Below are positions 1 through 64,000 of a stretch of DNA of 64,000 bases, piece after piece (within the stretch, counting starts at the first letter, position 1; each line of letters begins with the position of its first letter). The DNA is from an uncultured Desulfospira sp. (GTDB lineage Bacteria; Desulfobacterota; Desulfobacteria; Desulfobacterales; Desulfobacteraceae). The position numbers and the translations under genes are program-made. Location of the stretch: positions 5,856,001-5,920,000 of the forward strand of contig OY760175.1 in the NCBI GenBank assembly GCA_963663165.1. Direction: 5' to 3'. The notes under the pieces are model-generated. The model searched no databases and was not told where the DNA came from. It saw only the letters and a program-made list of their open reading frames with translations.

Positions 1-2
1 AT

Positions 3-341
3 ACGGTCCGGGATACCCGGACCCTTTCCGGGGGCGAGAGTTTCCTGGTCAGCCTGGCCCTGGCCCTGGGGCTGTCCGATTTGGTGTCCAGCAAGACCCG
101 GATTGATTCTTTGTTCTTGGACGAGGGGTTCGGCACCCTGGACCCCGAGACCCTGGAAACCGCCCTGGACGCCCTGGATCACCTGAACTCCGGCGGCCGG
201 ATGATCGGGGTCATCTCCCATGTGGAAGCCATGAAAGAGCGTATCGCCACGAGGATTGAGGTTAAGCAGAAAACCAGCCTGGGCTTCAGCACCCTGGATG
301 AACGGTTCCGGGTGGTTCAACATGTTGCAAAGTGCCATTGA
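3..341 (+). CDS. sbcC: Exonuclease SbcC, C-terminal fragment (gene starts upstream of the window)
   Basis: Frame open from position 3: [19 protein letters not shown] (ABC signature), [11 protein letters not shown] (Walker B/D-loop) and IGVISHV, typical of the SbcC/Rad50 C-terminus. Confidence 0.9.
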
Positions 342-543
342 GCCTGATAGAATTCAATCATCCAAATGGTATCAAAAGAAGTTTGATCATGATTCTGTGT
401 TAAAAAACATAATCTTTAAAAAAGTTATTTTTTCCATGGTATGGGGATCGTCCCTGCCTGAGGGGTCCTGAAATCTTATAGAATTTAACCGGTTTTTATG
501 GTTTATTAGGCCTGTCTAATCTTTTTGAAAGGATAGTTTAATA

Positions 544-3477
544 ATGATTCATTCTAAAGGTCGGTGGTTTCTTATCAAACATAAATTCAACTTTTTATTC
601 CTCACCGGCTTGATTCTGCTGGCGTCTGGCTGCGGTGGCGGCGGGGGCGGCGGCGGGGAAAGTGCCAATGTGTCGCCTGACGCTGCGTTCACCGCATCCA
701 AGGCCTATGGCAATCCGCCCCTGGCCGTGACGTTTAACGGGGCCGGTTCCAGTGACAGCGACGGCAGTATTTCGTCCTACAGCTGGGATTTCGGGGACAA
801 CAGCACGGGGAGCGGGAAAACGGTCCAGCATACCTACCAGGCCATCGGGACATATACCGCCCAGTTGACCGTGGCCGACAATGACGGGTCAACCGACACG
901 GCCACCTGTGAAATTGATGTGGGCTATTCTGTCATGGGAACGGTCACCTCAACGGAAAGCATGGTGTCGGACAGTGATGTGAACAACCCGGATGCCGCTT
1001 ACACCTCCAATAACGCTTTTTCTTCGGCTCAGGACATATCGGCTCCGGTAACGGTCAGCGGGTTTGTGAATGTGGACAATTCCGGTTCTGCCGGAGACCG
1101 GTTTGCCGAAGACGGGGATACCGATGATTATTTTTACGCCGCCCTGACCGATGACATGACCATTGAACTGGTCATGGCGGAATCGTCACTGGCGGCTGAA
1201 CTGGGCCTTTACCTGTACAACAGCAACCGGGTGCTGGTGGGGCAGGCCAATACCAATAACAACGGCCTGGCCACGCTGACCGTGTCCGGGGATGGAAACT
1301 ATTATATCCGTGTCCAGGCCGTGGAATCGGGCTGGGTCAGAACCTGCACCATGTACGGGCTCATCGTCGGCCTTTCCGAATCAACAACCAGTGTCAGTGA
1401 GTTGAGCCTTGAATCGGATTTTTTGCCCGGAGAGGTCCTGGTCCGGTTTGAAAAAGATACCTCGGGATCGGTTTCACCCCTGGCTCTGGATTCAAAGACC
1501 GCTGATCTGGGGTTTGCCGTCAAAGGGGGGAACAACAGCCGGGACCGGCTGTTAAGACCGCCGGAAGGGGGAGATGAAGACGTCCTGTTTGAACGGCTGG
1601 GCATCCGCAAAGCTGTTGCCCAAAGCCTTGGCCCGGGAATCCTGAGTGACAACACCCGGGAAAAGATGAAGACCTTATGGATGGTCCGGGCCTTAAAAAA
1701 TACCGCCGGGGTTGAGTGTGCGGCCCCCAATTACATTCGTAAAGCTTTTGCGGTTCCCGATGACACCTATTATTCGTACCAGTGGAATTATCCGCTGATC
1801 AATCTTGAGGAGGCATGGGAAACCACCACCGGCAGCACCAGTATTATTGTGGCGGTGGTGGATACCGGCGTGTTGCTCAGCCATCCGGACCTGAACGGAC
1901 AGCTGGTGGATTATGGATATGATTTTATTTCAGATGATGATATTTCCGGCGATGGTGAATCCGGTATTGATGATGACCCGGATGATCCCGGGGATCAGGA
2001 TGACCCCAACGGCAGCAGTTCATTTCATGGTACCCATGTGGCCGGGACCATTGCAGCAGCATCTGACAACAGCACGGGCGTGGCCGGGGTGGCCTGGGGT
2101 GTAAAGATAATGCCCTTGCGGGCTCTGGGTATTGGCGGCGGGACTTCCTATGATATCATGGAAGCGGTAAAGTATGCCGCGGGTCTGAGCAATGATTCCG
2201 GGGCCTTTCCGGACAATCCAGCCGATATTATCAACCTGAGCCTTGGCGGCAGCTCGTACTCGGCCCTTGAGGCAGCCGTATTTGAGGATGCCCGTGATGC
2301 GGGCGCGATTATCATTGCCTCGGCCGGCAATGATGGATCCAGCGCAAAAAGCTATCCGGCTGCCTATGCCAGTGTTGTGTCGGTCAGTGCGGTTACCGAA
2401 GACAAGGAACGGGCCTATTATTCAAACTACGGGTCTACTATTGATGTGGCCGCCCCCGGCGGCGGCCCGGCCTCGGAAACAGGCAGCAGCGGCAGCTCGG
2501 ATTCGGTGTTAAGCACCTGCGGCGATGACAGCAGCGGCACCATTGAAATGACCTACACCAAATATATGGGGACCAGTATGGCCGCCCCCCATGTGGCCGG
2601 TGTGGCGGCATTGATGAAAAGTGTGTATGCAGGCCTGACCCCGGATAAATTTGATACCCTCCTGGAAGCGGGATATCTGACTCAGGATTTAGGCGATTCA
2701 GGGCGGGATAATTATTTTGGATACGGGATGATTGATGCCGCCAGAGCGGTGGAGGTTGCCCAGGAGATCAATTCAACCGGCCAATATCCCCCTATTTTGA
2801 CCGCAAGCCCTAACAGCCTGAGCTTTTCAGGTTCCCAGACCTCCGATGAGGTGGTGCTGTCCAATGGCGGCGGTTCCGGCGCATTGGCTGTCAGCAGTTA
2901 TACGTCAGATGAAACCTGGCTGTCCGTTACCGCCAGTGCTGTAGACGGCAACGGGCTGGGCACTTATACGGTGACCGTTGACAGCAGCGGGCTTGCCAAC
3001 GGCACCCATTCAGGCACCCTGACCTTTGAGTCCAATCGAAATGATGCCACCGTTTCCGTGACCCTGGTGGTGGGGACCGTGGCCGAGTCCTCAGACGGGG
3101 GGTACCATTATATTGTGCTGGTGGACCCGGATACCCGCCGGACCGTTGACTACATCGGCTGTACCGGGGAAGACGGGGTGTATGATTTCAGGCTGACCGG
3201 CGACTACCTTGGCCAGACCTACCTGATTTACGCGGGCACGGATTCCGACAATGACGGGATCGTCTGCGGGGAGGCAGAGGCCTGCGGTGCCTATCTTTCC
3301 CAGGACAACCCGGTGGAGATAACCGTTACCCGGGATTTAAGCGGCCTTGATTTCACCACCGATATCAATTTGAGCCTGCCCGATACGTCTTCTGCCTCAT
3401 ATTCAGATTTTTCCATTGAGCTGGAAAGGGCTGACCCGGATAAGGCCTTCAAAGGGCTCAAACAGGGCTCACCATAA
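544..3477 (+). CDS. Lipoprotein subtilisin-like (S8) serine peptidase with PKD and other beta-rich accessory domains
   Basis: Lipobox LLASGC followed by a poly-Gly linker; PKD motif SYSWDFGD; catalytic triad VVDTG / HGTHVAG / GTSMAAPHVAG. Confidence 0.9.
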   Translation: MIHSKGRWFLIKHKFNFLFLTGLILLASGCGGGGGGGGESANVSPDAAFTASKAYGNPPLAVTFNGAGSSDSDGSISSYSWDFGDNSTGSGKTVQHTYQAIGTYTAQLTVADNDGSTDTATCEIDVGYSVMGTVTSTESMVSDSDVNNPDAAYTSNNAFSSAQDISAPVTVSGFVNVDNSGSAGDRFAEDGDTDDYFYAALTDDMTIELVMAESSLAAELGLYLYNSNRVLVGQANTNNNGLATLTVSGDGNYYIRVQAVESGWVRTCTMYGLIVGLSESTTSVSELSLESDFLPGEVLVRFEKDTSGSVSPLALDSKTADLGFAVKGGNNSRDRLLRPPEGGDEDVLFERLGIRKAVAQSLGPGILSDNTREKMKTLWMVRALKNTAGVECAAPNYIRKAFAVPDDTYYSYQWNYPLINLEEAWETTTGSTSIIVAVVDTGVLLSHPDLNGQLVDYGYDFISDDDISGDGESGIDDDPDDPGDQDDPNGSSSFHGTHVAGTIAAASDNSTGVAGVAWGVKIMPLRALGIGGGTSYDIMEAVKYAAGLSNDSGAFPDNPADIINLSLGGSSYSALEAAVFEDARDAGAIIIASAGNDGSSAKSYPAAYASVVSVSAVTEDKERAYYSNYGSTIDVAAPGGGPASETGSSGSSDSVLSTCGDDSSGTIEMTYTKYMGTSMAAPHVAGVAALMKSVYAGLTPDKFDTLLEAGYLTQDLGDSGRDNYFGYGMIDAARAVEVAQEINSTGQYPPILTASPNSLSFSGSQTSDEVVLSNGGGSGALAVSSYTSDETWLSVTASAVDGNGLGTYTVTVDSSGLANGTHSGTLTFESNRNDATVSVTLVVGTVAESSDGGYHYIVLVDPDTRRTVDYIGCTGEDGVYDFRLTGDYLGQTYLIYAGTDSDNDGIVCGEAEACGAYLSQDNPVEITVTRDLSGLDFTTDINLSLPDTSSASYSDFSIELERADPDKAFKGLKQGSP

Positions 3478-3565
3478 CCGGAGGCCGGAAACGGAAGACG
3501 GGAGACCGGATGCTGCGAATCCCTCAGGGGTGGGCATCCGGTTTCTTCAATCAACCTATGGGAAT

Positions 3566-3635
3566 TGTGAAAAAAAAGTAATAGAAAAATGCAGATTGTG
3601 AAAAAAATGTTATAAAGTGTGAAAAAAAAGTAATA
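3566..3635 (+). promoter_or_regulatory. Three 18-bp boxes TGTGAAAAAAA(A/T)GT(A/T)ATA upstream of a PEP-CTERM gene
   Basis: Copies at 3566-3583, 3597-3614 and 3618-3635 (offsets 31 and 21 bp); the same motif recurs upstream of two other CTERM genes. Confidence 0.75.
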
Positions 3636-3763
3636 GTCCGGACAAAAAAATAGCGCCTATCGGCAATAGTATCCCCTCCCCATTCCCCGCCATAATAAAA
3701 AATATCTTTAGCATTCGAATAGTTCAATAAATTGTAGAAAAAAATACAGAATTAGAGAGGGTA

Positions 3764-3779
3764 TAGCACAGAAAATGCA
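3764..3779 (+). promoter_or_regulatory. Possible degenerate sigma54 -24/-12 promoter
   Basis: TAGCAC-AGAAA-ATGCA vs consensus TGGCAC-N5-TTGCA; the conserved GG reads AG; lies 130-200 bp downstream of the triple box. Confidence 0.35.
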
Positions 3780-3929
3780 ATGTAAGTCAGTGAATACACA
3801 AAATGGCAGCAAACAAGGTAATCGAAAAACAGCAGAAGGCCCCTGGTTGAAACAAAAGGCCCTCATTAATAACCATCACCAGGATTCCTTTAAAAAAGTT
3901 GAAATTTGGAAAAAGAGAGTTTAAGCGGT

Positions 3930-4595
3930 ATGAAAAAAATCATGATATCAGTCTTTTTAGGGATCGGGTTGGCTACACTGTTTTCGCTTAGTGCGAAGGC
4001 CGCCAGTATCACGGACACGGTGGTATTCAACACAGACGGCACCGCCATAGAAGAAGACCTGATCAGTTATGGCGGCGGTACTGTGGATAAAATCGGTGAT
4101 TCATATTTTGACTGGGTTACCTGGGAGCATTCTTTTGCGTTTGATTTTTCCAATGTCACAGTGGGTTCCGTCGTTCTCAGCCTCACATTTGAAGACGACC
4201 AGGGGGTTTTCTGGGTTGTGAACAGCGGCTGGTGGGGATACTGCCGCTACCCCGTGGTCACTGCCAATGACTCTGAGTCGGAATGGGCCGTGGGTTGGAC
4301 CGATGACGGGCAATGGGACATTGGCGAGGTGGAGACCGGCACCTATGAATATGATATTGATATTGAGTCTATCCTGGATGGGTCTTTAATTGTTACCATT
4401 TCCGGAAGTTTTATCACCGGAGATTTTTATGTGGTTTCATCGGAACTGACCGTTAATTATACAGAACTGGCCTCCAACAACACGGAAGACACCAATGAAA
4501 TAAATGGGAACAATCCGGTTCCGGAACCGTCTACCTTTTTGATGATCGGGTTAAGCCTTCTGGCATTATCAGGGTTAATCAGAAAAAGGGCATAG
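3930..4595 (+). CDS. PEP-CTERM sorting-domain protein (secreted, acidic, beta-rich)
   Basis: Signal peptide MKKIMISVF...AKA; C-terminus PVPEPSTFLMIGLSLLALSGLIRKRA (VPEP + TM helix + basic tail); ATG 3930 preferred over TTG 3906. Confidence 0.9.
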   Translation: MKKIMISVFLGIGLATLFSLSAKAASITDTVVFNTDGTAIEEDLISYGGGTVDKIGDSYFDWVTWEHSFAFDFSNVTVGSVVLSLTFEDDQGVFWVVNSGWWGYCRYPVVTANDSESEWAVGWTDDGQWDIGEVETGTYEYDIDIESILDGSLIVTISGSFITGDFYVVSSELTVNYTELASNNTEDTNEINGNNPVPEPSTFLMIGLSLLALSGLIRKRA

Positions 4596-4711
4596 ACCGA
4601 TATTAAATGGAGACCGGAAACCGGAAACGGGAGACCGGATATGACCAAATATTCAGGTTGCCCGCCATTGGCGTACAGCCCGCTGTGTTTAGATGATAAA
4701 TTCGATGGCAA

Positions 4712-4741
4712 CGGTGGGCACGAAAAGCGTGCCCACCTTAC
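4712..4741. repeat. REP-like palindrome (GTAG-type) between convergent genes; may also act as terminator
   Basis: Minus strand reads GTAAGGTGGGCACG-CTTTT-CGTGCCCACCG, a GC-rich hairpin with a GTAA foot. Confidence 0.55.
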
Positions 4742-4751
4742 CTGATAACGC

Positions 4752-5558
4752 TTATCCGGGGAAAAAGGTTTCAGGCTCTTTTCTTGCCGCATAATTTTCA
4801 AACAGCCATTTGGCAATATCTTTAAACTTGCCTTCCACCATGATTCTTGCGCCTTCGGGACAGGCCTTGATACAGGCACAGCAGTGGATGCACAGTTCGT
4901 TTTTGACAGCGAATCCATTGGCGGCATCAATGGCCTCAACCGGGCAGACTTCCACACAGGTGGAGCATTCATTGCAGTCGCCGGACACCTCAATGAATTC
5001 AACCGGTGCCGGGGGCATTCCCTGTTTGTAGGGAGAGTTTCCCGGGACCGTTAATCTGCCAAGGGCTGCGGGAGATGCCGCCCCTTCCAGGAGCGCGGCC
5101 ACTTTCCGGCCGAATTCCCGGGCCTTTTCCAGATCATTGGCATCGGGCCGGCCCGGGGCAACCTGGAAGTCACCGCCTGAGAAGGAATGCTCGCCGAGAA
5201 AGGCCCCGGCCGCCACGGACGTGGCCCCGGCCTGGTCCAGGAGATCTTTTAACTCCAGGAGGGCATCTTCAAATTCCCGGTTCCCGTAAACCACCACCGG
5301 GACCGCAAGCGCGCCGCCGGCTTTTATGGCGTCAAAGTAGGGCTGGGCCACTTTGGGCAGGCGGCCGCCGTAAACCGGGGTCCCGGCCAAAAGGATCTGG
5401 CCCTCTATGGCCGGCGGGGTCTGGTTTCGAATATCGGGCCGGGTGATGTCCAGGGTCTGGACAACGGGTATTCCCATCCCCTGTGCAATGGCTTCAAGAA
5501 CTTTTTGGGTGGTGGCCGTGGGGCTGAAATACAGCAGGGTGGCGCTTTGAATTTTCAT
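4752..5558 (-). CDS. Flavodoxin-like domain plus 2x[4Fe-4S] ferredoxin protein (EFR1-like)
   Basis: YFSPTATT flavodoxin-like loop, VYGNR motif, CNECSTCVEVCP and CIHCCACIKACP. Confidence 0.85.
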   Translation of the reverse strand: MKIQSATLLYFSPTATTQKVLEAIAQGMGIPVVQTLDITRPDIRNQTPPAIEGQILLAGTPVYGGRLPKVAQPYFDAIKAGGALAVPVVVYGNREFEDALLELKDLLDQAGATSVAAGAFLGEHSFSGGDFQVAPGRPDANDLEKAREFGRKVAALLEGAASPAALGRLTVPGNSPYKQGMPPAPVEFIEVSGDCNECSTCVEVCPVEAIDAANGFAVKNELCIHCCACIKACPEGARIMVEGKFKDIAKWLFENYAARKEPETFFPG

Positions 5559-5589
5559 TTTTTTATCTCCCTTTTTAGAAATGTTGGGT

Positions 5590-7242
5590 TTACCGACGGT
5601 CCGGCCAGATGTCCCTGGACATTTCCGTAAGTTTGTATTTCTGGATTTTCCCGGATGCGGTCATGGGAAAGTCATTGACAAACTGAATATACCGGGGGAT
5701 TTTGTAACGGCTGATCTGCCCCCGGCAAAAATCCTGGATATCGCTGGGTTCAATATCGGCCCCGTCTTTTAAAATGACAAAGGCCCCGACCTCCTCCCCG
5801 TATTTGGGACTGGGCACGGCCGCAACCTGGACATCCCTGATTTCATCCATCCGGTAGAGAAATTCCTCGATTTCCCTGGGGTATACATTTTCCCCGCCCC
5901 GGATAATCATGTCCTTGTACCGTCCGGTGATGGACAGGTTGCCGGCCTCGTCCATTACCCCCAAATCGCCGGAATGGAGCCAGCCGTCTTTGTCAATGGC
6001 CTCTTTGGTGGCCGCTTCATTGTTGTAATACCCCTTCATGATATTGTACCCCCGGCAGCAGACCTCTCCCTGGGTTCCCGGGGGAACTTCCACTCGGGTT
6101 TCGGGATCAACGATTTTAACTTCAATATGGGGCAGGGCCCGGCCCACGGTCTCTACCCGCAGCCTGATATCATCGCCGATCCGGGTATAGGTCATCACCG
6201 GCGAGGCTTCGGTCAGGCCGTAGCAGATGGTAATGTCTGTCATATTCATCTTTTCAATGACCTGCTCCATGACCTGGACCGGGCAGTTTGATCCGGCCAT
6301 GATTCCGGTGCGAAGGGAGGAGAAGTCAAACTTGCTGAACATGGGGTGCTGGAGCATGGCAATAAACATGGTGGGCACCCCGTACAGGGCCGTGCATTTT
6401 TCCTGTTCCACGGCGGCCATGGTCTGTAAGGGGTCAAACCCTTCCTGAATCACCATACAGGTCCCGTGGTTCACCGCCGCCATCACCCCGAGAACACAGC
6501 CAAAACAGTGGAACAGCGGCACGGGCAGACAGACCCGGTCATTTTCGGAAAAGAGCTGGTTTTTGCCGATCCAGTACCCGTTGTTGCCGATGTTGTAATG
6601 GGTGAGCATGACCCCTTTGGGAAAGCCCGTTGTCCCGGAGGTATACTGCATATTGACCACGTCGTGGGGGGACAGGGAATCCTGCCGCTGCCGGTACTCT
6701 TGGTCGGACACCATGACACTGAGGGCCCGGATTTCCGGAATCGTGTACATGCCCCGGTGCTTTTCCTGGCCTAAAAAAGCCACCCGCTTGAGATGGGGAA
6801 ATTTTTCACTTGAAAGGCTGCCCCGCTGGCAGGTCTTAAGCTCGGGCACCAGATCGTAAAGGGTGGCAATGTAGTCGGTGTCCTGGAACCCGTCTATAGT
6901 AAATAGGTTTTCAGTTTCAGACTGGATGAGCAGGTATTCGAGTTCTGCTTTTTTATAGTTGGTGTTTACCGTTAGCAGGACGGCCCCGATTTTGGCCGTG
7001 GCAAACTGGAGGGTAACCCAGAAAGGAATATTGGTGGCCCAGACCGCTACCTTTTCCCCTTTTTGAATCCCCAGGGCCATGAGCCCCCTGGCCACTTCAT
7101 CCACAAGGTCTGAGAACTGGCCGTAGGTGAGCCTGAAATCCCGGTCCACATAGACCAGGGCGTCATGATCGGCAAAGCGTTCAACGGTATAATCCAGGAT
7201 GCCCCCAAGGGTCAGTTCTCTTAATCCGGTTTCAGCGTTCAT
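5590..7242 (-). CDS. AMP-binding acyl-CoA synthetase
   Basis: YTSGTTGFPKG, YGLTE, GWLHSGDLG, IIRGGENVYPREIE and TASGKIQK; start MNAETG at 7242 with AGGAAGGA RBS. Confidence 0.92.
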   Translation of the reverse strand: MNAETGLRELTLGGILDYTVERFADHDALVYVDRDFRLTYGQFSDLVDEVARGLMALGIQKGEKVAVWATNIPFWVTLQFATAKIGAVLLTVNTNYKKAELEYLLIQSETENLFTIDGFQDTDYIATLYDLVPELKTCQRGSLSSEKFPHLKRVAFLGQEKHRGMYTIPEIRALSVMVSDQEYRQRQDSLSPHDVVNMQYTSGTTGFPKGVMLTHYNIGNNGYWIGKNQLFSENDRVCLPVPLFHCFGCVLGVMAAVNHGTCMVIQEGFDPLQTMAAVEQEKCTALYGVPTMFIAMLQHPMFSKFDFSSLRTGIMAGSNCPVQVMEQVIEKMNMTDITICYGLTEASPVMTYTRIGDDIRLRVETVGRALPHIEVKIVDPETRVEVPPGTQGEVCCRGYNIMKGYYNNEAATKEAIDKDGWLHSGDLGVMDEAGNLSITGRYKDMIIRGGENVYPREIEEFLYRMDEIRDVQVAAVPSPKYGEEVGAFVILKDGADIEPSDIQDFCRGQISRYKIPRYIQFVNDFPMTASGKIQKYKLTEMSRDIWPDRR

Positions 7243-7253
7243 GATGTCCTTCC

Positions 7254-7348
7254 TTTTATATGAAAGTCTCACTAACATTCCGAGAAGACTTTCATTATTT
7301 GTTGTGGACGGTTCTTGGTTGGATAATCCAAGCCGTCCGTGACGGTTA
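7254..7348 (-). repeat. Dispersed ~95-bp two-hairpin element, copy 1
   Basis: Minus strand TAACCGTCACGGACGGCTTGGATTATCCAACCAAGAACCGTCCACAACAAATAATGAAAGTCT...AGACTTTCATATAAAA; closely similar to 48596-48691 and 15813-15871. Confidence 0.85.
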
Positions 7349-7915
7349 GTCCGGAATATAGATCACGGCGTGAATTTCAGCCTTTTCATCCCCAACGCAG
7401 GAGACATAATGGGGAACAATGGAATTGTAATAAACGGAATCCCCTTGATTCAGCACATGGGCCTCTTTGCCGTAAATCACCTCAATACTGCCGGAGACCA
7501 CGGCAATAAATTCTTCTCCCTCGTGGGCGGACAATTTTTTTTCTTTGGCAGACTCGGGCAGGATCTCAACAAAAAAGGGTTCCATGTGCCGGTCGGTTTT
7601 GCCTTTGCCAAGGGCGTAGAAATTTAAGGCAGCCGGTTTGTTTTTGCCGTCCAGAACGCTGAATTCAGCTTCCCGGTCAGCTTTGCGGACAATATAAGGA
7701 TCGGTGCTGGTCTGATCGTCCAGAAAGGTGCCAAGACGGACCCCTAAAGCCCGGGCAATTTTCATCAGCGGCCCTAAAGGGGGGAAGGTTTCCTCTTTCA
7801 TCATGGTTTCCAGAAACCCCTGGTCAAGCCCGGTTTCCGAGGCCAGGCCGGGAAGGTCCATTCCCCTTTTATCCATGTAGTCCTTTATTCTCCGGCTGAT
7901 TTTACCGGTTTCCAT
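7346..7915 (-). CDS. XRE-family HTH plus cupin transcriptional regulator
   Basis: N-terminal HTH (LMKIARALGV), C-terminal cupin (HEGEEF...GDSVYYNSIVPH); directly upstream of the acyl-CoA synthetase. Confidence 0.9.
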   Translation of the reverse strand: METGKISRRIKDYMDKRGMDLPGLASETGLDQGFLETMMKEETFPPLGPLMKIARALGVRLGTFLDDQTSTDPYIVRKADREAEFSVLDGKNKPAALNFYALGKGKTDRHMEPFFVEILPESAKEKKLSAHEGEEFIAVVSGSIEVIYGKEAHVLNQGDSVYYNSIVPHYVSCVGDEKAEIHAVIYIPD

Positions 7916-8094
7916 AGCGATGTGCCTCCTTAAAAAATCAAATTAAAATTTGATGTATAATATAAGCACTTGCCCTTTGTCAAAGCCTGTTGGGCCTTTT
8001 TCGAAGGTGCATGCAACAAATAAGTTATTGACCTTGACTGTGGCGGCCTACAATCCGTTCAACTGCCGGCCGGCAGGGTATTCAATCAGCCTAA

Positions 8095-9402
8095 TTACCT
8101 AAAGACCACCCTGGCCCGGTGCCGGCCGGATTCGATGCTGCTGGTATAGGGCCAGTTCAGCTTGTCGCACAGCTGACGGGTTAACTGCAAGCCAAGCCCG
8201 AACCCCAGGTCTTTGTCTGTCTGGTTGTCTTGGATGATATCGTTTTTAATTTCCACGCCGTCCCGGGTCTGGGTGATTTGTATCCCGCCATGCCAGGTAT
8301 GCTGAAAGGCGTTCCGGATCAGGTTGCCCGTCACGATCCGGGCCGGTATGACCGGAAGCTTTAAAACAGACGGCTCTGTTTCAAGGCTGACCGACACTTC
8401 TTTGTCCCGGAGCAGGTAGCCGGCCTCGTCCACCAGTTCTTTGACCAGGGATTCAAGGTCCAGGTCGGATTCCGGGAGCCGGGTTTCCTCATCCCGGCTC
8501 AGCCAGAGCAGGGTCTGGGTCAGATGCTTCATGGTCAGGGATGCCCGGTCGATCCGGCCGATCCCCCGCTGTTTCTGCTCTTCTTTGGCCAGTGCCTTGT
8601 CCGGGGCTTTTGGGGGGGCATTTTCACTGGTTTCCACCAGTTTTTTAAGCAGCTCCACATTGTTCCGGATGATGCTGATGGGGGTGCGAAGTTCGTGGCT
8701 GCTGTGGCGCAGGAACCGGTGTTCCCGGTCCAGGCTCTCGTGGGCCGATGACAGGCTGTCCCGGATCATCCGGGCCAGTTCATTGAGTTCGGGATAGACA
8801 AAATCCGGTGCCGGATCATTGAGGTTTTTGGCATCCAGGCTGCGGGCCCACCGGCCCATGGATTTGACCGGCCGTTCCACCAGTTTGAGAAGAATAAAGA
8901 TAAAACCGGCAATGCCCAGGGCCGTTAACAGGCTGATGCTGATCAGGGTCCGTAGGTTTTTGTGCCGGTCCTGTCCGATTAACGGCGAGGCTTCGTTGTG
9001 GCTTGCCACATGGCCGATATAATAGGTCTCTGCCTTAAAAGAGACCCTCATGGCAAATACCATGGCCCGTGGCGGCCCTAAGGTTTTATTTTTCTTTTCA
9101 ACCTTAAGCTGGCCGGGCTGGCCTGGTTCCTCCATGGAAAGCCTTATCTCTTCTGGCATCTGCTCCCATTCCCGGCTGATCAGATATCCGCTGAAGGCGG
9201 TCAGCGTTTCTCTTTCAGGCGCTGGTATGGCAGTGATGTAGCTTTTCAGGGCATTGGCCATGCCGCCGGCCATCATCCGGTCCATGCCCTTGAAAAAAAA
9301 CTGGATACTTAAGATGGAATACCCGATAATCAGCAGGATGGCCGGGACCAGAAAAGACAGGGCTGCAAACCATTTCAGGCTGATGCCGGGTTTCATGTTC
9401 AA
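8095..9402 (-). CDS. Membrane sensor histidine kinase
   Basis: Two TM segments, H-box SHELRTP, N-box NLIRNAFQH, GFGLGL. Confidence 0.9.
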   Translation of the reverse strand: MNMKPGISLKWFAALSFLVPAILLIIGYSILSIQFFFKGMDRMMAGGMANALKSYITAIPAPERETLTAFSGYLISREWEQMPEEIRLSMEEPGQPGQLKVEKKNKTLGPPRAMVFAMRVSFKAETYYIGHVASHNEASPLIGQDRHKNLRTLISISLLTALGIAGFIFILLKLVERPVKSMGRWARSLDAKNLNDPAPDFVYPELNELARMIRDSLSSAHESLDREHRFLRHSSHELRTPISIIRNNVELLKKLVETSENAPPKAPDKALAKEEQKQRGIGRIDRASLTMKHLTQTLLWLSRDEETRLPESDLDLESLVKELVDEAGYLLRDKEVSVSLETEPSVLKLPVIPARIVTGNLIRNAFQHTWHGGIQITQTRDGVEIKNDIIQDNQTDKDLGFGLGLQLTRQLCDKLNWPYTSSIESGRHRARVVFR

Positions 9403-10070
9403 GGCTCCTTTCTTAAGGCAAAGCCGTGGCCTGCCACGGTCTGGACCAGGGCACAGTCAAATCCCTCATCCACGGCCTTTCGAAGGTGGTGCAGGTGAAC
9501 TTTAAGGCTGTTGCTGTCCGGGGGCTCATCCCCCCAGACAGATTCAATGAGTTTCTGCTTGGAAACCGTGTCCGGCGAGGCCCGCAGCAGGGCTTCGAGC
9601 AGCAGCCATGCCGTGGGGGACAGCTTTATTTTTTTGCCGGCCCGGGCCAGGGTCCCTTCTTTTAAGTTCATTTCAAGGTCCTCACACTTAAGGCGCCTGG
9701 CCTGGCCGCTGCGCCGCCGGGCCAGGGCATGGATCCGGACCACCAGTTCCTTGAGTTCAAAGGGTTTTACCAGGTAGTCATCGGTGCCGGCCTCAAATCC
9801 GGCCACTTTATCATCCAGGCTGTCCCTGGCCGTGAGCATGAGGACCGGGGTGTCGTTGCCGTCGTTGCGCAGCTGTTCACAAAGGCTTAACCCGTCAAGC
9901 CTGGGCAGGTTCAAATCCAGCAGCACCACGTCGTACCGGTTTTCTTTTATGAGCTTGCTGCCGGCCACACCGTTGCTGGCATAATCGCAGGCAATGGATT
10001 CAATGGCCAGGTAATCGATCACGGTTTCGGCCAGATCAAAATCATCTTCCACCAAAAGCACGGTTAACAC
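9399..10070 (-). CDS. OmpR-family response regulator
   Basis: LLVEDD, LLDLNLP, GTDDYLVKPF; winged helix ending LKVHLHHLRK...TVAGHGF. Confidence 0.93.
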   Translation of the reverse strand: MLTVLLVEDDFDLAETVIDYLAIESIACDYASNGVAGSKLIKENRYDVVLLDLNLPRLDGLSLCEQLRNDGNDTPVLMLTARDSLDDKVAGFEAGTDDYLVKPFELKELVVRIHALARRRSGQARRLKCEDLEMNLKEGTLARAGKKIKLSPTAWLLLEALLRASPDTVSKQKLIESVWGDEPPDSNSLKVHLHHLRKAVDEGFDCALVQTVAGHGFALRKEP

Positions 10071-13000
10071 GGCGCCTCCTTTTGCCCAAAGGGATTGAGA
10101 AAGGACTTCAACCAGGACAGAAAATTTACGACATCATGGTGGCAGGCCAGCAGCACCGGAATCAGAATCAAGGTGATCACGGTGGCGAACATGATCCCGT
10201 AAGCCAGGGAAACCGCTGCCGGAATCAGGAACTGGGCCTGAAACGAGGTCTCCTGCAACAGCGGCAGAAGGCCTGCCACTGTGGTCAGGGAGGTCAGCAG
10301 AACCGCCCGAAGCCGCCCTTTGCCGGAAAGGGTAATGGCATCAACCAGGCCCATATCGCTTTCCCGCCTCAGGTTGTTGAAGGTGGAGACCAGCAGCAGG
10401 CTGTCATTGACCACCACACCGGACAGGGCAATGATACCATTAAGGGACAAAATTCCCAAGGACAGATCATTCAACCAGTGCCCTAATACCGCCCCCACAA
10501 CACCAAAGGGAATGGCTGTCATGATTAAAAAGGGCTGGATATAAGATTTTAACGGGATGGCCAAAAGAAAATAAATGATAAACAGGGCCAGGATAAACAT
10601 ATGGATCATGGAGTTTCCCGTTTCCGCCTGTTCTTCGGCCTCACCGGAGAAATTGATATCCAGGTTGGCATACTGCTGTGTGAGCTTGGGCACTATCTGT
10701 TTTTGAAGCTGCATGACCAGTTCCGTGGACGAGATCATGTCCTTGTCCACGTCCGCTGAAATATAAACGGCCCGTTTGCCGTCAATGCGGGAGATGGTGT
10801 CCCGGGTATAGCCCGAGGTGACATTGGCCACACTGGAAAGGGGGACCACCGTGCCGTCCGAGGTCCGGATATCGGCGTGCATGACGTCGCTGACGCTTTT
10901 TCTGGCATTTTCCGGATACCGGACCTTGACCTCAACCTCGTCGGCGGAGCGCTGGAACCGCTGGACCACCTGGCCGGAAAAGGCCTGAAGCACCTGTTGG
11001 GCCAGCATGTCCGTGGTGACCCCCTGGGCCCGTCCCTGTTCGGTCAGTGCCAGGTACAGCTGGGGCTGGCCCGGCTCTAAGTTGTCTTCAATGCCGCTGA
11101 CCGCTGGGATGGTGGACAAATGGGCCTTGAGTGCTTCCCCGGCCAGGGTCAGGACCGTGTCATCGCTGGAGCGAAGTTCGATTCTCAGGGCATCCACCAT
11201 GCCCGGGTGGCTTTGGACACTCAGGGTTTTGGCCCCTTCGGGCAGGGCGCAAAGCTGCCGCCACTGCCGGGTAAAGGTATTGATGTCATAGGTGGCGGTG
11301 TCGGTGAGGGAAAGCTTGACCGATCCGGCCTGGTCGGACTGGGACAGCACCTGGAGGGATTCAATGGCGCAGCCTTTATCGTCCTGGGTTTTGCGCAGCA
11401 GCCGGTCCGCCTCATAGGCCCTGGATTCAAGCCGGTTCAAGGCCCCATGGGTCTGGCCGAAACTGGCATCGTTTCTCATGGTCAGTTCGGCCCGGACCGT
11501 GTCCCCGGGAATGTCCGGAAAAAAGCTTAGCCGGACCATGCCGGTAAAGGGCATGGCAATGACAAAGATGAAAATCCCCATGAACAGAACAATTACGGTA
11601 TACCGGTGGTGAAGGGCAACCTTCATCAGCGGGCCGTACACCCGCTCGTTGACAACGTACAGGGCATGGTCGGTAAATTTTTGAATTCCAAGCCAGATGC
11701 GCTTTAAGGGGTTTCTTCCCGGGCTCTGGCCGGTATTGAGGTGGGATAAATGAGAGGGCAGAATCAGCTTGGATTCAATCACCGACAAGATCAGGCAGAT
11801 GGTAACGACAATGGCAAACTGGGAATACAGCTGTCCCAAATGGCCGCTGGTCTGGGAAATGGCGTAAAAGGCCGCCACCGTGGTAAACACCCCGAACAAG
11901 GTGGGCATGGCCACCTTAAGGGCCCCCTTAATGGTGTTTTCAATGGTGTCTCCCTCATTTGACCTTGTGGTGTAAATGCTCTCCCCGATGACCACGGCAT
12001 CATCCACCACGATCCCTAAGGCCATGATAAACCCGAAGGTGGTAAACTCGTTTAACGACAGCCCGGCAAAGGCGTCCCCCATGAAATACAGGGTCCCGAA
12101 AAAGATAAAGGGCAGGCCCATGGCCACCCAGAAGGCAACGGTGAGGTTTAAAAACAGGGCCAGAAGGGCAAACACAATGGCAAACCCGGTCAGGGCGTTG
12201 CGCCCGAGAAGTTCCAGCCGTTCGGTGATCATGGTGCTTCGGTCGTACCAGGAGGCCAGTTTAATATTGTCCGGCAGTTCCCCGCCGGCCTTAAATTCTC
12301 CCACCACTTTTTTGGCGGCAGCAACCGTCTTTAAAATATCGTCCTGGCCTGTGGTGATCACCTGGAGGGCGATGCTGGTATGGCCGTTAAACCGGGACAG
12401 GACCGGGGTTTCATCGTCAAAGGTATCGTCAATGGTGGCCACGTCCCCGAGCCTGATCCGGCTGCCGTCCTCAAGGCTGACCAGGGGGATATTGGAAAAC
12501 TCTTCTTTTAAATAGGCCTGTTCCGAGGCCTTGAGCTGGAGGTAGAGATTTTTATTTCGCAGCACGGCGGTTCTTGAGGTGCCGGATTCCGTATTAATGG
12601 CATCTTCCACATCGGACAGGGACAGGCCAAAGGATTGAAGCTGGGCTTCGTCAATCTCAACACTGATCATGGGATCCAGGTCGCCTGAAATCTCCACCCG
12701 GTTGACATAGGCATTGGCCAGCAGGTCATCTTTCAACGTTTCGGCCAGCTGCTGGAGGGTGTGGCGGTCGGCCTCTCCGTAAAACTGGAGCCAGAGGGCA
12801 TGTTCTTCCCGTTCCGCCTTTTCAATAACCGGCTTGTCCGCATCGGACGGAAAATTGGAAATGGCGTCCACCTTGGATTTGACATCCCTTAACAGGACAT
12901 CCAGGTCATAGTCGTCCTCTTTTTCCACGGTAACGGTGGTGCCGCTGGTGGTGGAAGAACTGGTAATGGATTTGATGCCCAGCACATCTTCGAGCTGTTC

Positions 13001-13219
13001 CTCGATCTTGATGGCCAGTCCCTCTTCGGACTGCTGGGCCGATCCGCTGTCATAGGTGACCGAGACGGTCAGGCTGTTGGGCTCAAGGCTTGGAAAAGCC
13101 TCTTTTCTCAATTTCCCCATCTGCATTAAGCCAAGGCTGATGATCAGGATCAGCAGCAGGTTGGCTGCCACCGGGTTCCCGGCAAACCAGGGGATGATGC
13201 CTTTCATTTTCTCACTCAT
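10064..13219 (-). CDS. RND efflux permease (AcrB/D/F family)
   Basis: 1051 aa; NPVAANLL, GIVVDDAVV, GVVVNDS and RLRAVLLTSLTT motifs. Confidence 0.93.
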   Translation of the reverse strand: MSEKMKGIIPWFAGNPVAANLLLILIISLGLMQMGKLRKEAFPSLEPNSLTVSVTYDSGSAQQSEEGLAIKIEEQLEDVLGIKSITSSSTTSGTTVTVEKEDDYDLDVLLRDVKSKVDAISNFPSDADKPVIEKAEREEHALWLQFYGEADRHTLQQLAETLKDDLLANAYVNRVEISGDLDPMISVEIDEAQLQSFGLSLSDVEDAINTESGTSRTAVLRNKNLYLQLKASEQAYLKEEFSNIPLVSLEDGSRIRLGDVATIDDTFDDETPVLSRFNGHTSIALQVITTGQDDILKTVAAAKKVVGEFKAGGELPDNIKLASWYDRSTMITERLELLGRNALTGFAIVFALLALFLNLTVAFWVAMGLPFIFFGTLYFMGDAFAGLSLNEFTTFGFIMALGIVVDDAVVIGESIYTTRSNEGDTIENTIKGALKVAMPTLFGVFTTVAAFYAISQTSGHLGQLYSQFAIVVTICLILSVIESKLILPSHLSHLNTGQSPGRNPLKRIWLGIQKFTDHALYVVNERVYGPLMKVALHHRYTVIVLFMGIFIFVIAMPFTGMVRLSFFPDIPGDTVRAELTMRNDASFGQTHGALNRLESRAYEADRLLRKTQDDKGCAIESLQVLSQSDQAGSVKLSLTDTATYDINTFTRQWRQLCALPEGAKTLSVQSHPGMVDALRIELRSSDDTVLTLAGEALKAHLSTIPAVSGIEDNLEPGQPQLYLALTEQGRAQGVTTDMLAQQVLQAFSGQVVQRFQRSADEVEVKVRYPENARKSVSDVMHADIRTSDGTVVPLSSVANVTSGYTRDTISRIDGKRAVYISADVDKDMISSTELVMQLQKQIVPKLTQQYANLDINFSGEAEEQAETGNSMIHMFILALFIIYFLLAIPLKSYIQPFLIMTAIPFGVVGAVLGHWLNDLSLGILSLNGIIALSGVVVNDSLLLVSTFNNLRRESDMGLVDAITLSGKGRLRAVLLTSLTTVAGLLPLLQETSFQAQFLIPAAVSLAYGIMFATVITLILIPVLLACHHDVVNFLSWLKSFLNPFGQKEAPC

Positions 13220-13220
13220 G

Positions 13221-14384
13221 CTATTTCTCCTCCACCGGGTTGACCGTCATCCCTTTAAGGTAATGGCTCAAGGGGTGGATCAGGATTTTCCGGGGCGTGC
13301 CGGCCAGGTCTTCGGGCGGTATGACGTAGACGGCATCCTGGTAGCTGAACAGCGGCTCTGTGGAAAAAGAGGCCAGGGTGTTGTCCGCGGCCACATACCA
13401 GATTTCCCCTTTCTGGCTGAAGGCCGATCCGGGCAGTTCCCACAGGTTGTCCATGGTCTGTCCGTTGATGGTGACCTTGACAAAGGTGTTGAACAGCAGG
13501 GGCGGGTCTGAATCCAGGGGGCTGTCCAGCGCAACGATAAGCCTTTGCTGCCTGGATTTTTCATCCACCTGGCCCAGGGCCCGCAAAATATAACCGGTCC
13601 ATTCCCGGCCGCTCTGGGCATGAACCAGGGTCACCGGCCACTTTCCGGAACTGAGGGCCTTTGTATCGGGCAGGCCCGACCATTGGGAGTCGGACAGGGA
13701 GACCGTTATTTCGGCCCGGTCGGTGCTGTAGAGGGCGGCAAGGGTGGACCCGGCCTGGACAAAGCTGCCAGGAGAAACACTCCGTTCCACCACCAGGGCG
13801 TCAAAGGGGGCCGTGATTTTGGTGTGGGACAGGTCGGCTTTGGCGGTTTCCACAGCCGCCTTGGCTGCGGCCACGGCCTGCTTGGCGGCCGCTACCTGGG
13901 GGCCCCTGAGGACCAGTTCCGAAGCCGGCTCCCCTGAAAGACCTGAAGATTGCCATTCCGCCTTGGCCTGGACCGCCTGGCGCTGTTCTTCCAGCAGGGA
14001 CAACTGGGCATCTGAAAGCTCTTTTTGGGCCGTGGCCAACGCCTGCCGGTACTCGGTATCGTCCAGCGCGGCCATCAATTCCCCTTTTTTGATCCGTTTC
14101 CCGGTCTCAAAGGCGTTGGAGAGGGTTTTAACCTGCCCTGAAACCCTGGCGGTCAGGGTAAGTTCAAAATGGGGGCTGACACTGCCAAAGCCGGTGATCC
14201 GGGCATGGTAGCTGCCGGCAGAAACCATGGTCACGGATACCTCCGGGTGCTGGACCACCTCTTCTTTCTGGAGGGCCGGCCGGGCGGCCTGGGCCTTGAC
14301 GGCTTTCTGGATATAAAGGACAATGCCGGCCACCATAAGGACGGCGGCCAGAAATACGAGAAATTGAAAAAGGCGTCGTATCAT
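13221..14384 (-). CDS. RND periplasmic adaptor (membrane fusion protein)
   Basis: N-terminal TM, ARVSGQV, coiled coil, ITAPFDA; lies between the TolC-like and RND genes. Confidence 0.9.
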   Translation of the reverse strand: MIRRLFQFLVFLAAVLMVAGIVLYIQKAVKAQAARPALQKEEVVQHPEVSVTMVSAGSYHARITGFGSVSPHFELTLTARVSGQVKTLSNAFETGKRIKKGELMAALDDTEYRQALATAQKELSDAQLSLLEEQRQAVQAKAEWQSSGLSGEPASELVLRGPQVAAAKQAVAAAKAAVETAKADLSHTKITAPFDALVVERSVSPGSFVQAGSTLAALYSTDRAEITVSLSDSQWSGLPDTKALSSGKWPVTLVHAQSGREWTGYILRALGQVDEKSRQQRLIVALDSPLDSDPPLLFNTFVKVTINGQTMDNLWELPGSAFSQKGEIWYVAADNTLASFSTEPLFSYQDAVYVIPPEDLAGTPRKILIHPLSHYLKGMTVNPVEEK

Positions 14385-15733
14385 TATTTTGCTCCAATGC
14401 CCAGCGCAAGTCCTAAGGTGATCCGGTTGGCAAGGCGTTCATATTTAAGGGTGTTCAGTTCAATGGCAAGGTCAAAGGTCTTGGTCTGTACCGTGAGCAG
14501 GTCCAGCATGTCGCAAAGCCCCTGGCGGTAACTTTTCCGGTACTGGGCAAGGGTGTCAATGGCCGTGTCAAGGGCGGCTTTAATATGGCCCTGCTGTTTG
14601 GCCAATGATCGCTCAAGCCCTAAGGCGTCCTCGATCTCCTGAATCGCAGTGTACAGGGTTTCCCGGTAGGCTTCAAAGGCCTGGGCGGTTTCAAGCCCGG
14701 CGATTTCTGCCTGGGCACGAAGCTGCCCGCCCTGAAACAGCGGTGCGGTGAGCTGGCCCAGCAAAGACCAGGCAGGACTTGTCAACAGGGCGGCCTCAGG
14801 AGAGGAAGCGGTATCGATAAGGGCGGCCTCAAGGCTGATAGAGGGCAGCAGGTCTTTATAGGCCACATCCGCATTTAAATCAGCCGCTTCAATGGCCAGA
14901 TAAGCGGCTTTAAGGTCAGGCCGCCGGTTAAGGGTCTGCTCGGGCAGGCCGGCCAAAGGGAGCAGAACATCGGCATACTCATCCGGGATGGAAACCGCTG
15001 TGCCGGGTTGGCCCAAAAGGGTGTTAAGGGCCCGCTGCTGCTGGGCAAGGGTTTCCCGGTAGCCTTCAAGGGAAGCTTTGGCCGATGAGGTTGCGCTTTT
15101 GGCGCTGTCCAGGTCTTCTAAGGTCCCTAACCCGGAACGGTACCGTTCCCTGGTATAATTTTCCGTTTTTTCAAATACTTCAAGACGCCTTTGCTCAATG
15201 GCAATGGTTTTCTTTGCCGATGTCAGCCCCAGCCAGGCGGTCATGATTTCCGCAGCCAGGGTATCCCGGGCTGACTGGTAGAGCATTTGCTGCTCTTCGA
15301 CATTCTTTAAGGCGGCCTTTGAGCTGTCTTCAAGCTTATGCCACAGATCCAGTTCCCAGCTCACGGTAAGGGAGCCGGTATACACATCATCCTGGTCCTC
15401 TTCCTTGGAACCTGAAAACCCGGCGGAGACTCCGGGCAGGGTTTCGCCTTTGGTCTGCCGGTACTCGGCCTTGCGGATTTTTAAGGTCAACAGGGTCTGG
15501 GCAAGACCCGGGTTGGCCTCAAGCCCTTTCTCAACCAGGGATTCAAGTTCCTCTGACTGGATCAGGTCTCCGAGAATGGTGACCTCCCAGCCCGTGTCAG
15601 GGCCGTTGAATGTTTCAATCTTTGTCTGTTCGTTTTCTGCCATGGCCGCATAGTCCCTGTCCTGTCCCGTGGTGGCACAGGCAAAGAGCGTCAAAAGGCA
15701 GAGTACGGACAAAATGGATTTGGGGGTGGGCAT
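14384..15733 (-). CDS. TolC/NodT-family outer-membrane efflux lipoprotein
   Basis: Lipobox LFAC, SWELDLW, RRPDLKAA, APLFQGG; ATG 15733 has an AGGAG RBS. Confidence 0.9.
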   Translation of the reverse strand: MPTPKSILSVLCLLTLFACATTGQDRDYAAMAENEQTKIETFNGPDTGWEVTILGDLIQSEELESLVEKGLEANPGLAQTLLTLKIRKAEYRQTKGETLPGVSAGFSGSKEEDQDDVYTGSLTVSWELDLWHKLEDSSKAALKNVEEQQMLYQSARDTLAAEIMTAWLGLTSAKKTIAIEQRRLEVFEKTENYTRERYRSGLGTLEDLDSAKSATSSAKASLEGYRETLAQQQRALNTLLGQPGTAVSIPDEYADVLLPLAGLPEQTLNRRPDLKAAYLAIEAADLNADVAYKDLLPSISLEAALIDTASSPEAALLTSPAWSLLGQLTAPLFQGGQLRAQAEIAGLETAQAFEAYRETLYTAIQEIEDALGLERSLAKQQGHIKAALDTAIDTLAQYRKSYRQGLCDMLDLLTVQTKTFDLAIELNTLKYERLANRITLGLALGIGAK

Positions 15734-15812
15734 CGTAACTCCTGTCTGACGGATATGGCTTCTTGCTCCCATCATATAGTTTAAAAATTCCTGTTTTCTA
15801 TCATGTACCGTC

Positions 15813-15871
15813 TAACTGCCACGGGCCGTCTTGGTTATCCAACCAAGAACCGCCCACAACAAATAATGAAA
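15813..15871 (+). repeat. Dispersed two-hairpin element, copy 2 (3' truncated)
   Basis: TAACTGCCACGGGCCGTCTTGGTTATCCAACCAAGAACCGCCCACAACAAATAATGAAA. Confidence 0.8.
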
Positions 15872-15978
15872 CTGAAGATACCAGCAACGGTAGACTATAA
15901 ATTGGGCACCGCAGGTGCTTCGCCCTCTTGTCTCTTGTTTCTTGTCTCCAGTTTCTTATAATAAGGTTTACCAGCCAG

Positions 15979-15999
15979 GGGGTTAACGAGGGGTTAACG
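15979..15999. promoter_or_regulatory. Direct repeat GGGGTTAACG x2 (11-bp period), likely OmpR-family operator
   Basis: Exact 10-mers at 15979-15988 and 15990-15999, upstream of the efflux/two-component operon. Confidence 0.55.
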
Positions 16000-16118
16000 C
16001 TTTGATTTTTTTTAAACCACCGCAGGGTAAATAAAGAATGTAAACCGGAAACGGGAAGAAGGGAGATTAAGCGTATTATTACAAATGCAGTTACCCCGGG
16101 CTTCCGATCCCCATAACC

Positions 16119-16147
16119 TTGACTGGGGAATTCATGGTGAATATACT
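16119..16147 (+). promoter_or_regulatory. sigma70-type promoter
   Basis: TTGACT-17 bp-TATACT, about 40 bp before ATG 16190. Confidence 0.65.
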
Positions 16148-16189
16148 GATTAAAGGCAAATAATGTAAACCCAAAATCAGGAACACTTT

Positions 16190-16465
16190 ATGTGGACCAA
16201 ATTAGGCATAGTCTCTCTTCTGGCCGGGGGGGCCACCGGCGTATTTACCGGCATATCATCTTTTATGCAGTCAGCGGATTTCTGGGAAAATCTGACGGTT
16301 TCACAGATCCTTCCCGGACCTTCCGACATGCTGGTTGACCTGATCCCCATAGAAAGTGTCCAGGACGGTATCGGCTATTGTCTGTATGACCTTCACCTGG
16401 GCTGGTTTTTTGTCGGGATTTCAATGTTCTTTTTTTTAGTCGGCTTTTTTTTTAAAGAAAATTAA
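16190..16465 (+). CDS. Small hypothetical membrane protein
   Basis: AGGA RBS, two hydrophobic segments, upstream promoter. Confidence 0.7.
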   Translation: MWTKLGIVSLLAGGATGVFTGISSFMQSADFWENLTVSQILPGPSDMLVDLIPIESVQDGIGYCLYDLHLGWFFVGISMFFFLVGFFFKEN

Positions 16466-16504
16466 AAACATCTGGGCGATCAGAAGATTTAAGGGGGAAC
16501 ATCG

Positions 16505-17860
16505 GTGAATGATTTCCAGAAACCAGAGGCCTTTGTTTATCCTGGCCGGAGAGAATTTTTAAAGACCGCATTTTCAAGTGCCGCAGCCCTGGCCTGGGGC
16601 GCTTTTTTTTCAGGCTGCGCCCTGGATCCGGTTACCGGCAGGCAGCAGTTGATGATGATGTCCAAAGATCAGGAAATCGGCATTGACCGGCAGCAGTCAC
16701 CGTTTCAGTTTTCTTCAGATTACGGGATTTGCCCTGACCAAAAGCTTAACCAGTATATTAAAACAGTGGGGCAATCCATGCTGCCCCATGTTCACCGGCC
16801 GGATATGCCCTACCGTTTTGAATGTGTGAATGCCGTTTATATAAATGCTTACGCATTCCCAGCAGGTTCTATCGGCGTGACCCGGGGAATTTTGCTCAAG
16901 CTTGAAAATGAAGCCGAGCTGGCGTCGCTTTTGGGGCATGAGCTGGGGCATGTCAATGCCAGGCATGCCGCAGAGCAGGCGTCGAGAAGTCAGATTTCTT
17001 CGATGATTGTCGGGGGGCTGGCGGCCCTGGCCGGCACCCAGGGGGCCGGGCTCGGTGAGTTGGCCAGTCAGATGGGGGCCTTGGGCCAGGGGGTGTTTCT
17101 GTCGAGCTACAGCCGGGACAATGAACGGGAGGCTGATGAACTCGGGCATCAGTACATGGTCGGGGCTGATTATTCATCCAAAGGCTTTGTGGGGCTTATG
17201 GAGATGCTCAACTCCCTGAAAAAGGCATCCCCCTCATCGGCCCGGATGCTGTTTGCCACCCATCCCATGAGTTCCGAACGCCTGGCCTCAGCGGTCAGCC
17301 GGGACCAGGGCGTATACCGGCATACCCACGACCTGTCCTTGAACCGGGACCGGTTTATGGACGAAACCGCCCGGTTAAGACAGAACAAACAGGCAATTGA
17401 ACTCATGCAGGAAGGGGAGACCCACCTGGCCAAAGAAGATTACGGCAAAGCTCAAACCGCCTTTAAATCAGCGGTGGAAAAATGGGAAACCGATTATACC
17501 GCAAGGCTGCTGCTGGCCAAATCCCTGCTGATTCAAAAGAAAAACAAATCCGCCGCCGCCCATGCCCGCAGGGCGGTTCAGCTTTACCCGTCAGAATCGC
17601 AAGGATATTATATTTCCGGGCTTGCCGGCGTCCGGTTAAAAGCGTGGGACAGGGCCTTTAATGATTTTAAGACATGTGACGAACTGCTTGCCGGAAACCC
17701 CACGGTTACCTTCTATAAAGGGTATGCCCTGGACAACAGCAGCAAAACAAAGCCTGCGGCCAGAGAGTATGCCGCTTATCTGAAGATGGTCAACTATGCC
17801 TCAAATTCATATTCCAAGTATGCCTATCAGCGGCTCAAGGACTGGGGTTACGTTAAATAG
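16505..17860 (+). CDS. M48-family zinc metalloprotease with TPR-like C-terminus (Tat-exported lipoprotein)
   Basis: GRREFLK twin-arginine motif, lipobox FSGC, INAYAFP, HELGH, YSRDNEREAD, ATHP. Confidence 0.9.
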   Translation: MNDFQKPEAFVYPGRREFLKTAFSSAAALAWGAFFSGCALDPVTGRQQLMMMSKDQEIGIDRQQSPFQFSSDYGICPDQKLNQYIKTVGQSMLPHVHRPDMPYRFECVNAVYINAYAFPAGSIGVTRGILLKLENEAELASLLGHELGHVNARHAAEQASRSQISSMIVGGLAALAGTQGAGLGELASQMGALGQGVFLSSYSRDNEREADELGHQYMVGADYSSKGFVGLMEMLNSLKKASPSSARMLFATHPMSSERLASAVSRDQGVYRHTHDLSLNRDRFMDETARLRQNKQAIELMQEGETHLAKEDYGKAQTAFKSAVEKWETDYTARLLLAKSLLIQKKNKSAAAHARRAVQLYPSESQGYYISGLAGVRLKAWDRAFNDFKTCDELLAGNPTVTFYKGYALDNSSKTKPAAREYAAYLKMVNYASNSYSKYAYQRLKDWGYVK

Positions 17861-18269
17861 TGTCAGAACAATAAGCCGCCCGTCTGCGGCAACCGTTGCC
17901 GATTTTTGGCGGAAGGCCTTTGCCCTGGGGTCCACCCGCCCCATGATATCTATGGTGTGGAGGAAAAAACATAATTTAAGCCCGGGGGATGCCGGCCGCC
18001 CCTGAATATTGACGCCCGGATCAAACCCTTTCATGCGCCGGCCCTTATTTCAGACCCGGATATGGCCGCAAGGGTCCGGGACAGGTTCGGCTGCCGGGGA
18101 AAATCTCTTTACGGAATTCTATAACCCTGGTATTTTTTAAGTCAAACTGTTGAATTTTAAGCATGGGACTTTGGACTTGGGAAAACAGCTATGGTTATTC
18201 TTAAGTTTCAAGTCCCATGTCTGTAACATAAGACCTTTTAAGTTAAAGAATATTTAGGAGAGACACCAT

Positions 18270-21200
18270 ATGACTCAGGAACAGAAAAAAAAGACCCTCA
18301 TCATCGGCGGCGTGAGTTTGGTTGTTCTTTTGGTCCTGTACGCCTGTACAGGGTTTTTGATCGCCCCCATGCTGGTCAAGAAGCTTCTGCCCGAAAAACT
18401 TGGGCAGGCGCTGGGCAGAACCGTTGCCGTTGAAGACGTATCCATTAACCCATTTTTGCTGAACGTGGAAGTGGTTAATTTTTCAGTTAAGAAAAAACAG
18501 GCCCCACAGGAAGATTTCATTTCCTTTAAACGGGCCTTTGTGGATCTGTCCGGAAAAAGTTTGTTCAAGCTGGCCCCGGTGGCTTCCCAGGTGACCCTGG
18601 AAGGCCCGAGTGCCGCCATCGTCCTCAACCCGGACCAGACCTTTAATTTCAGTGATTTAATGGTGCCCTCGGAAAAAGAGCCGGCCCCAGAGAATGAAGA
18701 GAAAAAATGGTTTGGATTTTCCGTGTCCAATATCCAGATCATTGACGGAAAGATTTTGTTTTCAGACAAGGTCAGGGGAACCGATCATGCCGTTGAGGAC
18801 CTTGACGTTGACCTGCCCCTGATCAGCAGTTTTGAAAAGGACCTTGAGAACCCGGTCAATCTGGATGTCAGCCTCTTGCTCAACCAGGCCAAAATAACTT
18901 TAGGGCTTGAAAGCCGCCCCTTTTCTGCTGATCTTGAAACCCGCCTGACCCTGGCGGTTTCCGCCATGGACCTGACCCATTATCTGAACTATGTCCCGGT
19001 GCCTGAGGCCATTGCCGTTAAAAGCCTGAATTTTGGCTGTGATATCCAGGGCGATTTTGTCCAGACAGACGGCACCACCCGCTCCCTGGTTCTGCAGGGC
19101 AGTGCCGGCTTAGAACAGCTCAGCATTCAGGAAAAAGGCGGGGCAGAGGTTCTGGATCTGCCCAAACTTTCTGTAAAGCTCAACCCGTCAGACCTGCTGA
19201 AAACCCAGGTGAATCTGGAAAGCGTGATCTTAGACGCCCCCCGGATCCGTGTGGGCCGGGATAAAAACGGGACCCTCAACCTGATTTCCTATCTGGGCCT
19301 TGCCGAAGCTGCCGCAAAACAGAAGGCTGAAAATCCGGAGAATGCCCCCCCTTCTGAACCGGCTGAGGAAACCGCCGCCCCGGCATCTGACACCCCGGAA
19401 ACCGTTGCCCAGGAATCAGCGACCCCTGATACGGCGGCCACCCCGGAAGCAGCAACCAAACCGGCGCAACCGGCCGGACAGGCGTCTGCCGCACCATCCA
19501 AGGCACCGGCCATTGCCCTTAAACTGAACCAGGCCAAAGTTCAGGGCATGGTCATCTCCTTTACAGACCAGTCCAATTCTCACCCCTTTGAAATGACCAT
19601 CAATCCCCTGGACATCCAGGTGGATCAGGTCCGGTTTGACGGCACCTGTGCCACCGGCGACCTTGGCCTGTCTTTGAAAACCGGCAATAATGAAACCATT
19701 ACCGTCAAAGGCCAGTTTGCCAGTGCGCCCTTAACGCTGGATATGGATGTGGCCATGGCCGACTGGGATTTGACCCATTATGCCCCGTATTATCAGGATA
19801 TGGTGGGGTTTGACCTTAAGGGGGGAACATTTAAGGTGGCTGTGGGGATCAAGGTGGCACAGGACCCGGACAAGGCGGATGCCCCCTTGAATATCCTGGT
19901 GGAAAACAAGGCGTTTACCCTTTCTGCTCTTGACATCTGGGACCGGGTGGCCAAGGAAAGCCCGGTTAAGGTCCCTGAGCTCACCGTTACCGGATCTACC
20001 GTTGATGTGAGCAGCAAAAAGGTGAATTTGGGAAACATCGCCACATCCAACGGCCGCCTGATCATCCGGCGCAAATCCGACGGCACCTTGAACCTGGTGT
20101 CCAATTTAATGGGACAGCCCGCAACGGCCAAACCATCTTCCAAATCGGCTAAAACCGATAAAACGACCGGTAAATCCGGCAAAGCAGCCAAGTCTGCCGG
20201 CAAAGGAACCGGCCCGGAATCAGCGGACTGGCAAGTGGCCATTGGGTCTTTTGACCTGGGCGGATATGCCCTATCCTTTCAGGACAAGACCACCAAAACC
20301 CCGGTTAAACTGGATCTGTCAGACATTGCCGTTAAGGCATCGGATATCGGAACGGCCATTACCAGTAAAGGCGCGGTTGAAGCCGGCATGACCTGGAATA
20401 AAAAAGGAAAGATCAAGGCCAAAGGCGATTTTATTTTACCCGAGCTTAAATCCAACCTTAACCTTGACCTGACCCAAATCGACATCAAACCCCTGGAGCC
20501 CTATTTTACCGAGGCCATTAAAATCTCCATTACCAGCGGGTTTATCAACACCAAAGGCAAGGTGTCTTTGGACCTGAACAAAAAGCCGGAACCGGCCATT
20601 TCCTTTAAGGGTGAATCGTCTTTGAATAATTTTCTGTCCCTGGACAAGGCCACAAGCAACGATTTTTTCAAGTGCAATTCACTGAGTTTCTCCGGGGTGG
20701 ATGTGTCTATGTCCCCCATGAAAATCAATATAAAGGGGATTTCCCTTACGGATTTTTATTCGCGGCTGATACTTTCCAAAGACGGGCAGCTCAACGTCAA
20801 ACAGGTGTTTATGCAGGAAGATGAGGCCGCAACGGCGGATGCCGAGGCCGGCGCCAAGGCCAAGACGGCCAAAACCGCCCAAAGTGCCAAACCTGCCCCG
20901 AAAGCTCCTGCTGGCGGTTCTGCTGGTCCTGAAATCAATGTGGACAACATTACCCTGACCGGGGGCCACATTGAGTTTTCCGATTATTTTAACAAGCCCA
21001 ATTTTACCTCCAACATGAAGGAGATCACGGGGTCTGTTAACGGGCTTTCATCAATGGATTCGTCCAACCCGGCCCAGGTGGGGTTAAAAGGGGTCCATGG
21101 GGACTCTTCGCCCCTGGTCATATCCGGCCGGATCAGCCCTTTGACCCAGAAGAAATTTGTGGATCTCAACGTGTCCTTCAAGGATATCGAGCTGGCCAAA

Positions 21201-22112
21201 TTCTCCCCGTATTCCTCCAAGTATATCGGGCGTAAGATCCAAAAGGGAAAGCTGGTGCTGGATTTGAATTACAACATTGACGGCAACACGCTCAATTCCA
21301 AAAACCGGCTGTTTATAGACCAGTTCACCCTTGGGGAGAAAACCGAGAGCAAGGATGCCACGTCCCTGCCGGTGGGGCTGGCCATCAGCCTGCTGAAAAA
21401 CAAAAAAGGGGAGATTGATCTGGACCTGCCCATCACCGGCAACCTGGACGACCCGGAATTCAGGTTTGGTTCTGTGGTCCTCAAGGTGATCACTAACCTT
21501 ATCGTCAAGGTGGTCACGGCCCCGTTTTCCATCCTCGGGGCCATGTTTGAAGGCGGGGAAGAGCTTGGCTATGTCGAGTTTGCCCACGGAAAGGCCGTTA
21601 TTGATGCCGAAAACACCCAAAAGCTTGATAAACTGATCACGGTCCTTACCGATAAACCGGAGCTGAACCTTGAAATTCAGGGGGTATTTGATGCCATTGA
21701 AGATGCCAGGGCCATGGCCCGGGCAGGGTTTGAACATCAGCTCAAAGCCCTTAAGGTCGAAAAAACAGGCGGATCCGTGGCCGACCTTGACGGCGTGGAA
21801 ATCCCTGACCAGGAAAAGGAAGCCCTGATTCTGGAAGCCTACGAAAAGGCAGGTTTTGCCAAACCCCAGGCCCAGGATGGAACTGAAAAGCAGCTGTCAA
21901 CCGAGGAAAAACAGGTGCTGCTGGTCTCCCATGTCATTGTCAATGAGGCGGATGTCAAAGCCCTGGCCATGGCCCGGGCCGAAGCCATCAAAAACTATAT
22001 TATTTCCATGGAAAAAGTGCCCAGGGAACGGCTGTTCCTGCTTGACCCGGTGGCGGCCGACGCCAAGGACAGTGATGGCCAGTCGGTCAAAGTTCAGTTT
22101 TCTTTTAAGTAG
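18270..22112 (+). CDS. DUF748/AsmA-like repeat protein with OmpA-like C-terminal region
   Basis: N-terminal TM, SINPF, repeated beta-rich units (..DGTLNL..), LPVGLAISLLKNKKGEIDLDLPITG, Ala/Pro/Lys-rich linkers. Confidence 0.85.
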   Translation: MTQEQKKKTLIIGGVSLVVLLVLYACTGFLIAPMLVKKLLPEKLGQALGRTVAVEDVSINPFLLNVEVVNFSVKKKQAPQEDFISFKRAFVDLSGKSLFKLAPVASQVTLEGPSAAIVLNPDQTFNFSDLMVPSEKEPAPENEEKKWFGFSVSNIQIIDGKILFSDKVRGTDHAVEDLDVDLPLISSFEKDLENPVNLDVSLLLNQAKITLGLESRPFSADLETRLTLAVSAMDLTHYLNYVPVPEAIAVKSLNFGCDIQGDFVQTDGTTRSLVLQGSAGLEQLSIQEKGGAEVLDLPKLSVKLNPSDLLKTQVNLESVILDAPRIRVGRDKNGTLNLISYLGLAEAAAKQKAENPENAPPSEPAEETAAPASDTPETVAQESATPDTAATPEAATKPAQPAGQASAAPSKAPAIALKLNQAKVQGMVISFTDQSNSHPFEMTINPLDIQVDQVRFDGTCATGDLGLSLKTGNNETITVKGQFASAPLTLDMDVAMADWDLTHYAPYYQDMVGFDLKGGTFKVAVGIKVAQDPDKADAPLNILVENKAFTLSALDIWDRVAKESPVKVPELTVTGSTVDVSSKKVNLGNIATSNGRLIIRRKSDGTLNLVSNLMGQPATAKPSSKSAKTDKTTGKSGKAAKSAGKGTGPESADWQVAIGSFDLGGYALSFQDKTTKTPVKLDLSDIAVKASDIGTAITSKGAVEAGMTWNKKGKIKAKGDFILPELKSNLNLDLTQIDIKPLEPYFTEAIKISITSGFINTKGKVSLDLNKKPEPAISFKGESSLNNFLSLDKATSNDFFKCNSLSFSGVDVSMSPMKINIKGISLTDFYSRLILSKDGQLNVKQVFMQEDEAATADAEAGAKAKTAKTAQSAKPAPKAPAGGSAGPEINVDNITLTGGHIEFSDYFNKPNFTSNMKEITGSVNGLSSMDSSNPAQVGLKGVHGDSSPLVISGRISPLTQKKFVDLNVSFKDIELAKFSPYSSKYIGRKIQKGKLVLDLNYNIDGNTLNSKNRLFIDQFTLGEKTESKDATSLPVGLAISLLKNKKGEIDLDLPITGNLDDPEFRFGSVVLKVITNLIVKVVTAPFSILGAMFEGGEELGYVEFAHGKAVIDAENTQKLDKLITVLTDKPELNLEIQGVFDAIEDARAMARAGFEHQLKALKVEKTGGSVADLDGVEIPDQEKEALILEAYEKAGFAKPQAQDGTEKQLSTEEKQVLLVSHVIVNEADVKALAMARAEAIKNYIISMEKVPRERLFLLDPVAADAKDSDGQSVKVQFSFK

Positions 22113-22149
22113 GGCTTGAACGGAAAGTCACCCTTCTGATGCGCGGCAT

Positions 22150-22200
22150 AAAAAATGGCAATCTTCACAACCGCAAGGTTGTTCCGGTTGCCATTTTCTT
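22150..22200. terminator. Probable bidirectional intrinsic terminator
   Basis: AAAATGGCAA...ACAACC-GCAA-GGTTGT...TTGCCATTTT hairpin between convergent genes. Confidence 0.6.
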
Positions 22201-22245
22201 AAAGAAGGCCATAAGGGGAGGTGCCGCTGGTTTCCCGGGTTTTTC

Positions 22246-23739
22246 CTATCCGGCCTGCCAGGGCAGTGTCAGGGTGACAAGGGTGCCCTTCCTGGGCGCG
22301 CTTTGGATGTGAATGTCCCCGCCGCAGTTTAACAGCACCTGCTTTGCAAAACTGAGCCCGAGGCCTTTCCGGGTTCCGGGACTGCCGGTGGTGTAGGGAT
22401 CAAACACATGGGGCAGGTCATTGGGATCAATTCCGCAGCCGGCATCGCTGATCCGGATTAAAATTCCCTTGTCCCGGACCTGGGTCGAAATACAGATGGT
22501 GCCGTCATTATCGGCGGCTTCAAATCCGTTTTGAATCACTGCGGCCAGGGCGGCTTTAAAATTTTTTTCGGGAAGGGATATCTCAGGGATCTCCCCAAAG
22601 TCCAGCTGGATATCCATATTCTGATCAAATTCCCGGCGGACTTCATCTGCCGCCTGCCCGATGATCTGATTTAAGTCGGTTTGTGTGAACGGCTCCCGGA
22701 TGGATTCAATAAACCAGCGCATGTCCCAGACCCGCCCGGATATCCTGTCAATATCATGACCCGAGTCATCAATCCTGTCCCGGAAATTGGCTTGAAGATC
22801 AGAAAGGCTGTCCCGGGATTTGAGCGGGTCAAGCTCATTGATGATCTGCATGACCGTTTGCATTGAAAAAGCCGTATCCGGGATTTCGGTAATGGCATGG
22901 CAAGCCCGGGTGTAATTTTCCACGAGAGCGGTTATTTCCCGGGAACCCTCATCCATGGCATTCAGGTTGAGCCGGATCTGTTTTACGGAATCGTCCAGAT
23001 CGTTGATGCAGGCCGATGATATGCCGGCCATCATTAACGATTTTTTGGCCTCCCGCAATTCAAGCCTGGCGGCTTTCAGGGCATTGAGGGCCTTTTCCAG
23101 GCGGTCACTTTTCACCTGGCTCATTTTTTCCAGGCTTCGGTTGTACTTGGTCAGGTTGGTTTCCGCAACGATCCGCCGGGCGATTTCTTCGTTCAGCCGG
23201 TCGTTTTTATCTTTGATTTCCTCTTTTTTTTGTTCCAGCTCATTTAAATGCCGGTAGGACCGGAACGCCGTGGTGATGGTGGTAAACAGCTTCTGGCTGG
23301 TCAGTTCGGTTTTTTCTTTGTAATCGTTAATGTCGTAATTGAGGATAATATCTTTTTCCGGGGCTTTCCCGGGCTGGCCGGTCCTGAGGATGATCCTGAT
23401 TTTCCGGTTCCCGGCTTCCTTGCGGATGAATTTGACCACTTCAAGTCCGGCATCGTCGGATTCCATGACCACATCGAGCAGGATGCAGGCAATATCCGGG
23501 TTTTCCCGGATAATCTCTTTGGCCTCTTCTCCCGAAAATGCCGATAAAAATTGGATCCCTCCCCCGTCATACTCATAATCCGACAGCACCAGCCTTGTCA
23601 TGGCGTGAACTTCGTCATCGTCATCGGCTATGAGCAGCTTATAATACCCGGTTGGCTTGCTGCCCCCTAAAGGGGAGTCCGCGGCAAAGGAGAGGAAATC
23701 ATCGGATGATAGATGGTTGCTTTCCATGTAATTTTCCAA
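22246..23739 (-). CDS. Receiver domain + coiled coil + HATPase protein with degenerate H-box
   Basis: LIADDD, LLDVVME, LRTGQPG, DINDYKEK receiver; QNGFEA, DAGCGI, GLGLS ATPase motifs; no His at the expected H-box. Confidence 0.8.
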   Translation of the reverse strand: MENYMESNHLSSDDFLSFAADSPLGGSKPTGYYKLLIADDDDEVHAMTRLVLSDYEYDGGGIQFLSAFSGEEAKEIIRENPDIACILLDVVMESDDAGLEVVKFIRKEAGNRKIRIILRTGQPGKAPEKDIILNYDINDYKEKTELTSQKLFTTITTAFRSYRHLNELEQKKEEIKDKNDRLNEEIARRIVAETNLTKYNRSLEKMSQVKSDRLEKALNALKAARLELREAKKSLMMAGISSACINDLDDSVKQIRLNLNAMDEGSREITALVENYTRACHAITEIPDTAFSMQTVMQIINELDPLKSRDSLSDLQANFRDRIDDSGHDIDRISGRVWDMRWFIESIREPFTQTDLNQIIGQAADEVRREFDQNMDIQLDFGEIPEISLPEKNFKAALAAVIQNGFEAADNDGTICISTQVRDKGILIRISDAGCGIDPNDLPHVFDPYTTGSPGTRKGLGLSFAKQVLLNCGGDIHIQSAPRKGTLVTLTLPWQAG

Positions 23740-23832
23740 AGGTCAATCGTTACGCCCTTAAGGCTTGTCCAGTCCGGTTTATGAATCATATTCAATTTAA
23801 TGGGGGTTGTCAAACCGGCTAAAGAACGGTGT

Positions 23833-24282
23833 TCAAGGCTTAAAGCGGGCCACCGGGTGCTGGCCGGCCAGACCGGCCAGGGCGGTTTGCCAAGCTTTCA
23901 GGGTTTTAAAATAAAGCAGGTGAGAGTCACAGGCGCAGTCTGAACAGCCAAACCCTGTAACTTTACCTGAGGCAGTTCGGGCTAAAAGGCCGGCCCATGT
24001 GTGCTCAAGTTTTTCCCCGGGACCTGATACCCAGATGTCCCTGACGGGCTGGTCAAGGTAATCCAAATGCCAGTGCCGCCGGACTTTGGCGGACAGATGG
24101 TGCCGGATTCTGGCCTTAAGCCCGCCCGGGCCAAAGGCACTGCCCACGTAGACGTAGTGCCCTTTTTTGAATTGGATTTTCCCCAACCGGCCCACGGGGA
24201 TGGTCCGGCCCCGGCCAAAGGTAATGACCACCAGATAGGTTCCCTTTGAAGATTCATGGGGCCGGTCATTTTTCCGGTTCAT
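23833..24282 (-). CDS. GIY-YIG/DUF123-family nuclease-like protein
   Basis: GTYLV...YVYVGSA...RIRHH...HWHLDYL...GFGCSDCACDSHL; ATG 24282 overlaps the end of the upstream gene. Confidence 0.85.
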   Translation of the reverse strand: MNRKNDRPHESSKGTYLVVITFGRGRTIPVGRLGKIQFKKGHYVYVGSAFGPGGLKARIRHHLSAKVRRHWHLDYLDQPVRDIWVSGPGEKLEHTWAGLLARTASGKVTGFGCSDCACDSHLLYFKTLKAWQTALAGLAGQHPVARFKP

Positions 24283-24748
24283 GGTGCACCACCACCGCAT
24301 CCGGGTCCCGTTCGGCAATCTTTTGTGCGATGGCCGCCGGCACGATTTCAAACCGCTGGTTACACCGGACAACGGCCAGGGTTCCTTTGGAAAGTTTTTC
24401 GATCATTTCCTGGGTCACATAGAGTTTTTTTATTTTTTTGCCCACGACAAAATGATAGGGGTCTTCAAAATGGGGCTTGAGGGGGATCCGGTGTTCTTCA
24501 ACCACCTGTCTGGTCCAGGTCTCGATTTCAGCCGCCAGTTTCTCCTGGTTCAGCTGCCGGTTTTTTTCACGGTTGAGGGCTTCCTGGGCCAGCTTTTCCT
24601 GCCGGGTTTCATTGGGTTCGGATGGTACAGGCGCAAGGGATTTGTTTTTTTTCTTTTTACCGGCCCGCTTTTTGGCGGCGGCTTTTTTTACCTGTTTTTC
24701 ATTGACAAGCCCGGCCTTTAAAAGCTGCTCCTGAAATGATGTGCCCAT
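24266..24748 (-). CDS. DUF2058 (YaiL-like) protein
   Basis: Starts MGTSFQEQLLKAGLV; Lys-rich; KIKKLYV...AQKIAERD. Confidence 0.8.
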   Translation of the reverse strand: MGTSFQEQLLKAGLVNEKQVKKAAAKKRAGKKKKNKSLAPVPSEPNETRQEKLAQEALNREKNRQLNQEKLAAEIETWTRQVVEEHRIPLKPHFEDPYHFVVGKKIKKLYVTQEMIEKLSKGTLAVVRCNQRFEIVPAAIAQKIAERDPDAVVVHHEPEK

Positions 24749-24861
24749 GGTGCCCCCCTGGTGATGGATGTGATAAAAATCGGTCAAAATCACGGGCAAT
24801 ATATCAAAATCTGCCCCGGTTCTTAAAGGGATTTTTCTGATGGGTTAAGTTAGGCTGGCTT

Positions 24862-24897
24862 GTGGACAACGTGGACCGGGGTGGACAGGGTGGACGG
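24862..24897 (+). repeat. Short tandem GTGGAC repeats (4 copies, 9-10 bp period)
   Basis: GTGGACAAC GTGGACCGGG GTGGACAGG GTGGACGG. Confidence 0.6.
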
Positions 24898-25119
24898 CCG
24901 CACCCTGCGCTTGCTCTAAACAATCATTCAAGCAAACGCAGGATTAAGGGCAAGTGCAAGAAATCCCGCACCTACCCTACCGCTCAAACCAGGGAACTTG
25001 ACGGTTTCGGTCTCCCGTCCTCCGGTTTCCTTTTTATATATTATTATCCTTACCATCAAAACTGACATCACCCCGGGGCAAATTCCATGCGATCCCGCTG
25101 AGGGGGGCCGTGAAACCGG

Positions 25120-25148
25120 TTGACATTCATATCCAAAGTGCCAATAAT
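25120..25148 (+). promoter_or_regulatory. sigma70-type promoter
   Basis: TTGACA-17 bp-AATAAT, about 45 bp before ATG 25194. Confidence 0.65.
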
Positions 25149-25193
25149 TCCTAAGTTTAATTTGGCTGTGCAAGAAAGGTAAAAAAGCAAGCA

Positions 25194-25916
25194 ATGAAAC
25201 CCTTGGTCATCCTTAAAGCCGGGGACACCTTCCCGGATTTAATTGAACCGTTCAATGATTTCGAAACCTGGATCGAAACCGGGCTGGAACTGGGCACAAG
25301 GCCGGTTGAGGTGGTCGATGCCCGGACCGCTGAAACCCTGCCGGCCCCCGGTCAAATACAGGGCGCTGTCATTTCCGGGTCCCACGCCTATGTCACCGAT
25401 GGCCTTGACTGGAGCCTAAAGCTGGAAGCCTGGACCCGGGAACTGGTCCGCTGCCGGGTGCCGGTTCTGGGTATCTGCTACGGCCATCAGATTTTAGGCA
25501 AAGCCCTGGGCGGGACAGTGGATTTTCATCCCGTAAGCCTTGAAATCGGTACCCGGGATATAGCGCTGACCCGTTCTGCAACAGGTGATCCCCTGTTCCA
25601 GGGGCTGCCCCGGCAGTTTAAAGCCCATGTCTTTCATTCCCAGTCGGTGACCGTTTTACCCCCTGAAGCGATCCTGTTGGCCAAAAATTCATTTGAGCCC
25701 CACCAGGCCTTCCGGGTGGGGGACAATGCCTGGGGGGTCCAGTTCCACCCCGAAGCCTTTGCCGCCATTACCAAAGGATATATTCAACATCTGGAAGCCG
25801 ATGTCCGGGCATCGGGCCAGGACCCGGATACCCTCATTGATCAGTTGGAAGAGACCCCTTTTGCGGCGTCCATTTTAAAGCGGTTTTCCAGCCTGGTTTC
25901 TGGATACAGACAATAG
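25194..25916 (+). CDS. Class I glutamine amidotransferase-like protein
   Basis: ISGS, LGICYGHQ (catalytic Cys), GVQFHPE (His-Glu). Confidence 0.9.
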   Translation: MKPLVILKAGDTFPDLIEPFNDFETWIETGLELGTRPVEVVDARTAETLPAPGQIQGAVISGSHAYVTDGLDWSLKLEAWTRELVRCRVPVLGICYGHQILGKALGGTVDFHPVSLEIGTRDIALTRSATGDPLFQGLPRQFKAHVFHSQSVTVLPPEAILLAKNSFEPHQAFRVGDNAWGVQFHPEAFAAITKGYIQHLEADVRASGQDPDTLIDQLEETPFAASILKRFSSLVSGYRQ

Positions 25917-25921
25917 ATGCC

Positions 25922-27169
25922 ATGAAGTCTTCTTCCGGTGCCGGCATCCGGCGGACCACCGTCCTGAGAATTTTTCTGCCCTTTACCTTTGGGTATTTTT
26001 TGTCCTACGTGTTCCGGGTGGTCAATGCCGTCATTGCCCCTGACATTGCCCAGGACCTTGGCATTGGCCCGGCCGATTTAGGGCTGGTGACATCGTCTTA
26101 CTTCATTTCTTTTGCGGCGGCCCAGCTGCCTTTGGGGATTTTTCTGGACCGGCTCGGGCCCCGGGTGGTGGAATCCTTTCTGCTCTTGTTTGCCGGGGCT
26201 GGGGCCGTTATTTTTGCGGTGTCGGACAGCCTGACCGGGCTGATTCTGGGCCGGGGCCTTATCGGGTTCGGGGTATCGGCCTGCCTGATGGCGGCCTTTA
26301 AAAATTATGTGATCTGGTTTCCTTCAAAGATTCTGGCCCGGGTCAATGGATTTCAGGTGGCCTCAGGCGGGATGGGTGCCCTGGCTGCGGCAAGCCCGGT
26401 GGAGTGGGCCTTGAGCGTAACCGGATGGCGGGGCTTGTTTTGGGGCCTGGCGATCTTGTCCTTTGGGATTGCAGCCCTTATTTTCCTGGTGGTGCCCGAA
26501 TCCCCGGATAAAAAATCTCCGGAAAGCCTTTCAGACCAGATCCGGGGTATTGTCACGGTTTTCAAAAGTCCGGTGTTCTGGCGGATCACCCCGCTGGCCA
26601 CCCTGTCCCTGGCCGGGTATGCCTCCCTTCAGGGACTTTGGGCCGGTCCCTGGCTCAGGGATGTGGCAGGCCTTGGCCGCCAGGACGTGGCTGCGGCCCT
26701 GTCTGTATCCGCCCTGGCCATGATTGCCGGCTATATTCTCTCAGGATATTTGGCAGAACGGCTTTCCAGGCGCAACATCCCGGTCATGAAAACCGCTGCC
26801 GCCGGCATGGCCGGATCCATGTTGGTTCTTTCGGTTATTGCCTTTGACCTGCCCGTTTCGCCGTGGATCATCATGGGATTTTTCGGCTTTTTCGGCACCA
26901 TGGGGATTCTGGCTTATACTTCCCTTACCCTTGCTTTTCCGCCCGCTCTTTCAGGGCGGGCCACCACCGGGCTGAACATGCTGGTGTTTGCCGGGGCCTT
27001 TGCCGTCCAGTGGGCCATCGGTATAGTCATTAACCTGTGGGAGGTTTCAGCCGGCAACACTTATGACCCGGCCGGATACCGGGCCGCATTTTCAGGGCTT
27101 CTCTTTTGCCAGGCAGCGGCGTTGATCTGGTTTTGGATTTCAGGCAGGCGGCCAGATCAGAGGGCTTAA
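25922..27169 (+). CDS. MFS transporter
   Basis: About 12 hydrophobic segments; motif A-like GIFLDRLGPR. Confidence 0.9.
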   Translation: MKSSSGAGIRRTTVLRIFLPFTFGYFLSYVFRVVNAVIAPDIAQDLGIGPADLGLVTSSYFISFAAAQLPLGIFLDRLGPRVVESFLLLFAGAGAVIFAVSDSLTGLILGRGLIGFGVSACLMAAFKNYVIWFPSKILARVNGFQVASGGMGALAAASPVEWALSVTGWRGLFWGLAILSFGIAALIFLVVPESPDKKSPESLSDQIRGIVTVFKSPVFWRITPLATLSLAGYASLQGLWAGPWLRDVAGLGRQDVAAALSVSALAMIAGYILSGYLAERLSRRNIPVMKTAAAGMAGSMLVLSVIAFDLPVSPWIIMGFFGFFGTMGILAYTSLTLAFPPALSGRATTGLNMLVFAGAFAVQWAIGIVINLWEVSAGNTYDPAGYRAAFSGLLFCQAAALIWFWISGRRPDQRA

Positions 27170-27551
27170 CCTTTGCCCGGATGCTGACCAAAAGGTTGGC
27201 CAGGATAACCGCCACCACCAGGCCGAATACGAGCCAGGCCCTTGAGGTGAATGACGCCTTGCCGGCCCAGGCCGCATAGGCATAGGGAAGGATGGTATTC
27301 ACCAGGAGGATGCCGCCCCAGATGAATACCGCTTTGATATTCATGGCCTTTCGCCGGGCCATGGAATTGACAAATTGGGACAGGCTCAGGATATAAAGGG
27401 GAACCGTTGCCATGTCCAGAAACAAAAACAGATACGGATTGATGTTATGGTTCCTGGCCAGATCACAGAAAAGCCAGAATTTGGCCAGATCATACCCCCA
27501 CAACAACAGCATGGCCTTGATCTGGTGATTCCGTGTAATGTTGAAAGCCAT
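27030..27551 (-). CDS. Hypothetical membrane protein, last gene of the ligase/psd/lgt-like operon
   Basis: ATG overlaps the TAA of the upstream gene at 27551; about 4 hydrophobic segments; 3' end overlaps the convergent MFS gene. Confidence 0.7.
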   Translation of the reverse strand: MAFNITRNHQIKAMLLLWGYDLAKFWLFCDLARNHNINPYLFLFLDMATVPLYILSLSQFVNSMARRKAMNIKAVFIWGGILLVNTILPYAYAAWAGKASFTSRAWLVFGLVVAVILANLLVSIRAKVKPSDLAACLKSKTRSTPLPGKREALKMRPGIRPGHKCCRLKPPTG

Positions 27552-28600
27552 TAAATTTTGTCCCTGACCACGTTAAAGCGGATCACTGCATCGGTGACGG
27601 TGCTGCGGCCCGAATGCCAGAAACCCGCAAGCCAGACCAGCTGGATAAACAGCAGGACTCCCGGATCCCAGATGGACTTGATCCCCTTGCCAAGGTCCAT
27701 GGTGACCAGGCCCAAAGGGAGCAAAAAGGCCAGGACACAGGAATAGGCAATGGCCCCTAAGGCCATGTACTGGTACATGGAAAATTTAAGTTCGCCTCTG
27801 AAATCGGCCCTGAAAAACTCCGATATCACCCGCCAGGCCTGGGTAATGATCAGGGTTTCAAGGAAGGCCGCCCGGATAGACCCCTCTAAGAAAAGCCAGG
27901 TGCCCACCAGCGCCGACATCCCGTAAATCATGGAGGTAATCATCTGGATGGGAATCATCTTTTCCCCGTCAAGCCCCGAGGCATAGGCAATCTTCTTGGT
28001 CTTTCCCGTGAACACCACATAGAATTTTGAGAACAGGCGGCGGGTAAAGGGGGCGCATTCCTTTAAGGGTTTTCCGTAGCAGCAGCCAAAGCTCAGGCAT
28101 GCCAGCCGTCCCAGGGACTCCCCATAGGCATAGGCAATGGACACCGCGGCCAGCATGACAAATACATCAACACAAAACCCCATGAGCCGTCCGGCGGTCT
28201 GATTGACCAGAAGGATAATAAAGGGGCCGGCGATGGTCCCCACAAACACCGCCCCCCCAACGGTCAGGGTGGCCTGCTTTTTTTCCACGATCCCTGCCAC
28301 AATTTTGGAGGCCGGAATGGTAACGGCCAGAAACAAACCTGTTAATATCAGCAGGGCGGACACGGGAATCCCGGCCCCAACGGCCAGAACCAGTAACATG
28401 GCCACACTGAAGGCATAGGCAGCAGCCGACAGCAGGCCGTACCAGGTCAGGTTCAGACCCTGCCAGGACCCGTTGCCGTTTTTTCTTAAAGGAACCGCGG
28501 CCGCCATCTGCCATTCTTCCCCGGGCAGATATTTAAACCCCCAGCCCAGCACCAGCACCATAAAAATTCCCAGCCCGAGAACAAATAAAAAAGATTCCAC
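27551..28600 (-). CDS. Divergent prolipoprotein diacylglyceryl transferase (Lgt)-like membrane protein
   Basis: WYG, GESLGRLACLSFGCCYGKP, PIQ, WRVISEFFRAD; polytopic; the canonical HGG reads VGG. Confidence 0.75.
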   Translation of the reverse strand: MESFLFVLGLGIFMVLVLGWGFKYLPGEEWQMAAAVPLRKNGNGSWQGLNLTWYGLLSAAAYAFSVAMLLVLAVGAGIPVSALLILTGLFLAVTIPASKIVAGIVEKKQATLTVGGAVFVGTIAGPFIILLVNQTAGRLMGFCVDVFVMLAAVSIAYAYGESLGRLACLSFGCCYGKPLKECAPFTRRLFSKFYVVFTGKTKKIAYASGLDGEKMIPIQMITSMIYGMSALVGTWLFLEGSIRAAFLETLIITQAWRVISEFFRADFRGELKFSMYQYMALGAIAYSCVLAFLLPLGLVTMDLGKGIKSIWDPGVLLFIQLVWLAGFWHSGRSTVTDAVIRFNVVRDKI

Positions 28601-28619
28601 GTTATCCCCCCGTTTAATA

Positions 28620-29630
28620 TCATCTCGCCTGGGCGTTCGCCTGGGCGATCTCGGATCTCACCTTGACCTGTGTTTCCACCAAAGGCCGCCCAAAGCCTAC
28701 GGAAAAGCGGCTTTGGGCGTCTGTTCTGGCCATATTTTCCAGAATATCCCTTGAAACGGCCACCTTTTCCTTTTGAAACATCAGGATGGTGGTGGAACTG
28801 CCCGGCTTAAAAAGGCTTTTGGGCTGGCCTTTTTTTAAAAACAGCCCCGGGGAGACCTCAACCGGATCATGGTACCCCTGATCAGAATAGCACTGGACAA
28901 TGTTGCCGATCATCAATGCCACCACCTCCACCATGGCCACAAGCCCGATGCCGTCGCCGCCGTCCACATCCGTATCAATAATGGTCACCACCCGCCGGTT
29001 TTTGGAGCAGGGGGTCACCATCCGGACAACGGCCCCGGGATTGCAGGAGTGAAAACGGCCGTCAATTTCATATATATCCAGCACCCTGCCGGATACGGGC
29101 ACATGGTTGTAATGGTACTTGTCCGGGGTCAGCCTGAAAATGGCAAAATCTCCGTCTTCAAAGGCCCAGAGCCAGTCCGGCCGGTCCGTCCCGATGAGTT
29201 CTTTAAACTCGAAAAATTTTTCTTTTATCCGGATGGGGCTGTTCTCTTTGAATGATCCGGCCAGGACCATGGCGTCGGCAGGGGACACCACCGCTCGCTT
29301 GTCCTCCGGCATGGGCCGAAGTTCCTCAAAGCGGATTTGCCGCTCAAACACCTTTCGAAATGAGGTCAGCTCATTTAAGGCCCCCCGGATCTCACTTAAA
29401 TCAATCCCATGGGTTTTCAAAAAAGAATGGGGATGGACCGGCGGTGTTCTGAACCTGAAGTCATAATTGAGCGCTCCCAAAAGGGCCGATGTGCGCGAAC
29501 ATGTCAGAAGGTTAAATAAGACCGGGGCCTTTTCCCTTATATCCGAATAAACCAGGCGGATAACCCGGTCTTTGAATAATTTTTCCGTAACCACACGACC
29601 GGTTTCCCGGTCAACAAACTGATGCGTCAT
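28620..29630 (-). CDS. psd: Phosphatidylserine decarboxylase-like (pyruvoyl) enzyme
   Basis: VSPAD, FRLTPDKYHYNHVP, NRRVV, VEVVALMIG, autocleavage-type site FKPGSST. Confidence 0.85.
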   Translation of the reverse strand: MTHQFVDRETGRVVTEKLFKDRVIRLVYSDIREKAPVLFNLLTCSRTSALLGALNYDFRFRTPPVHPHSFLKTHGIDLSEIRGALNELTSFRKVFERQIRFEELRPMPEDKRAVVSPADAMVLAGSFKENSPIRIKEKFFEFKELIGTDRPDWLWAFEDGDFAIFRLTPDKYHYNHVPVSGRVLDIYEIDGRFHSCNPGAVVRMVTPCSKNRRVVTIIDTDVDGGDGIGLVAMVEVVALMIGNIVQCYSDQGYHDPVEVSPGLFLKKGQPKSLFKPGSSTTILMFQKEKVAVSRDILENMARTDAQSRFSVGFGRPLVETQVKVRSEIAQANAQAR

Positions 29631-32028
29631 ATTTCGCTTTTTCCCTGCTGATCACAAGGATGATAAGATAAATTAATTTTTTTAGATCCTTGATCTTAAG
29701 ATGGTTGTCCTCAAATCCCTGCCGGGCCGCCTTAAAAAAATCCGGCAGATCCTGGTTGTCCAGAATGCTTTCAAGGGCCTGTCCGTATTTAGGATCCCGG
29801 TAGGAGGCCCACAGGTCCATTTTCCAGGACCCCTTTTCAAGCAGGTCAAACCCCTGGGCAATATGGGTTTTTCTTAAGTTTTCCCGGTAGTGCTGTTCGG
29901 CCTGTTTATTAAATTCCCGGCCATTGACCGTCATGGGGTTTTTGGCCCCGGGGTCCTGTTTCATTATCCCGGCGGCCAGTTTTCCCCAGGCGGCATACCG
30001 TTGGGGGTGGGTAATCCGTTTTTCCAGGTCTATAAGGACCCTTTCCATTTTAAGGGCCTCCACCAGGCCGGCCCCGTCGGTCTTTAACAGGTGAATCAAT
30101 GCCTTTTGGTAGGCCTTGACGCTGATTTTTGTGTAGCCCGGATACCGGTGGCTTTTTTTGGTTTTCTCGACAGCCTTGAGAATCTTGACCAGAAAGGCAT
30201 TCTTTGTTCCGGTGTTAACGTAAAACACCGGGATATTGATGGCCGTACAATAAAAAATCTGGCGGCGTTCGCTTTCCACTTCCGGGTCATCCGGAATCAT
30301 GGGGTGGCTGATTTTTCCGGACAGGATATACTGATAGGCAAGGCAGGTGATCAGCCGCTGCAAATCAGCCGCATTGCCCATGTCCTGGCAGACATTTTCA
30401 AAAATGGAAAAATACCGGTGTTCAAACCCGGAATATCCCATCTGAGCATGTTTCCTTAGGCGGATCAGCTGATACAGGGCCATTCTTTCATCAAAGATCC
30501 CCATCTCGGTTAAGTCTTTTTTAAGCTGCTGTTCGCTTTGGACCCTTCCGTCCAGGGCCGGGCTTTCAAAGGTACTCATGATGGAGGCAAAATAGTCGAT
30601 GAGCCGGTAATCCGGTATAAAATCCCCTTTCAGGTTCAGCACCCGGGAGATCATTTTATCCATTATAACGGGGCCGAAGGGGGTTAAGGGGCGGCCGATC
30701 ACCTTGATGGCGGCCTTGGCCTTCCATTTTCGCCAGATCATGCGAAGATGGGTATAGTCCAGTTCATGGGGCAAAAATCCCAGGACCTGTTCAGGGTGGA
30801 AATCCTTGAATTCCAGGCGAAAGGGAGAGGCGCTGTAGATGCCGGGAAACAGGGGCAGAAAATGCTCGCTGATTTTGATGACCAGATCCCCCACCATTTT
30901 TTCAAAGGGTTCTCCCAGGCCGTAAGCCCGGTCCGCCATGAGTCTGGACAGCTTCAGGCTGCCCAGGCTGATGTGGGTCCCGTTGTTGGCCAGGCTGATG
31001 TTGGAGGTGTCCGGCAGCACCACCAGGTTGGAGGTGATGATTCCGGCCTCCTTGAGCTTGGCCATACCGTTGAGCCGGCTTCGGGACAACACCTTGTGGC
31101 AGATGTTCATGTAATCTTTTTTGGCTTCGCCCCGGTCCCACCCCGAAAGGCAGGGGCTCATGAACAGTTCCCGGTAAAATGAGTCTGAAATGCAGCTGTT
31201 CAGTTCTCTCTGCCGCAAGGGCGGAACAGAGGAAAAGAACACCTTTACCTGCTGGCCGGTTTCGGTCAGGTGAAATTTTTCCTGGGCATAGGCCACCAGG
31301 ACCTGGATGAGCAAAAACCGCAGCAGGGTTTCACCGGCCAGTTTCTGGCCAAGGCCGGAACCGGCCTTCTCAGACTTGACCGGATGAAAAGAAAACAGCT
31401 CAGGCGAGGTGTTGTCATTGGAAAAGTGGGCCAGCATCTGTTTGCCGCACTGTTCTATGGGGGCGGATAATTCAGGCTCATCTCCCAAGGCATCGGCCAG
31501 GGAAAGCTTTAACAGATAACTGACCGGAATCCGGATAACGGTCTGTCCATTGGCGTTGAACACAAACTCATCCACGTCTTTGCGGTATCCCGAAGAAGGA
31601 TCGGATTTATCGGCCTTTAAATCGGAATTAAACACTGTGTTGGCAAAGGAATTCAAGGTTTGCCGGGGCAGCCTGACCCAGGAGTTTTCCCAGACATCGG
31701 TCCGGGTGTCGGAAAGGTATTTTTCCAGGGCCGCGATGGGCTTATCGCTGGTATCTCCGGCCCTGGCCCGTCTCACGATGTTTTTATAGTAGTTGGAAGA
31801 TTCAATGACCAGGGGCAAGTCCAGGTTTTCCCGTCTGCCCTCAACCACGGCCTGAAATTCATTTTCCGCCCCGGCCGTGGCATCCCCGGAACAAAAGGGA
31901 AGGGCGCGGATAAACGCATCTGCCCGGGTGGTATCGATTCCTAAAACCCGGGCAAGGGACATCCCGCCGGCATCGTCCGCATTTGCCTGGTTCTCAGGCA
32001 TATTTAAGCTGTGTTGGTATAGGGCCAT
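29611..32028 (-). CDS. Uncharacterised 805-aa protein with glutamine synthetase/glutamate-cysteine ligase-type motifs
   Basis: TAGAENEFQ (GxExE), TSPE, NNGTHISLGS (NxGxH) and FEHR (ExR) in the expected order; overlaps psd by 20 bp. Confidence 0.7.
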   Translation of the reverse strand: MALYQHSLNMPENQANADDAGGMSLARVLGIDTTRADAFIRALPFCSGDATAGAENEFQAVVEGRRENLDLPLVIESSNYYKNIVRRARAGDTSDKPIAALEKYLSDTRTDVWENSWVRLPRQTLNSFANTVFNSDLKADKSDPSSGYRKDVDEFVFNANGQTVIRIPVSYLLKLSLADALGDEPELSAPIEQCGKQMLAHFSNDNTSPELFSFHPVKSEKAGSGLGQKLAGETLLRFLLIQVLVAYAQEKFHLTETGQQVKVFFSSVPPLRQRELNSCISDSFYRELFMSPCLSGWDRGEAKKDYMNICHKVLSRSRLNGMAKLKEAGIITSNLVVLPDTSNISLANNGTHISLGSLKLSRLMADRAYGLGEPFEKMVGDLVIKISEHFLPLFPGIYSASPFRLEFKDFHPEQVLGFLPHELDYTHLRMIWRKWKAKAAIKVIGRPLTPFGPVIMDKMISRVLNLKGDFIPDYRLIDYFASIMSTFESPALDGRVQSEQQLKKDLTEMGIFDERMALYQLIRLRKHAQMGYSGFEHRYFSIFENVCQDMGNAADLQRLITCLAYQYILSGKISHPMIPDDPEVESERRQIFYCTAINIPVFYVNTGTKNAFLVKILKAVEKTKKSHRYPGYTKISVKAYQKALIHLLKTDGAGLVEALKMERVLIDLEKRITHPQRYAAWGKLAAGIMKQDPGAKNPMTVNGREFNKQAEQHYRENLRKTHIAQGFDLLEKGSWKMDLWASYRDPKYGQALESILDNQDLPDFFKAARQGFEDNHLKIKDLKKLIYLIILVISREKAKYDASVC

Positions 32029-32062
32029 GGCCTGTCAGTTATCCTCATTATAGATCCGGATA

Positions 32063-32128
32063 ACTATACCAGGCCAATGTTTTAATCGTGTTACAATGGG
32101 GCTAAGGCAATGTTACGGGCGTGCTAAA
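32063..32128 (-). promoter_or_regulatory. Pho-box-like array (five half-sites, 11-bp period) plus -10 element
   Basis: Minus strand TTTAGCAC/CCGTAACAT/CTTAGCCC/TTGTAAC-ACGA-TTAAAAC, then 10 bp, then TATAGT; plus-strand half-sites start at 32078, 32089, 32100, 32111 and 32122. Confidence 0.7.
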
Positions 32129-32196
32129 ATTGTATGAGAAAGAACGGAGATTGAGTTGATCTGGCTGCTGCAGACCGCATTCCCTTCATCTTTGAC

Positions 32197-32233
32197 AAAA
32201 AAAATCCCTCCGGATCTTGATCCGGAGGGATTT
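32197..32233 (-). terminator. Intrinsic terminator of the 32259-34277 gene
   Basis: AAATCCCTCCGGATC-TT-GATCCGGAGGGATTT hairpin followed by a U-run on the minus strand. Confidence 0.8.
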
Positions 32234-32258
32234 GGGTGAAATGGTGTGCAGCAGCCTA

Positions 32259-34277
32259 TTATTTTTTTCTGGATCTTCTTGTCAGCATTGCCAGCCCAAA
32301 AAGGCCTGCCGTGAGAAGTTCCAGGGTTCCGGGGACGGGAACCGCACTGGTTCCGGTGACCGCATAGATCCCTTCTTCAAATACAGTAAAGCTGGCGTAA
32401 GTGCCGTCAAAGGCAAGGTCATAGGCATCGTATGAAATCCAGGTGCCGTTGCCGCCTTCTTCAGAGTAAAACCAGACCATCAGATCCAGGATGTCCCCTG
32501 CATCCGCAGCCCATAAAGAAAGATAGAGCGGGTTGTCTTCGCTTTCCATGTACACTGATGTGGAAAAATCCCAGACCGAAAAAATCACCCCATCCTCACT
32601 GATCTCCCCTTCAAGCGCATCATAAACACCACCTGCCGTGATGTCGGTCATGGTCAGGGAGATTGCAGTGGATGTCTCAGCCGCCAGAAAGCCTGCCCCC
32701 GCAGATTTGCCGTTAATATCATCGGTGATAATGGCCCTCTGGTTATCCAGCAGGTCAAGCGTTGCTGTGGCTGAGTTGTCTCCATGGGCAGTTACAGCTT
32801 CGTAAACGGTAATGCTGGCGTTTCCAGCTGTTGACTCTCCACCTGTTACACTCAGCACCCCGCCCAGGGCCTGGATCGTGCCGTTGTTGGTTATCGAATC
32901 GTAAGACAGAAGGGAATAAGTTGTGGAAGTGGTCGTGCTTCCATCCCCGGCCGATACCCCGGCACCCGCCACTAAGTTGATGGTACCGTTGTTTGTAATC
33001 GCTTCATCAGCAGAAAGGCTGCTGTTGGCATCCACGGTCAGGGTTGAACTAACGGAGATAAAGACGCCATTATCACCTGAACTGACTTCTGAACCCGCAC
33101 TAACCGTGCCGCCATCCGTTACGGACAGTCTGCCTGTACCGCCCGTATTTTCGATGCCCAAGGCAATGGTCCCGCTGCTGCTCATTGAAGAGCCTTCCCC
33201 GTTAACGTTCACTGTTCCGGTGGCGCCGGATTTTTTTCCAATATACGTGTATCCGTTTGTTGCAGTACCGCCGCCGCCGACAAATAAGGTGCCATCCCCT
33301 TCAGATCCTACCGTGATGCTGTGATCATTTTCCCAGGTGCCGCCGTCAACAATGACGGTTCCGTCGGAACCGGACTGGTTTCCGATGGTTGTCTGGTAAC
33401 TTTCCAGAGAGCCGTTATTGATTACGTTCAGTGTGCCGGTGCCGCCCTCGCCGACATAAAGGTGGTAGCTGTCCCAGGAGGAGTCGGTTCCGTCAATGGT
33501 TGCCGTACCGTTGGAACCATTGGTGTATCCGATATATGCATTCGATCCTGTGGTATTGGTGGTTACGGTGCCGCCGCCGCTGACGGTCAGTGAGCCTGAA
33601 CCGCCCAGCCCCACATAGAGGTTATTGCCGCCGGTGCTGTTTTCAATGGTTAATGAGGAACCGCTTCCGGATACGGTTACGGCACTGGTGGACAAGGCAT
33701 TATCAGCAATCGTCATGTCGGTATCCGTCGTTACCGTGCCGTTGTTGGTGATATTCAGAATCCCGTTTCCAATATTTCCTACAAGGATTGCCGAATTATC
33801 AACCGCCAGTGTGCTGTTGTTAACATTTACCGTTCCACTGGAACCGCCCTGGTCGGCAATTGTGATGCCGTATTTTTTTCCGGGATTGACGGTCCCGCCG
33901 TTGGTAATATTCAGTATGCCGGTTCCATAATAGCCCACAAAGAGATCCTGGGTGACATTAAATGTGGCACCGGCGCCATCAACTGTAACTGTTCCGCTGG
34001 AACCGGCATAGGTGCCGATATATCCGGGGCCGACGGTTACTGAACTCCCGGCATCAATCATAAGTGCCCCTGCGCTGTCTTCTCCAATGTCGACTTCCAT
34101 AGCGCTTGTCCAGTTAACAGGATCATTCATACCGGTTTGATCTGTGATTTCGGTAAATCCTATCCAAACAGAAAAATCCCCTGAGACGGTTGGCGCTGCA
34201 TAAGCGGCTGGCGCCGTAAAAATCCCTGCTGCCAGCAGTGTGCATAGCAGGCAGGTCCCCAATAAAATTTTTTTCAT
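32259..34277 (-). CDS. Secreted repeat protein (T5SS/PEP-CTERM-associated repeat type) with VPVP-CTERM sorting signal
   Basis: Signal peptide ending AYA; repeats of the form YVGxxGxGxLxIxNGGxV / IGxxxGSxGTVxVDG; C-terminus AVPVPGTLELLTAGLFGLAMLTRRSRKK. Confidence 0.88.
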   Translation of the reverse strand: MKKILLGTCLLCTLLAAGIFTAPAAYAAPTVSGDFSVWIGFTEITDQTGMNDPVNWTSAMEVDIGEDSAGALMIDAGSSVTVGPGYIGTYAGSSGTVTVDGAGATFNVTQDLFVGYYGTGILNITNGGTVNPGKKYGITIADQGGSSGTVNVNNSTLAVDNSAILVGNIGNGILNITNNGTVTTDTDMTIADNALSTSAVTVSGSGSSLTIENSTGGNNLYVGLGGSGSLTVSGGGTVTTNTTGSNAYIGYTNGSNGTATIDGTDSSWDSYHLYVGEGGTGTLNVINNGSLESYQTTIGNQSGSDGTVIVDGGTWENDHSITVGSEGDGTLFVGGGGTATNGYTYIGKKSGATGTVNVNGEGSSMSSSGTIALGIENTGGTGRLSVTDGGTVSAGSEVSSGDNGVFISVSSTLTVDANSSLSADEAITNNGTINLVAGAGVSAGDGSTTTSTTYSLLSYDSITNNGTIQALGGVLSVTGGESTAGNASITVYEAVTAHGDNSATATLDLLDNQRAIITDDINGKSAGAGFLAAETSTAISLTMTDITAGGVYDALEGEISEDGVIFSVWDFSTSVYMESEDNPLYLSLWAADAGDILDLMVWFYSEEGGNGTWISYDAYDLAFDGTYASFTVFEEGIYAVTGTSAVPVPGTLELLTAGLFGLAMLTRRSRKK

Positions 34278-34624
34278 TTTAACTCCTTGCTAAAGGGTAG
34301 CGTTTGTACCCGGGGATTTTAACCCGTGCGTGTTGCTGTTGATGTGGTTTTCATTCCGGCAGGAAAAATCCAGGCCGTGGCCGGTTTATGAAGCATCAAA
34401 TTTTGTAGCAGCACATTGTCCGTCAGGTAAAATTTGTAGTCTGACAGCATGGTTATAAATTAATTCCCCAACAAAAATGATACTTTTTTAATCTGGTTAA
34501 AATTTCTATTCCCGGCGCCTTCTGCCGGGGGTGCACCATGTTCAGCTGGTTAAAAATCAAGTGTCTCAGCTTCTGTCATGCAGGCGTAAAATCCATCTGG
34601 TCATGGCCCGTTGCCAAAATATTC

Positions 34625-34640
34625 TGCAAATTGCATGCCG
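34625..34640 (-). promoter_or_regulatory. sigma54 -24/-12 promoter
   Basis: Minus strand CGGCAT-GCAAT-TTGCA (GG-N10-GC), oriented toward the 34277 gene. Confidence 0.65.
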
Positions 34641-34839
34641 CTATCATGCCATTGCCCGGAATGATCAAATTTACCAGCCAAAATCAAAAAAATCCAGCGG
34701 AAGTTAAGCACAATTCCATAATATTTATGTAAAAAAACCCATAAAATTTCAGCAATTATACGAAAGCTTAAAAAAAGGATCAAGAATTTTATTTCAGGGA
34801 CTGGGAGGATGGGGTGAGAACGCAACGGGGCCGGGTGAT

Positions 34840-34900
34840 TGTTACTTTTTTTTCAGAAAAACGAACCTTTTTTACATAGTGGTGTGTACTTTTTTTCCCA
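34840..34900 (-). promoter_or_regulatory. Cluster of the shared 18-bp box upstream of the 34277 CTERM gene
   Basis: Minus strand TGGGAAAAAAAGTACACA (34883-34900), a degenerate middle copy and TCTGAAAAAAAAGTAACA (34840-34857); about 200-260 bp upstream of the sigma54 site. Confidence 0.6.
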
Positions 34901-37838
34901 AATCAGACTGAAGGCTGCCAACCGTCAACAATTGGTGAACCGAATCCGCCAGGTCCTTGATGCTCAGGGGTTTGGCAAGTTTCATGTATAGTCCTGATTC
35001 CAAAGACAAGTCCATTTCCCTGTCACTGAACCCGGTGCAGACCAGGATGGGGATATCGCTGCGGATTTGGCGCATTTTTTTAAACAAGGCCTCCCCGGAC
35101 ATTTTGGGCATGGTCAGGTCGGTGACCACCAGATCAATGTCCTGAGGGCGGTTTTTAAAAAACTCCAGGGCTTCAGGGCTGCCGGTTGTTGCGGTGACCC
35201 GGTAGCCGAGCTTTTCAAGCATGAGTTTTTCTATGGCGGCAATGTCGGGTTCATCATCAACCACAAGGATATGGCCGCTGCCTTTGGGCAATGTATCTTC
35301 GGACAGGGACCCGGGGGGCTGGTCCAATGCGTTTTCCAAGGATTCGTCCATGGGATCGGCCAGCGGGAAATAAACCTTAAAGCAGGTTCCTTCCTGTTTT
35401 TTGCTTGCAACGGTAATGCCCCCGCCCATGCGGGTGACAATCCCGTGGACCACGGCAAGGCCCATGCCGGTTCCCTTGCCCTGCTCTTTGGTGGTGAAAT
35501 ACGGGTCAAAGATTTTTTCTAAAATCCCCTCGTCCATGCCGGTTCCGGTGTCGGATACCCTCAGGCAGTTGTACGTCCCGGCCGGAATGGCGGCAAGCAT
35601 TGGATCGTTTCCCTCAACGGTCTCAGTGGCAAGGGATATGGTCATCTGTCCGCCCGTTTCTTCCATGGAATGGTAGGCATTGGTGGCCAGGTTCATGATG
35701 ATCTGATGAATCTGGACCGGGTCGGCCTTGACTTTAGGGCTGTGTGACGGAATCCGGGTTTTCATTTCAATGGTGGCGGGAATGGAGGCCCTGAGCAGCT
35801 TTAAAGCCTCTTTGATCACCGGCTGGATTTCCATAAGCCTTATTTCACCTTTTTCCTGGCGGGAAAAGGTCAGGATCTGCCGGACCAGTTCTTTGGCCCT
35901 CATGGCACCGGAATAGATTTTATCCAGGCTTTTTCTTAACGGGCTGTCCCGGGGAATATCCTGGAAAAGCATTTCCGTGTACCCCATGATGGGGAACAGA
36001 ATATTGTTGAAATCATGGGCAATCCCTCCGGCCAGGGTGCCGATGGACTCCATTTTTTGGGCCTGCATCAACTGGCTTTCAAGCCGTTTGAGTTCGGTAA
36101 CATCTCGGTAAATGGACAGTTTGAACACGGTGCCGTCGGGCTGGGCAATGGGGGAAGATGAGACATGAAAGGACCGGTTGTCAATGGGGCTGACAATGTC
36201 CATGATGTGGCGGGAAAAGCCCCCATCCTCATCCTTCCAGCGGCACCAGGGGCAGAAATCGTTAAGCCCGTGAATGGCCGTAAAACAGTGCTGCCCGGTA
36301 CCGTCCGTTCCGGTCCGCTGGATCATGGCCGGGTTCATATAGGCCACTTTAAAATCCGGCGAACAGATGTAAACCGGGTCCGGCATGGTCTCCATCATGG
36401 ACCGGTACTTTGTCTCACTGTCCCTTAACGCTTTTTCAGCGGCCTTTCTACCGGAAATATCCCGGGCAAACACGGTATAAAGTTTTTTTTCGGGGATACT
36501 GATCCGGCCTTCCAACCGGTCGTACATGTCGGTGTACATGACTGCAATGGTCAGTTCAGCCGGATATGGGGCCTTGTTTTTTTTCAGGTAATTCCGGTGG
36601 ATGGTAACGCTTTTTTGCCTGGCAAGCCGGTCCATGATCTGGCCGATGGGATTGTCTTTTACAAAATCTTCATCGATTTGGGCCACCGTCATCTTGAGCA
36701 TCTCCGGGCGCTGGTAGCCCAGGCTTTGGCAGGCCTTTTCATTGGCATCGATGACCCGGCCGTCTGCCCCGAATATAAACACCGCATCTCCGGCTTGATT
36801 GAAAAAATTCAAGTATCGCTCCCGGCTTCTGGCAAGGTTCCGGGCAAGCGCTTTCATGGCCAGGGACAGGTCTCCGATTTCATCCGTTGAGGGCGGGGGA
36901 AAATCATATTCAAAATCATCGGTTTCAATGGCCTGGATGGCGGCTTTCTGGGATGTCAGAAAACGCCTGAAATAGGCTGAGGTTAAAAACCACAGGCCAA
37001 GATTGAAACAGACCGCGAGAATGCTGCCAGACAAAAAGACTATAGAACTGCGGGCCTGGCGAGCCTTGTCCTTTTTTTGAATGGTCCGGATTCCCTCATT
37101 GGCCAGTTCAAAAAAACGCCCGGAGCTGTTTTTGACTAGTTCTTCCCGATTTTTAATGGCAAAGCTTAATAGAAGATCATCTTCTATGCTTTGGACCAGG
37201 GCCTGCAGCAGCTGGTTAACGAAGGGGTCTTTGGTTATGGAGTGGATTTCTTCCTGAATTTCTTTTAACTGGGCGTACTGCACAAGGTCCAGGGGATGGG
37301 AGGCCTCTATACGGCTCATCCACAGGGTTTTGGCGGTCCGGTAAAATTCGCCGGCGTTAACACCCGGAAGGGTTTGAAGGTGCTGTTCAACGGCCGTAAA
37401 ATACTGGCGGCTTAAAGATATCAGCTGTTTGTGCCGGGTATATTGGTCAAGCAAATCAAGAAGGTCCTGGTGGAAGCTTTGAATGGCCTGGGGCAGGGCG
37501 GCAAAGCGGCCGGCGGTTTCAGGGGCGCCGGCAAAGCCGAAATCGGCAATGGTGTTGATCTGCTTCTCCACCACTTCGATTTCTGTGAGGATGTCCTGCT
37601 TTATGGACAGTTTATATTCAACCGGGACCCTTGCGGTCATGGCGTCCAGACGTTCCAGGTGGAGAATAAAATCCTTAAGTTCCATGACACGGGCATAGTT
37701 GGTCCGGCCTGTTTTTAAGCTGTAAAAAGCGGTAACGCCTAAGGCCAGGGTCATCAGGGTCAGGGAGGAAAATAGCAGAAAAACTTTGAGTGAAAGGGAG
37801 AATCTCATGGCTGTATATTTTTGCCGGTATTTTGACAA
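34872..37838 (-). CDS. Hybrid sensor histidine kinase (TM-HAMP-PAS-PAS-HisKA-HATPase-REC)
   Basis: GTLAGGIAHDFNNIL, NLATNA, DPYFTTKEQGKGTGMGL, C-terminal VVDDE...TDLTMP; start may be ATG 37808. Confidence 0.92.
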   Translation of the reverse strand: MSKYRQKYTAMRFSLSLKVFLLFSSLTLMTLALGVTAFYSLKTGRTNYARVMELKDFILHLERLDAMTARVPVEYKLSIKQDILTEIEVVEKQINTIADFGFAGAPETAGRFAALPQAIQSFHQDLLDLLDQYTRHKQLISLSRQYFTAVEQHLQTLPGVNAGEFYRTAKTLWMSRIEASHPLDLVQYAQLKEIQEEIHSITKDPFVNQLLQALVQSIEDDLLLSFAIKNREELVKNSSGRFFELANEGIRTIQKKDKARQARSSIVFLSGSILAVCFNLGLWFLTSAYFRRFLTSQKAAIQAIETDDFEYDFPPPSTDEIGDLSLAMKALARNLARSRERYLNFFNQAGDAVFIFGADGRVIDANEKACQSLGYQRPEMLKMTVAQIDEDFVKDNPIGQIMDRLARQKSVTIHRNYLKKNKAPYPAELTIAVMYTDMYDRLEGRISIPEKKLYTVFARDISGRKAAEKALRDSETKYRSMMETMPDPVYICSPDFKVAYMNPAMIQRTGTDGTGQHCFTAIHGLNDFCPWCRWKDEDGGFSRHIMDIVSPIDNRSFHVSSSPIAQPDGTVFKLSIYRDVTELKRLESQLMQAQKMESIGTLAGGIAHDFNNILFPIMGYTEMLFQDIPRDSPLRKSLDKIYSGAMRAKELVRQILTFSRQEKGEIRLMEIQPVIKEALKLLRASIPATIEMKTRIPSHSPKVKADPVQIHQIIMNLATNAYHSMEETGGQMTISLATETVEGNDPMLAAIPAGTYNCLRVSDTGTGMDEGILEKIFDPYFTTKEQGKGTGMGLAVVHGIVTRMGGGITVASKKQEGTCFKVYFPLADPMDESLENALDQPPGSLSEDTLPKGSGHILVVDDEPDIAAIEKLMLEKLGYRVTATTGSPEALEFFKNRPQDIDLVVTDLTMPKMSGEALFKKMRQIRSDIPILVCTGFSDREMDLSLESGLYMKLAKPLSIKDLADSVHQLLTVGSLQSDLGKKVHTTM

Positions 37839-37994
37839 GGCATATAAATCAGGGGCTCAAAGGTGTCGGTTTTATTTTAAATGGTGAGGGGGGATATAAG
37901 CTATTTCAAGACTTTTTTCAATACAGGAGGAGGTGTTTCTGTGATAAAAAAAGTAATTTTTTTCATAATATCGGGGTTAATTGTATGGGGGCGC

Positions 37995-39284
37995 TCAGGG
38001 CGTATACAGCCCCGCCCAGATGGGAAGGTACAGGGACAGCACCGGCAAAAGGGACAAGATCACCAGCACCACCAGGTCCATGAGGACAAAGGGGATGGCC
38101 TCCTTGGCAATATCATCCACCTGGCAGCCGGCCAGGTTGGCGGCCGTGAACAGGTTGACCCCCACCGGGGGCGTAGCCTGGCCAATGGCAAGGGCGGAAA
38201 TGAAGATGACCCCATAATAGACCGGGTCTATGTTAAAGCTGGCCAGCACCGGGATCAGGATAGGCATGAGCAGATAGCAGATGGAAATGGCGTCCAGAAA
38301 CATGCCAAGGCCGAACAGCAGCAGGTTGACCAGTAAAATCATCACAAAGGCATTGGGGGAGATCTTGATGATCATGTCGGCCATGGCGTCAATCACCCCG
38401 GTAACGGAAGCGGCCCAGGTAAAGATGCCGGCAAAGACAACGATAAACATGATCACCGAGCTGGTGACGGCGGCATCCACCAGAATGTCAATCATGTCCC
38501 TGAGGCTGATGGACCGGTAAACCAGCACGGCCACAGAAAGGGAGTAAAACACGGCCACCACAGCGGCTTCCGTGGGGGTGAAAATGCCGGTGTAAATGCC
38601 CCCCAGCACAACCACCGGCGCCATCACCGCCCAGATGGACTCTTTGAAGGCCCGGGCCAGCTCCATGAGACTGCCCCGCTGGCTCATGCCCCGGTATCCC
38701 CTGCGCCGGGATATGAACCATGCCACAAGGATGGTGCCAAGCCCGGTAAGGATGCCGGGAATGATGCCGGCCACAAATAAGGCCCCCACCGAGACCGAGG
38801 TGATGTTGCCGTAGATGATAAAGGCAATGGACGGCGGAATGATGATGGACAGGTCTGAGGCATTGGCAATGGTGGCCCCGGCAAAAGACCGGTCATACCC
38901 GTTTTTCAGCATGGGGGTTAACAAAATCATGCCCACGGCCGCGGTGGTGGCAGGGCCGGATCCGGACAAGGCCCCCCAGAACATGCAGGTCAGCACGGCC
39001 ACAATGGAAAGCCCGCCGGTCATCCGGCCCACCAGAAGCTCGAAAAACTGGGCAATGGTGGCGGCAAGTCCCGCCCGCTGGAGAATGACCCCGGCCAGCA
39101 CAAAAAAGGGGATGGCCAGCAAGGGAAACGAGGCAATGCCCGAGGAAAAATTCACTCCCAGCATTTGGGCGCCTAGATCAAAATATAAAATGGTGGCCAC
39201 GGCCGACACCCCAAGGGAGGTGCCGATGGGGGCGCCAATGAACATGAGGATGAAAAACAGGGCCACAATCAGGATAAATTCCAT
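37995..39284 (-). CDS. dctM: TRAP transporter large permease
   Basis: LLAIPFFVLAG, ALSGSGPA, IIPPS, GIFTPTEA, TPPVG; start MEFIL at 39284. Confidence 0.93.
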   Translation of the reverse strand: MEFILIVALFFILMFIGAPIGTSLGVSAVATILYFDLGAQMLGVNFSSGIASFPLLAIPFFVLAGVILQRAGLAATIAQFFELLVGRMTGGLSIVAVLTCMFWGALSGSGPATTAAVGMILLTPMLKNGYDRSFAGATIANASDLSIIIPPSIAFIIYGNITSVSVGALFVAGIIPGILTGLGTILVAWFISRRRGYRGMSQRGSLMELARAFKESIWAVMAPVVVLGGIYTGIFTPTEAAVVAVFYSLSVAVLVYRSISLRDMIDILVDAAVTSSVIMFIVVFAGIFTWAASVTGVIDAMADMIIKISPNAFVMILLVNLLLFGLGMFLDAISICYLLMPILIPVLASFNIDPVYYGVIFISALAIGQATPPVGVNLFTAANLAGCQVDDIAKEAIPFVLMDLVVLVILSLLPVLSLYLPIWAGLYTP

Positions 39285-39297
39285 GATTCCCCCTTTT

Positions 39298-39777
39298 TTA
39301 ACCCAGATCCCCGGGGACCAGCTTGTTTCTGGCATCCCGGTAGATGCCCCGGAACACAAAGATACTGAACACGGGAAGCCCGGCATAATAGATCCATACC
39401 GGGATGCCAAGGGAGGCGGATTCGGCCTGGAACAGGGTGATTTCATCATAAATGGCCTGGATCATGAACCAGTTGATGACCACGAACAGCAGCGCTGCCA
39501 GCAAAGAATAAAAGACCACCACGGCCTGCTGCATTTTGGGGGGAAACATTCTAAAAAAAGTGACCATGCCCAGGTGCCCGCCCCGTTCAAAGGCTATGCC
39601 CATGCCGATGATGCTCATCCAGACAAACAGGTTGATGGTGATTTCCTCGGTGGCGGCAAATGAAAAATGAAAAATATACCGGCTTAAAATGTTAATAAAT
39701 GCAATCAGGGCCATGACCCCGAGCAGAATCGACACCAGCCAGTAGTCCAGCCGGATTCCCAAAAACCCTTTTTTCAC
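39298..39777 (-). CDS. dctQ: TRAP transporter small permease
   Basis: Four TM segments; SRY...TEE...FVW...GGHLG. Confidence 0.9.
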   Translation of the reverse strand: MKKGFLGIRLDYWLVSILLGVMALIAFINILSRYIFHFSFAATEEITINLFVWMSIIGMGIAFERGGHLGMVTFFRMFPPKMQQAVVVFYSLLAALLFVVINWFMIQAIYDEITLFQAESASLGIPVWIYYAGLPVFSIFVFRGIYRDARNKLVPGDLG

Positions 39778-39872
39778 ACCTTCCTCCCTTTTAGCTGTTA
39801 GCCATTAGCTTTTGGGCTGAACCGGCCGGCTGACAGCTAACTGCTAATAGCTAAAGGCTTTTACACAAAATG

Positions 39873-39908
39873 CCGTGTCCCGGAACCCCATGGGGCCCGG
39901 GACACGGT
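39873..39908 (-). terminator. Stem-loop downstream of dctP (terminator or mRNA stabiliser)
   Basis: CCGTGTCCCGG...CCCCATGGGG...CCGGGACACGG. Confidence 0.55.
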
Positions 39909-39950
39909 TAACCTTCATAATTCAAATGGGCTTTAACCGCAACCGCGGGC

Positions 39951-41009
39951 TTATTTGCCCATGTCCGCCGTTGCTTTTTCAACCACGTCTTTCCCGATTT
40001 TGTCTGCCCATTTGTCTGACACTGACTTGGTGGCGGCAATGAACGCCTCACGCTGTTCATCGGTCAGTTCAGAAACGGTCATCCCCTTTTCTTTCATGAA
40101 TTCCAGGGGCCCGGGCACTTCCATGGTAAAATTGAATTCATCTTTGAGGATATTGACAGAGGTGGTTCCGTCAAGGCCTGCCCGGGCCAGTGCCGTTTCA
40201 AACCGGCCGGCCTCCCGGGCTGCCGACAGAAGGGCATCCTGGATCTCTTTGGGAAAGGCCTTCCACTGGGTCTGGTTCCAGTAGAAAATCAGGGGATCCA
40301 CCAGATAGTTCCACAGGGTTACATGGCTGTGGTACTGGTGAATCTGAACCGGAACCAGAATCCCCACAGGGTTTTCCTGTCCGTCCACCACCCCCTGCTG
40401 GAAACCGGCCACGGCATCGCCCCAGTTCATGTTCACCGGGTCGGCGCCCAGGGCCCGGAAGGTATCGATAAACAAAGGATTTCCCACCACCCGGATTCTA
40501 AGTCCCTTCATGTCTGAAGGATTGGTAACGGCAAGCTTGCTGTTGGTGATCTGGCGGAACCCGTTTTCCGCCCAGGCCAGGGGCTCAAGCCGCTTGGCCC
40601 TCATGGCGTCAAACACGGCTTTGCCGGCGGTTCCGTTTTTGACCTTGTCCAGGTTTTCAAAGCTGTTCAGGAAAAAGGGAAGGTGAAAGATATTGGCCTG
40701 GGGGATCACAGGACTGATGTTGATGGTGGATTCCATGGCGCAGTCAATCACCCCTTTGGCCACCATCTGGGCGCTTTTGAGCTGGGCGCCTTTGAGCAGG
40801 GCAGAGCCGTAATAGGGTTTGACATTGATCTTCCCGTCGGTTTTTTCCTTGGCGAGTTCCGCAAACTTGGCGGCCCCCATTCCCCAGTAAAACTTGGGAC
40901 CGACATTGACCTGCATTTTGTACTCTTTTTTAAAGTCATCGGCCTGGGCCGCTGCTGCCGTGATCCCGAACAGTGCCGCTACCAGAAGCCATCCCATTTT
41001 TTTCATCAT
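39951..41009 (-). CDS. dctP: TRAP substrate-binding protein
   Basis: Signal peptide; ENGFRQITN, KGLRIRV, VVDGQENP. Confidence 0.93.
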   Translation of the reverse strand: MMKKMGWLLVAALFGITAAAAQADDFKKEYKMQVNVGPKFYWGMGAAKFAELAKEKTDGKINVKPYYGSALLKGAQLKSAQMVAKGVIDCAMESTINISPVIPQANIFHLPFFLNSFENLDKVKNGTAGKAVFDAMRAKRLEPLAWAENGFRQITNSKLAVTNPSDMKGLRIRVVGNPLFIDTFRALGADPVNMNWGDAVAGFQQGVVDGQENPVGILVPVQIHQYHSHVTLWNYLVDPLIFYWNQTQWKAFPKEIQDALLSAAREAGRFETALARAGLDGTTSVNILKDEFNFTMEVPGPLEFMKEKGMTVSELTDEQREAFIAATKSVSDKWADKIGKDVVEKATADMGK

Positions 41010-41192
41010 GTTGTTTCCTCCCCAATTATCATGGTTAATGGTGCATTATTTTCGTTAAGGTCCCTATCACACTTCTAATGTCAAGATCAAGCATGATTTT
41101 AATAAGTTGCATTGAATTAAACTCGGTTTGGCCAGAGCAAAAAAAAGGAAGGCCACGGGCAGGAAATCAAGCGGTGATGTTCCGGGGAAAAG

Positions 41193-41231
41193 AAAAACGG
41201 GCTTCCCGGATGTAGATCCGGAAAGCCCGTT
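41193..41231 (-). terminator. Intrinsic terminator of the 41250-44393 gene
   Basis: AACGGGCTTCCCGGAT-GTAG-ATCCGGAAAGCCCGTT with a U-run on the minus strand. Confidence 0.75.
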
Positions 41232-41249
41232 CATGGCAGGGGGTTGCTT

Positions 41250-44200
41250 TTATCTTTGGCGTGTTCTCGGAAGCCCGGCCATGGCCAGAAGACCTGCGGC
41301 CAGGAGACACAAAGAACCCGGAAGCGGCACGGAGGCGATCCCCGTTACGGCATAGATGCCGAGTGCTGTTGTGGTAAAGCTGGCATAGGTGCCGTCAAAG
41401 GCCAGATCCACGGCGTCGAACTCTTCCCACCCTGTTGTTGTCAGACACCAGATGGTCAGATCCAGGATATCGGATGCTGAACCGGCATCCAGCGACAGAT
41501 AGACCGGGTGTTCCGTGTCTACCGTATAATCTGATCCGGAAATCGAAAAGCTCCAGGCGGACAGGATCTCCTCATCGGTTCCGTAAATGATGCCATTGAG
41601 CATGCCATACGCATCGCCATAAGAAACGCTTATTTTCAGGTTAACCTCAGTTGAGTCGTCAGTGCCCAGAAAGCCTGCCCCTGCCGACAAACCCGAAGCC
41701 ATTGTCAGCAAGGCCCTTTGGTTGTCTTTAAGATCAAGGGCCATGGTTTCCCCGCTGGTTGTAGCCTTAACCGCATCAGCAACGGTTATAGTATGGTTGT
41801 CGGCATTCCATTTCCCGCCCAGGGCCTGGACAGTGCCCTCTCCGGTGATGGTGCCGTAATTCATTGGTACGTATTCGCCGGAGGCCGCACCGGCACCGGC
41901 CACAAGGCGGATGGTGCCCTCGTTGGCTATCTGTCCGGTCCAGCTGTTTTCCCCTGTTCCAACATTTACCTGACTGCTCACATCAACTGAAGTGATGGAA
42001 CTGCTGTTGATGCTGAGTTCAGAGGTACTGACCAGGCCGTCATCGCTGACGGACAGATATCCGGTACCGCTGCTTCCCACACGAATCGCATAATTACTGG
42101 TGCTGAAATCGGAGCCTGAACCATTAACCCTGACCGTCCCGGTGCCGCCAGTGGCGACACCGATTGACGCCCCGGAACTGGTAACGGAACCGCCGTTGGA
42201 AACGGTTAATGAGCCGGTTCCTTCATCTCCTACATAGAGAAAACTGCTGTTGGTCCATGTGGCATCTTTTCCGTCAACATTAACGGTCCCGATGCCGCCA
42301 GTGTCCTTGCCGATGAAAGCGGATGAACTGGTAACGGAACCGCCGTTGGAAATGGTCAATGAGCCGGTTCCTTCATCTCCTACATATAAGTTGCCGGTGT
42401 TGGTCCATGAGGACCCCTCACCATCAACAGCAACGGCCCCGCTGGCACCGGCCTTATATCCTATGTAGTTATAACCGCCTGTATTTGTAAATGATCCCCC
42501 ATTGGTGACAGTCAGCGTGCCCGTGCCGGAATTTCCTACATAAAACTTGCCGGCGTTGGCCCATGATGCTCCCTCACCGTCAATGGTAACGCTCCCGCTG
42601 GATTCGGAACCGGTGCCAATAAAGGTGCTTGTCCCGGTTGTTGTTACCGATCCTTTATTGGTGACCGTCAACTCTCCGGTGCCGCCATTCCCGATATAAA
42701 AGTTACCGCTGTTTTCCCATGAAGACCCCTCTCCGGTCACGGTAACGGTCCCGCTGGATCCGGACGATGTTCCTATAAAGCTGCCGGCCGTGGTGATTAC
42801 TGACCCGCCGTTGATGATCTCCAGGATGCCGGTGCCGCTGCGGCCCACATAAAAGTAACTGCCGCTGTTGCGCCATGAGGACCCGCTGCCATCAACAGTG
42901 GCAATACCGGTAGAGCCTTCGGAATACCCAAGATAACCTGAGCCGGATGCGACGGTCACGCCATTTTTTATGGTAAGGGACCCTTCTGCATTATATCCAA
43001 TCCCAAAGACACTGGAATCATCAAAATTTAAATTTATGGTAACGCTGTCTGCCAATAAAGATAAGGTGTTACTGCCGGGGTCTTCAAAACTAATATCCAA
43101 GTCACTGATGAGCCCGGCGGTGTTAATAGTGCCGGCACCTGACAGTTGAGAAAGGCTGCTGATATACAGGCTACCGGTTTCCAAGGTGCCGCCGTTACTC
43201 CCGAAAGCAATGCTCCCAAGTGTTCCTAAAATGGTATTATTTGTAATCGTAACCGTTGACTGGTTTAAAATATTAAGAATCCCCGTACCGTCTTTACCTA
43301 TATAAAGGCTGCCGGTGTTGGTCCATGAGGATTTCGCCCCATCAACCGTCACTGTTCCGACAGATCCGGAATCGTAACCGATATAGGTGGCCGTCGGGGT
43401 ATTCTCCACTAATCCGCCATGGGTTATATTCAGGGTCCCTGTGCCGGATTTGCCCACGTAAAGAGTCCCGCTGTTGGTCCATGTGGAGCCTTCCCCGTCA
43501 ACATTAACCGTCCCGTTGGCGTCTTCAGAATATCCGATATAGCTTGAGCTGCCTGTATTGGTAACTGATCCCCCTTTGGTGACGGTCAGGGTGCCGGTGC
43601 CGTAATACCCGGCATAAAATTTACTGGCGTTAGTCCATTTAGAGCCGTCTCCATCAACGGTAACGGTTCCGTTACCGGTGCTGCCTGATCCGATATAGCT
43701 ATAACTTGAACTGCCTGTATTTGTGACTGATCCTTTGTTGGCAATCTTCAGGGTGCCGGTACCGGCCCCCCCCACGTTGAGATTACCGTCGTTGGTCCAG
43801 GCAGATTGTGCCCCATCAACATTAACCGTCCCTTGAGAACCGAACGAAGATCCTATGGTACTGCCATTGACGCTCACGGATCCGCCATCAGAGATATTCA
43901 GTATGCCGGTGCCCGATCCCCCCACGTATACATAGCCGTCATTGCTCCAATTGGAGCCAGTCCCGTCTACGGTGACGGTTCCGTTGGAGCCCGACGAGTA
44001 ACCAATATAGTTATAGGTTCCTGTAGAGGTTACGGACCCTTTATCGGTTATTTCCAGTGTGCCGGTGCCCGATCTGCCTATATAGAGGTTGCCGCTGTTG
44101 CTCCATTTGGAGTCTTCTCCATCAACAAGGACGGTTCCCTCGGAACCGGACAAATACCCTATGGTTCCGATTTTAACAGCCAAAGTCGCTTTATCGGTAA

Positions 44201-44393
44201 TGGATAATGCCCCGGTCCCTGTGTAACCAATGTACGCTGAGGTTTCATCCGTCCAATTTTCAGGATCACTTTCGGGGATGACGTTTCCGCTGGCCGTTAG
44301 ACCTGCATAAGCAGTGGAAGCCATGAAAAGCCCCGCTGCCAGGATTGAAAATAACGTGCATAAAAATCGAGGTAAAAAAGAAATCCGTTTCAT
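41250..44393 (-). CDS. Large secreted repeat protein (T5SS/PEP-CTERM-associated repeats) with VPLP-CTERM signal; paralog of 32259-34277
   Basis: Start MKRISF (RBS GAAAGGA), signal peptide ending AYA, many ~50-aa GTVTVDGxGSxWxNxGxLYVGxxGTGxLxIxNGGSV repeats, C-terminus SVPLPGSLCLLAAGLLAMAGLPRTRQR. Confidence 0.9.
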   Translation of the reverse strand: MKRISFLPRFLCTLFSILAAGLFMASTAYAGLTASGNVIPESDPENWTDETSAYIGYTGTGALSITDKATLAVKIGTIGYLSGSEGTVLVDGEDSKWSNSGNLYIGRSGTGTLEITDKGSVTSTGTYNYIGYSSGSNGTVTVDGTGSNWSNDGYVYVGGSGTGILNISDGGSVSVNGSTIGSSFGSQGTVNVDGAQSAWTNDGNLNVGGAGTGTLKIANKGSVTNTGSSSYSYIGSGSTGNGTVTVDGDGSKWTNASKFYAGYYGTGTLTVTKGGSVTNTGSSSYIGYSEDANGTVNVDGEGSTWTNSGTLYVGKSGTGTLNITHGGLVENTPTATYIGYDSGSVGTVTVDGAKSSWTNTGSLYIGKDGTGILNILNQSTVTITNNTILGTLGSIAFGSNGGTLETGSLYISSLSQLSGAGTINTAGLISDLDISFEDPGSNTLSLLADSVTINLNFDDSSVFGIGYNAEGSLTIKNGVTVASGSGYLGYSEGSTGIATVDGSGSSWRNSGSYFYVGRSGTGILEIINGGSVITTAGSFIGTSSGSSGTVTVTGEGSSWENSGNFYIGNGGTGELTVTNKGSVTTTGTSTFIGTGSESSGSVTIDGEGASWANAGKFYVGNSGTGTLTVTNGGSFTNTGGYNYIGYKAGASGAVAVDGEGSSWTNTGNLYVGDEGTGSLTISNGGSVTSSSAFIGKDTGGIGTVNVDGKDATWTNSSFLYVGDEGTGSLTVSNGGSVTSSGASIGVATGGTGTVRVNGSGSDFSTSNYAIRVGSSGTGYLSVSDDGLVSTSELSINSSSITSVDVSSQVNVGTGENSWTGQIANEGTIRLVAGAGAASGEYVPMNYGTITGEGTVQALGGKWNADNHTITVADAVKATTSGETMALDLKDNQRALLTMASGLSAGAGFLGTDDSTEVNLKISVSYGDAYGMLNGIIYGTDEEILSAWSFSISGSDYTVDTEHPVYLSLDAGSASDILDLTIWCLTTTGWEEFDAVDLAFDGTYASFTTTALGIYAVTGIASVPLPGSLCLLAAGLLAMAGLPRTRQR

Positions 44394-44580
44394 CTTTTTC
44401 CTTTCTATGTTGAGGTTAATCCAGCTGTCGCCCAAATACCAATTTGCCGGATGGCACCAACCTTCAGGTCCTGGAATATCCGGGTTGACCGGCAGTTCGG
44501 CCCGTACTTTTTTCATGCTTTTATGCAGGAACCGTATCCCCCGCACAGAATGAAGGGAATTCAGTAAAGAAAAACGGAAA

Positions 44581-44600
44581 ACCTGGTAAAATCCCCAGGA
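44581..44600. promoter_or_regulatory. lux-box-like palindrome
   Basis: ACCTGGTAAAATCCCCAGGA: 20 bp, CT-N12-AG, CCTGG/CCAGG arms; lies between luxR and the repeat-protein gene. Confidence 0.6.
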
Positions 44601-44710
44601 TATAAAATTTAAAAAAAAGAAAAAATTTTCATAGAAAATGAGAATTTTGAGTAAGGTCCCATCCGGTTGATGCCGGGGAACAGGATTGGATTTGATTGAA
44701 ATTAGAATTG

Positions 44711-44771
44711 TGTTACATTTTTTTCACAATTGTCGCACATTTTTTTCACACTGTATTACATTTTTTTCCTA
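44711..44771 (-). promoter_or_regulatory. Three copies of the shared 18-bp box upstream of the 44393 CTERM gene
   Basis: Minus strand TAGGAAAAAAATGTAATA (44754-44771), TGTGAAAAAAATGTGCGA (44733-44750) and TGTGAAAAAAATGTAACA (44711-44728); offsets 21-22 bp. Confidence 0.78.
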
Positions 44772-44818
44772 TCATTTTTCCAGCAAAGGCAGGTTGCTTT
44801 ATGAGTGAACGATACCCC

Positions 44819-44944
44819 GTGTTTGGACGAAAAGTTGCCCAGATGCAAGGCGCAGGGGAATTTGCAACCGGAGCAACCTTTGGGGTTGTGAGGATTGTAA
44901 ATTCCCCTGCAACACAGCAGATGGGTGGCTTTTCGTTCAAACAC
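44819..44944. mobile_element. 126-bp MITE-like palindromic element
   Basis: Terminal inverted repeats GTGTTTGGACGAAAAG / CTTTTCGTTCAAACAC and inner stem GCAGGGGAATTTGCAA / TTGTAAATTCCCCTGC; an identical 18-bp right end occurs at 50061-50078. Confidence 0.6.
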
Positions 44945-44947
44945 CGT

Positions 44948-45718
44948 TTAATATTTTATGAGGCCTGAACTTAGCCCTAGGGCCACGGCCTGGCAGGCAT
45001 TGACCGCATCCAGTTTTTTTAAGACGTTGCCCATGTGGAACTCAACGGTTTTCTGGCTGATGGTAAGGATCCGGGAGATCTCCCAGGCGGTTTTGCCGGC
45101 GGCCGTCCAGGAGAGGATCTCGGATTCCCTTGGTGTCAGGCGCACCGCTTCCCGGGGCCGGTTCAGGATAACCTGTTTGACGGCCTGGCCCAGATGGGGA
45201 ACCAGGTATTCCAGTATTTTCCGGGTCCGTTCGGTCTTTTCCATCTTTCTTCCGGCAAGGGATATAATGGCGGCTTCCGTGGAACGCCTTCCCTGGAGGC
45301 TGTAAAGCCAGCCATCCTTAAGGCCCATGGATGCTGCCTCGGCCATGACCCGGGCGGACCGGTCGTTCTTTTCTTCATCCAGGCCGGGGATCCTGATATA
45401 GTCGGGCCAGTAAATCAGCCCTTTTTTAAGAAAGGCGGTCTTGGCAATATTGTCGTTGAGATAGTAATCTTTTTGGGCATACCGGATCTCCCATTCTTCC
45501 GGGAATCCGGTGACCATGTGAAAGGACCCCATTCGTTTGGCGGCAAATTCACTGTAGTCGCCAACCCCGCACCGGGCATGGGAAAACGGGACAAGGGCCT
45601 TGGATTGCCGGAGCAGACCTTGAAACTCAAGGGGGGTTCGACAATTAAGGCTTAAGTGGATAATGTCCAGCATCCGGGTGAATTCGGGAGGGGTCAGGTC
45701 GAGGGTTTGTTTCAGCAT
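44948..45718 (-). CDS. LuxR-family regulator with autoinducer-binding domain (no luxI in the window)
   Basis: FPEEWEIRY...YYLNDN...IYW...GLKDG ligand-domain motifs; HTH LTPRESEILSWTAAGKTAWEISRIL...TVEFH. Confidence 0.9.
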   Translation of the reverse strand: MLKQTLDLTPPEFTRMLDIIHLSLNCRTPLEFQGLLRQSKALVPFSHARCGVGDYSEFAAKRMGSFHMVTGFPEEWEIRYAQKDYYLNDNIAKTAFLKKGLIYWPDYIRIPGLDEEKNDRSARVMAEAASMGLKDGWLYSLQGRRSTEAAIISLAGRKMEKTERTRKILEYLVPHLGQAVKQVILNRPREAVRLTPRESEILSWTAAGKTAWEISRILTISQKTVEFHMGNVLKKLDAVNACQAVALGLSSGLIKY

Positions 45719-45756
45719 AGATATCTTAAATAATAAAAATAAAATCAGGGTAATTA

Positions 45757-45786
45757 ATGGTAACCGGCCAATAGCTTGACGTCAAG
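45757..45786 (-). promoter_or_regulatory. sigma70-type promoter of luxR overlapped by palindrome CTTGACGTCAAG
   Basis: Minus strand TTGACG-17 bp-TACCAT; perfect 12-bp palindrome at 45775-45786 covers the -35 element. Confidence 0.5.
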
Positions 45787-45844
45787 GGACTCGGAAAAAA
45801 ATAAATCCCGCATTTTGCTTGCCTTTTTATCCGTGTCCCCAATT

Positions 45845-47122
45845 TCAATTGTTCGTTGGCAGTTGCTCAATCAGATATTCAACGGCCTTTTCAATTTGCA
45901 CATCCTTGCCCTGGCAGTACCGGATGTCAAAGGGGACTTCAATGTCCGGTTCAACCCCGACGCCTTCAAGGTTCACCCCGTCAATAAAACAGTGTTGCAC
46001 CGCAAGAAAAAGCAGGTCTTTATTGGACAGGGTAAACAGGCGCCCTCCCAGGGTATGACCCGGGGTGGCTTCCCCCATCACCGTTGCCAGTTTGTATTTC
46101 CTTGCGCCGAACACCAGAAGTTCTTTGCCGCTACGGCTGAATGCATTGACCAGATAGACTGAAGGTTTTCGCCATTGGGAGTCAACGACGCTTTTTTTGC
46201 CGTCTTTGTCGATCATTTCAAGCACGGGAATGTTCCGGTTGAAGATGTTCAGGTAATAGGGCCACGCGCCGCCTAAGCCATACCGCAGATCAATGATTAA
46301 GGCATCGGCATCTTTTAATTCTCCCCATACCAGTGCGTTGATCAATTCCCGATGGTATTCTTCGCCGGCATAAGAATATATATGGATATATCCGATCCGT
46401 TTCCCGGCCTGTTCCATGATCCGGACGCTAGCCTTTTGGGCGGCTAGCATTTCCTGTTTGGGGTTAACCTGCTGTGGGGTGATGGCGATGTTAATTGGCG
46501 CCGCCTGTTTCTGCCTTCTGATTTCAAAGGCGGCCTTGCCATCTGCGACTGCCCGTAAAGAGGCCACCGGTTGATAAGGTGCCCCATTGACACTTAGGAT
46601 TTCATCTCCTTTTAACAGCCCGGCTTTTTCGGCAATGCTTCCGGCAAGAACACAACCGATAAATGTTTTTTCCCTGAAGGTCCGGGAGATGATGCCAACA
46701 CTTGGATACGTTACCGTTCGTCCTTGAAACAGGGCACCGATTTCCGGAATTTTTGAAAATAAAGCGGCCAGTTGATAATATTCATAGTCATCAGGGGTTA
46801 AATAATAGGTGTGGGAGGCCTTCAGTTCATTAAGCATGGCGTTCATTAAAGCGCAGAATTCTTCGCGGGTGGCAATTCCCGTCAATTGCCGGCGGTACTT
46901 TTTTTTGATGGCGGGAAACTCCCGGGTGATCTGGTCCGGGTTGTAAAAGTGCGTCTCTATGATGGTGACGGCTTCATCAAACAGATCAGAATAGGGGCCT
47001 TTCATGGCCGCCAATGTTTCAAAAGGTACGCCCATGGCCAGTACCCACAACATGGCTGTAAAAACAAGGCATGGGTTCTTTTTGAAATGTTTTCCAATCA
47101 TTCTAATGAAGTATCCCCCCAT
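45845..47122 (-). CDS. S41-family peptidase with PDZ domain
   Basis: Signal-like N-terminus, ASHT, AGLLKGDEILSVNG (PDZ), IIDLRYGLGG, SRSGKE, EGVGVEPDI. Confidence 0.88.
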   Translation of the reverse strand: MGGYFIRMIGKHFKKNPCLVFTAMLWVLAMGVPFETLAAMKGPYSDLFDEAVTIIETHFYNPDQITREFPAIKKKYRRQLTGIATREEFCALMNAMLNELKASHTYYLTPDDYEYYQLAALFSKIPEIGALFQGRTVTYPSVGIISRTFREKTFIGCVLAGSIAEKAGLLKGDEILSVNGAPYQPVASLRAVADGKAAFEIRRQKQAAPINIAITPQQVNPKQEMLAAQKASVRIMEQAGKRIGYIHIYSYAGEEYHRELINALVWGELKDADALIIDLRYGLGGAWPYYLNIFNRNIPVLEMIDKDGKKSVVDSQWRKPSVYLVNAFSRSGKELLVFGARKYKLATVMGEATPGHTLGGRLFTLSNKDLLFLAVQHCFIDGVNLEGVGVEPDIEVPFDIRYCQGKDVQIEKAVEYLIEQLPTNN

Positions 47123-47156
47123 TTCATTTCCTTGAGGCGGGTTTAAACCATACCGC

Positions 47157-47645
47157 CTATAATCTTATAATCTTCGGGGCCTGGCCGATATGTTCCAGGA
47201 ATTTGACCAGGTCTTTTGCGGCAATGGTGGTGGTGGCCGTGTTGACCAGGGGGTGAAAGTTTAACAGGTCGTTTTCCATCATTTCTTCGTCCAGGATGAT
47301 GTTGACTTCATGATCCTGGATGTTGACGGCCGCAAAGGGGGTGACGGCCCCGGGGATCATGCCCAGAACTTCCATGAGCAGGTCAGGTTTGGCAAAGGAC
47401 AGGTTGTTGGCCCCGATGGTTTTGCCCACCGCCTTGATGTTGATGGGTTTGTCAGACAAGGTGACCACCAGAAACAGCCGTTTCTTTTTATCTTTGAAAA
47501 ACAGATTTTTACTGTGGACACCGTCAATGCCCTCATGGTGAAGGTTGGCCTCTTCCACGGTAAACACCGCCGGATGCTCGTGGTTGGTATATGCAATGCC
47601 GATGTCACTGAACAGGGTGAACAGCTCTTCAGGGGTTCGGGACAT
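47157..47645 (-). CDS. YbaK/ProX-family aminoacyl-tRNA editing protein
   Basis: HPAVFTVEE, SKNLFFKDKK, PGAVTPF, FHPLVNTAT. Confidence 0.9.
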   Translation of the reverse strand: MSRTPEELFTLFSDIGIAYTNHEHPAVFTVEEANLHHEGIDGVHSKNLFFKDKKKRLFLVVTLSDKPINIKAVGKTIGANNLSFAKPDLLMEVLGMIPGAVTPFAAVNIQDHEVNIILDEEMMENDLLNFHPLVNTATTTIAAKDLVKFLEHIGQAPKIIRL

Positions 47646-47655
47646 GGTTTCTCCT

Positions 47656-48417
47656 CTAAAAATAATTTTTATATATCAACCGGACAATGGTTAAAAACAC
47701 CATGGTCAGGAAAATGGGCCGGATAAAGGCGGCCCCCCTTTTAATGGCCATGCCCGACCCGATCCTGGCCCCGATGATCTGGCCGGCGGCCATGGTCAGG
47801 CCGGCCGGGTACAGGACGTTACCGCCGATGATAAACACGCTTAAGGCCACAATGTTGGAGGTGAAGTTCATGATCCGGGTGGTGCCCGATGCCGCGGTCA
47901 AGTCAAGGCCGAGCAGGATCAGCATGGCCCCGGTCCAGAACGACCCTGTGCCGGGCCCGAAAAAACCGTCATAAAATCCCAGGATCAGGCCAAAGATCAT
48001 AAAGAACAGGTTTTTTCCCATTTTGGGGTCCCGGGCGGCCCGGCCCAGGTTTTTGGAAAACAGGGTGTAAAAAAAGACAAACAACAGCAGCCCCGGGATA
48101 ATATGGCGGATAAACCCGGCCTGGATCTGCTGGATGGCAAAGGCGCCTATGGCTGCACCCAAAAAAGTAAAACCGATGCCGTAAAGGCTTTCATCCATTT
48201 TTACCACCCCGGTTCTAATAAAATTCCAGGATGCCGAAAAAGAGCCGAAACTGCCCTGAAGCTTGTTGGTCCCCAGGGCAAGGGTAGGGGGAAGCCCCAC
48301 AGAAAGCAGCATGGGAAGGGAAATCAGACCGCCGCCCCCGGCAATGGAGTCCACAAACCCGGCACAGAGCCCGGTTAAAAAAAGAATCCCGTAATGGACA
48401 ACTGAAAGCTCAATCAT
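47656..48417 (-). CDS. TSUP (TauE/SafE) family membrane transporter
   Basis: GFVDSIAGGGGLI, ALGTNK, GFYDGFFGPGTG. Confidence 0.92.
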   Translation of the reverse strand: MIELSVVHYGILFLTGLCAGFVDSIAGGGGLISLPMLLSVGLPPTLALGTNKLQGSFGSFSASWNFIRTGVVKMDESLYGIGFTFLGAAIGAFAIQQIQAGFIRHIIPGLLLFVFFYTLFSKNLGRAARDPKMGKNLFFMIFGLILGFYDGFFGPGTGSFWTGAMLILLGLDLTAASGTTRIMNFTSNIVALSVFIIGGNVLYPAGLTMAAGQIIGARIGSGMAIKRGAAFIRPIFLTMVFLTIVRLIYKNYF

Positions 48418-48595
48418 AATCGGCTATAAATACTTGAAAGCACCATGAATTAACAGCCTTTTTTTGCCCATCGGCGGTTGACGGCCTATTAGCGCCCAAT
48501 AATTCAAAGGAATCGAAAATCCGGTCTCCCGTTTCCGGCATTCGGTTTCCCCTTTTTCCAGTATCTTGAGTGGACAAATAATTTTTAAATTTGTA

Positions 48596-48691
48596 TAACG
48601 GCCACGGGCCGTCTTTGGTTATCCAACCAAGAACCGCCACAACGAATAATGAAAGTCTTATCAGGATGTTAGTGAGATTTTCATATAAAAA
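48596..48691 (+). repeat. Dispersed ~95-bp two-hairpin element, copy 3
   Basis: TAACGGCCACGGGCCGTCTTTGGTTATCCAACCAAGAACCGCCACAACGAATAATGAAAGTCT...AGATTTTCATATAAAA. Confidence 0.85.
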
Positions 48692-48696
48692 GTGCC

Positions 48697-48738
48697 TGAA
48701 CGAAAACCAATTACCCATGAACGAAAACCAATTACCCA
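48697..48738 (+). repeat. Perfect 21-bp tandem duplication upstream of the exosortase
   Basis: TGAACGAAAACCAATTACCCA at 48697-48717 and 48718-48738. Confidence 0.9.
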
Positions 48739-48761
48739 AAGGAACCTGAGGGCTTTTTTTC

Positions 48762-49736
48762 ATGACGTTTCCACCACTTCCGGCCCCTGTGAAAAGCCCT
48801 AAGATTGGCTTTGTTCTCGGGTTTATCGTTACGGCAACCCTTGCTTATGCCCTTTTAAATACGGCACCTGACTCTTTTTACGCCGGCATTAACCGGGTCA
48901 ATGCCCTGGCCGCCGGATGGATGCTGCAAACCCTGGGCATTGAAGCTGTCATCAACGGGGATTTGATTTCCTGCCCGGGGTTTACGGCAAAGGTGGTGGG
49001 GGAGTGCTCCGCTGTATTCGTCAGTGTTCTGCCCCTGGCCTTTTTCCTGTCCTATCCGGCCCCTTTGGCTCTCAGGGCCGCAGGCGTCCTCATGGGGCTT
49101 CCTTTGTTGTTCGGTGTCAATATTTTGAGGATCGCCCTGGTCATTATGGCCGGCCGGACCTGGCCGGACCTGTTTGCCTGGATTCACTTGTATTTGGGGC
49201 AGATCGGCATGATCCTTGTGGTGGTATGGATCTGCATGGTCTGGCTGCAATGGATCGCCCGGCAGGGCCGTAACGAAACAACGGGCCGGTCTGCCGGACG
49301 GTTTGTGCTGCTGGCCCTTGCCTTTTCCATTATCCCCTTTGCCGCCTGGGTCTGGCTGTCCCGGCCCTATACCCGGGTGATCCTGTATCTGGGGCAGGCG
49401 CTTTTAAAACTGGGCGGTTTTCAGGTTATTCTGCCCGATACATTGGGGATTTATCCCCATCTGTTTATTTCATTTAATATCGTGATTTTATTTAGTATGG
49501 TTCTGGCGGACCAGCTGATTTTAAAAAAATTGAATTTCAAACAGGTGGCTCTTGGTTTCGGGGCTCTGATGGGGCTGCATATCCTGTTCCAGGTTTTGCC
49601 GCTGCTGTTTTTCCAGTACCGGGTCGGGGCGGCCCAATACCTGATCAACGCCCTCTTGATCGTCCACCAGTTTATCCTTCCCTTTGTCCTGTGGCTGGTT
49701 TTGATGCCGATGGTTAAAAAGGCTGAAGGGGGTTAG
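48762..49736 (+). CDS. Exosortase/archaeosortase-family transpeptidase with extra C-terminal membrane domain
   Basis: Cys-Arg-His triad pattern: VVGECSA, VNILRI, WIHLY; polytopic membrane protein. Confidence 0.85.
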   Translation: MTFPPLPAPVKSPKIGFVLGFIVTATLAYALLNTAPDSFYAGINRVNALAAGWMLQTLGIEAVINGDLISCPGFTAKVVGECSAVFVSVLPLAFFLSYPAPLALRAAGVLMGLPLLFGVNILRIALVIMAGRTWPDLFAWIHLYLGQIGMILVVVWICMVWLQWIARQGRNETTGRSAGRFVLLALAFSIIPFAAWVWLSRPYTRVILYLGQALLKLGGFQVILPDTLGIYPHLFISFNIVILFSMVLADQLILKKLNFKQVALGFGALMGLHILFQVLPLLFFQYRVGAAQYLINALLIVHQFILPFVLWLVLMPMVKKAEGG

Positions 49737-49772
49737 ACTGAAGGCTGAAGTGGCTTATTCTGCCCCACTTTT

Positions 49773-50045
49773 TTAAAATTCCTTCACATCTTCTAACAGT
49801 GAAAAACTGACCACCTGGTCCAGGCTGATATAAACCCTGATCCGGTTGGCTTTGATGCCGGTCTTCCGGCTTTCAAATACGTACAGGTCCTTGGATGCTG
49901 GCACATCCCGGTTGTCGTGGGCATCTGCATCCACGAGAACGGCCGTCCGGTCATCCACCTGTTCCAAGGTCCCCAGGTAAACCCATGAAGACCCGGTGTC
50001 CAGCACAACCTGCCGGCCGATATAATTTTCCAAAGCCTCTTTCAT
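49773..50045 (-). CDS. Small protein with Sm/LSm-like motif
   Basis: LENYIGRQVVL...YLGTLEQVD...VLVDA (Sm1-like) and VYISLDQVVSFS (Sm2-like). Confidence 0.6.
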   Translation of the reverse strand: MKEALENYIGRQVVLDTGSSWVYLGTLEQVDDRTAVLVDADAHDNRDVPASKDLYVFESRKTGIKANRIRVYISLDQVVSFSLLEDVKEF

Positions 50046-50079
50046 TTATTAAATGCCTGACTTTTCGTTCAAACACCGC

Positions 50080-50406
50080 CTAAAGCAGCCATTTGATTCC
50101 TGAATCTACCAGTGTAATCAAAAACGCCGCAATAATGGTGGTGCCAAACCCCTGAATTTCAAAATTCCTTACCAGCTTGTCCGTCAGCCATAGCACAAAT
50201 GCATTGATCACCAGCATGAACAGGCCAAAGGTGACAATGATAAACGGAAGGGAGAGCAAAACAAAGAGCCAGCCAAAGAAAAAATTGATCAAAGAGTAAA
50301 CAATGGCCACACCAACTGCGGTGAGGAACCCTTTTATGTGGATGCCGGGCAGCAGCTGGGAAACCAGGAATACAGCCACACTGAGAATCAGAATATTAAT
50401 GAGCAT
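50080..50406 (-). CDS. YvlD-like 4-TM membrane protein (phage holin family 4 type)
   Basis: LPGIHIKGF...LSLPFIIVTFGLFMLVINA...FEIQGFG. Confidence 0.85.
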   Translation of the reverse strand: MLINILILSVAVFLVSQLLPGIHIKGFLTAVGVAIVYSLINFFFGWLFVLLSLPFIIVTFGLFMLVINAFVLWLTDKLVRNFEIQGFGTTIIAAFLITLVDSGIKWLL

Positions 50407-50549
50407 TGGATTTATCCTTTGTGTTTAAAGTTAAGTTCAGGTCTTATTTACGTTTTCAGAACCTTCCGGTCAAGTTTTGTTTTTATTGGCTGCCGGCAGC
50501 CACAGGGGTGCGCCGGACAATAATCTGTCTTTGAGGCCCGCCTTTTGGT

Positions 50550-50671
50550 TAAGGTTTAAGAAAAATATGCCGATTTAATTCGTTATTCTGGTTTAAAAAA
50601 AGTTCACTGTCCATGGTTGGCCACCGGCAGGCTGCAGCCCTTTTTGAAAGCCGGTGCTTAAAGGCCGATGA
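50550..50671 (+). promoter_or_regulatory. Two tandem sigma28 (FliA)-like promoters
   Basis: TAAG-N15-GCCGATTT (50550-50576) and TGAA-N15-GCCGATGA (50645-50671) vs consensus TAAA-N15-GCCGATAA. Confidence 0.65.
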
Positions 50672-50692
50672 TTATCATCAAAAGGATATATT

Positions 50693-52912
50693 ATGGGGCT
50701 TAACGTGCAATTTGGTTCTTGCAATTATACGGCTGTCGTATATTCGCTTCAAAACCGTATGGGGTTATCGGGGTACCAGAAGGAGCAGAACTTAATTTCG
50801 GTGGATTCAGCTTATGTTGACCGGGTCAGCACGGCAGCCAAAGCAAGGGCCGTAGAATATGAGGCAGATGAGCCTTTATCCGATACCCAGCTGGATCAGT
50901 TGTATTCTATTTATCTTCAACTGGGGGATGAAGATGAGTTTTACGGCCGGATCGGCAGCCTGGTTCAGGAAATGGCAGGGGCTGACCGGGACAATTTCCT
51001 TTCTGCGCTTTCCCGGGCCGGGGATGAACTTAAACCGGTTGTGCTCATGACAGAGGCCCTGGCCGGAACAGACCGATCCGGTTTCCTTGAAACTGCCGCA
51101 CGGATAGCACCGGGGGATGCCCTTTCAGGATTGATAGAGGCCGTTTCAAAGACAGACCGGGAATCCCGGGCCGGGTTTTTTGAAGTGGCGGATCAGCTGA
51201 ACCGGTCGGCTGAAAGCATCAATGCCCGGGAATTGGAAAATTTTGTGCTGGCGGCTGCGGGATCCCCGGTTGATATTCCGGCCCTGACAGCCAAAACCCT
51301 GGAATATGGGGAAAATGAAGTGAACCGGGCCAATTTTCTGGCAGCGGCTGCCGGGTCAGGCCAAAACTTATCCCAACTGATTGGGGTTGCGGATTCCCTT
51401 GAAAATAAGGATCTGTTTGATTTTCTGGCTTCCGCCGCCAGGGCGGGGCAGGGGCTTTCAAATTTGATGCAGCTTTCATCGGCTCTGGGCGGGGATGAAA
51501 GATCGGAATGGCTCAGTTTTTTAACGGATCTGGAAGACCAGAATCTGGACAATTTCCTGCTGGCAACCCATGGGGAAAAGGCGAATCTTTCCCGGCTTAC
51601 GGCCGTCACCAATGAACTTTCCGGCCAGAATAGAACACACTTTTTAGAGGTTGCCGCCAATGTGGCCGGTTCTCTTTCCCCGCTATTGGGTGTCGTGCAA
51701 AAACTTGAGGCACCGTCCGGTGATCTGGAAAATTTTCTGTCTGCCGGGATGAAGGCTGGAGACGGATTTTCGGACTTTGTGGGGATTGTTCAGGATCTGT
51801 CCGGCAGTATCCGGCGGGAAACCCTCTCTTTTGCCGCCGGCCTATCCCTGTCTGACCTGGGTTCATTTATCCAGGCGGCAAAGGAAAACAACGCCAGCGA
51901 TCTGGTTTCAACGGGCAATGACCTTGCCGGAAAGGACAAAAGCTATTTTCTTTATGCGGCCTCTGTCACCGGTGATGTCCAGGGCCTTGCGGCACAGCTG
52001 GAAGATCTTAATGAAAATGAAAAAAGCGATTTCCTCTTCATGGCGGCCAATATGGATTCCGCGCCTGGCGCTGAGTGGGAAAATTATCTTGACGATCTTG
52101 GCCAGATGGAAGAACCGGAACGGGAGGGTTATCTGTCTTCAGAACGGATGCTCACCCTTGCCGCTAAAGGCACCGATGCAACCTATGTTTATCTGAATTC
52201 CGTATTTGACGAGGAGGCCATGGCGGCTTTGCTGGGGGCAGATTCAAACCCTGATAACCTGCTGGGTGCCATTGACGAACTGGACACTGGGCAACGGCAG
52301 GCCTTTTTGGCGGCTGCCGGAAAGGCCGGCCCTGAAACCGTGCAGGATTTGATGATGGTGGCCGAAAGGCTTGACAACAGTGATGCCCAGGCGTTTAGGG
52401 CGTTGGCTCAAACGTTGAAACCCAAAAATCTGGTTAATTTTATCAACGCCGCGAAAACCGCCCTGGATGGTTCTGATTCGGGGAAAACCCGGTTAAACCG
52501 GTTGATGGATGTCACCCGGGATCTTCCGGCCCCAGTCCGGGAGGATTTTCTCAATGCCGCAGCCCGGGCAGGCCGGTCCCTGGACGGATTTCTGGACTTA
52601 ACCGGGCAGCTGGGCGGGGAACTGCGGGTGGATTTTTTAATCGCGGCGGACCGTATTGCCGACAGCCCGGGCGGGGGGCAATGGCTGTCCCTGTACATAC
52701 AGGGAACAAGCAACATGATAGAACGCAACCAAAATGAATTTTTTAACGGGGCCGTTAAACTCGGCCGGCAGTCCGGCGCGGTGCTTCTTGAGAAGTCAAT
52801 ATCCGGGACATCAACTTACAGCGTGGCCACCTATCTGAGGTCAGCGGCCTGGGTGACCGGGCCCGGGATCGACAACACCCTTAAGCAGCAGTGGATTGCG
52901 TCTTTTGTCTGA
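50693..52912 (+). CDS. Hypothetical 739-aa alpha-helical repeat protein
   Basis: AAGGA RBS; recurring xRxxFLxAAxxAGxxLxxL units; no signal peptide, TM segment or recognised family. Confidence 0.8.
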   Translation: MGLNVQFGSCNYTAVVYSLQNRMGLSGYQKEQNLISVDSAYVDRVSTAAKARAVEYEADEPLSDTQLDQLYSIYLQLGDEDEFYGRIGSLVQEMAGADRDNFLSALSRAGDELKPVVLMTEALAGTDRSGFLETAARIAPGDALSGLIEAVSKTDRESRAGFFEVADQLNRSAESINARELENFVLAAAGSPVDIPALTAKTLEYGENEVNRANFLAAAAGSGQNLSQLIGVADSLENKDLFDFLASAARAGQGLSNLMQLSSALGGDERSEWLSFLTDLEDQNLDNFLLATHGEKANLSRLTAVTNELSGQNRTHFLEVAANVAGSLSPLLGVVQKLEAPSGDLENFLSAGMKAGDGFSDFVGIVQDLSGSIRRETLSFAAGLSLSDLGSFIQAAKENNASDLVSTGNDLAGKDKSYFLYAASVTGDVQGLAAQLEDLNENEKSDFLFMAANMDSAPGAEWENYLDDLGQMEEPEREGYLSSERMLTLAAKGTDATYVYLNSVFDEEAMAALLGADSNPDNLLGAIDELDTGQRQAFLAAAGKAGPETVQDLMMVAERLDNSDAQAFRALAQTLKPKNLVNFINAAKTALDGSDSGKTRLNRLMDVTRDLPAPVREDFLNAAARAGRSLDGFLDLTGQLGGELRVDFLIAADRIADSPGGGQWLSLYIQGTSNMIERNQNEFFNGAVKLGRQSGAVLLEKSISGTSTYSVATYLRSAAWVTGPGIDNTLKQQWIASFV

Positions 52913-52923
52913 GATTAATGCCG

Positions 52924-53721
52924 TCAGCGTTTCAAATCTTCCGGGATAAGGCATACCGGGATCGGGTCCATTTTATGCCGGTTGGCTGAATGGAAATTTT
53001 TAAAGATTTCCAGGACCTTTTTCTGCCGTTCATTGAGCCCTTGGTCTGCGGCCTGTTTTTCTTTGCCCACAAGGGCGTCATGGCCCATGGCCCATTCCAG
53101 CTCGGCATAGGATGCCCCGATCTGGTTTTCATCGGTCCGGTCATCTTCCCAGAGGCCGTCGGTCGGCCGGGCGTTGATGATGTCTTCAATGACCCCAAAT
53201 GCTTTTGCCACGGCATAAACTTCAGATTTCATTAAATCGGCAATGGGGGACAGGTCCACCCCGCCGTCTCCGTATTTGGTGTAAAAGCCCACCCCGAAAT
53301 CTTCCACCTTGTTCCCCGTGCCGGCCACCAGCATTTTGTGGTGGGAGGCAAAGGCGTACAGGGTGACCATGCGAAGGCGTGACCGGGTATTGGCCATGGT
53401 CAGGCCGTCCTGTATATCTTCGGGAAGCGTGGTTTTAAACTGCTCAAAGGCTGTGGTCAGGTCCACGTCAACGCCGGAGACGGTTTCATATTTGTCCTTG
53501 AGCCAGGCAATGTGGGCGCTGGACCTTGATACCTGGTCTATGGCCTGGTGAATGGGCATATTCAGGGCAATGACCGGGGCTCCGGTTGAGGCGCACAGGG
53601 TGGAGGTCACGGCCGAATCAATCCCGCCGGATACACCCACCACAAATCCCTTCATCCCGGACTGATCCAGGTAATGTTTAAGCCAGAGGGTGATGTGATC
53701 AATAACTTTTGATGTCTGCAT
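52924..53721 (-). CDS. nadE: NH3-dependent NAD+ synthetase
   Basis: GVSGGIDSAV, NTRSRLRM, GTGNKVE, YTKYGDGG, PTDGL. Confidence 0.95.
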   Translation of the reverse strand: MQTSKVIDHITLWLKHYLDQSGMKGFVVGVSGGIDSAVTSTLCASTGAPVIALNMPIHQAIDQVSRSSAHIAWLKDKYETVSGVDVDLTTAFEQFKTTLPEDIQDGLTMANTRSRLRMVTLYAFASHHKMLVAGTGNKVEDFGVGFYTKYGDGGVDLSPIADLMKSEVYAVAKAFGVIEDIINARPTDGLWEDDRTDENQIGASYAELEWAMGHDALVGKEKQAADQGLNERQKKVLEIFKNFHSANRHKMDPIPVCLIPEDLKR

Positions 53722-53965
53722 TTTTTTTTCTCGCTGTTGGCTGCTGGCTGTCAGCAGCCGGTTTATGGCCGAAAACAGGCGGTTTTTAAAGCATTCTGCG
53801 TCAGGGAGATCCGTTAACCCAAATCAGGGTTTTCCCACAGCCGTTATAACAGAAAATAGGCTTTAGGGAAAATCGATTGCATCTCAAATCAAAATCTAAT
53901 AAAAATGTAAATAGAAAAATTCTCCATTTCATAAATGATGGTTTAATCTGTACGAGGGAGACTGA

Positions 53966-54424
53966 ATGATGAGGTATATCCCATACATTGTAGTCGTTTT
54001 CAGCCTTCATTTTCTTGCGGGAATTGTCCTGGCCCAGGACAAAACCTATGTCGGCTCACAGGCTTGCAAAGAATGCCACGAGGGACAGTACTTAAGATTT
54101 AACCAGGATTCCAAAAAGGCCGGTTCCTTTGACAGCATCGCAAAGATGGAATCCCGTCTGACCCCTGAGGAGTTCAGGTCCTGTTTTCAGTGCCATACCA
54201 CAGGATATGGCCGGGAAGGCGGTTTTGTATCTATGTCGGAAACGCCTGATTTAAAATATCCGGGCTGTGAGGTCTGCCACGGACCGGGAAGCCTTCACGC
54301 TGAATCCGGCGATCCGGACGAAATCCAAGGCAGGGTCACCCCGGAAACCTGTGGGCAGTGCCACAGCAGCGACAGGATCAAGGTGTTTGATTTTAAGCCG
54401 TTATTGTTCGGCGGTGCCCATTAA
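53966..54424 (+). CDS. Periplasmic tetraheme cytochrome c
   Basis: Signal peptide; four CxxCH motifs: CKECH, CFQCH, CEVCH, CGQCH. Confidence 0.9.
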   Translation: MMRYIPYIVVVFSLHFLAGIVLAQDKTYVGSQACKECHEGQYLRFNQDSKKAGSFDSIAKMESRLTPEEFRSCFQCHTTGYGREGGFVSMSETPDLKYPGCEVCHGPGSLHAESGDPDEIQGRVTPETCGQCHSSDRIKVFDFKPLLFGGAH

Positions 54425-54448
54425 CCTGAAAAACAGGGAGCAGAACCT

Positions 54449-56122
54449 TTGAATTTCCTTAGCTTTATAAACCGGCGGCTATGGCTGAAACTTCTCATCC
54501 CGGTTTCTTTTATTGTCTTTCTTGTCATTGCTGCAAGTGTTTTGTTCAACAGCAGGTATCAGGAAAAATTGAGCCTTGGGCAGATGAGACAACAGAACCT
54601 TTCGTTATCCCAGGTGGTTGAGAGCAGCATGTTTGATTCCCTTTCAACCGGGGATAATGATGTGGTCAGACGCCAGTTTGAGCGAATCAAGGCCACCCTG
54701 CCCGGGATAAAAATATTTGTCTATGATTACAATGGCCAGGTGGCTTTTTCGACCCAGGCGGATGATGTCGGCAAACCAATCCGGACCTTTTTGCCGGATG
54801 CCGCAAAAACCGAACTGAATACCATGCTCCAGACAGGGAAAGGTTTTACAGGAGACAACCAGACCGTGCTTCACGGCGAAAGGTTTGTATTTGAAAGCCA
54901 TGTCATCCATAATGAAGCCAAATGCCATCACTGCCACGGGGAATCCAGAAAAATTCTGGGGGGGATAACGCTGTTCAGCCCGGCCGACGAAATTTTAAAC
55001 CGGATATCCAAGGGTAAAATGGTCAACTGGTTTGCCGGGGCAGCAGGGCTGCTTCTGATTATCGCCTTTGTCTGGCTGTTTTTTCATTTTTCGGTCAATC
55101 TGAAGGTCCGAATGATTCTCAATGCCATGGAGCAAATGCAGGATGGTGATTTTACCCTGGACATTGATGTTCCCAAAGGCGACGAGATGAATCATATCCT
55201 GTCCCGGATCAGCGTGGTCAGCAAAGACTTGCGCCAGGTGTTGAATCAGGTCAAGCAGGGCAGCGAGAAAATGCTTTTCGCATCAAAAGACCTGGAACAT
55301 ATTTCCGGCCGCCTGGCCGATGCCAGCACCGCCACTTCAACCCGGGCAAAAAGCGTCACAGCGGCGGCCGAAGAGATGAACACCACCAGCCAGACCATTG
55401 CCAAAGCCATGGAAAAATCGTCCGGCTCCGTGTCCAATGTGGCCCTGGCCGTTGATGAGATGTCTGCGACCGTGACGGAAATTGCCCGGAATGTGAATAC
55501 ATCCAGGGAGTTTTCCTTGAAACTGGTGAATGATTTCAGTCGTGTGGAAAAGGTGGTGGATGAGTTAAAGGTCCGGGCGGATGAAGTGGATTTCGTAACC
55601 GATGAAATCCGCGCCATAGCCGAACAGGTCAGCCTTCTGGCGCTGAACGCAAAAATTGAAGCGGCCCGGGCCGGGGAAGCCGGGAAGGGATTTGCCGTGG
55701 TTGCCGAAGAGATCACCACCCTTGCCCTGGATACGAATCATGCCACGGTTGAGGCGGATGAAAAACTTTTACGCATGAAAGAGGGGACAAAAGAAACCGT
55801 CTCTTTGATTCAGACCATCGCCAAACTGATTCAGGATACCGAAGAATCCATGAAAACCATATCTGCCGCAGTGGAAGAACAGGATGAGACCAGCCGGGAG
55901 ATTGCCGAAAGTATCGCCTCGGTATCCGACGATGTGATGCAGGTCAACGGCAGCATCGGGCAGAGTGTCGAGGGTGCCGGAGAGATTGCCCGGGACATTA
56001 CCATTGTCGGCCAGGATTCACAGGAAGTCAAAATAAACAGTGACCGGCTCAACGAAAACGCAAAACATCTGTCGGGCATGGCAAAGGATTTTGAAAAGCT
56101 GGTCAGCCGGTTTAAGGTCTGA
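54449..56122 (+). CDS. Methyl-accepting chemotaxis protein with periplasmic heme-c site
   Basis: Two TM segments flanking CHHCH; HAMP; LLALNAKIEAARAGEAGKGFAVVAEEI. Confidence 0.92.
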   Translation: MNFLSFINRRLWLKLLIPVSFIVFLVIAASVLFNSRYQEKLSLGQMRQQNLSLSQVVESSMFDSLSTGDNDVVRRQFERIKATLPGIKIFVYDYNGQVAFSTQADDVGKPIRTFLPDAAKTELNTMLQTGKGFTGDNQTVLHGERFVFESHVIHNEAKCHHCHGESRKILGGITLFSPADEILNRISKGKMVNWFAGAAGLLLIIAFVWLFFHFSVNLKVRMILNAMEQMQDGDFTLDIDVPKGDEMNHILSRISVVSKDLRQVLNQVKQGSEKMLFASKDLEHISGRLADASTATSTRAKSVTAAAEEMNTTSQTIAKAMEKSSGSVSNVALAVDEMSATVTEIARNVNTSREFSLKLVNDFSRVEKVVDELKVRADEVDFVTDEIRAIAEQVSLLALNAKIEAARAGEAGKGFAVVAEEITTLALDTNHATVEADEKLLRMKEGTKETVSLIQTIAKLIQDTEESMKTISAAVEEQDETSREIAESIASVSDDVMQVNGSIGQSVEGAGEIARDITIVGQDSQEVKINSDRLNENAKHLSGMAKDFEKLVSRFKV

Positions 56123-56179
56123 CCCTTATATTGCGGTATACCAAAATGGATATTTTTTAAACAAAAGGAGAGAGGGATC

Positions 56180-57019
56180 ATGAGAAAGCTTTATTTTACT
56201 TTGTTGGCGTGTTTATTCTTACTGGCAGGGGTTTGCAGTTCAGTTCAGGCGGCCACCACATTTAACAATCTGGTGGTGTTTGGGGACAGCCTTTCGGATA
56301 CCGGGAATATCGGCCGGTATTCTAATGGCGATATCTGGGTGGAAACCCTGTCCACAAATCTTGAGGCGGCCCTGTATAACTATGCCTCTGCAGGTGCCAC
56401 CACCGGCAATGACAATCCTGCAGCTGGATTGGACTACACCGGGCTTTTATGGCAGGTGGACGATACGGCAAACCTGCATTATATCCCTTCTTTAATAACG
56501 GGAACCAGCCTTGTGGCCTTATGGGCCGGCGCCAACGATTTCCTTCAAGGCCGAGACTATCAGGCGGCTGTCGATAACATCGAAATCGCCCTGGAGTCCC
56601 TGTATGATGACGGGTTCCATTATTTTATGGTGCCCAACCTTCCCGATATCGGCGCCACGCCCCTTTTTAAATATTACAAATTATCCACCGAGTCTGAAGC
56701 AGCCACTGCCTGGACCAATGCATTCAATACAGCCCTGGCGAATATGCTGGCAGACTTTGTAGCGGATGAGGAAAATGATGGTGTGGTTCTCTATTCCTTG
56801 GATATATATACTGCCTTTGGCGGGTATGAGATCGGCAGCGCGGATTGGGCGGCGCTTTTCTGGACTGACTACTTTCATCCATCTTCCACGGGCCATGCGC
56901 TGATTGCCAGCATTGCCGGAAGTGCTGTTCCTGTTCCCCATACGGCCTTTCTTCTGGTGACCGGGCTTCTGGGGCTTACCCTGGCCGGCCGGAAATGGCG
57001 GAACAGAATTCAGGGATGA
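56180..57019 (+). CDS. SGNH/GDSL hydrolase with VPVP-CTERM sorting signal
   Basis: Signal peptide; FGDSLSDTGN, WAGAND, DYFHP; C-terminus AVPVPHTAFLLVTGLLGLTLAGRKWRNR. Confidence 0.88.
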   Translation: MRKLYFTLLACLFLLAGVCSSVQAATTFNNLVVFGDSLSDTGNIGRYSNGDIWVETLSTNLEAALYNYASAGATTGNDNPAAGLDYTGLLWQVDDTANLHYIPSLITGTSLVALWAGANDFLQGRDYQAAVDNIEIALESLYDDGFHYFMVPNLPDIGATPLFKYYKLSTESEAATAWTNAFNTALANMLADFVADEENDGVVLYSLDIYTAFGGYEIGSADWAALFWTDYFHPSSTGHALIASIAGSAVPVPHTAFLLVTGLLGLTLAGRKWRNRIQG

Positions 57020-57107
57020 TTATGGAATTCAGGGTCATCTTACATAATTCCAAATAATTAAGTAAGATGACCATCGATATAAAATTTAAGTTAGATCTCC
57101 AATAAAA

Positions 57108-57184
57108 GGGACTTGGGATATGGGACCTGAGACTTGGGGATTGCAGCATCCACGGCCTCCCCAAGTCCCATATCCCAAGTCTCA
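57108..57184. repeat. Heptamer (GGGAYWT)n arms forming an inverted repeat between convergent genes
   Basis: GGGACTTGGGATATGGGACCTGAGACTTGGGGA...TCCCCAAGTCCCATATCCCAAGTCTCA; related copies at ~18164-18218 and ~63148-63220. Confidence 0.7.
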
Positions 57185-57250
57185 ATTTTATACCATCCAT
57201 ACTCACATATTAAAACACCTAAAGGGTACAATTCGGGTTTCCGGCAGGGT

Positions 57251-57814
57251 TCATGCAGGATCAGGGGTTCGGGCATGCTGCCGGATATACTCGTAAAGCA
57301 GGATGGAGGCGGCCACGCTGACGTTCAGGCTCTGGGACTTGCCGAACTGGGGGATGCTCAGCCGCTGAATTTCAGGGAACAGGTCCGGTTCAAAGCTGAT
57401 GCCGAATTCTTCATGACCGAAGATGAAGGCGCTTTTGGCGGGGAAACTGGTTCCGGTAAGGGGCGTCCCGGCCCCGGGCTCCAGGGTGAACAGGGTGTAT
57501 CCCCTGGCCACAAGATCGGTGTAGCAGTGGTAAAATTCCCTGTAAAATCTTGCCGGGACCCATTTAAATGCTCCCATGCCCGGTGCCGGGTCAAAAAATT
57601 CAATGCCCACCAGATGGATTTCTCTTGCCCCGAAGGCTTCGGCGCTCCGGAAGATTTTGCCGATATTGTAGGTGGGTTTGAGATGGTCCAGGACAATAAT
57701 GCAGTCGTGGATGCCGGGATCGGCCAGCATGTTTTTGTTTTTTTGCCGTCGGAACCTTCGTCTGGCCATTTCCCGCTCGAATTTTAACTGCTGCCTGATT
57801 TTATGGGGCCCCAT
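57251..57814 (-). CDS. TrmH/SpoU-family RNA methyltransferase
   Basis: NIGKIFRSAEAFG, IFGHEEFGI, IPQFGKSQSLNVSVA. Confidence 0.92.
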   Translation of the reverse strand: MGPHKIRQQLKFEREMARRRFRRQKNKNMLADPGIHDCIIVLDHLKPTYNIGKIFRSAEAFGAREIHLVGIEFFDPAPGMGAFKWVPARFYREFYHCYTDLVARGYTLFTLEPGAGTPLTGTSFPAKSAFIFGHEEFGISFEPDLFPEIQRLSIPQFGKSQSLNVSVAASILLYEYIRQHARTPDPA

Positions 57815-57843
57815 GGATGGTCCTTCTTGCGTCTATCCGGAAA

Positions 57844-60228
57844 TCAGCGTGCGGGGGCTGAAAGCTCGTGAAATTTTTTTAACTTGGCCTGGGCCGCGCC
57901 AAATACCGATCCCTTTGGGAAATTGAGATGTTCATCCGGGGTGCCGGCCTCAACCCCGGTCAGCACCTCAATGCCCTGCTCAATGGTGGATACCCGGTAA
58001 ATATGGAACATGCCCGTCTCCACCGCCTGGATGACGTCTTTTCTTAAGACCAGGTTTTTCACATTGGCCATGGGGATCATCACGCCCTGGTCCCCGGTCA
58101 GCCCCTTTTTGGCGCAGACATCGAAAAAGCCTTCTATCTTTTCATTGACACCGCCAATGGCCTGGATCTGACCTTTCTGGTTCACGGACCCGGTCACGGC
58201 AATGGACTGGCGGATGGGCAGCCCCGACAGGCTGGACAAGACGGCATACAATTCAGTGGAAGAGGCGCTGTCCCCGTCAATGCCGCTGTAGCTTTGCTCA
58301 AAGGTGACGCTGACGGATACGCTTAACGGGTAGTTCTGGGCAAAGACCCGGCCCAAATATCCGGCAATGATCATTACGCCTTTGTCGTGTGTCTGGCCTG
58401 AAAGCTGGGCCTCATGCTCCACGTTAATGATCCCGGGCTTGCCCATGTACGCTTCGGCCGTGATCCGGGCCGGCCGGCCGAAATTGATTTCCCCGATCCG
58501 GTATACGGCCAGGGCATTGACCTGTCCGACCACCGATCCTTTGACGTCTAAGAGAATGGAGTGGTCATCGTACCGCTCCTGCATTTTTTCTTCGTAAAGG
58601 TTGTGGCGAAACCGGTATTCGCGCAAGGCCCGGGTCACATGGGCGTCATCCACCAGCAGGGCATTTTCCTTGTGCGCCCAGTAGTCGGCCTCTTTGAGCA
58701 GGTCCAGAACCCGGCCGAACCGCAGGGACAGTTTGGCCTTGTCTTCGGCCATGCGGGCCCCGTGTTCCACCACGGCCCAGACACCGTCAGAGGAAAAAGG
58801 CAGCAGGTTATGGGATTTACAGACCCCGGCCATAAACCGGGCATATTCTTTGAGGGTTTCCGGGGTCAGGCCGGTTTCCTGGTCAAAATCCACCCGGACC
58901 TTGAAAATTTTATTGAACTTGGGGTCTGCGTCCTGAAGGGCGTGGAAGATGTGGTAATTGCCCAATAGAATAACTTTGACTTCGATGGGAATAGGTTCGG
59001 GTTTCAGGGATGCCATGAAGAAACCGGCCTGGTCCGGCGGGTCCTGGATGTAGAGTTTTCTGTTTTGAAGGGTGCTTTTCAGGGTTTCCCACACGGCCGG
59101 ATTTCTTAAAAGGGATTCCACCTCAAGGATCAGGTAGCCGTTGTCTGCCTCTAAAATGGCGCCGGCCTGGACCATGGTGAAATTGGTCACCTCTCCGTCC
59201 CGGACCGGCCGTTTTTCGATTTTGCCGAACAAATTCTGGAATACGGGATTGGGTTCGAAAATGACCGGGGCGCCTTTTTTCCCCCGCCGGTCCACCAGCA
59301 CATTGACCCGGTACCGGGTTTCCAGAAAAGCGGTACCGGCCGGCGCCTTTGGGTCTTTTCCCTTTTCCTGCAGAACCGCATTCAACAGCGGGGAAATATT
59401 TTCCATCATGTCTTTTTTGACCCGATCCAGAAACTTACGGACCTGGGGCAGATTTTGAAAGGTGGCAAAGGCCATGTCCATTTCTTCTGAAAACAGATCC
59501 GTGGCCATGGAGGAGGCTAAATTTCCTAATTTTTCCTGCATCCTCAGGGCCTGGGAATGGATTTCCTTGAGGGTGTCGTTCAGCAGCCGGTCCACCTGGA
59601 TCAGGTTGGCTTCAAGTTCGGCTTTGCGTTTGGGATCATATCCCTGGAACTGCTCCTGGGTCACCGGCTGCCCGTCATGCAACGGAACCGGCTGATATCC
59701 CTGTTCGGTTTTGACAATGCCGATATCCAGTTTTGATGAAGCCTCCTGCAACTGGGACATCAGGTTCTGGTTTTCCTTTGAGAATTCGGCTTTTACGGCT
59801 TCCTGCTTTTCCCGGAAAGATTCATCATAAAAGGCCTTGGGCAGCTTGACCTTGATGGTTTCAATGAACTGGGCCATGCGCCGTGAAAAAAACACGGCAG
59901 ATCCTGTGGGCATTTTCAAGGCCCGCGGGCTGTATTCATCGTCAAAGTTATTCACCAGGCACAGGTCTTCGGGGGTATCCCGGTGCTGGGCAGCGACCGA
60001 CAGGATATCCCGGATAATGGTGGACTTGCCGGTTCCCTCCTCGCCGGTAATGAAGATGTGGTACCCCGGATCTTTCATGTTCAGGCCGAAATCAATGGCC
60101 TCAACCCCGCGGCGCTGGCCGATGATGGTGTCCAGGGGGCTCAGATCAGCCGTTGTGCCGAAGGTAAAGACATGGTCCGGCCGGTTCATGGTTAAATCCA
60201 CTGTCGGAACACGGTAGTCGTCAATCAT
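57844..60228 (-). CDS. Lon-family (S16) ATP-dependent protease, LonB/LonC-like without TM insert
   Basis: GEEGTGKST (Walker A), coiled-coil insert, GQVNAL, IDGDSAS (Ser), GGVNEKIEG (Lys); start MIDDY with AAGGA RBS. Confidence 0.9.
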   Translation of the reverse strand: MIDDYRVPTVDLTMNRPDHVFTFGTTADLSPLDTIIGQRRGVEAIDFGLNMKDPGYHIFITGEEGTGKSTIIRDILSVAAQHRDTPEDLCLVNNFDDEYSPRALKMPTGSAVFFSRRMAQFIETIKVKLPKAFYDESFREKQEAVKAEFSKENQNLMSQLQEASSKLDIGIVKTEQGYQPVPLHDGQPVTQEQFQGYDPKRKAELEANLIQVDRLLNDTLKEIHSQALRMQEKLGNLASSMATDLFSEEMDMAFATFQNLPQVRKFLDRVKKDMMENISPLLNAVLQEKGKDPKAPAGTAFLETRYRVNVLVDRRGKKGAPVIFEPNPVFQNLFGKIEKRPVRDGEVTNFTMVQAGAILEADNGYLILEVESLLRNPAVWETLKSTLQNRKLYIQDPPDQAGFFMASLKPEPIPIEVKVILLGNYHIFHALQDADPKFNKIFKVRVDFDQETGLTPETLKEYARFMAGVCKSHNLLPFSSDGVWAVVEHGARMAEDKAKLSLRFGRVLDLLKEADYWAHKENALLVDDAHVTRALREYRFRHNLYEEKMQERYDDHSILLDVKGSVVGQVNALAVYRIGEINFGRPARITAEAYMGKPGIINVEHEAQLSGQTHDKGVMIIAGYLGRVFAQNYPLSVSVSVTFEQSYSGIDGDSASSTELYAVLSSLSGLPIRQSIAVTGSVNQKGQIQAIGGVNEKIEGFFDVCAKKGLTGDQGVMIPMANVKNLVLRKDVIQAVETGMFHIYRVSTIEQGIEVLTGVEAGTPDEHLNFPKGSVFGAAQAKLKKFHELSAPAR

Positions 60229-60262
60229 GGCATTTTCCTTTTTTAGGGTTTTCAGCCAGACC

Positions 60263-60424
60263 TTATTTGTTTTTGGCAATTACCCAGACCGCATGGACAA
60301 TCCCCGGGATGTACCCCAGGATGGTGAGCAGAATGTTCAGCCAGAAATGTTTTCCGATGCCCACCTGAAGAAAGACCCCTACCGGTGGAAGAATGATGGC
60401 CGCTATGATTTTTAAAAGTTCCAT
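60263..60424 (-). CDS. yqaE: YqaE/Pmp3-family small membrane proteolipid (53 aa, absent from ORF track)
   Basis: Translated by hand: MELLKIIAAIILPPVGVFLQVGIGKHFWLNILLTILGYIPGIVHAVWVIAKNK; AAGGA RBS. Confidence 0.92.
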   Translation of the reverse strand: MELLKIIAAIILPPVGVFLQVGIGKHFWLNILLTILGYIPGIVHAVWVIAKNK

Positions 60425-60578
60425 GGTATATCCTTATAATTTTTTGGGCACTTTACCATAGGTTCGATATCAAAAAAAATGAAAATCCCATATTTTTTTG
60501 TAACCGTTCCTGCCGGTTTCGGACATTTAGGAAAGATTTTATCCTGTTTATCTGATCAGGATATCAAAAGGAGTGCGA

Positions 60579-61775
60579 ATGGTTTCATTACTGACGACCC
60601 CTGAAACAGAAATTCAAAACCGGCTTGGCAGGGCCGCAGAATGGATGGCCAGGACCGGCCTGGACGGCATGTTCCTGACCCATAAGCCGGATATTTTTTA
60701 TTTTTCCGGAACCGCCCAGGACGCTTATCTGGCCATTTTTCAGGACCATGATCCCATTCTTTTCGTCAAACAGTACCTGCCAAGGGCCCTGGCCGAAACA
60801 TCCATAAGCCATGTCCAAAAGATTGATTCCATAAAAGAGATCCCCGCCGTTATCCGGGAAAAGAACGGCTCGCTTCCGTCAGCCTTGGGCCTTGCCTTTG
60901 ATGTGGTTCCCCACCGGGAGGCCTTGTTTTATGGCACCCTGTTTAAAGACAGCAGGTTAATGGATGGGACCCCGGTGATCAATGCCTGCCGGCAGGTCAA
61001 ATCTGACTGGGAAATCCGGCAGCTGGAACGGTCAGCGGCCCTGTCAAAGAAAACCTTTGATTTTATATCTCAGACCATTGAACCGGGGATCAGTGAGATG
61101 GAATTTTGCGGCAGGTATGAAACCTTTTCCCGGCGGCATGGAAACGCCGGAAAGCTGCTCACCCGCCATTACCGGGCCGAAGGGTTTCACTTTCATCTGT
61201 TAAGCGGGAAAAGCGGCGGAATGGCCGGTGCCCTGGATTCGCCGGTATGCGGGACCGGAATGTCCTGTGCCTACCCGTACGGGGCCGGCCCCAAGCTTCT
61301 GGAAAAAGACGAGCCCATTTTAATTGACTTTGGCACAGCCCTTGACGGCTACCATGTGGATGAAACCCGGATGTTCTGCATGGGAAAAATGGAGCAGACC
61401 GCCATGGATGCCTGTCTGGCATCCATTGAGATCCTTTACGGTCTGGTGGACATGATGGGGCCGGGGGTGCCCATGGGGGAGGTGTTTGACGCCTGTGTAA
61501 GGCATGCCGGCAAACTGGGGTACCAGGAACAGTTTCTGGGCCTTCCAGGGATTAAAGCCAGGTTCATCGGCCACGGCACCGGTATTGAGCTGGTGGAATC
61601 CCCTGTGGTGTCACAGGGTAAAAAGGATGTGCTTTTGCCGGGGATGGTCCTGGCCATGGAGCCCAAGATGATTTTTAAAGACCGGTTTGCCGCCGGGGTT
61701 GAAAGCATGGTCCGCATCCGGGAACATAAGGCTGAGTTTTTAACCGTTACAGAACACAAGGTTTTCTTATGTTAG
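60579..61775 (+). CDS. M24-family (Xaa-Pro) metallopeptidase
   Basis: LIDFG, GYHVDETR, IGHGTG, AMEPK, GVES metal ligands; AAGGAG RBS before ATG 60579. Confidence 0.9.
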   Translation: MVSLLTTPETEIQNRLGRAAEWMARTGLDGMFLTHKPDIFYFSGTAQDAYLAIFQDHDPILFVKQYLPRALAETSISHVQKIDSIKEIPAVIREKNGSLPSALGLAFDVVPHREALFYGTLFKDSRLMDGTPVINACRQVKSDWEIRQLERSAALSKKTFDFISQTIEPGISEMEFCGRYETFSRRHGNAGKLLTRHYRAEGFHFHLLSGKSGGMAGALDSPVCGTGMSCAYPYGAGPKLLEKDEPILIDFGTALDGYHVDETRMFCMGKMEQTAMDACLASIEILYGLVDMMGPGVPMGEVFDACVRHAGKLGYQEQFLGLPGIKARFIGHGTGIELVESPVVSQGKKDVLLPGMVLAMEPKMIFKDRFAAGVESMVRIREHKAEFLTVTEHKVFLC

Positions 61776-62003
61776 TCTAAGGCTTTATAGTTATGTTTTA
61801 CAATCAGTGCTTTTCAGGCCGTTGAAATTTGCTTTTTTTTATGCCAGAATATGATCAGCGATTTCGTCGCTCATTGAAAATTAAGGGGATGGTTGGGTTT
61901 TTCTGCAATCTTGCCAACCCGGCGAAGATTTATTCTTTTCTGACGCCTTTGGGGTTGGGTAACCCGGGAAACTCAACATCAAAACTGGAAAGGAAGGTTG
62001 ATC

Positions 62004-63143
62004 ATGAAAGGAGAAAAAGCACAGGAGATTGTAAATCGTATTTTAACCCCCGTGGATATTCGGGTCAACGGGAACAGGCCCTGGGATATTCAGATCCACA
62101 ACCCCCGATTTTATCAGCGGGTGCTGTCCGGCGGATCCCTGGCTTTAGGGGAAAGTTATATGGACGGGTGGTGGGACTGTAAAAGACTGGACGAGTTTTT
62201 TGACCGGCTTTTGGCGTACCGGGTGGATCAAAAAGTCAGGTCCTATAAACCGGCGGTCCTCTGGGGAATTTTTAAAGCCCGCGTGATGAATGTCCAGAGC
62301 CGGACCCGGGCGTTTATTATCGGGAAACGGCATTATGATATGGGAAATTCCCTGTTTCAAGCCATGCTGGACAAGGAGATGAACTATTCATGTGCCTACT
62401 GGCACAAAGCAGAAAACCTTGATAAGGCACAGGCCGGTAAACTGGACATGGTCTGCCGGAAAATAGGGCTTCAACCCGGAATGACGGTTCTGGATATTGG
62501 CTGCGGCTGGGGTGGCTTTGCAAAGTATGCTGCCCGGAAATACAAAGCAAACGTCAAGGGGATTACGGTCTCAAAGGAACAGGCCGCTTACGCCAGGCAG
62601 CAGTGCAAGGGTCTTGACGTCCGGATAGAGCTGGCAGATTACCGCAACTTAAAGGAAAAATTTGACCGGGTCATTTCCATTGGCATGTTTGAGCATGTGG
62701 GATGGAAAAATTACAGAACCTTTATGGAAGTGGTCTGCCGGAACCTGAAAGATGACGGGATTTTCCTGCTTCACACCATTGCCAGAAATACGGGTGCCAA
62801 GAGCACGGATCCCTGGATCAATGCATATATTTTCCCCAATTCCATGCTGCCTTCGGCAAGGCAGATCTGCCAGGCGGCAGAAGGCTTGTTTGTCCTTGAG
62901 GACTGGCACAGCATGGGGCGGTTTTATGACCGAACCCTGATGGCATGGCATAAAAATTTTACCCGGAACTGGAACCTGCTCAAAGACCGCTATGACACCC
63001 GGTTTTTCAGGATGTGGTCTTATTATCTGCTGTCTTGTGCCGCCAGTTTCAGGGCCAGAAGGAACCAGTTGTGGCAGATTGTTTTTTCAAAAAAAGGAAT
63101 TGATCAGGTATATCGCAGTGAAGGGGCGTTGTTTATTGAATAG
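62004..63143 (+). CDS. cfa: Cyclopropane fatty acyl phospholipid synthase
   Basis: LALGESYMDGWW, HYDMGN, YSCAYW, VLDIGCGWGG, SIGMFEHVG, YIFP, RMWSYYL. Confidence 0.95.
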   Translation: MKGEKAQEIVNRILTPVDIRVNGNRPWDIQIHNPRFYQRVLSGGSLALGESYMDGWWDCKRLDEFFDRLLAYRVDQKVRSYKPAVLWGIFKARVMNVQSRTRAFIIGKRHYDMGNSLFQAMLDKEMNYSCAYWHKAENLDKAQAGKLDMVCRKIGLQPGMTVLDIGCGWGGFAKYAARKYKANVKGITVSKEQAAYARQQCKGLDVRIELADYRNLKEKFDRVISIGMFEHVGWKNYRTFMEVVCRNLKDDGIFLLHTIARNTGAKSTDPWINAYIFPNSMLPSARQICQAAEGLFVLEDWHSMGRFYDRTLMAWHKNFTRNWNLLKDRYDTRFFRMWSYYLLSCAASFRARRNQLWQIVFSKKGIDQVYRSEGALFIE

Positions 63144-63229
63144 TTTCGGGATATGGGACTTGGGATATGAGTTCTGGGGTGCGGGAAAATAAGTGCTTTC
63201 CCCAGGTCCCAAGTCCCAAGCCCCTTCAT

Positions 63230-63436
63230 TTATGATGAAAAGTCGATTTCACACTGTTTATTGAGTCTGGCTCTGATGACGATCACCGCCAGAACGGCAA
63301 CCGGTACGGCCAGGGCAAATCCGATGATGGGCAGCAGGGTGAAGCCAAAAACCACCAGTCCGGCCGCCGCTATAAGCAGCAGAAAACCTAAGATAAACTT
63401 TGAACCTTTTTCTCGTATGCAGTTAGTTGTTGTCAT
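63230..63436 (-). CDS. Small hypothetical membrane protein
   Basis: AGGAGG RBS; two hydrophobic helices. Confidence 0.7.
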   Translation of the reverse strand: MTTTNCIREKGSKFILGFLLLIAAAGLVVFGFTLLPIIGFALAVPVAVLAVIVIRARLNKQCEIDFSS

Positions 63437-63565
63437 GGCGTCCTCCTTTTTTGGGGGTTGGTTCCGGACGGCTTATATCCGTCTGTTTTCTTAAAAGGAA
63501 ATATAAGTCATGACTAAAAAAGTTCAAGCCCTAAATTTTATTTTTTTTAGAATCTGGTCAAGCCC

Positions 63566-63865
63566 CTATCTTAACTTTTCCTCAACACTTCTGATTTTAT
63601 CATCCATGGTCTGGTCCCGGTCAGTCCGGGTCCCGAGCCTGATGGTGGTGTTGATCCTCGGGGCGCCCATGGCATGAATGGTTTCATGGCATTCTTTGAC
63701 CACCTGAAATACCGTGTCGTAATCGCCCTCAATATTGGTACCATAGGCATGAAGCCGGCTGGTAAGGCCGGCTTTACTGATGATGTCGTGGCAGGCGGCC
63801 ACATATTTGGAAACCGACAGGCCAACGCCCATGGGAACCACGCACAGATCTATAATGACGTTCAT
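63566..63865 (-). CDS. MTH1187/YkoF-like thiamine-binding family protein
   Basis: VVPMG..SVSKYV...HAYGTNIEG...GAPRI...TRTDR. Confidence 0.88.
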   Translation of the reverse strand: MNVIIDLCVVPMGVGLSVSKYVAACHDIISKAGLTSRLHAYGTNIEGDYDTVFQVVKECHETIHAMGAPRINTTIRLGTRTDRDQTMDDKIRSVEEKLR

Positions 63866-63935
63866 TGCTTGCTCCTTGTTGTGTTAGGCTGAAGGGATTT
63901 AGGCTGAAGGCTTACTCCCTTCAGCCTGATAACCT

Positions 63936-63998
63936 TCAGCCTAAACTCCTTTCTTTCAGCAACTCCCCGGCATGGGCCAGGGTGGCCGGTGTGATGTC
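63936..63998 (-). CDS. recN: Probable C-terminal end of DNA repair protein RecN (gene starts beyond the window)
   Basis: Minus strand reads DITPATLAHAGELLKERSLG*, resembling the RecN ITxxTxxHAxELL tail; only 20 residues are visible. Confidence 0.55.
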   Translation of the reverse strand, partial: DITPATLAHAGELLKERSLG

Positions 63999-64000
63999 TG

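Follow-up and report, generated by a model that had tools for sequence, protein, structure and literature searches.

Our analysis suggests that three linked genes in the window (the whole 64,000-nucleotide stretch of DNA that we analyzed) form a pathway in which a ligase makes gamma-Glu-Cys, an inside-out Lgt adds a diacylglyceryl group to the thiol and a PSD paralogue decarboxylates the glutamate, giving a product whose formula equals that of the BACys (N-butyramide cysteine glycerol) lipids; we put the probability of this reading at roughly 60%. We observed conserved residues, a predicted fold, linkage of the three genes, paralogue status of both partners, a promoter repeat and a formula match, and we infer the substrates of the ligase, Lgt-like and PSD-like proteins. 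A more specific proposal has, in our judgment, slightly better than even odds: the trio would be the gene set of the BACys thioether aminolipid, combining a new family of gamma-Glu-Cys ligases with a flipped Lgt acting on a small thiol and a PSD acting on a glutamyl head group, and it would turn phosphatidylglycerol (PG) into a phosphorus-free mimic of phosphatidylethanolamine (PE), with the phosphate reclaimed, in about one tenth of the sampled genomes of the phylum. The three genes are:

29611..32028, minus strand: carboxylate-amine ligase with a GS/GCS fold, from a family that has no name, 805 aa (motifs, predicted fold and homologue alignment), likely a gamma-Glu-Cys ligase
28620..29630, minus strand: PSD-like pyruvoyl decarboxylase paralogue, 336 aa (20-nt overlap with the ligase gene)
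27551..28600, minus strand: Lgt-like membrane transferase paralogue, 349 aa (fold and conserved residues)

The ligase gene is the first of an operon with the PSD-like and Lgt-like genes. The earlier note on this DNA, which described the ligase, did not include its operon context. Matches to both partners were found downstream of the ligase in 32/32 genome loci, and in metagenome loci with enough flanking sequence the PSD-like gene was found in 68 of 69 and the Lgt-like gene in 50 of 56. Across 301 genomes, each of the three genes is present in 33; their union is 34 genomes and all three occur in 31, two of the three exceptions being located at contig ends. Neither partner lies within 5.7 kb downstream of the ligase at locus L141, and loci L123 and L126 present no Lgt-like gene within 6 kb. 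No fourth conserved gene family was detected across 33 loci among ORFs of at least 90 aa. Scanning the genome contigs with the ligase protein alone returned a single locus, and the ligase had zero matches in the plasmid and phage collections.

The earlier note had assigned the 805-aa protein to the glutamine synthetase/glutamate-cysteine ligase superfamily from four ordered motifs, and all of them were located in this ORF, in the order claimed:

31878-31852, minus strand: TAGAENEFQ motif of the ligase (aa 51)
31422-31399, minus strand: SNDNTSPE motif of the ligase (aa 203)
30993-30958, minus strand: LANNGTHISLGS motif of the ligase (aa 346)
30429-30406, minus strand: GFEHRYFS motif of the ligase (aa 534)

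The loose ordered pattern GxExE..E..[NG]xGxH..ExR is matched by 21 of 5000 shuffles of the ligase and by 3 of the 482 ORFs of 600-1000 aa in the source genome, the query among them. We collected 224 homologous proteins, and in the 220 of at least 700 aa the residues G53, E55, E57, D205, E210, N348, H352, R525, E536 and R538 are invariant (220/220). E55, E57, D205, E210, H352, R525, E536 and R538 are also unchanged in 30 of 32 long representatives of 50% clusters (23-48% identity to the query); the remaining two present gaps over some motif positions and zero substitutions. The family is conserved overall (151/805 positions at ≥99%), and invariance alone is therefore insufficient to single out the motif residues; the fold match does so.

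The AlphaFold model of the ligase (pLDDT 88.9) best matches glutamate-cysteine ligases in structure comparison, which bears out the superfamily assignment: Z is 18.4 for GshF (rmsd 4.2; 397 aligned residues), 18.0 for a Salmonella YbdK-type enzyme and 17.7 for GshA, followed by PafA (14.9; range 14-15 for PafA/Dop) and by GS (≤10.2). Unrelated folds reach at most 5.9, and only GS/GCS-fold carboxylate-amine ligases exceed Z 6. The protein is indeed much enlarged, as the earlier note had stated, since 337-413 of its 805 residues align. Foldseek by itself remained below significance for this model (best E 0.005). The superfamily is defined by a six-stranded saddle fold and by strand motifs (PMC2588565); the predicted model presents this fold (rmsd 3.6-4.3 to GCS structures; 333-413 aligned), its core strands carrying or adjoining the motif residues in the expected order. 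For strand 1 (GhExE), G53-x-E55-x-E57 falls on strand 50-57 in 220/220 homologues, position 54 being mostly S, A, V or T. The acidic residues of strands 2 and 3, assigned by order without superposition, are D205, just past a short strand, and E210 on strand 210-212 (220/220). H352 is invariant on strand 350-357, R525 lies on strand 522-525 and the loop before strand 5 contains R475 (or R404; 220/220), while E536 and R538 are invariant on strand 534-540. Two positions depart from the consensus in 220/220 homologues: HxS replaces [HD]x[NH] in strand 4, with N at the third position in 1 of the 32 distant representatives, and ExRxxS (S541) replaces Ex[RK]xxD in strand 6. PafA also deviates from the latter motif and is nevertheless counted as a superfamily member (PMC2588565).

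The predicted fold and the order of the ExE, the strand 2/3 acids, the strand-4 His, the strand-5 Arg and the strand-6 ExR are shared with the GshF GCL domain (3LN7, 3LN6), E. coli GshA (1V4G) and YbdK/GCS2 (1R8G, 1TT4), all at Z 17-18. In contrast to these enzymes, the ligase presents only 12-14% identity, no profile match and large inserts over its 805 aa, and its gene is tied to lipid genes rather than to gshB. No Pfam or NCBIfam family matches it, and the GS/GCS Pfam profiles gave zero hits for the query, 31 alignment members and 12 distant representatives (E up to 1-10), the cut-offs of PF04262 (GshA) and PF04107 (GCS2) not being reached. A PDB sequence search found nothing. The profile-profile check proposed in the earlier note gave nothing significant either (hhalign against single sequences: E 0.63 for E. 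coli GshA, 0.11 for YbdK). The family comprises at least 2,875 protein clusters named 'hypothetical', and an ESM Atlas search matched only 'hypothetical protein' clusters. The specificity for cysteine is putative: the fold scores of GshF, YbdK-type enzymes and GshA differ by no more than 1 Z, and those of PafA/Dop are not much lower.

The model of the Lgt-like protein matches Lgt, the PG:prolipoprotein diacylglyceryl transferase (5AZC, PF01790), at Z 13.0 (rmsd 4.0; 229 aligned), the next match being at 7.6. It presents equivalents of Y26, G142-R143, R239, E243 and R246, including the head-group arginines R143 (31/32), R239 and R246 (both 32/32). Lgt transfers diacylglyceryl from PG to a cysteine thiol and releases glycerol-1-phosphate, and the E. 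coli enzyme requires His103 and Asn146 (PMC8689077). The Lgt-like protein lacks both, with V/I/A/F at the His position in place of the His103-Gly-Gly motif; the housekeeping Lgt, encoded by a canonical gene elsewhere in the source genome, also lacks both. His103 and the HP[ST]Q histidine are lost, so the acceptor site of the Lgt-like protein is changed. Compared to Lgt, it further presents extra N- and C-terminal helices and a K+R bias that is reversed in 32/32 proteins (20.9 against 2.9 on the face exposed to the periplasm in Lgt). This bias would place the transferase face in the cytoplasm rather than in the periplasm, and the protein likely has a membrane orientation opposite to that of Lgt, a topology read from charge alone.

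The PSD-like protein retains D119, H173, H176 and PGS(S/T) in 33/33 cases, and thus the Asp-His-Ser triad and the G|S self-cleavage loop, whose roles are described for PSDs (PMC7952604). The D90/H144/S254-type triad and G-S loop are shared with phosphatidylserine decarboxylase (PF02666). In contrast to PSD, it is a second copy (a canonical-type PSD is encoded elsewhere in the source genome), falls under every NCBIfam PSD cut-off, carries YHYNH and PGSS motifs and is joined to the ligase gene rather than to pssA. R166 replaces Y137, but this change occurs in ~15% of PSDs (PMC7952604) and is therefore not diagnostic for the substrate.

Upstream of the ligase gene, we identified the following elements:

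32068-32063: TATAGT, beside the Pho-box-like repeat of the ligase operon
32088..32127, minus strand: Pho-box-like repeat of four 11-bp-spaced half-sites of the type [T/G]T[A/C]A[C/T]A
32202..32233, minus strand: 14-bp stem-loop with a T run

The stem-loop likely terminates the transcript of the upstream gene, in which case transcription of the operon would have to start from a separate promoter. Using a model of the repeat trained on loci other than the source locus, the ligase promoter ranks 3 of 2887 in the source genome (phoU 1, pstC 5, pstS 12). The period-11 motif, for which other periods and shuffles served as controls, has a likelihood of 176 versus 11-24 in three shuffles. The ligase, pst and phoU promoters thus have 11-bp-spaced direct repeats in common, and the operon likely stands behind a phosphate-starvation switch, judging from this putative Pho box. 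Limiting the model to two half-sites lowers the ligase promoter to rank 63, and the full model fails to score a PhoA-like gene (rank 2409), a PIN-PhoH gene (2354) and a large GT4 gene (262) of the source genome. A hand-written pattern gave hits in 3 of 32 upstream regions, with none in the window, a hand-weighted scan of the source genome returned 0 sites, and a sigma-70 scan of the gap 32029-32201 found no promoter. We discarded a coding-sequence control (334 versus 181 for the motif), which was invalid because homologous coding DNA is conserved, and we excluded as circular the finding that 60 of 97 upstream regions exceed the 95th percentile.

In the proposed pathway, the ATP/Mg-dependent ligase would join glutamate and cysteine into gamma-Glu-Cys, using ATP and passing through gamma-glutamyl phosphate. 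Diacylglyceryl would pass from PG to the thiol by way of the Lgt-like protein, whose active face would point to the cytoplasm, and glycerol phosphate would be freed for phosphate recovery. The PSD-like pyruvoyl enzyme would bind the glutamyl group through its free alpha-amine, as a Schiff base, and remove the alpha-carboxyl; these last two steps could occur in either order. The final product, S-diacylglyceryl-N-(4-aminobutyryl)cysteine, would be a zwitterion that shares the BACys formula and could take the place of PE. Overall, a phospholipid would be replaced by a phosphorus-free, sulfur-linked membrane lipid, likely upon phosphate starvation. The substrate left unknown by the earlier note may in this way be narrowed, from operon partners, Pho-box-like promoter and formula match, to those of a gamma-Glu-Cys synthesis serving a lipid head group.

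BACys lipids are reported from phosphate-starved Desulfatibacillum alkenivorans PF2803 (PMC11181052), where their share of lipids increases from <1% to ~65% at low phosphate; their head group is described as butyramide plus cysteine, with a tentative structure, and the available text names no genes for them. Our search of literature listings found no gene assignment. Gamma-Glu-Cys minus CO2 is C7H14N2O3S, and adding diacylglycerol gives exactly the BACys formula: relative to the reported values (PMC11181052), we computed 205.0641 against 205.064 for the (M-H)+ ion and 799.6229 against 799.6228 for the 35:0 lipid (C45H87N2O7S+). This head-group formula is given by 4 of 506 amino-acid pairs and is equal for a thioether and an ester. 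BACys, which appears at low phosphate, and the predicted product have the same head-group and whole-lipid formulas; they may be isomers. For a lipid class reported at ~65%, our reading predicts three genes, one promoter and 35:0 masses of 843.613 (precursor) and 799.623 (product).

The known phospholipid-replacement systems (PlcP/Agt glycolipids, ornithine lipids, betaine lipids and SQDG) likely share their purpose and trigger with the trio. None of these systems is known to involve a ligase of the GCS fold, a protein of the Lgt fold or a pyruvoyl decarboxylase, or to yield a thioether. If true, our reading would add a route to phosphorus-free membranes, in which a lipoprotein-lipidation fold is reused for small molecules, revise the tentative BACys structure, give a name to a family that counts 2,875 or more 'hypothetical' clusters and supply a genetic marker with which phosphate stress could be followed in anoxic sediments and aquifers.

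Alternatively, the trio might make another phosphorus-free aminolipid, the ligase using another amine (serine, homoserine or homocysteine) or acid and the Lgt-like protein forming an O- or N-link. We consider this unlikely, although the linkage, fold and promoter evidence fit it equally well, the acceptor site has changed with the loss of the two histidines, and aspartate plus homocysteine minus CO2 has the same formula: known Lgt-fold chemistry uses thiol acceptors (PMC8689077), glutamate-cysteine ligases are the best fold matches and a Glu+Cys product fits a lipid found in a sulfate reducer under the same condition (PMC11181052).

It is rather improbable that the same product arises without free gamma-Glu-Cys, the ligase either glutamylating S-diacylglyceryl-cysteine at the membrane or joining preformed 4-aminobutyrate to cysteine. 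The ~400 ligase residues outside the aligned core could bind the membrane or partners, and known GCS enzymes carry other residues at two of the motif positions. However, the ligase has no hydrophobic segment (highest 19-residue hydrophobicity mean 1.58), and at residue 285 it has YRE(L)F, which is similar to the YREGL that E. coli GshA carries at 131, a motif with a role in the cysteine pocket. Late decarboxylation, moreover, is favoured because PSDs act on membrane-bound substrates (PMC7952604).

A PafA-like system, in which proteins or a peptide tag would be ligated and anchored to lipid, is very improbable. The PafA/Dop matches at Z 14-15, the modification of proteins by Lgt and the upstream PEP-CTERM-type proteins would fit such a system, but GCS enzymes score 3 Z higher, strand 6 carries ExR instead of [QH]x4D, the loci present no proteasome- or Pup-type neighbour and no fourth conserved family among ORFs of at least 90 aa, and the K+R bias directs the transferase face to the cytoplasm. 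Equally hard to credit is that the ligase, with incidental neighbours, supplies the GshA step that the organism otherwise lacks, for glutathione or for free gamma-Glu-Cys: searches with PF04262 and PF04107 found no match in the source genome (96.7% complete), which carries a GshB-like gene, below NCBIfam cut-offs, but a strong GshB-like match is found in only 6 of 33 ligase genomes (39 of 301 overall) and the linkage to two lipid genes is near-obligate.

One further gene follows the trio at the source locus:

27030..27551, minus strand: hydrophobic ORF, 173 aa, overlapping the stop of the Lgt-like gene

Among 32 genome loci and 80 metagenome loci, it was found once each; it is probably co-transcribed at the source locus but does not belong to the conserved module. 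Pho-type neighbours, counted without a background control, occur at 11/31 and 11/35 loci that span at least 10 kb. Upstream of the operon, the window also encodes PEP-CTERM-type proteins.

We read this three-gene operon as a phosphate-starvation lipid pathway, a reading that we hold at roughly nine chances in ten. The features of the window on which the analysis bears are as follows.

29611-32028, minus strand: ligase gene, 805 aa, with the motifs quoted in the earlier note at aa 51, 203, 346 and 534
28620-29630, minus strand: phosphatidylserine decarboxylase paralogue (PSD-like)
27551-28600, minus strand: diacylglyceryl transferase paralogue (Lgt-like)
32233-32202: terminator-like hairpin ending the gene upstream of the operon
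32259-34277, minus strand: 672-aa protein with 5 T5SS/PEP-CTERM-associated repeats (TIGR04393)
41250-44546, minus strand: 1098-aa protein with 12 such repeats (TIGR04393)

The four catalytic motifs from which the earlier note had proposed a carboxylate-amine ligase are all present in the first ORF and in the stated order. A loose version of this ordered pattern turned up in 21 of 5000 shuffles of the protein; among 482 ORFs of comparable size in the host genome, 3 had it. The gene is real and widespread: of 7994 candidates scored, 2875 clusters matched with E ≤ 0.001, the representatives at 50% clustering number 875, and a search of 301 genomes of the phylum returned 33 strong matches and one weak match. 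The named matches (Desulfospira, Desulfobacter, Desulfotignum, Desulfobacterium, Geobacteraceae, Syntrophales and Ca. Wunengus) are all annotated as hypothetical, and the protein had no match among Pfam, NCBIfam or PDB sequences.

The AlphaFold2 model, built from 87 sequences, is of high confidence (pLDDT 88.9, pTM 0.91). Foldseek ranked GshF, GshA and PafA on top, all below significance. Structural alignment with VIA-align found GS-fold ligases as the best matches: GshF (Z 18.4; rmsd 4.2; 397 residues aligned), a Salmonella YbdK-type protein (18.0), GshA (17.7), YbdK (17.5), PafA (14.9) and Dop (14.6). Among 48,161 chains, the top 19 rows were GS-fold without exception and the next row scored 5.9. 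We compared the model with the motif-by-strand definition of the superfamily as excerpted from PMC2588565. The GxExE motif lies on strand 50-57, and strands 350-357, 522-525 and 534-540 carry H352, R525 and E536-x-R538, respectively; these residues, together with D205 and E210, are invariant in 220/220 long homologues. Of 32 distant representatives, 30 also keep them unchanged and two are gapped there. The protein departs from the superfamily consensus at two positions (HxS and ExRxxS), and its motif order parallels that of E. coli GshA (25, 60-67, 131, 147-150, 199, 234, 302 and 325-330). The fold matches and the ordered, conserved motifs therefore place it, as the earlier note anticipated, in the carboxylate-amine ligase superfamily, to which it is predicted to belong by fold and whose activity it is predicted to share; on the predicted structure, this class is almost certain. 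By sequence comparison it falls outside the GshA, GCS2 and PafA families. Measured against published work, it is a new ligase family, and the lipid pathway around it, assembled from known folds, is likely new as well.

The PSD-like gene (PF02666, E 3e-40) overlaps the ligase gene, and the Lgt-like gene (PF01790, E 3e-8) starts 19 nt after it. Genome loci were taken from 31 of the 32 other strong-match genomes; genome G191, whose gene lies at a contig end, was left out. Together with locus L001 they make 32 loci, and both partners lie downstream of the ligase in 32/32, with other genes intervening in one (L037) and an internally shortened Lgt-like ORF in another (L061). In metagenomes (best 80 of 578 confirmed stretches), PSD-like followed the ligase in 68 of 69 loci where 600 or more bases of downstream sequence were available, and where 1900 or more were, Lgt-like did so in 50 of 56. 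Three of the six misses have flanks of at most 3.3 kb; in L123, L126 and L141 the gene content genuinely differs within 6 kb. In L141, the ligase gene (5704-8394) overlaps a PIN-PhoH gene on its upstream side, neither partner occurs in the 5.7 kb 3' of it, and a response regulator and kinase pair reading like PhoB/PhoR follows. Across the 301 genomes, the Lgt-like and PSD-like subfamilies each occur in 33, the union of the three genes in 34 and the complete trio in 31; the genome without a ligase match (G129) has a contig end 146 bases upstream of its PSD gene. These carriers are kin and not independent, yet they are spread over many families. The host genome carries separate canonical lgt and psd genes besides the operon copies, and no GshA or GCS2 match was found in it. 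The host does have a GshB-like ATP-grasp gene (G000:C1 830844-831899; L167 6842-7900), which adjoins an ABC peptide-transport operon, but just 6 of the 33 ligase genomes carry such a gene.

PSD-like residues D119, H173, H176 and PGS(S/T) are kept in 33/33 sequences and match the D90-H144-S254 triad of E. coli PSD, whose Schiff-base mechanism requires a free amine adjacent to the departing carboxyl (PMC7952604). Lgt moves the diacylglyceryl group of PG to a cysteine thiol, freeing glycerol-1-phosphate, and its TM6-TM7 gate is on the periplasmic side (PMC8689077). The Lgt-like model (pLDDT 92.2) matched E. coli Lgt with Z 13.0 (runner-up 7.6). Equivalents of Y26, G142, R239, E243 and R246 are present in 32/32 proteins and of R143 in 31/32. 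His103 and Asn146 of E. coli Lgt have no equivalents in the Lgt-like proteins. The host's housekeeping Lgt (L063 1420-2262), with Phe and Cys at these positions, also lacks both, and the textbook catalytic His is therefore not universal. Lysines and arginines average 20.9 on the gate-side face, periplasmic in Lgt, versus 2.9 on the opposite one, a bias seen in 32/32; loop borders were set by hand and the gate-side face is the longer one, and with short loops only the values are 6.6 and 2.9. The same comparison gives 7 versus 13 for E. coli Lgt and 9 versus 12 for the host's own. Because of this bias and the positive-inside rule, the active face is likely cytoplasmic, on the side where one would expect a soluble product of the ligase.

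Combined, the three chemistries would yield S-diacylglyceryl-N-(4-aminobutyryl)cysteine. Phosphate-starved Desulfatibacillum alkenivorans makes sulfur aminolipids that yield a fragment at 205.064 (C7H13O3N2S+) and bear the tentative name 'N-butyramide cysteine glycerols' (BACys); their share of the lipids rises from <1% to ~65% at low phosphate (PMC11181052). The computed (M-H)+ of gamma-Glu-Cys minus CO2 is 205.0641, and the predicted 35:0 lipid (C45H87N2O7S+) has a mass of 799.6229 versus 799.6228 tabulated, so that the formulas are identical. This formula is common to 4 of 506 pair combinations, and 'C4 plus cysteine' fits only Glu + Cys minus CO2. The 205 ion, rather than 207 or 189, and the +O species tabulated there would be consistent with a thioether and the corresponding sulfoxide. 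The main text of PMC11181052 contains neither 'glutathione' nor 'decarboxyl', and we found no gene assignment for these lipids in the open literature. We infer the substrates and step order of this BACys route, and with them the identity of its product; the route as proposed is somewhat favoured.

In 97 distinct upstream regions, an EM search detected a repeat of period 11, [T/G]T[A/C]A[C/T]A (likelihood 181 versus 73-86 at periods 9, 10, 12 and 13). Retrained on 95 regions, leaving out the window and L001, the motif reached 176 versus 11-24 in three shuffles. Among 2887 upstream regions, the operon promoter ranked 3 when four half-sites were scored, 2 for three and 63 for two; four-half-site ranks were 1 for phoU, 5 for pstC and 12 for pstS. 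Three host genes failed to score under this Pho-like model: a PhoA-like one, PIN-PhoH and the large GT4. The sharing of the repeat with phoU and pst promoters and the Pho-box consensus suggest a putative Pho box. Of the loci of at least 10 kb, 11 of 31 from genomes and 11 of 35 from metagenomes contain PstS, PstCAB, PIN-PhoH or alkaline phosphatase genes, raw counts uncorrected for background.

Several other genes were also recorded. The two repeat proteins have C-terminal VPxP, hydrophobic and basic tails reading like PEP-CTERM sorting signals, and neither is conserved beside the operon at other loci. At 25194-27169 (plus strand), genes for a class I glutamine amidotransferase-like protein and for an MFS transporter converge on the operon end, an arrangement seen in the window and L001 only. 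DUF3047 adjoins the ligase in four genome loci (L034, L035, L037 and L039). An ~820-aa GT4 glycosyltransferase lies near it in L035, L039, L047 and 12 of the best 80 of 578 metagenome loci, and could be the enzyme behind the glucuronosyl lipids reported alongside BACys. Apart from phoU and pstC, high Pho-like scores in the host genome (L151-L157) point to candidate Pho regulon members: genes for a vWA protein, for proteins of PEP-CTERM and DksA type, and for a 1888-aa surface protein with a purple-acid-phosphatase match in its N-terminal domain. The gap upstream of an RND efflux outer-membrane gene (14384-15775, minus strand) has the genome's top two-half-site score and a perfect 7-base repeat at spacing 11, which perhaps serves another OmpR-type regulator.
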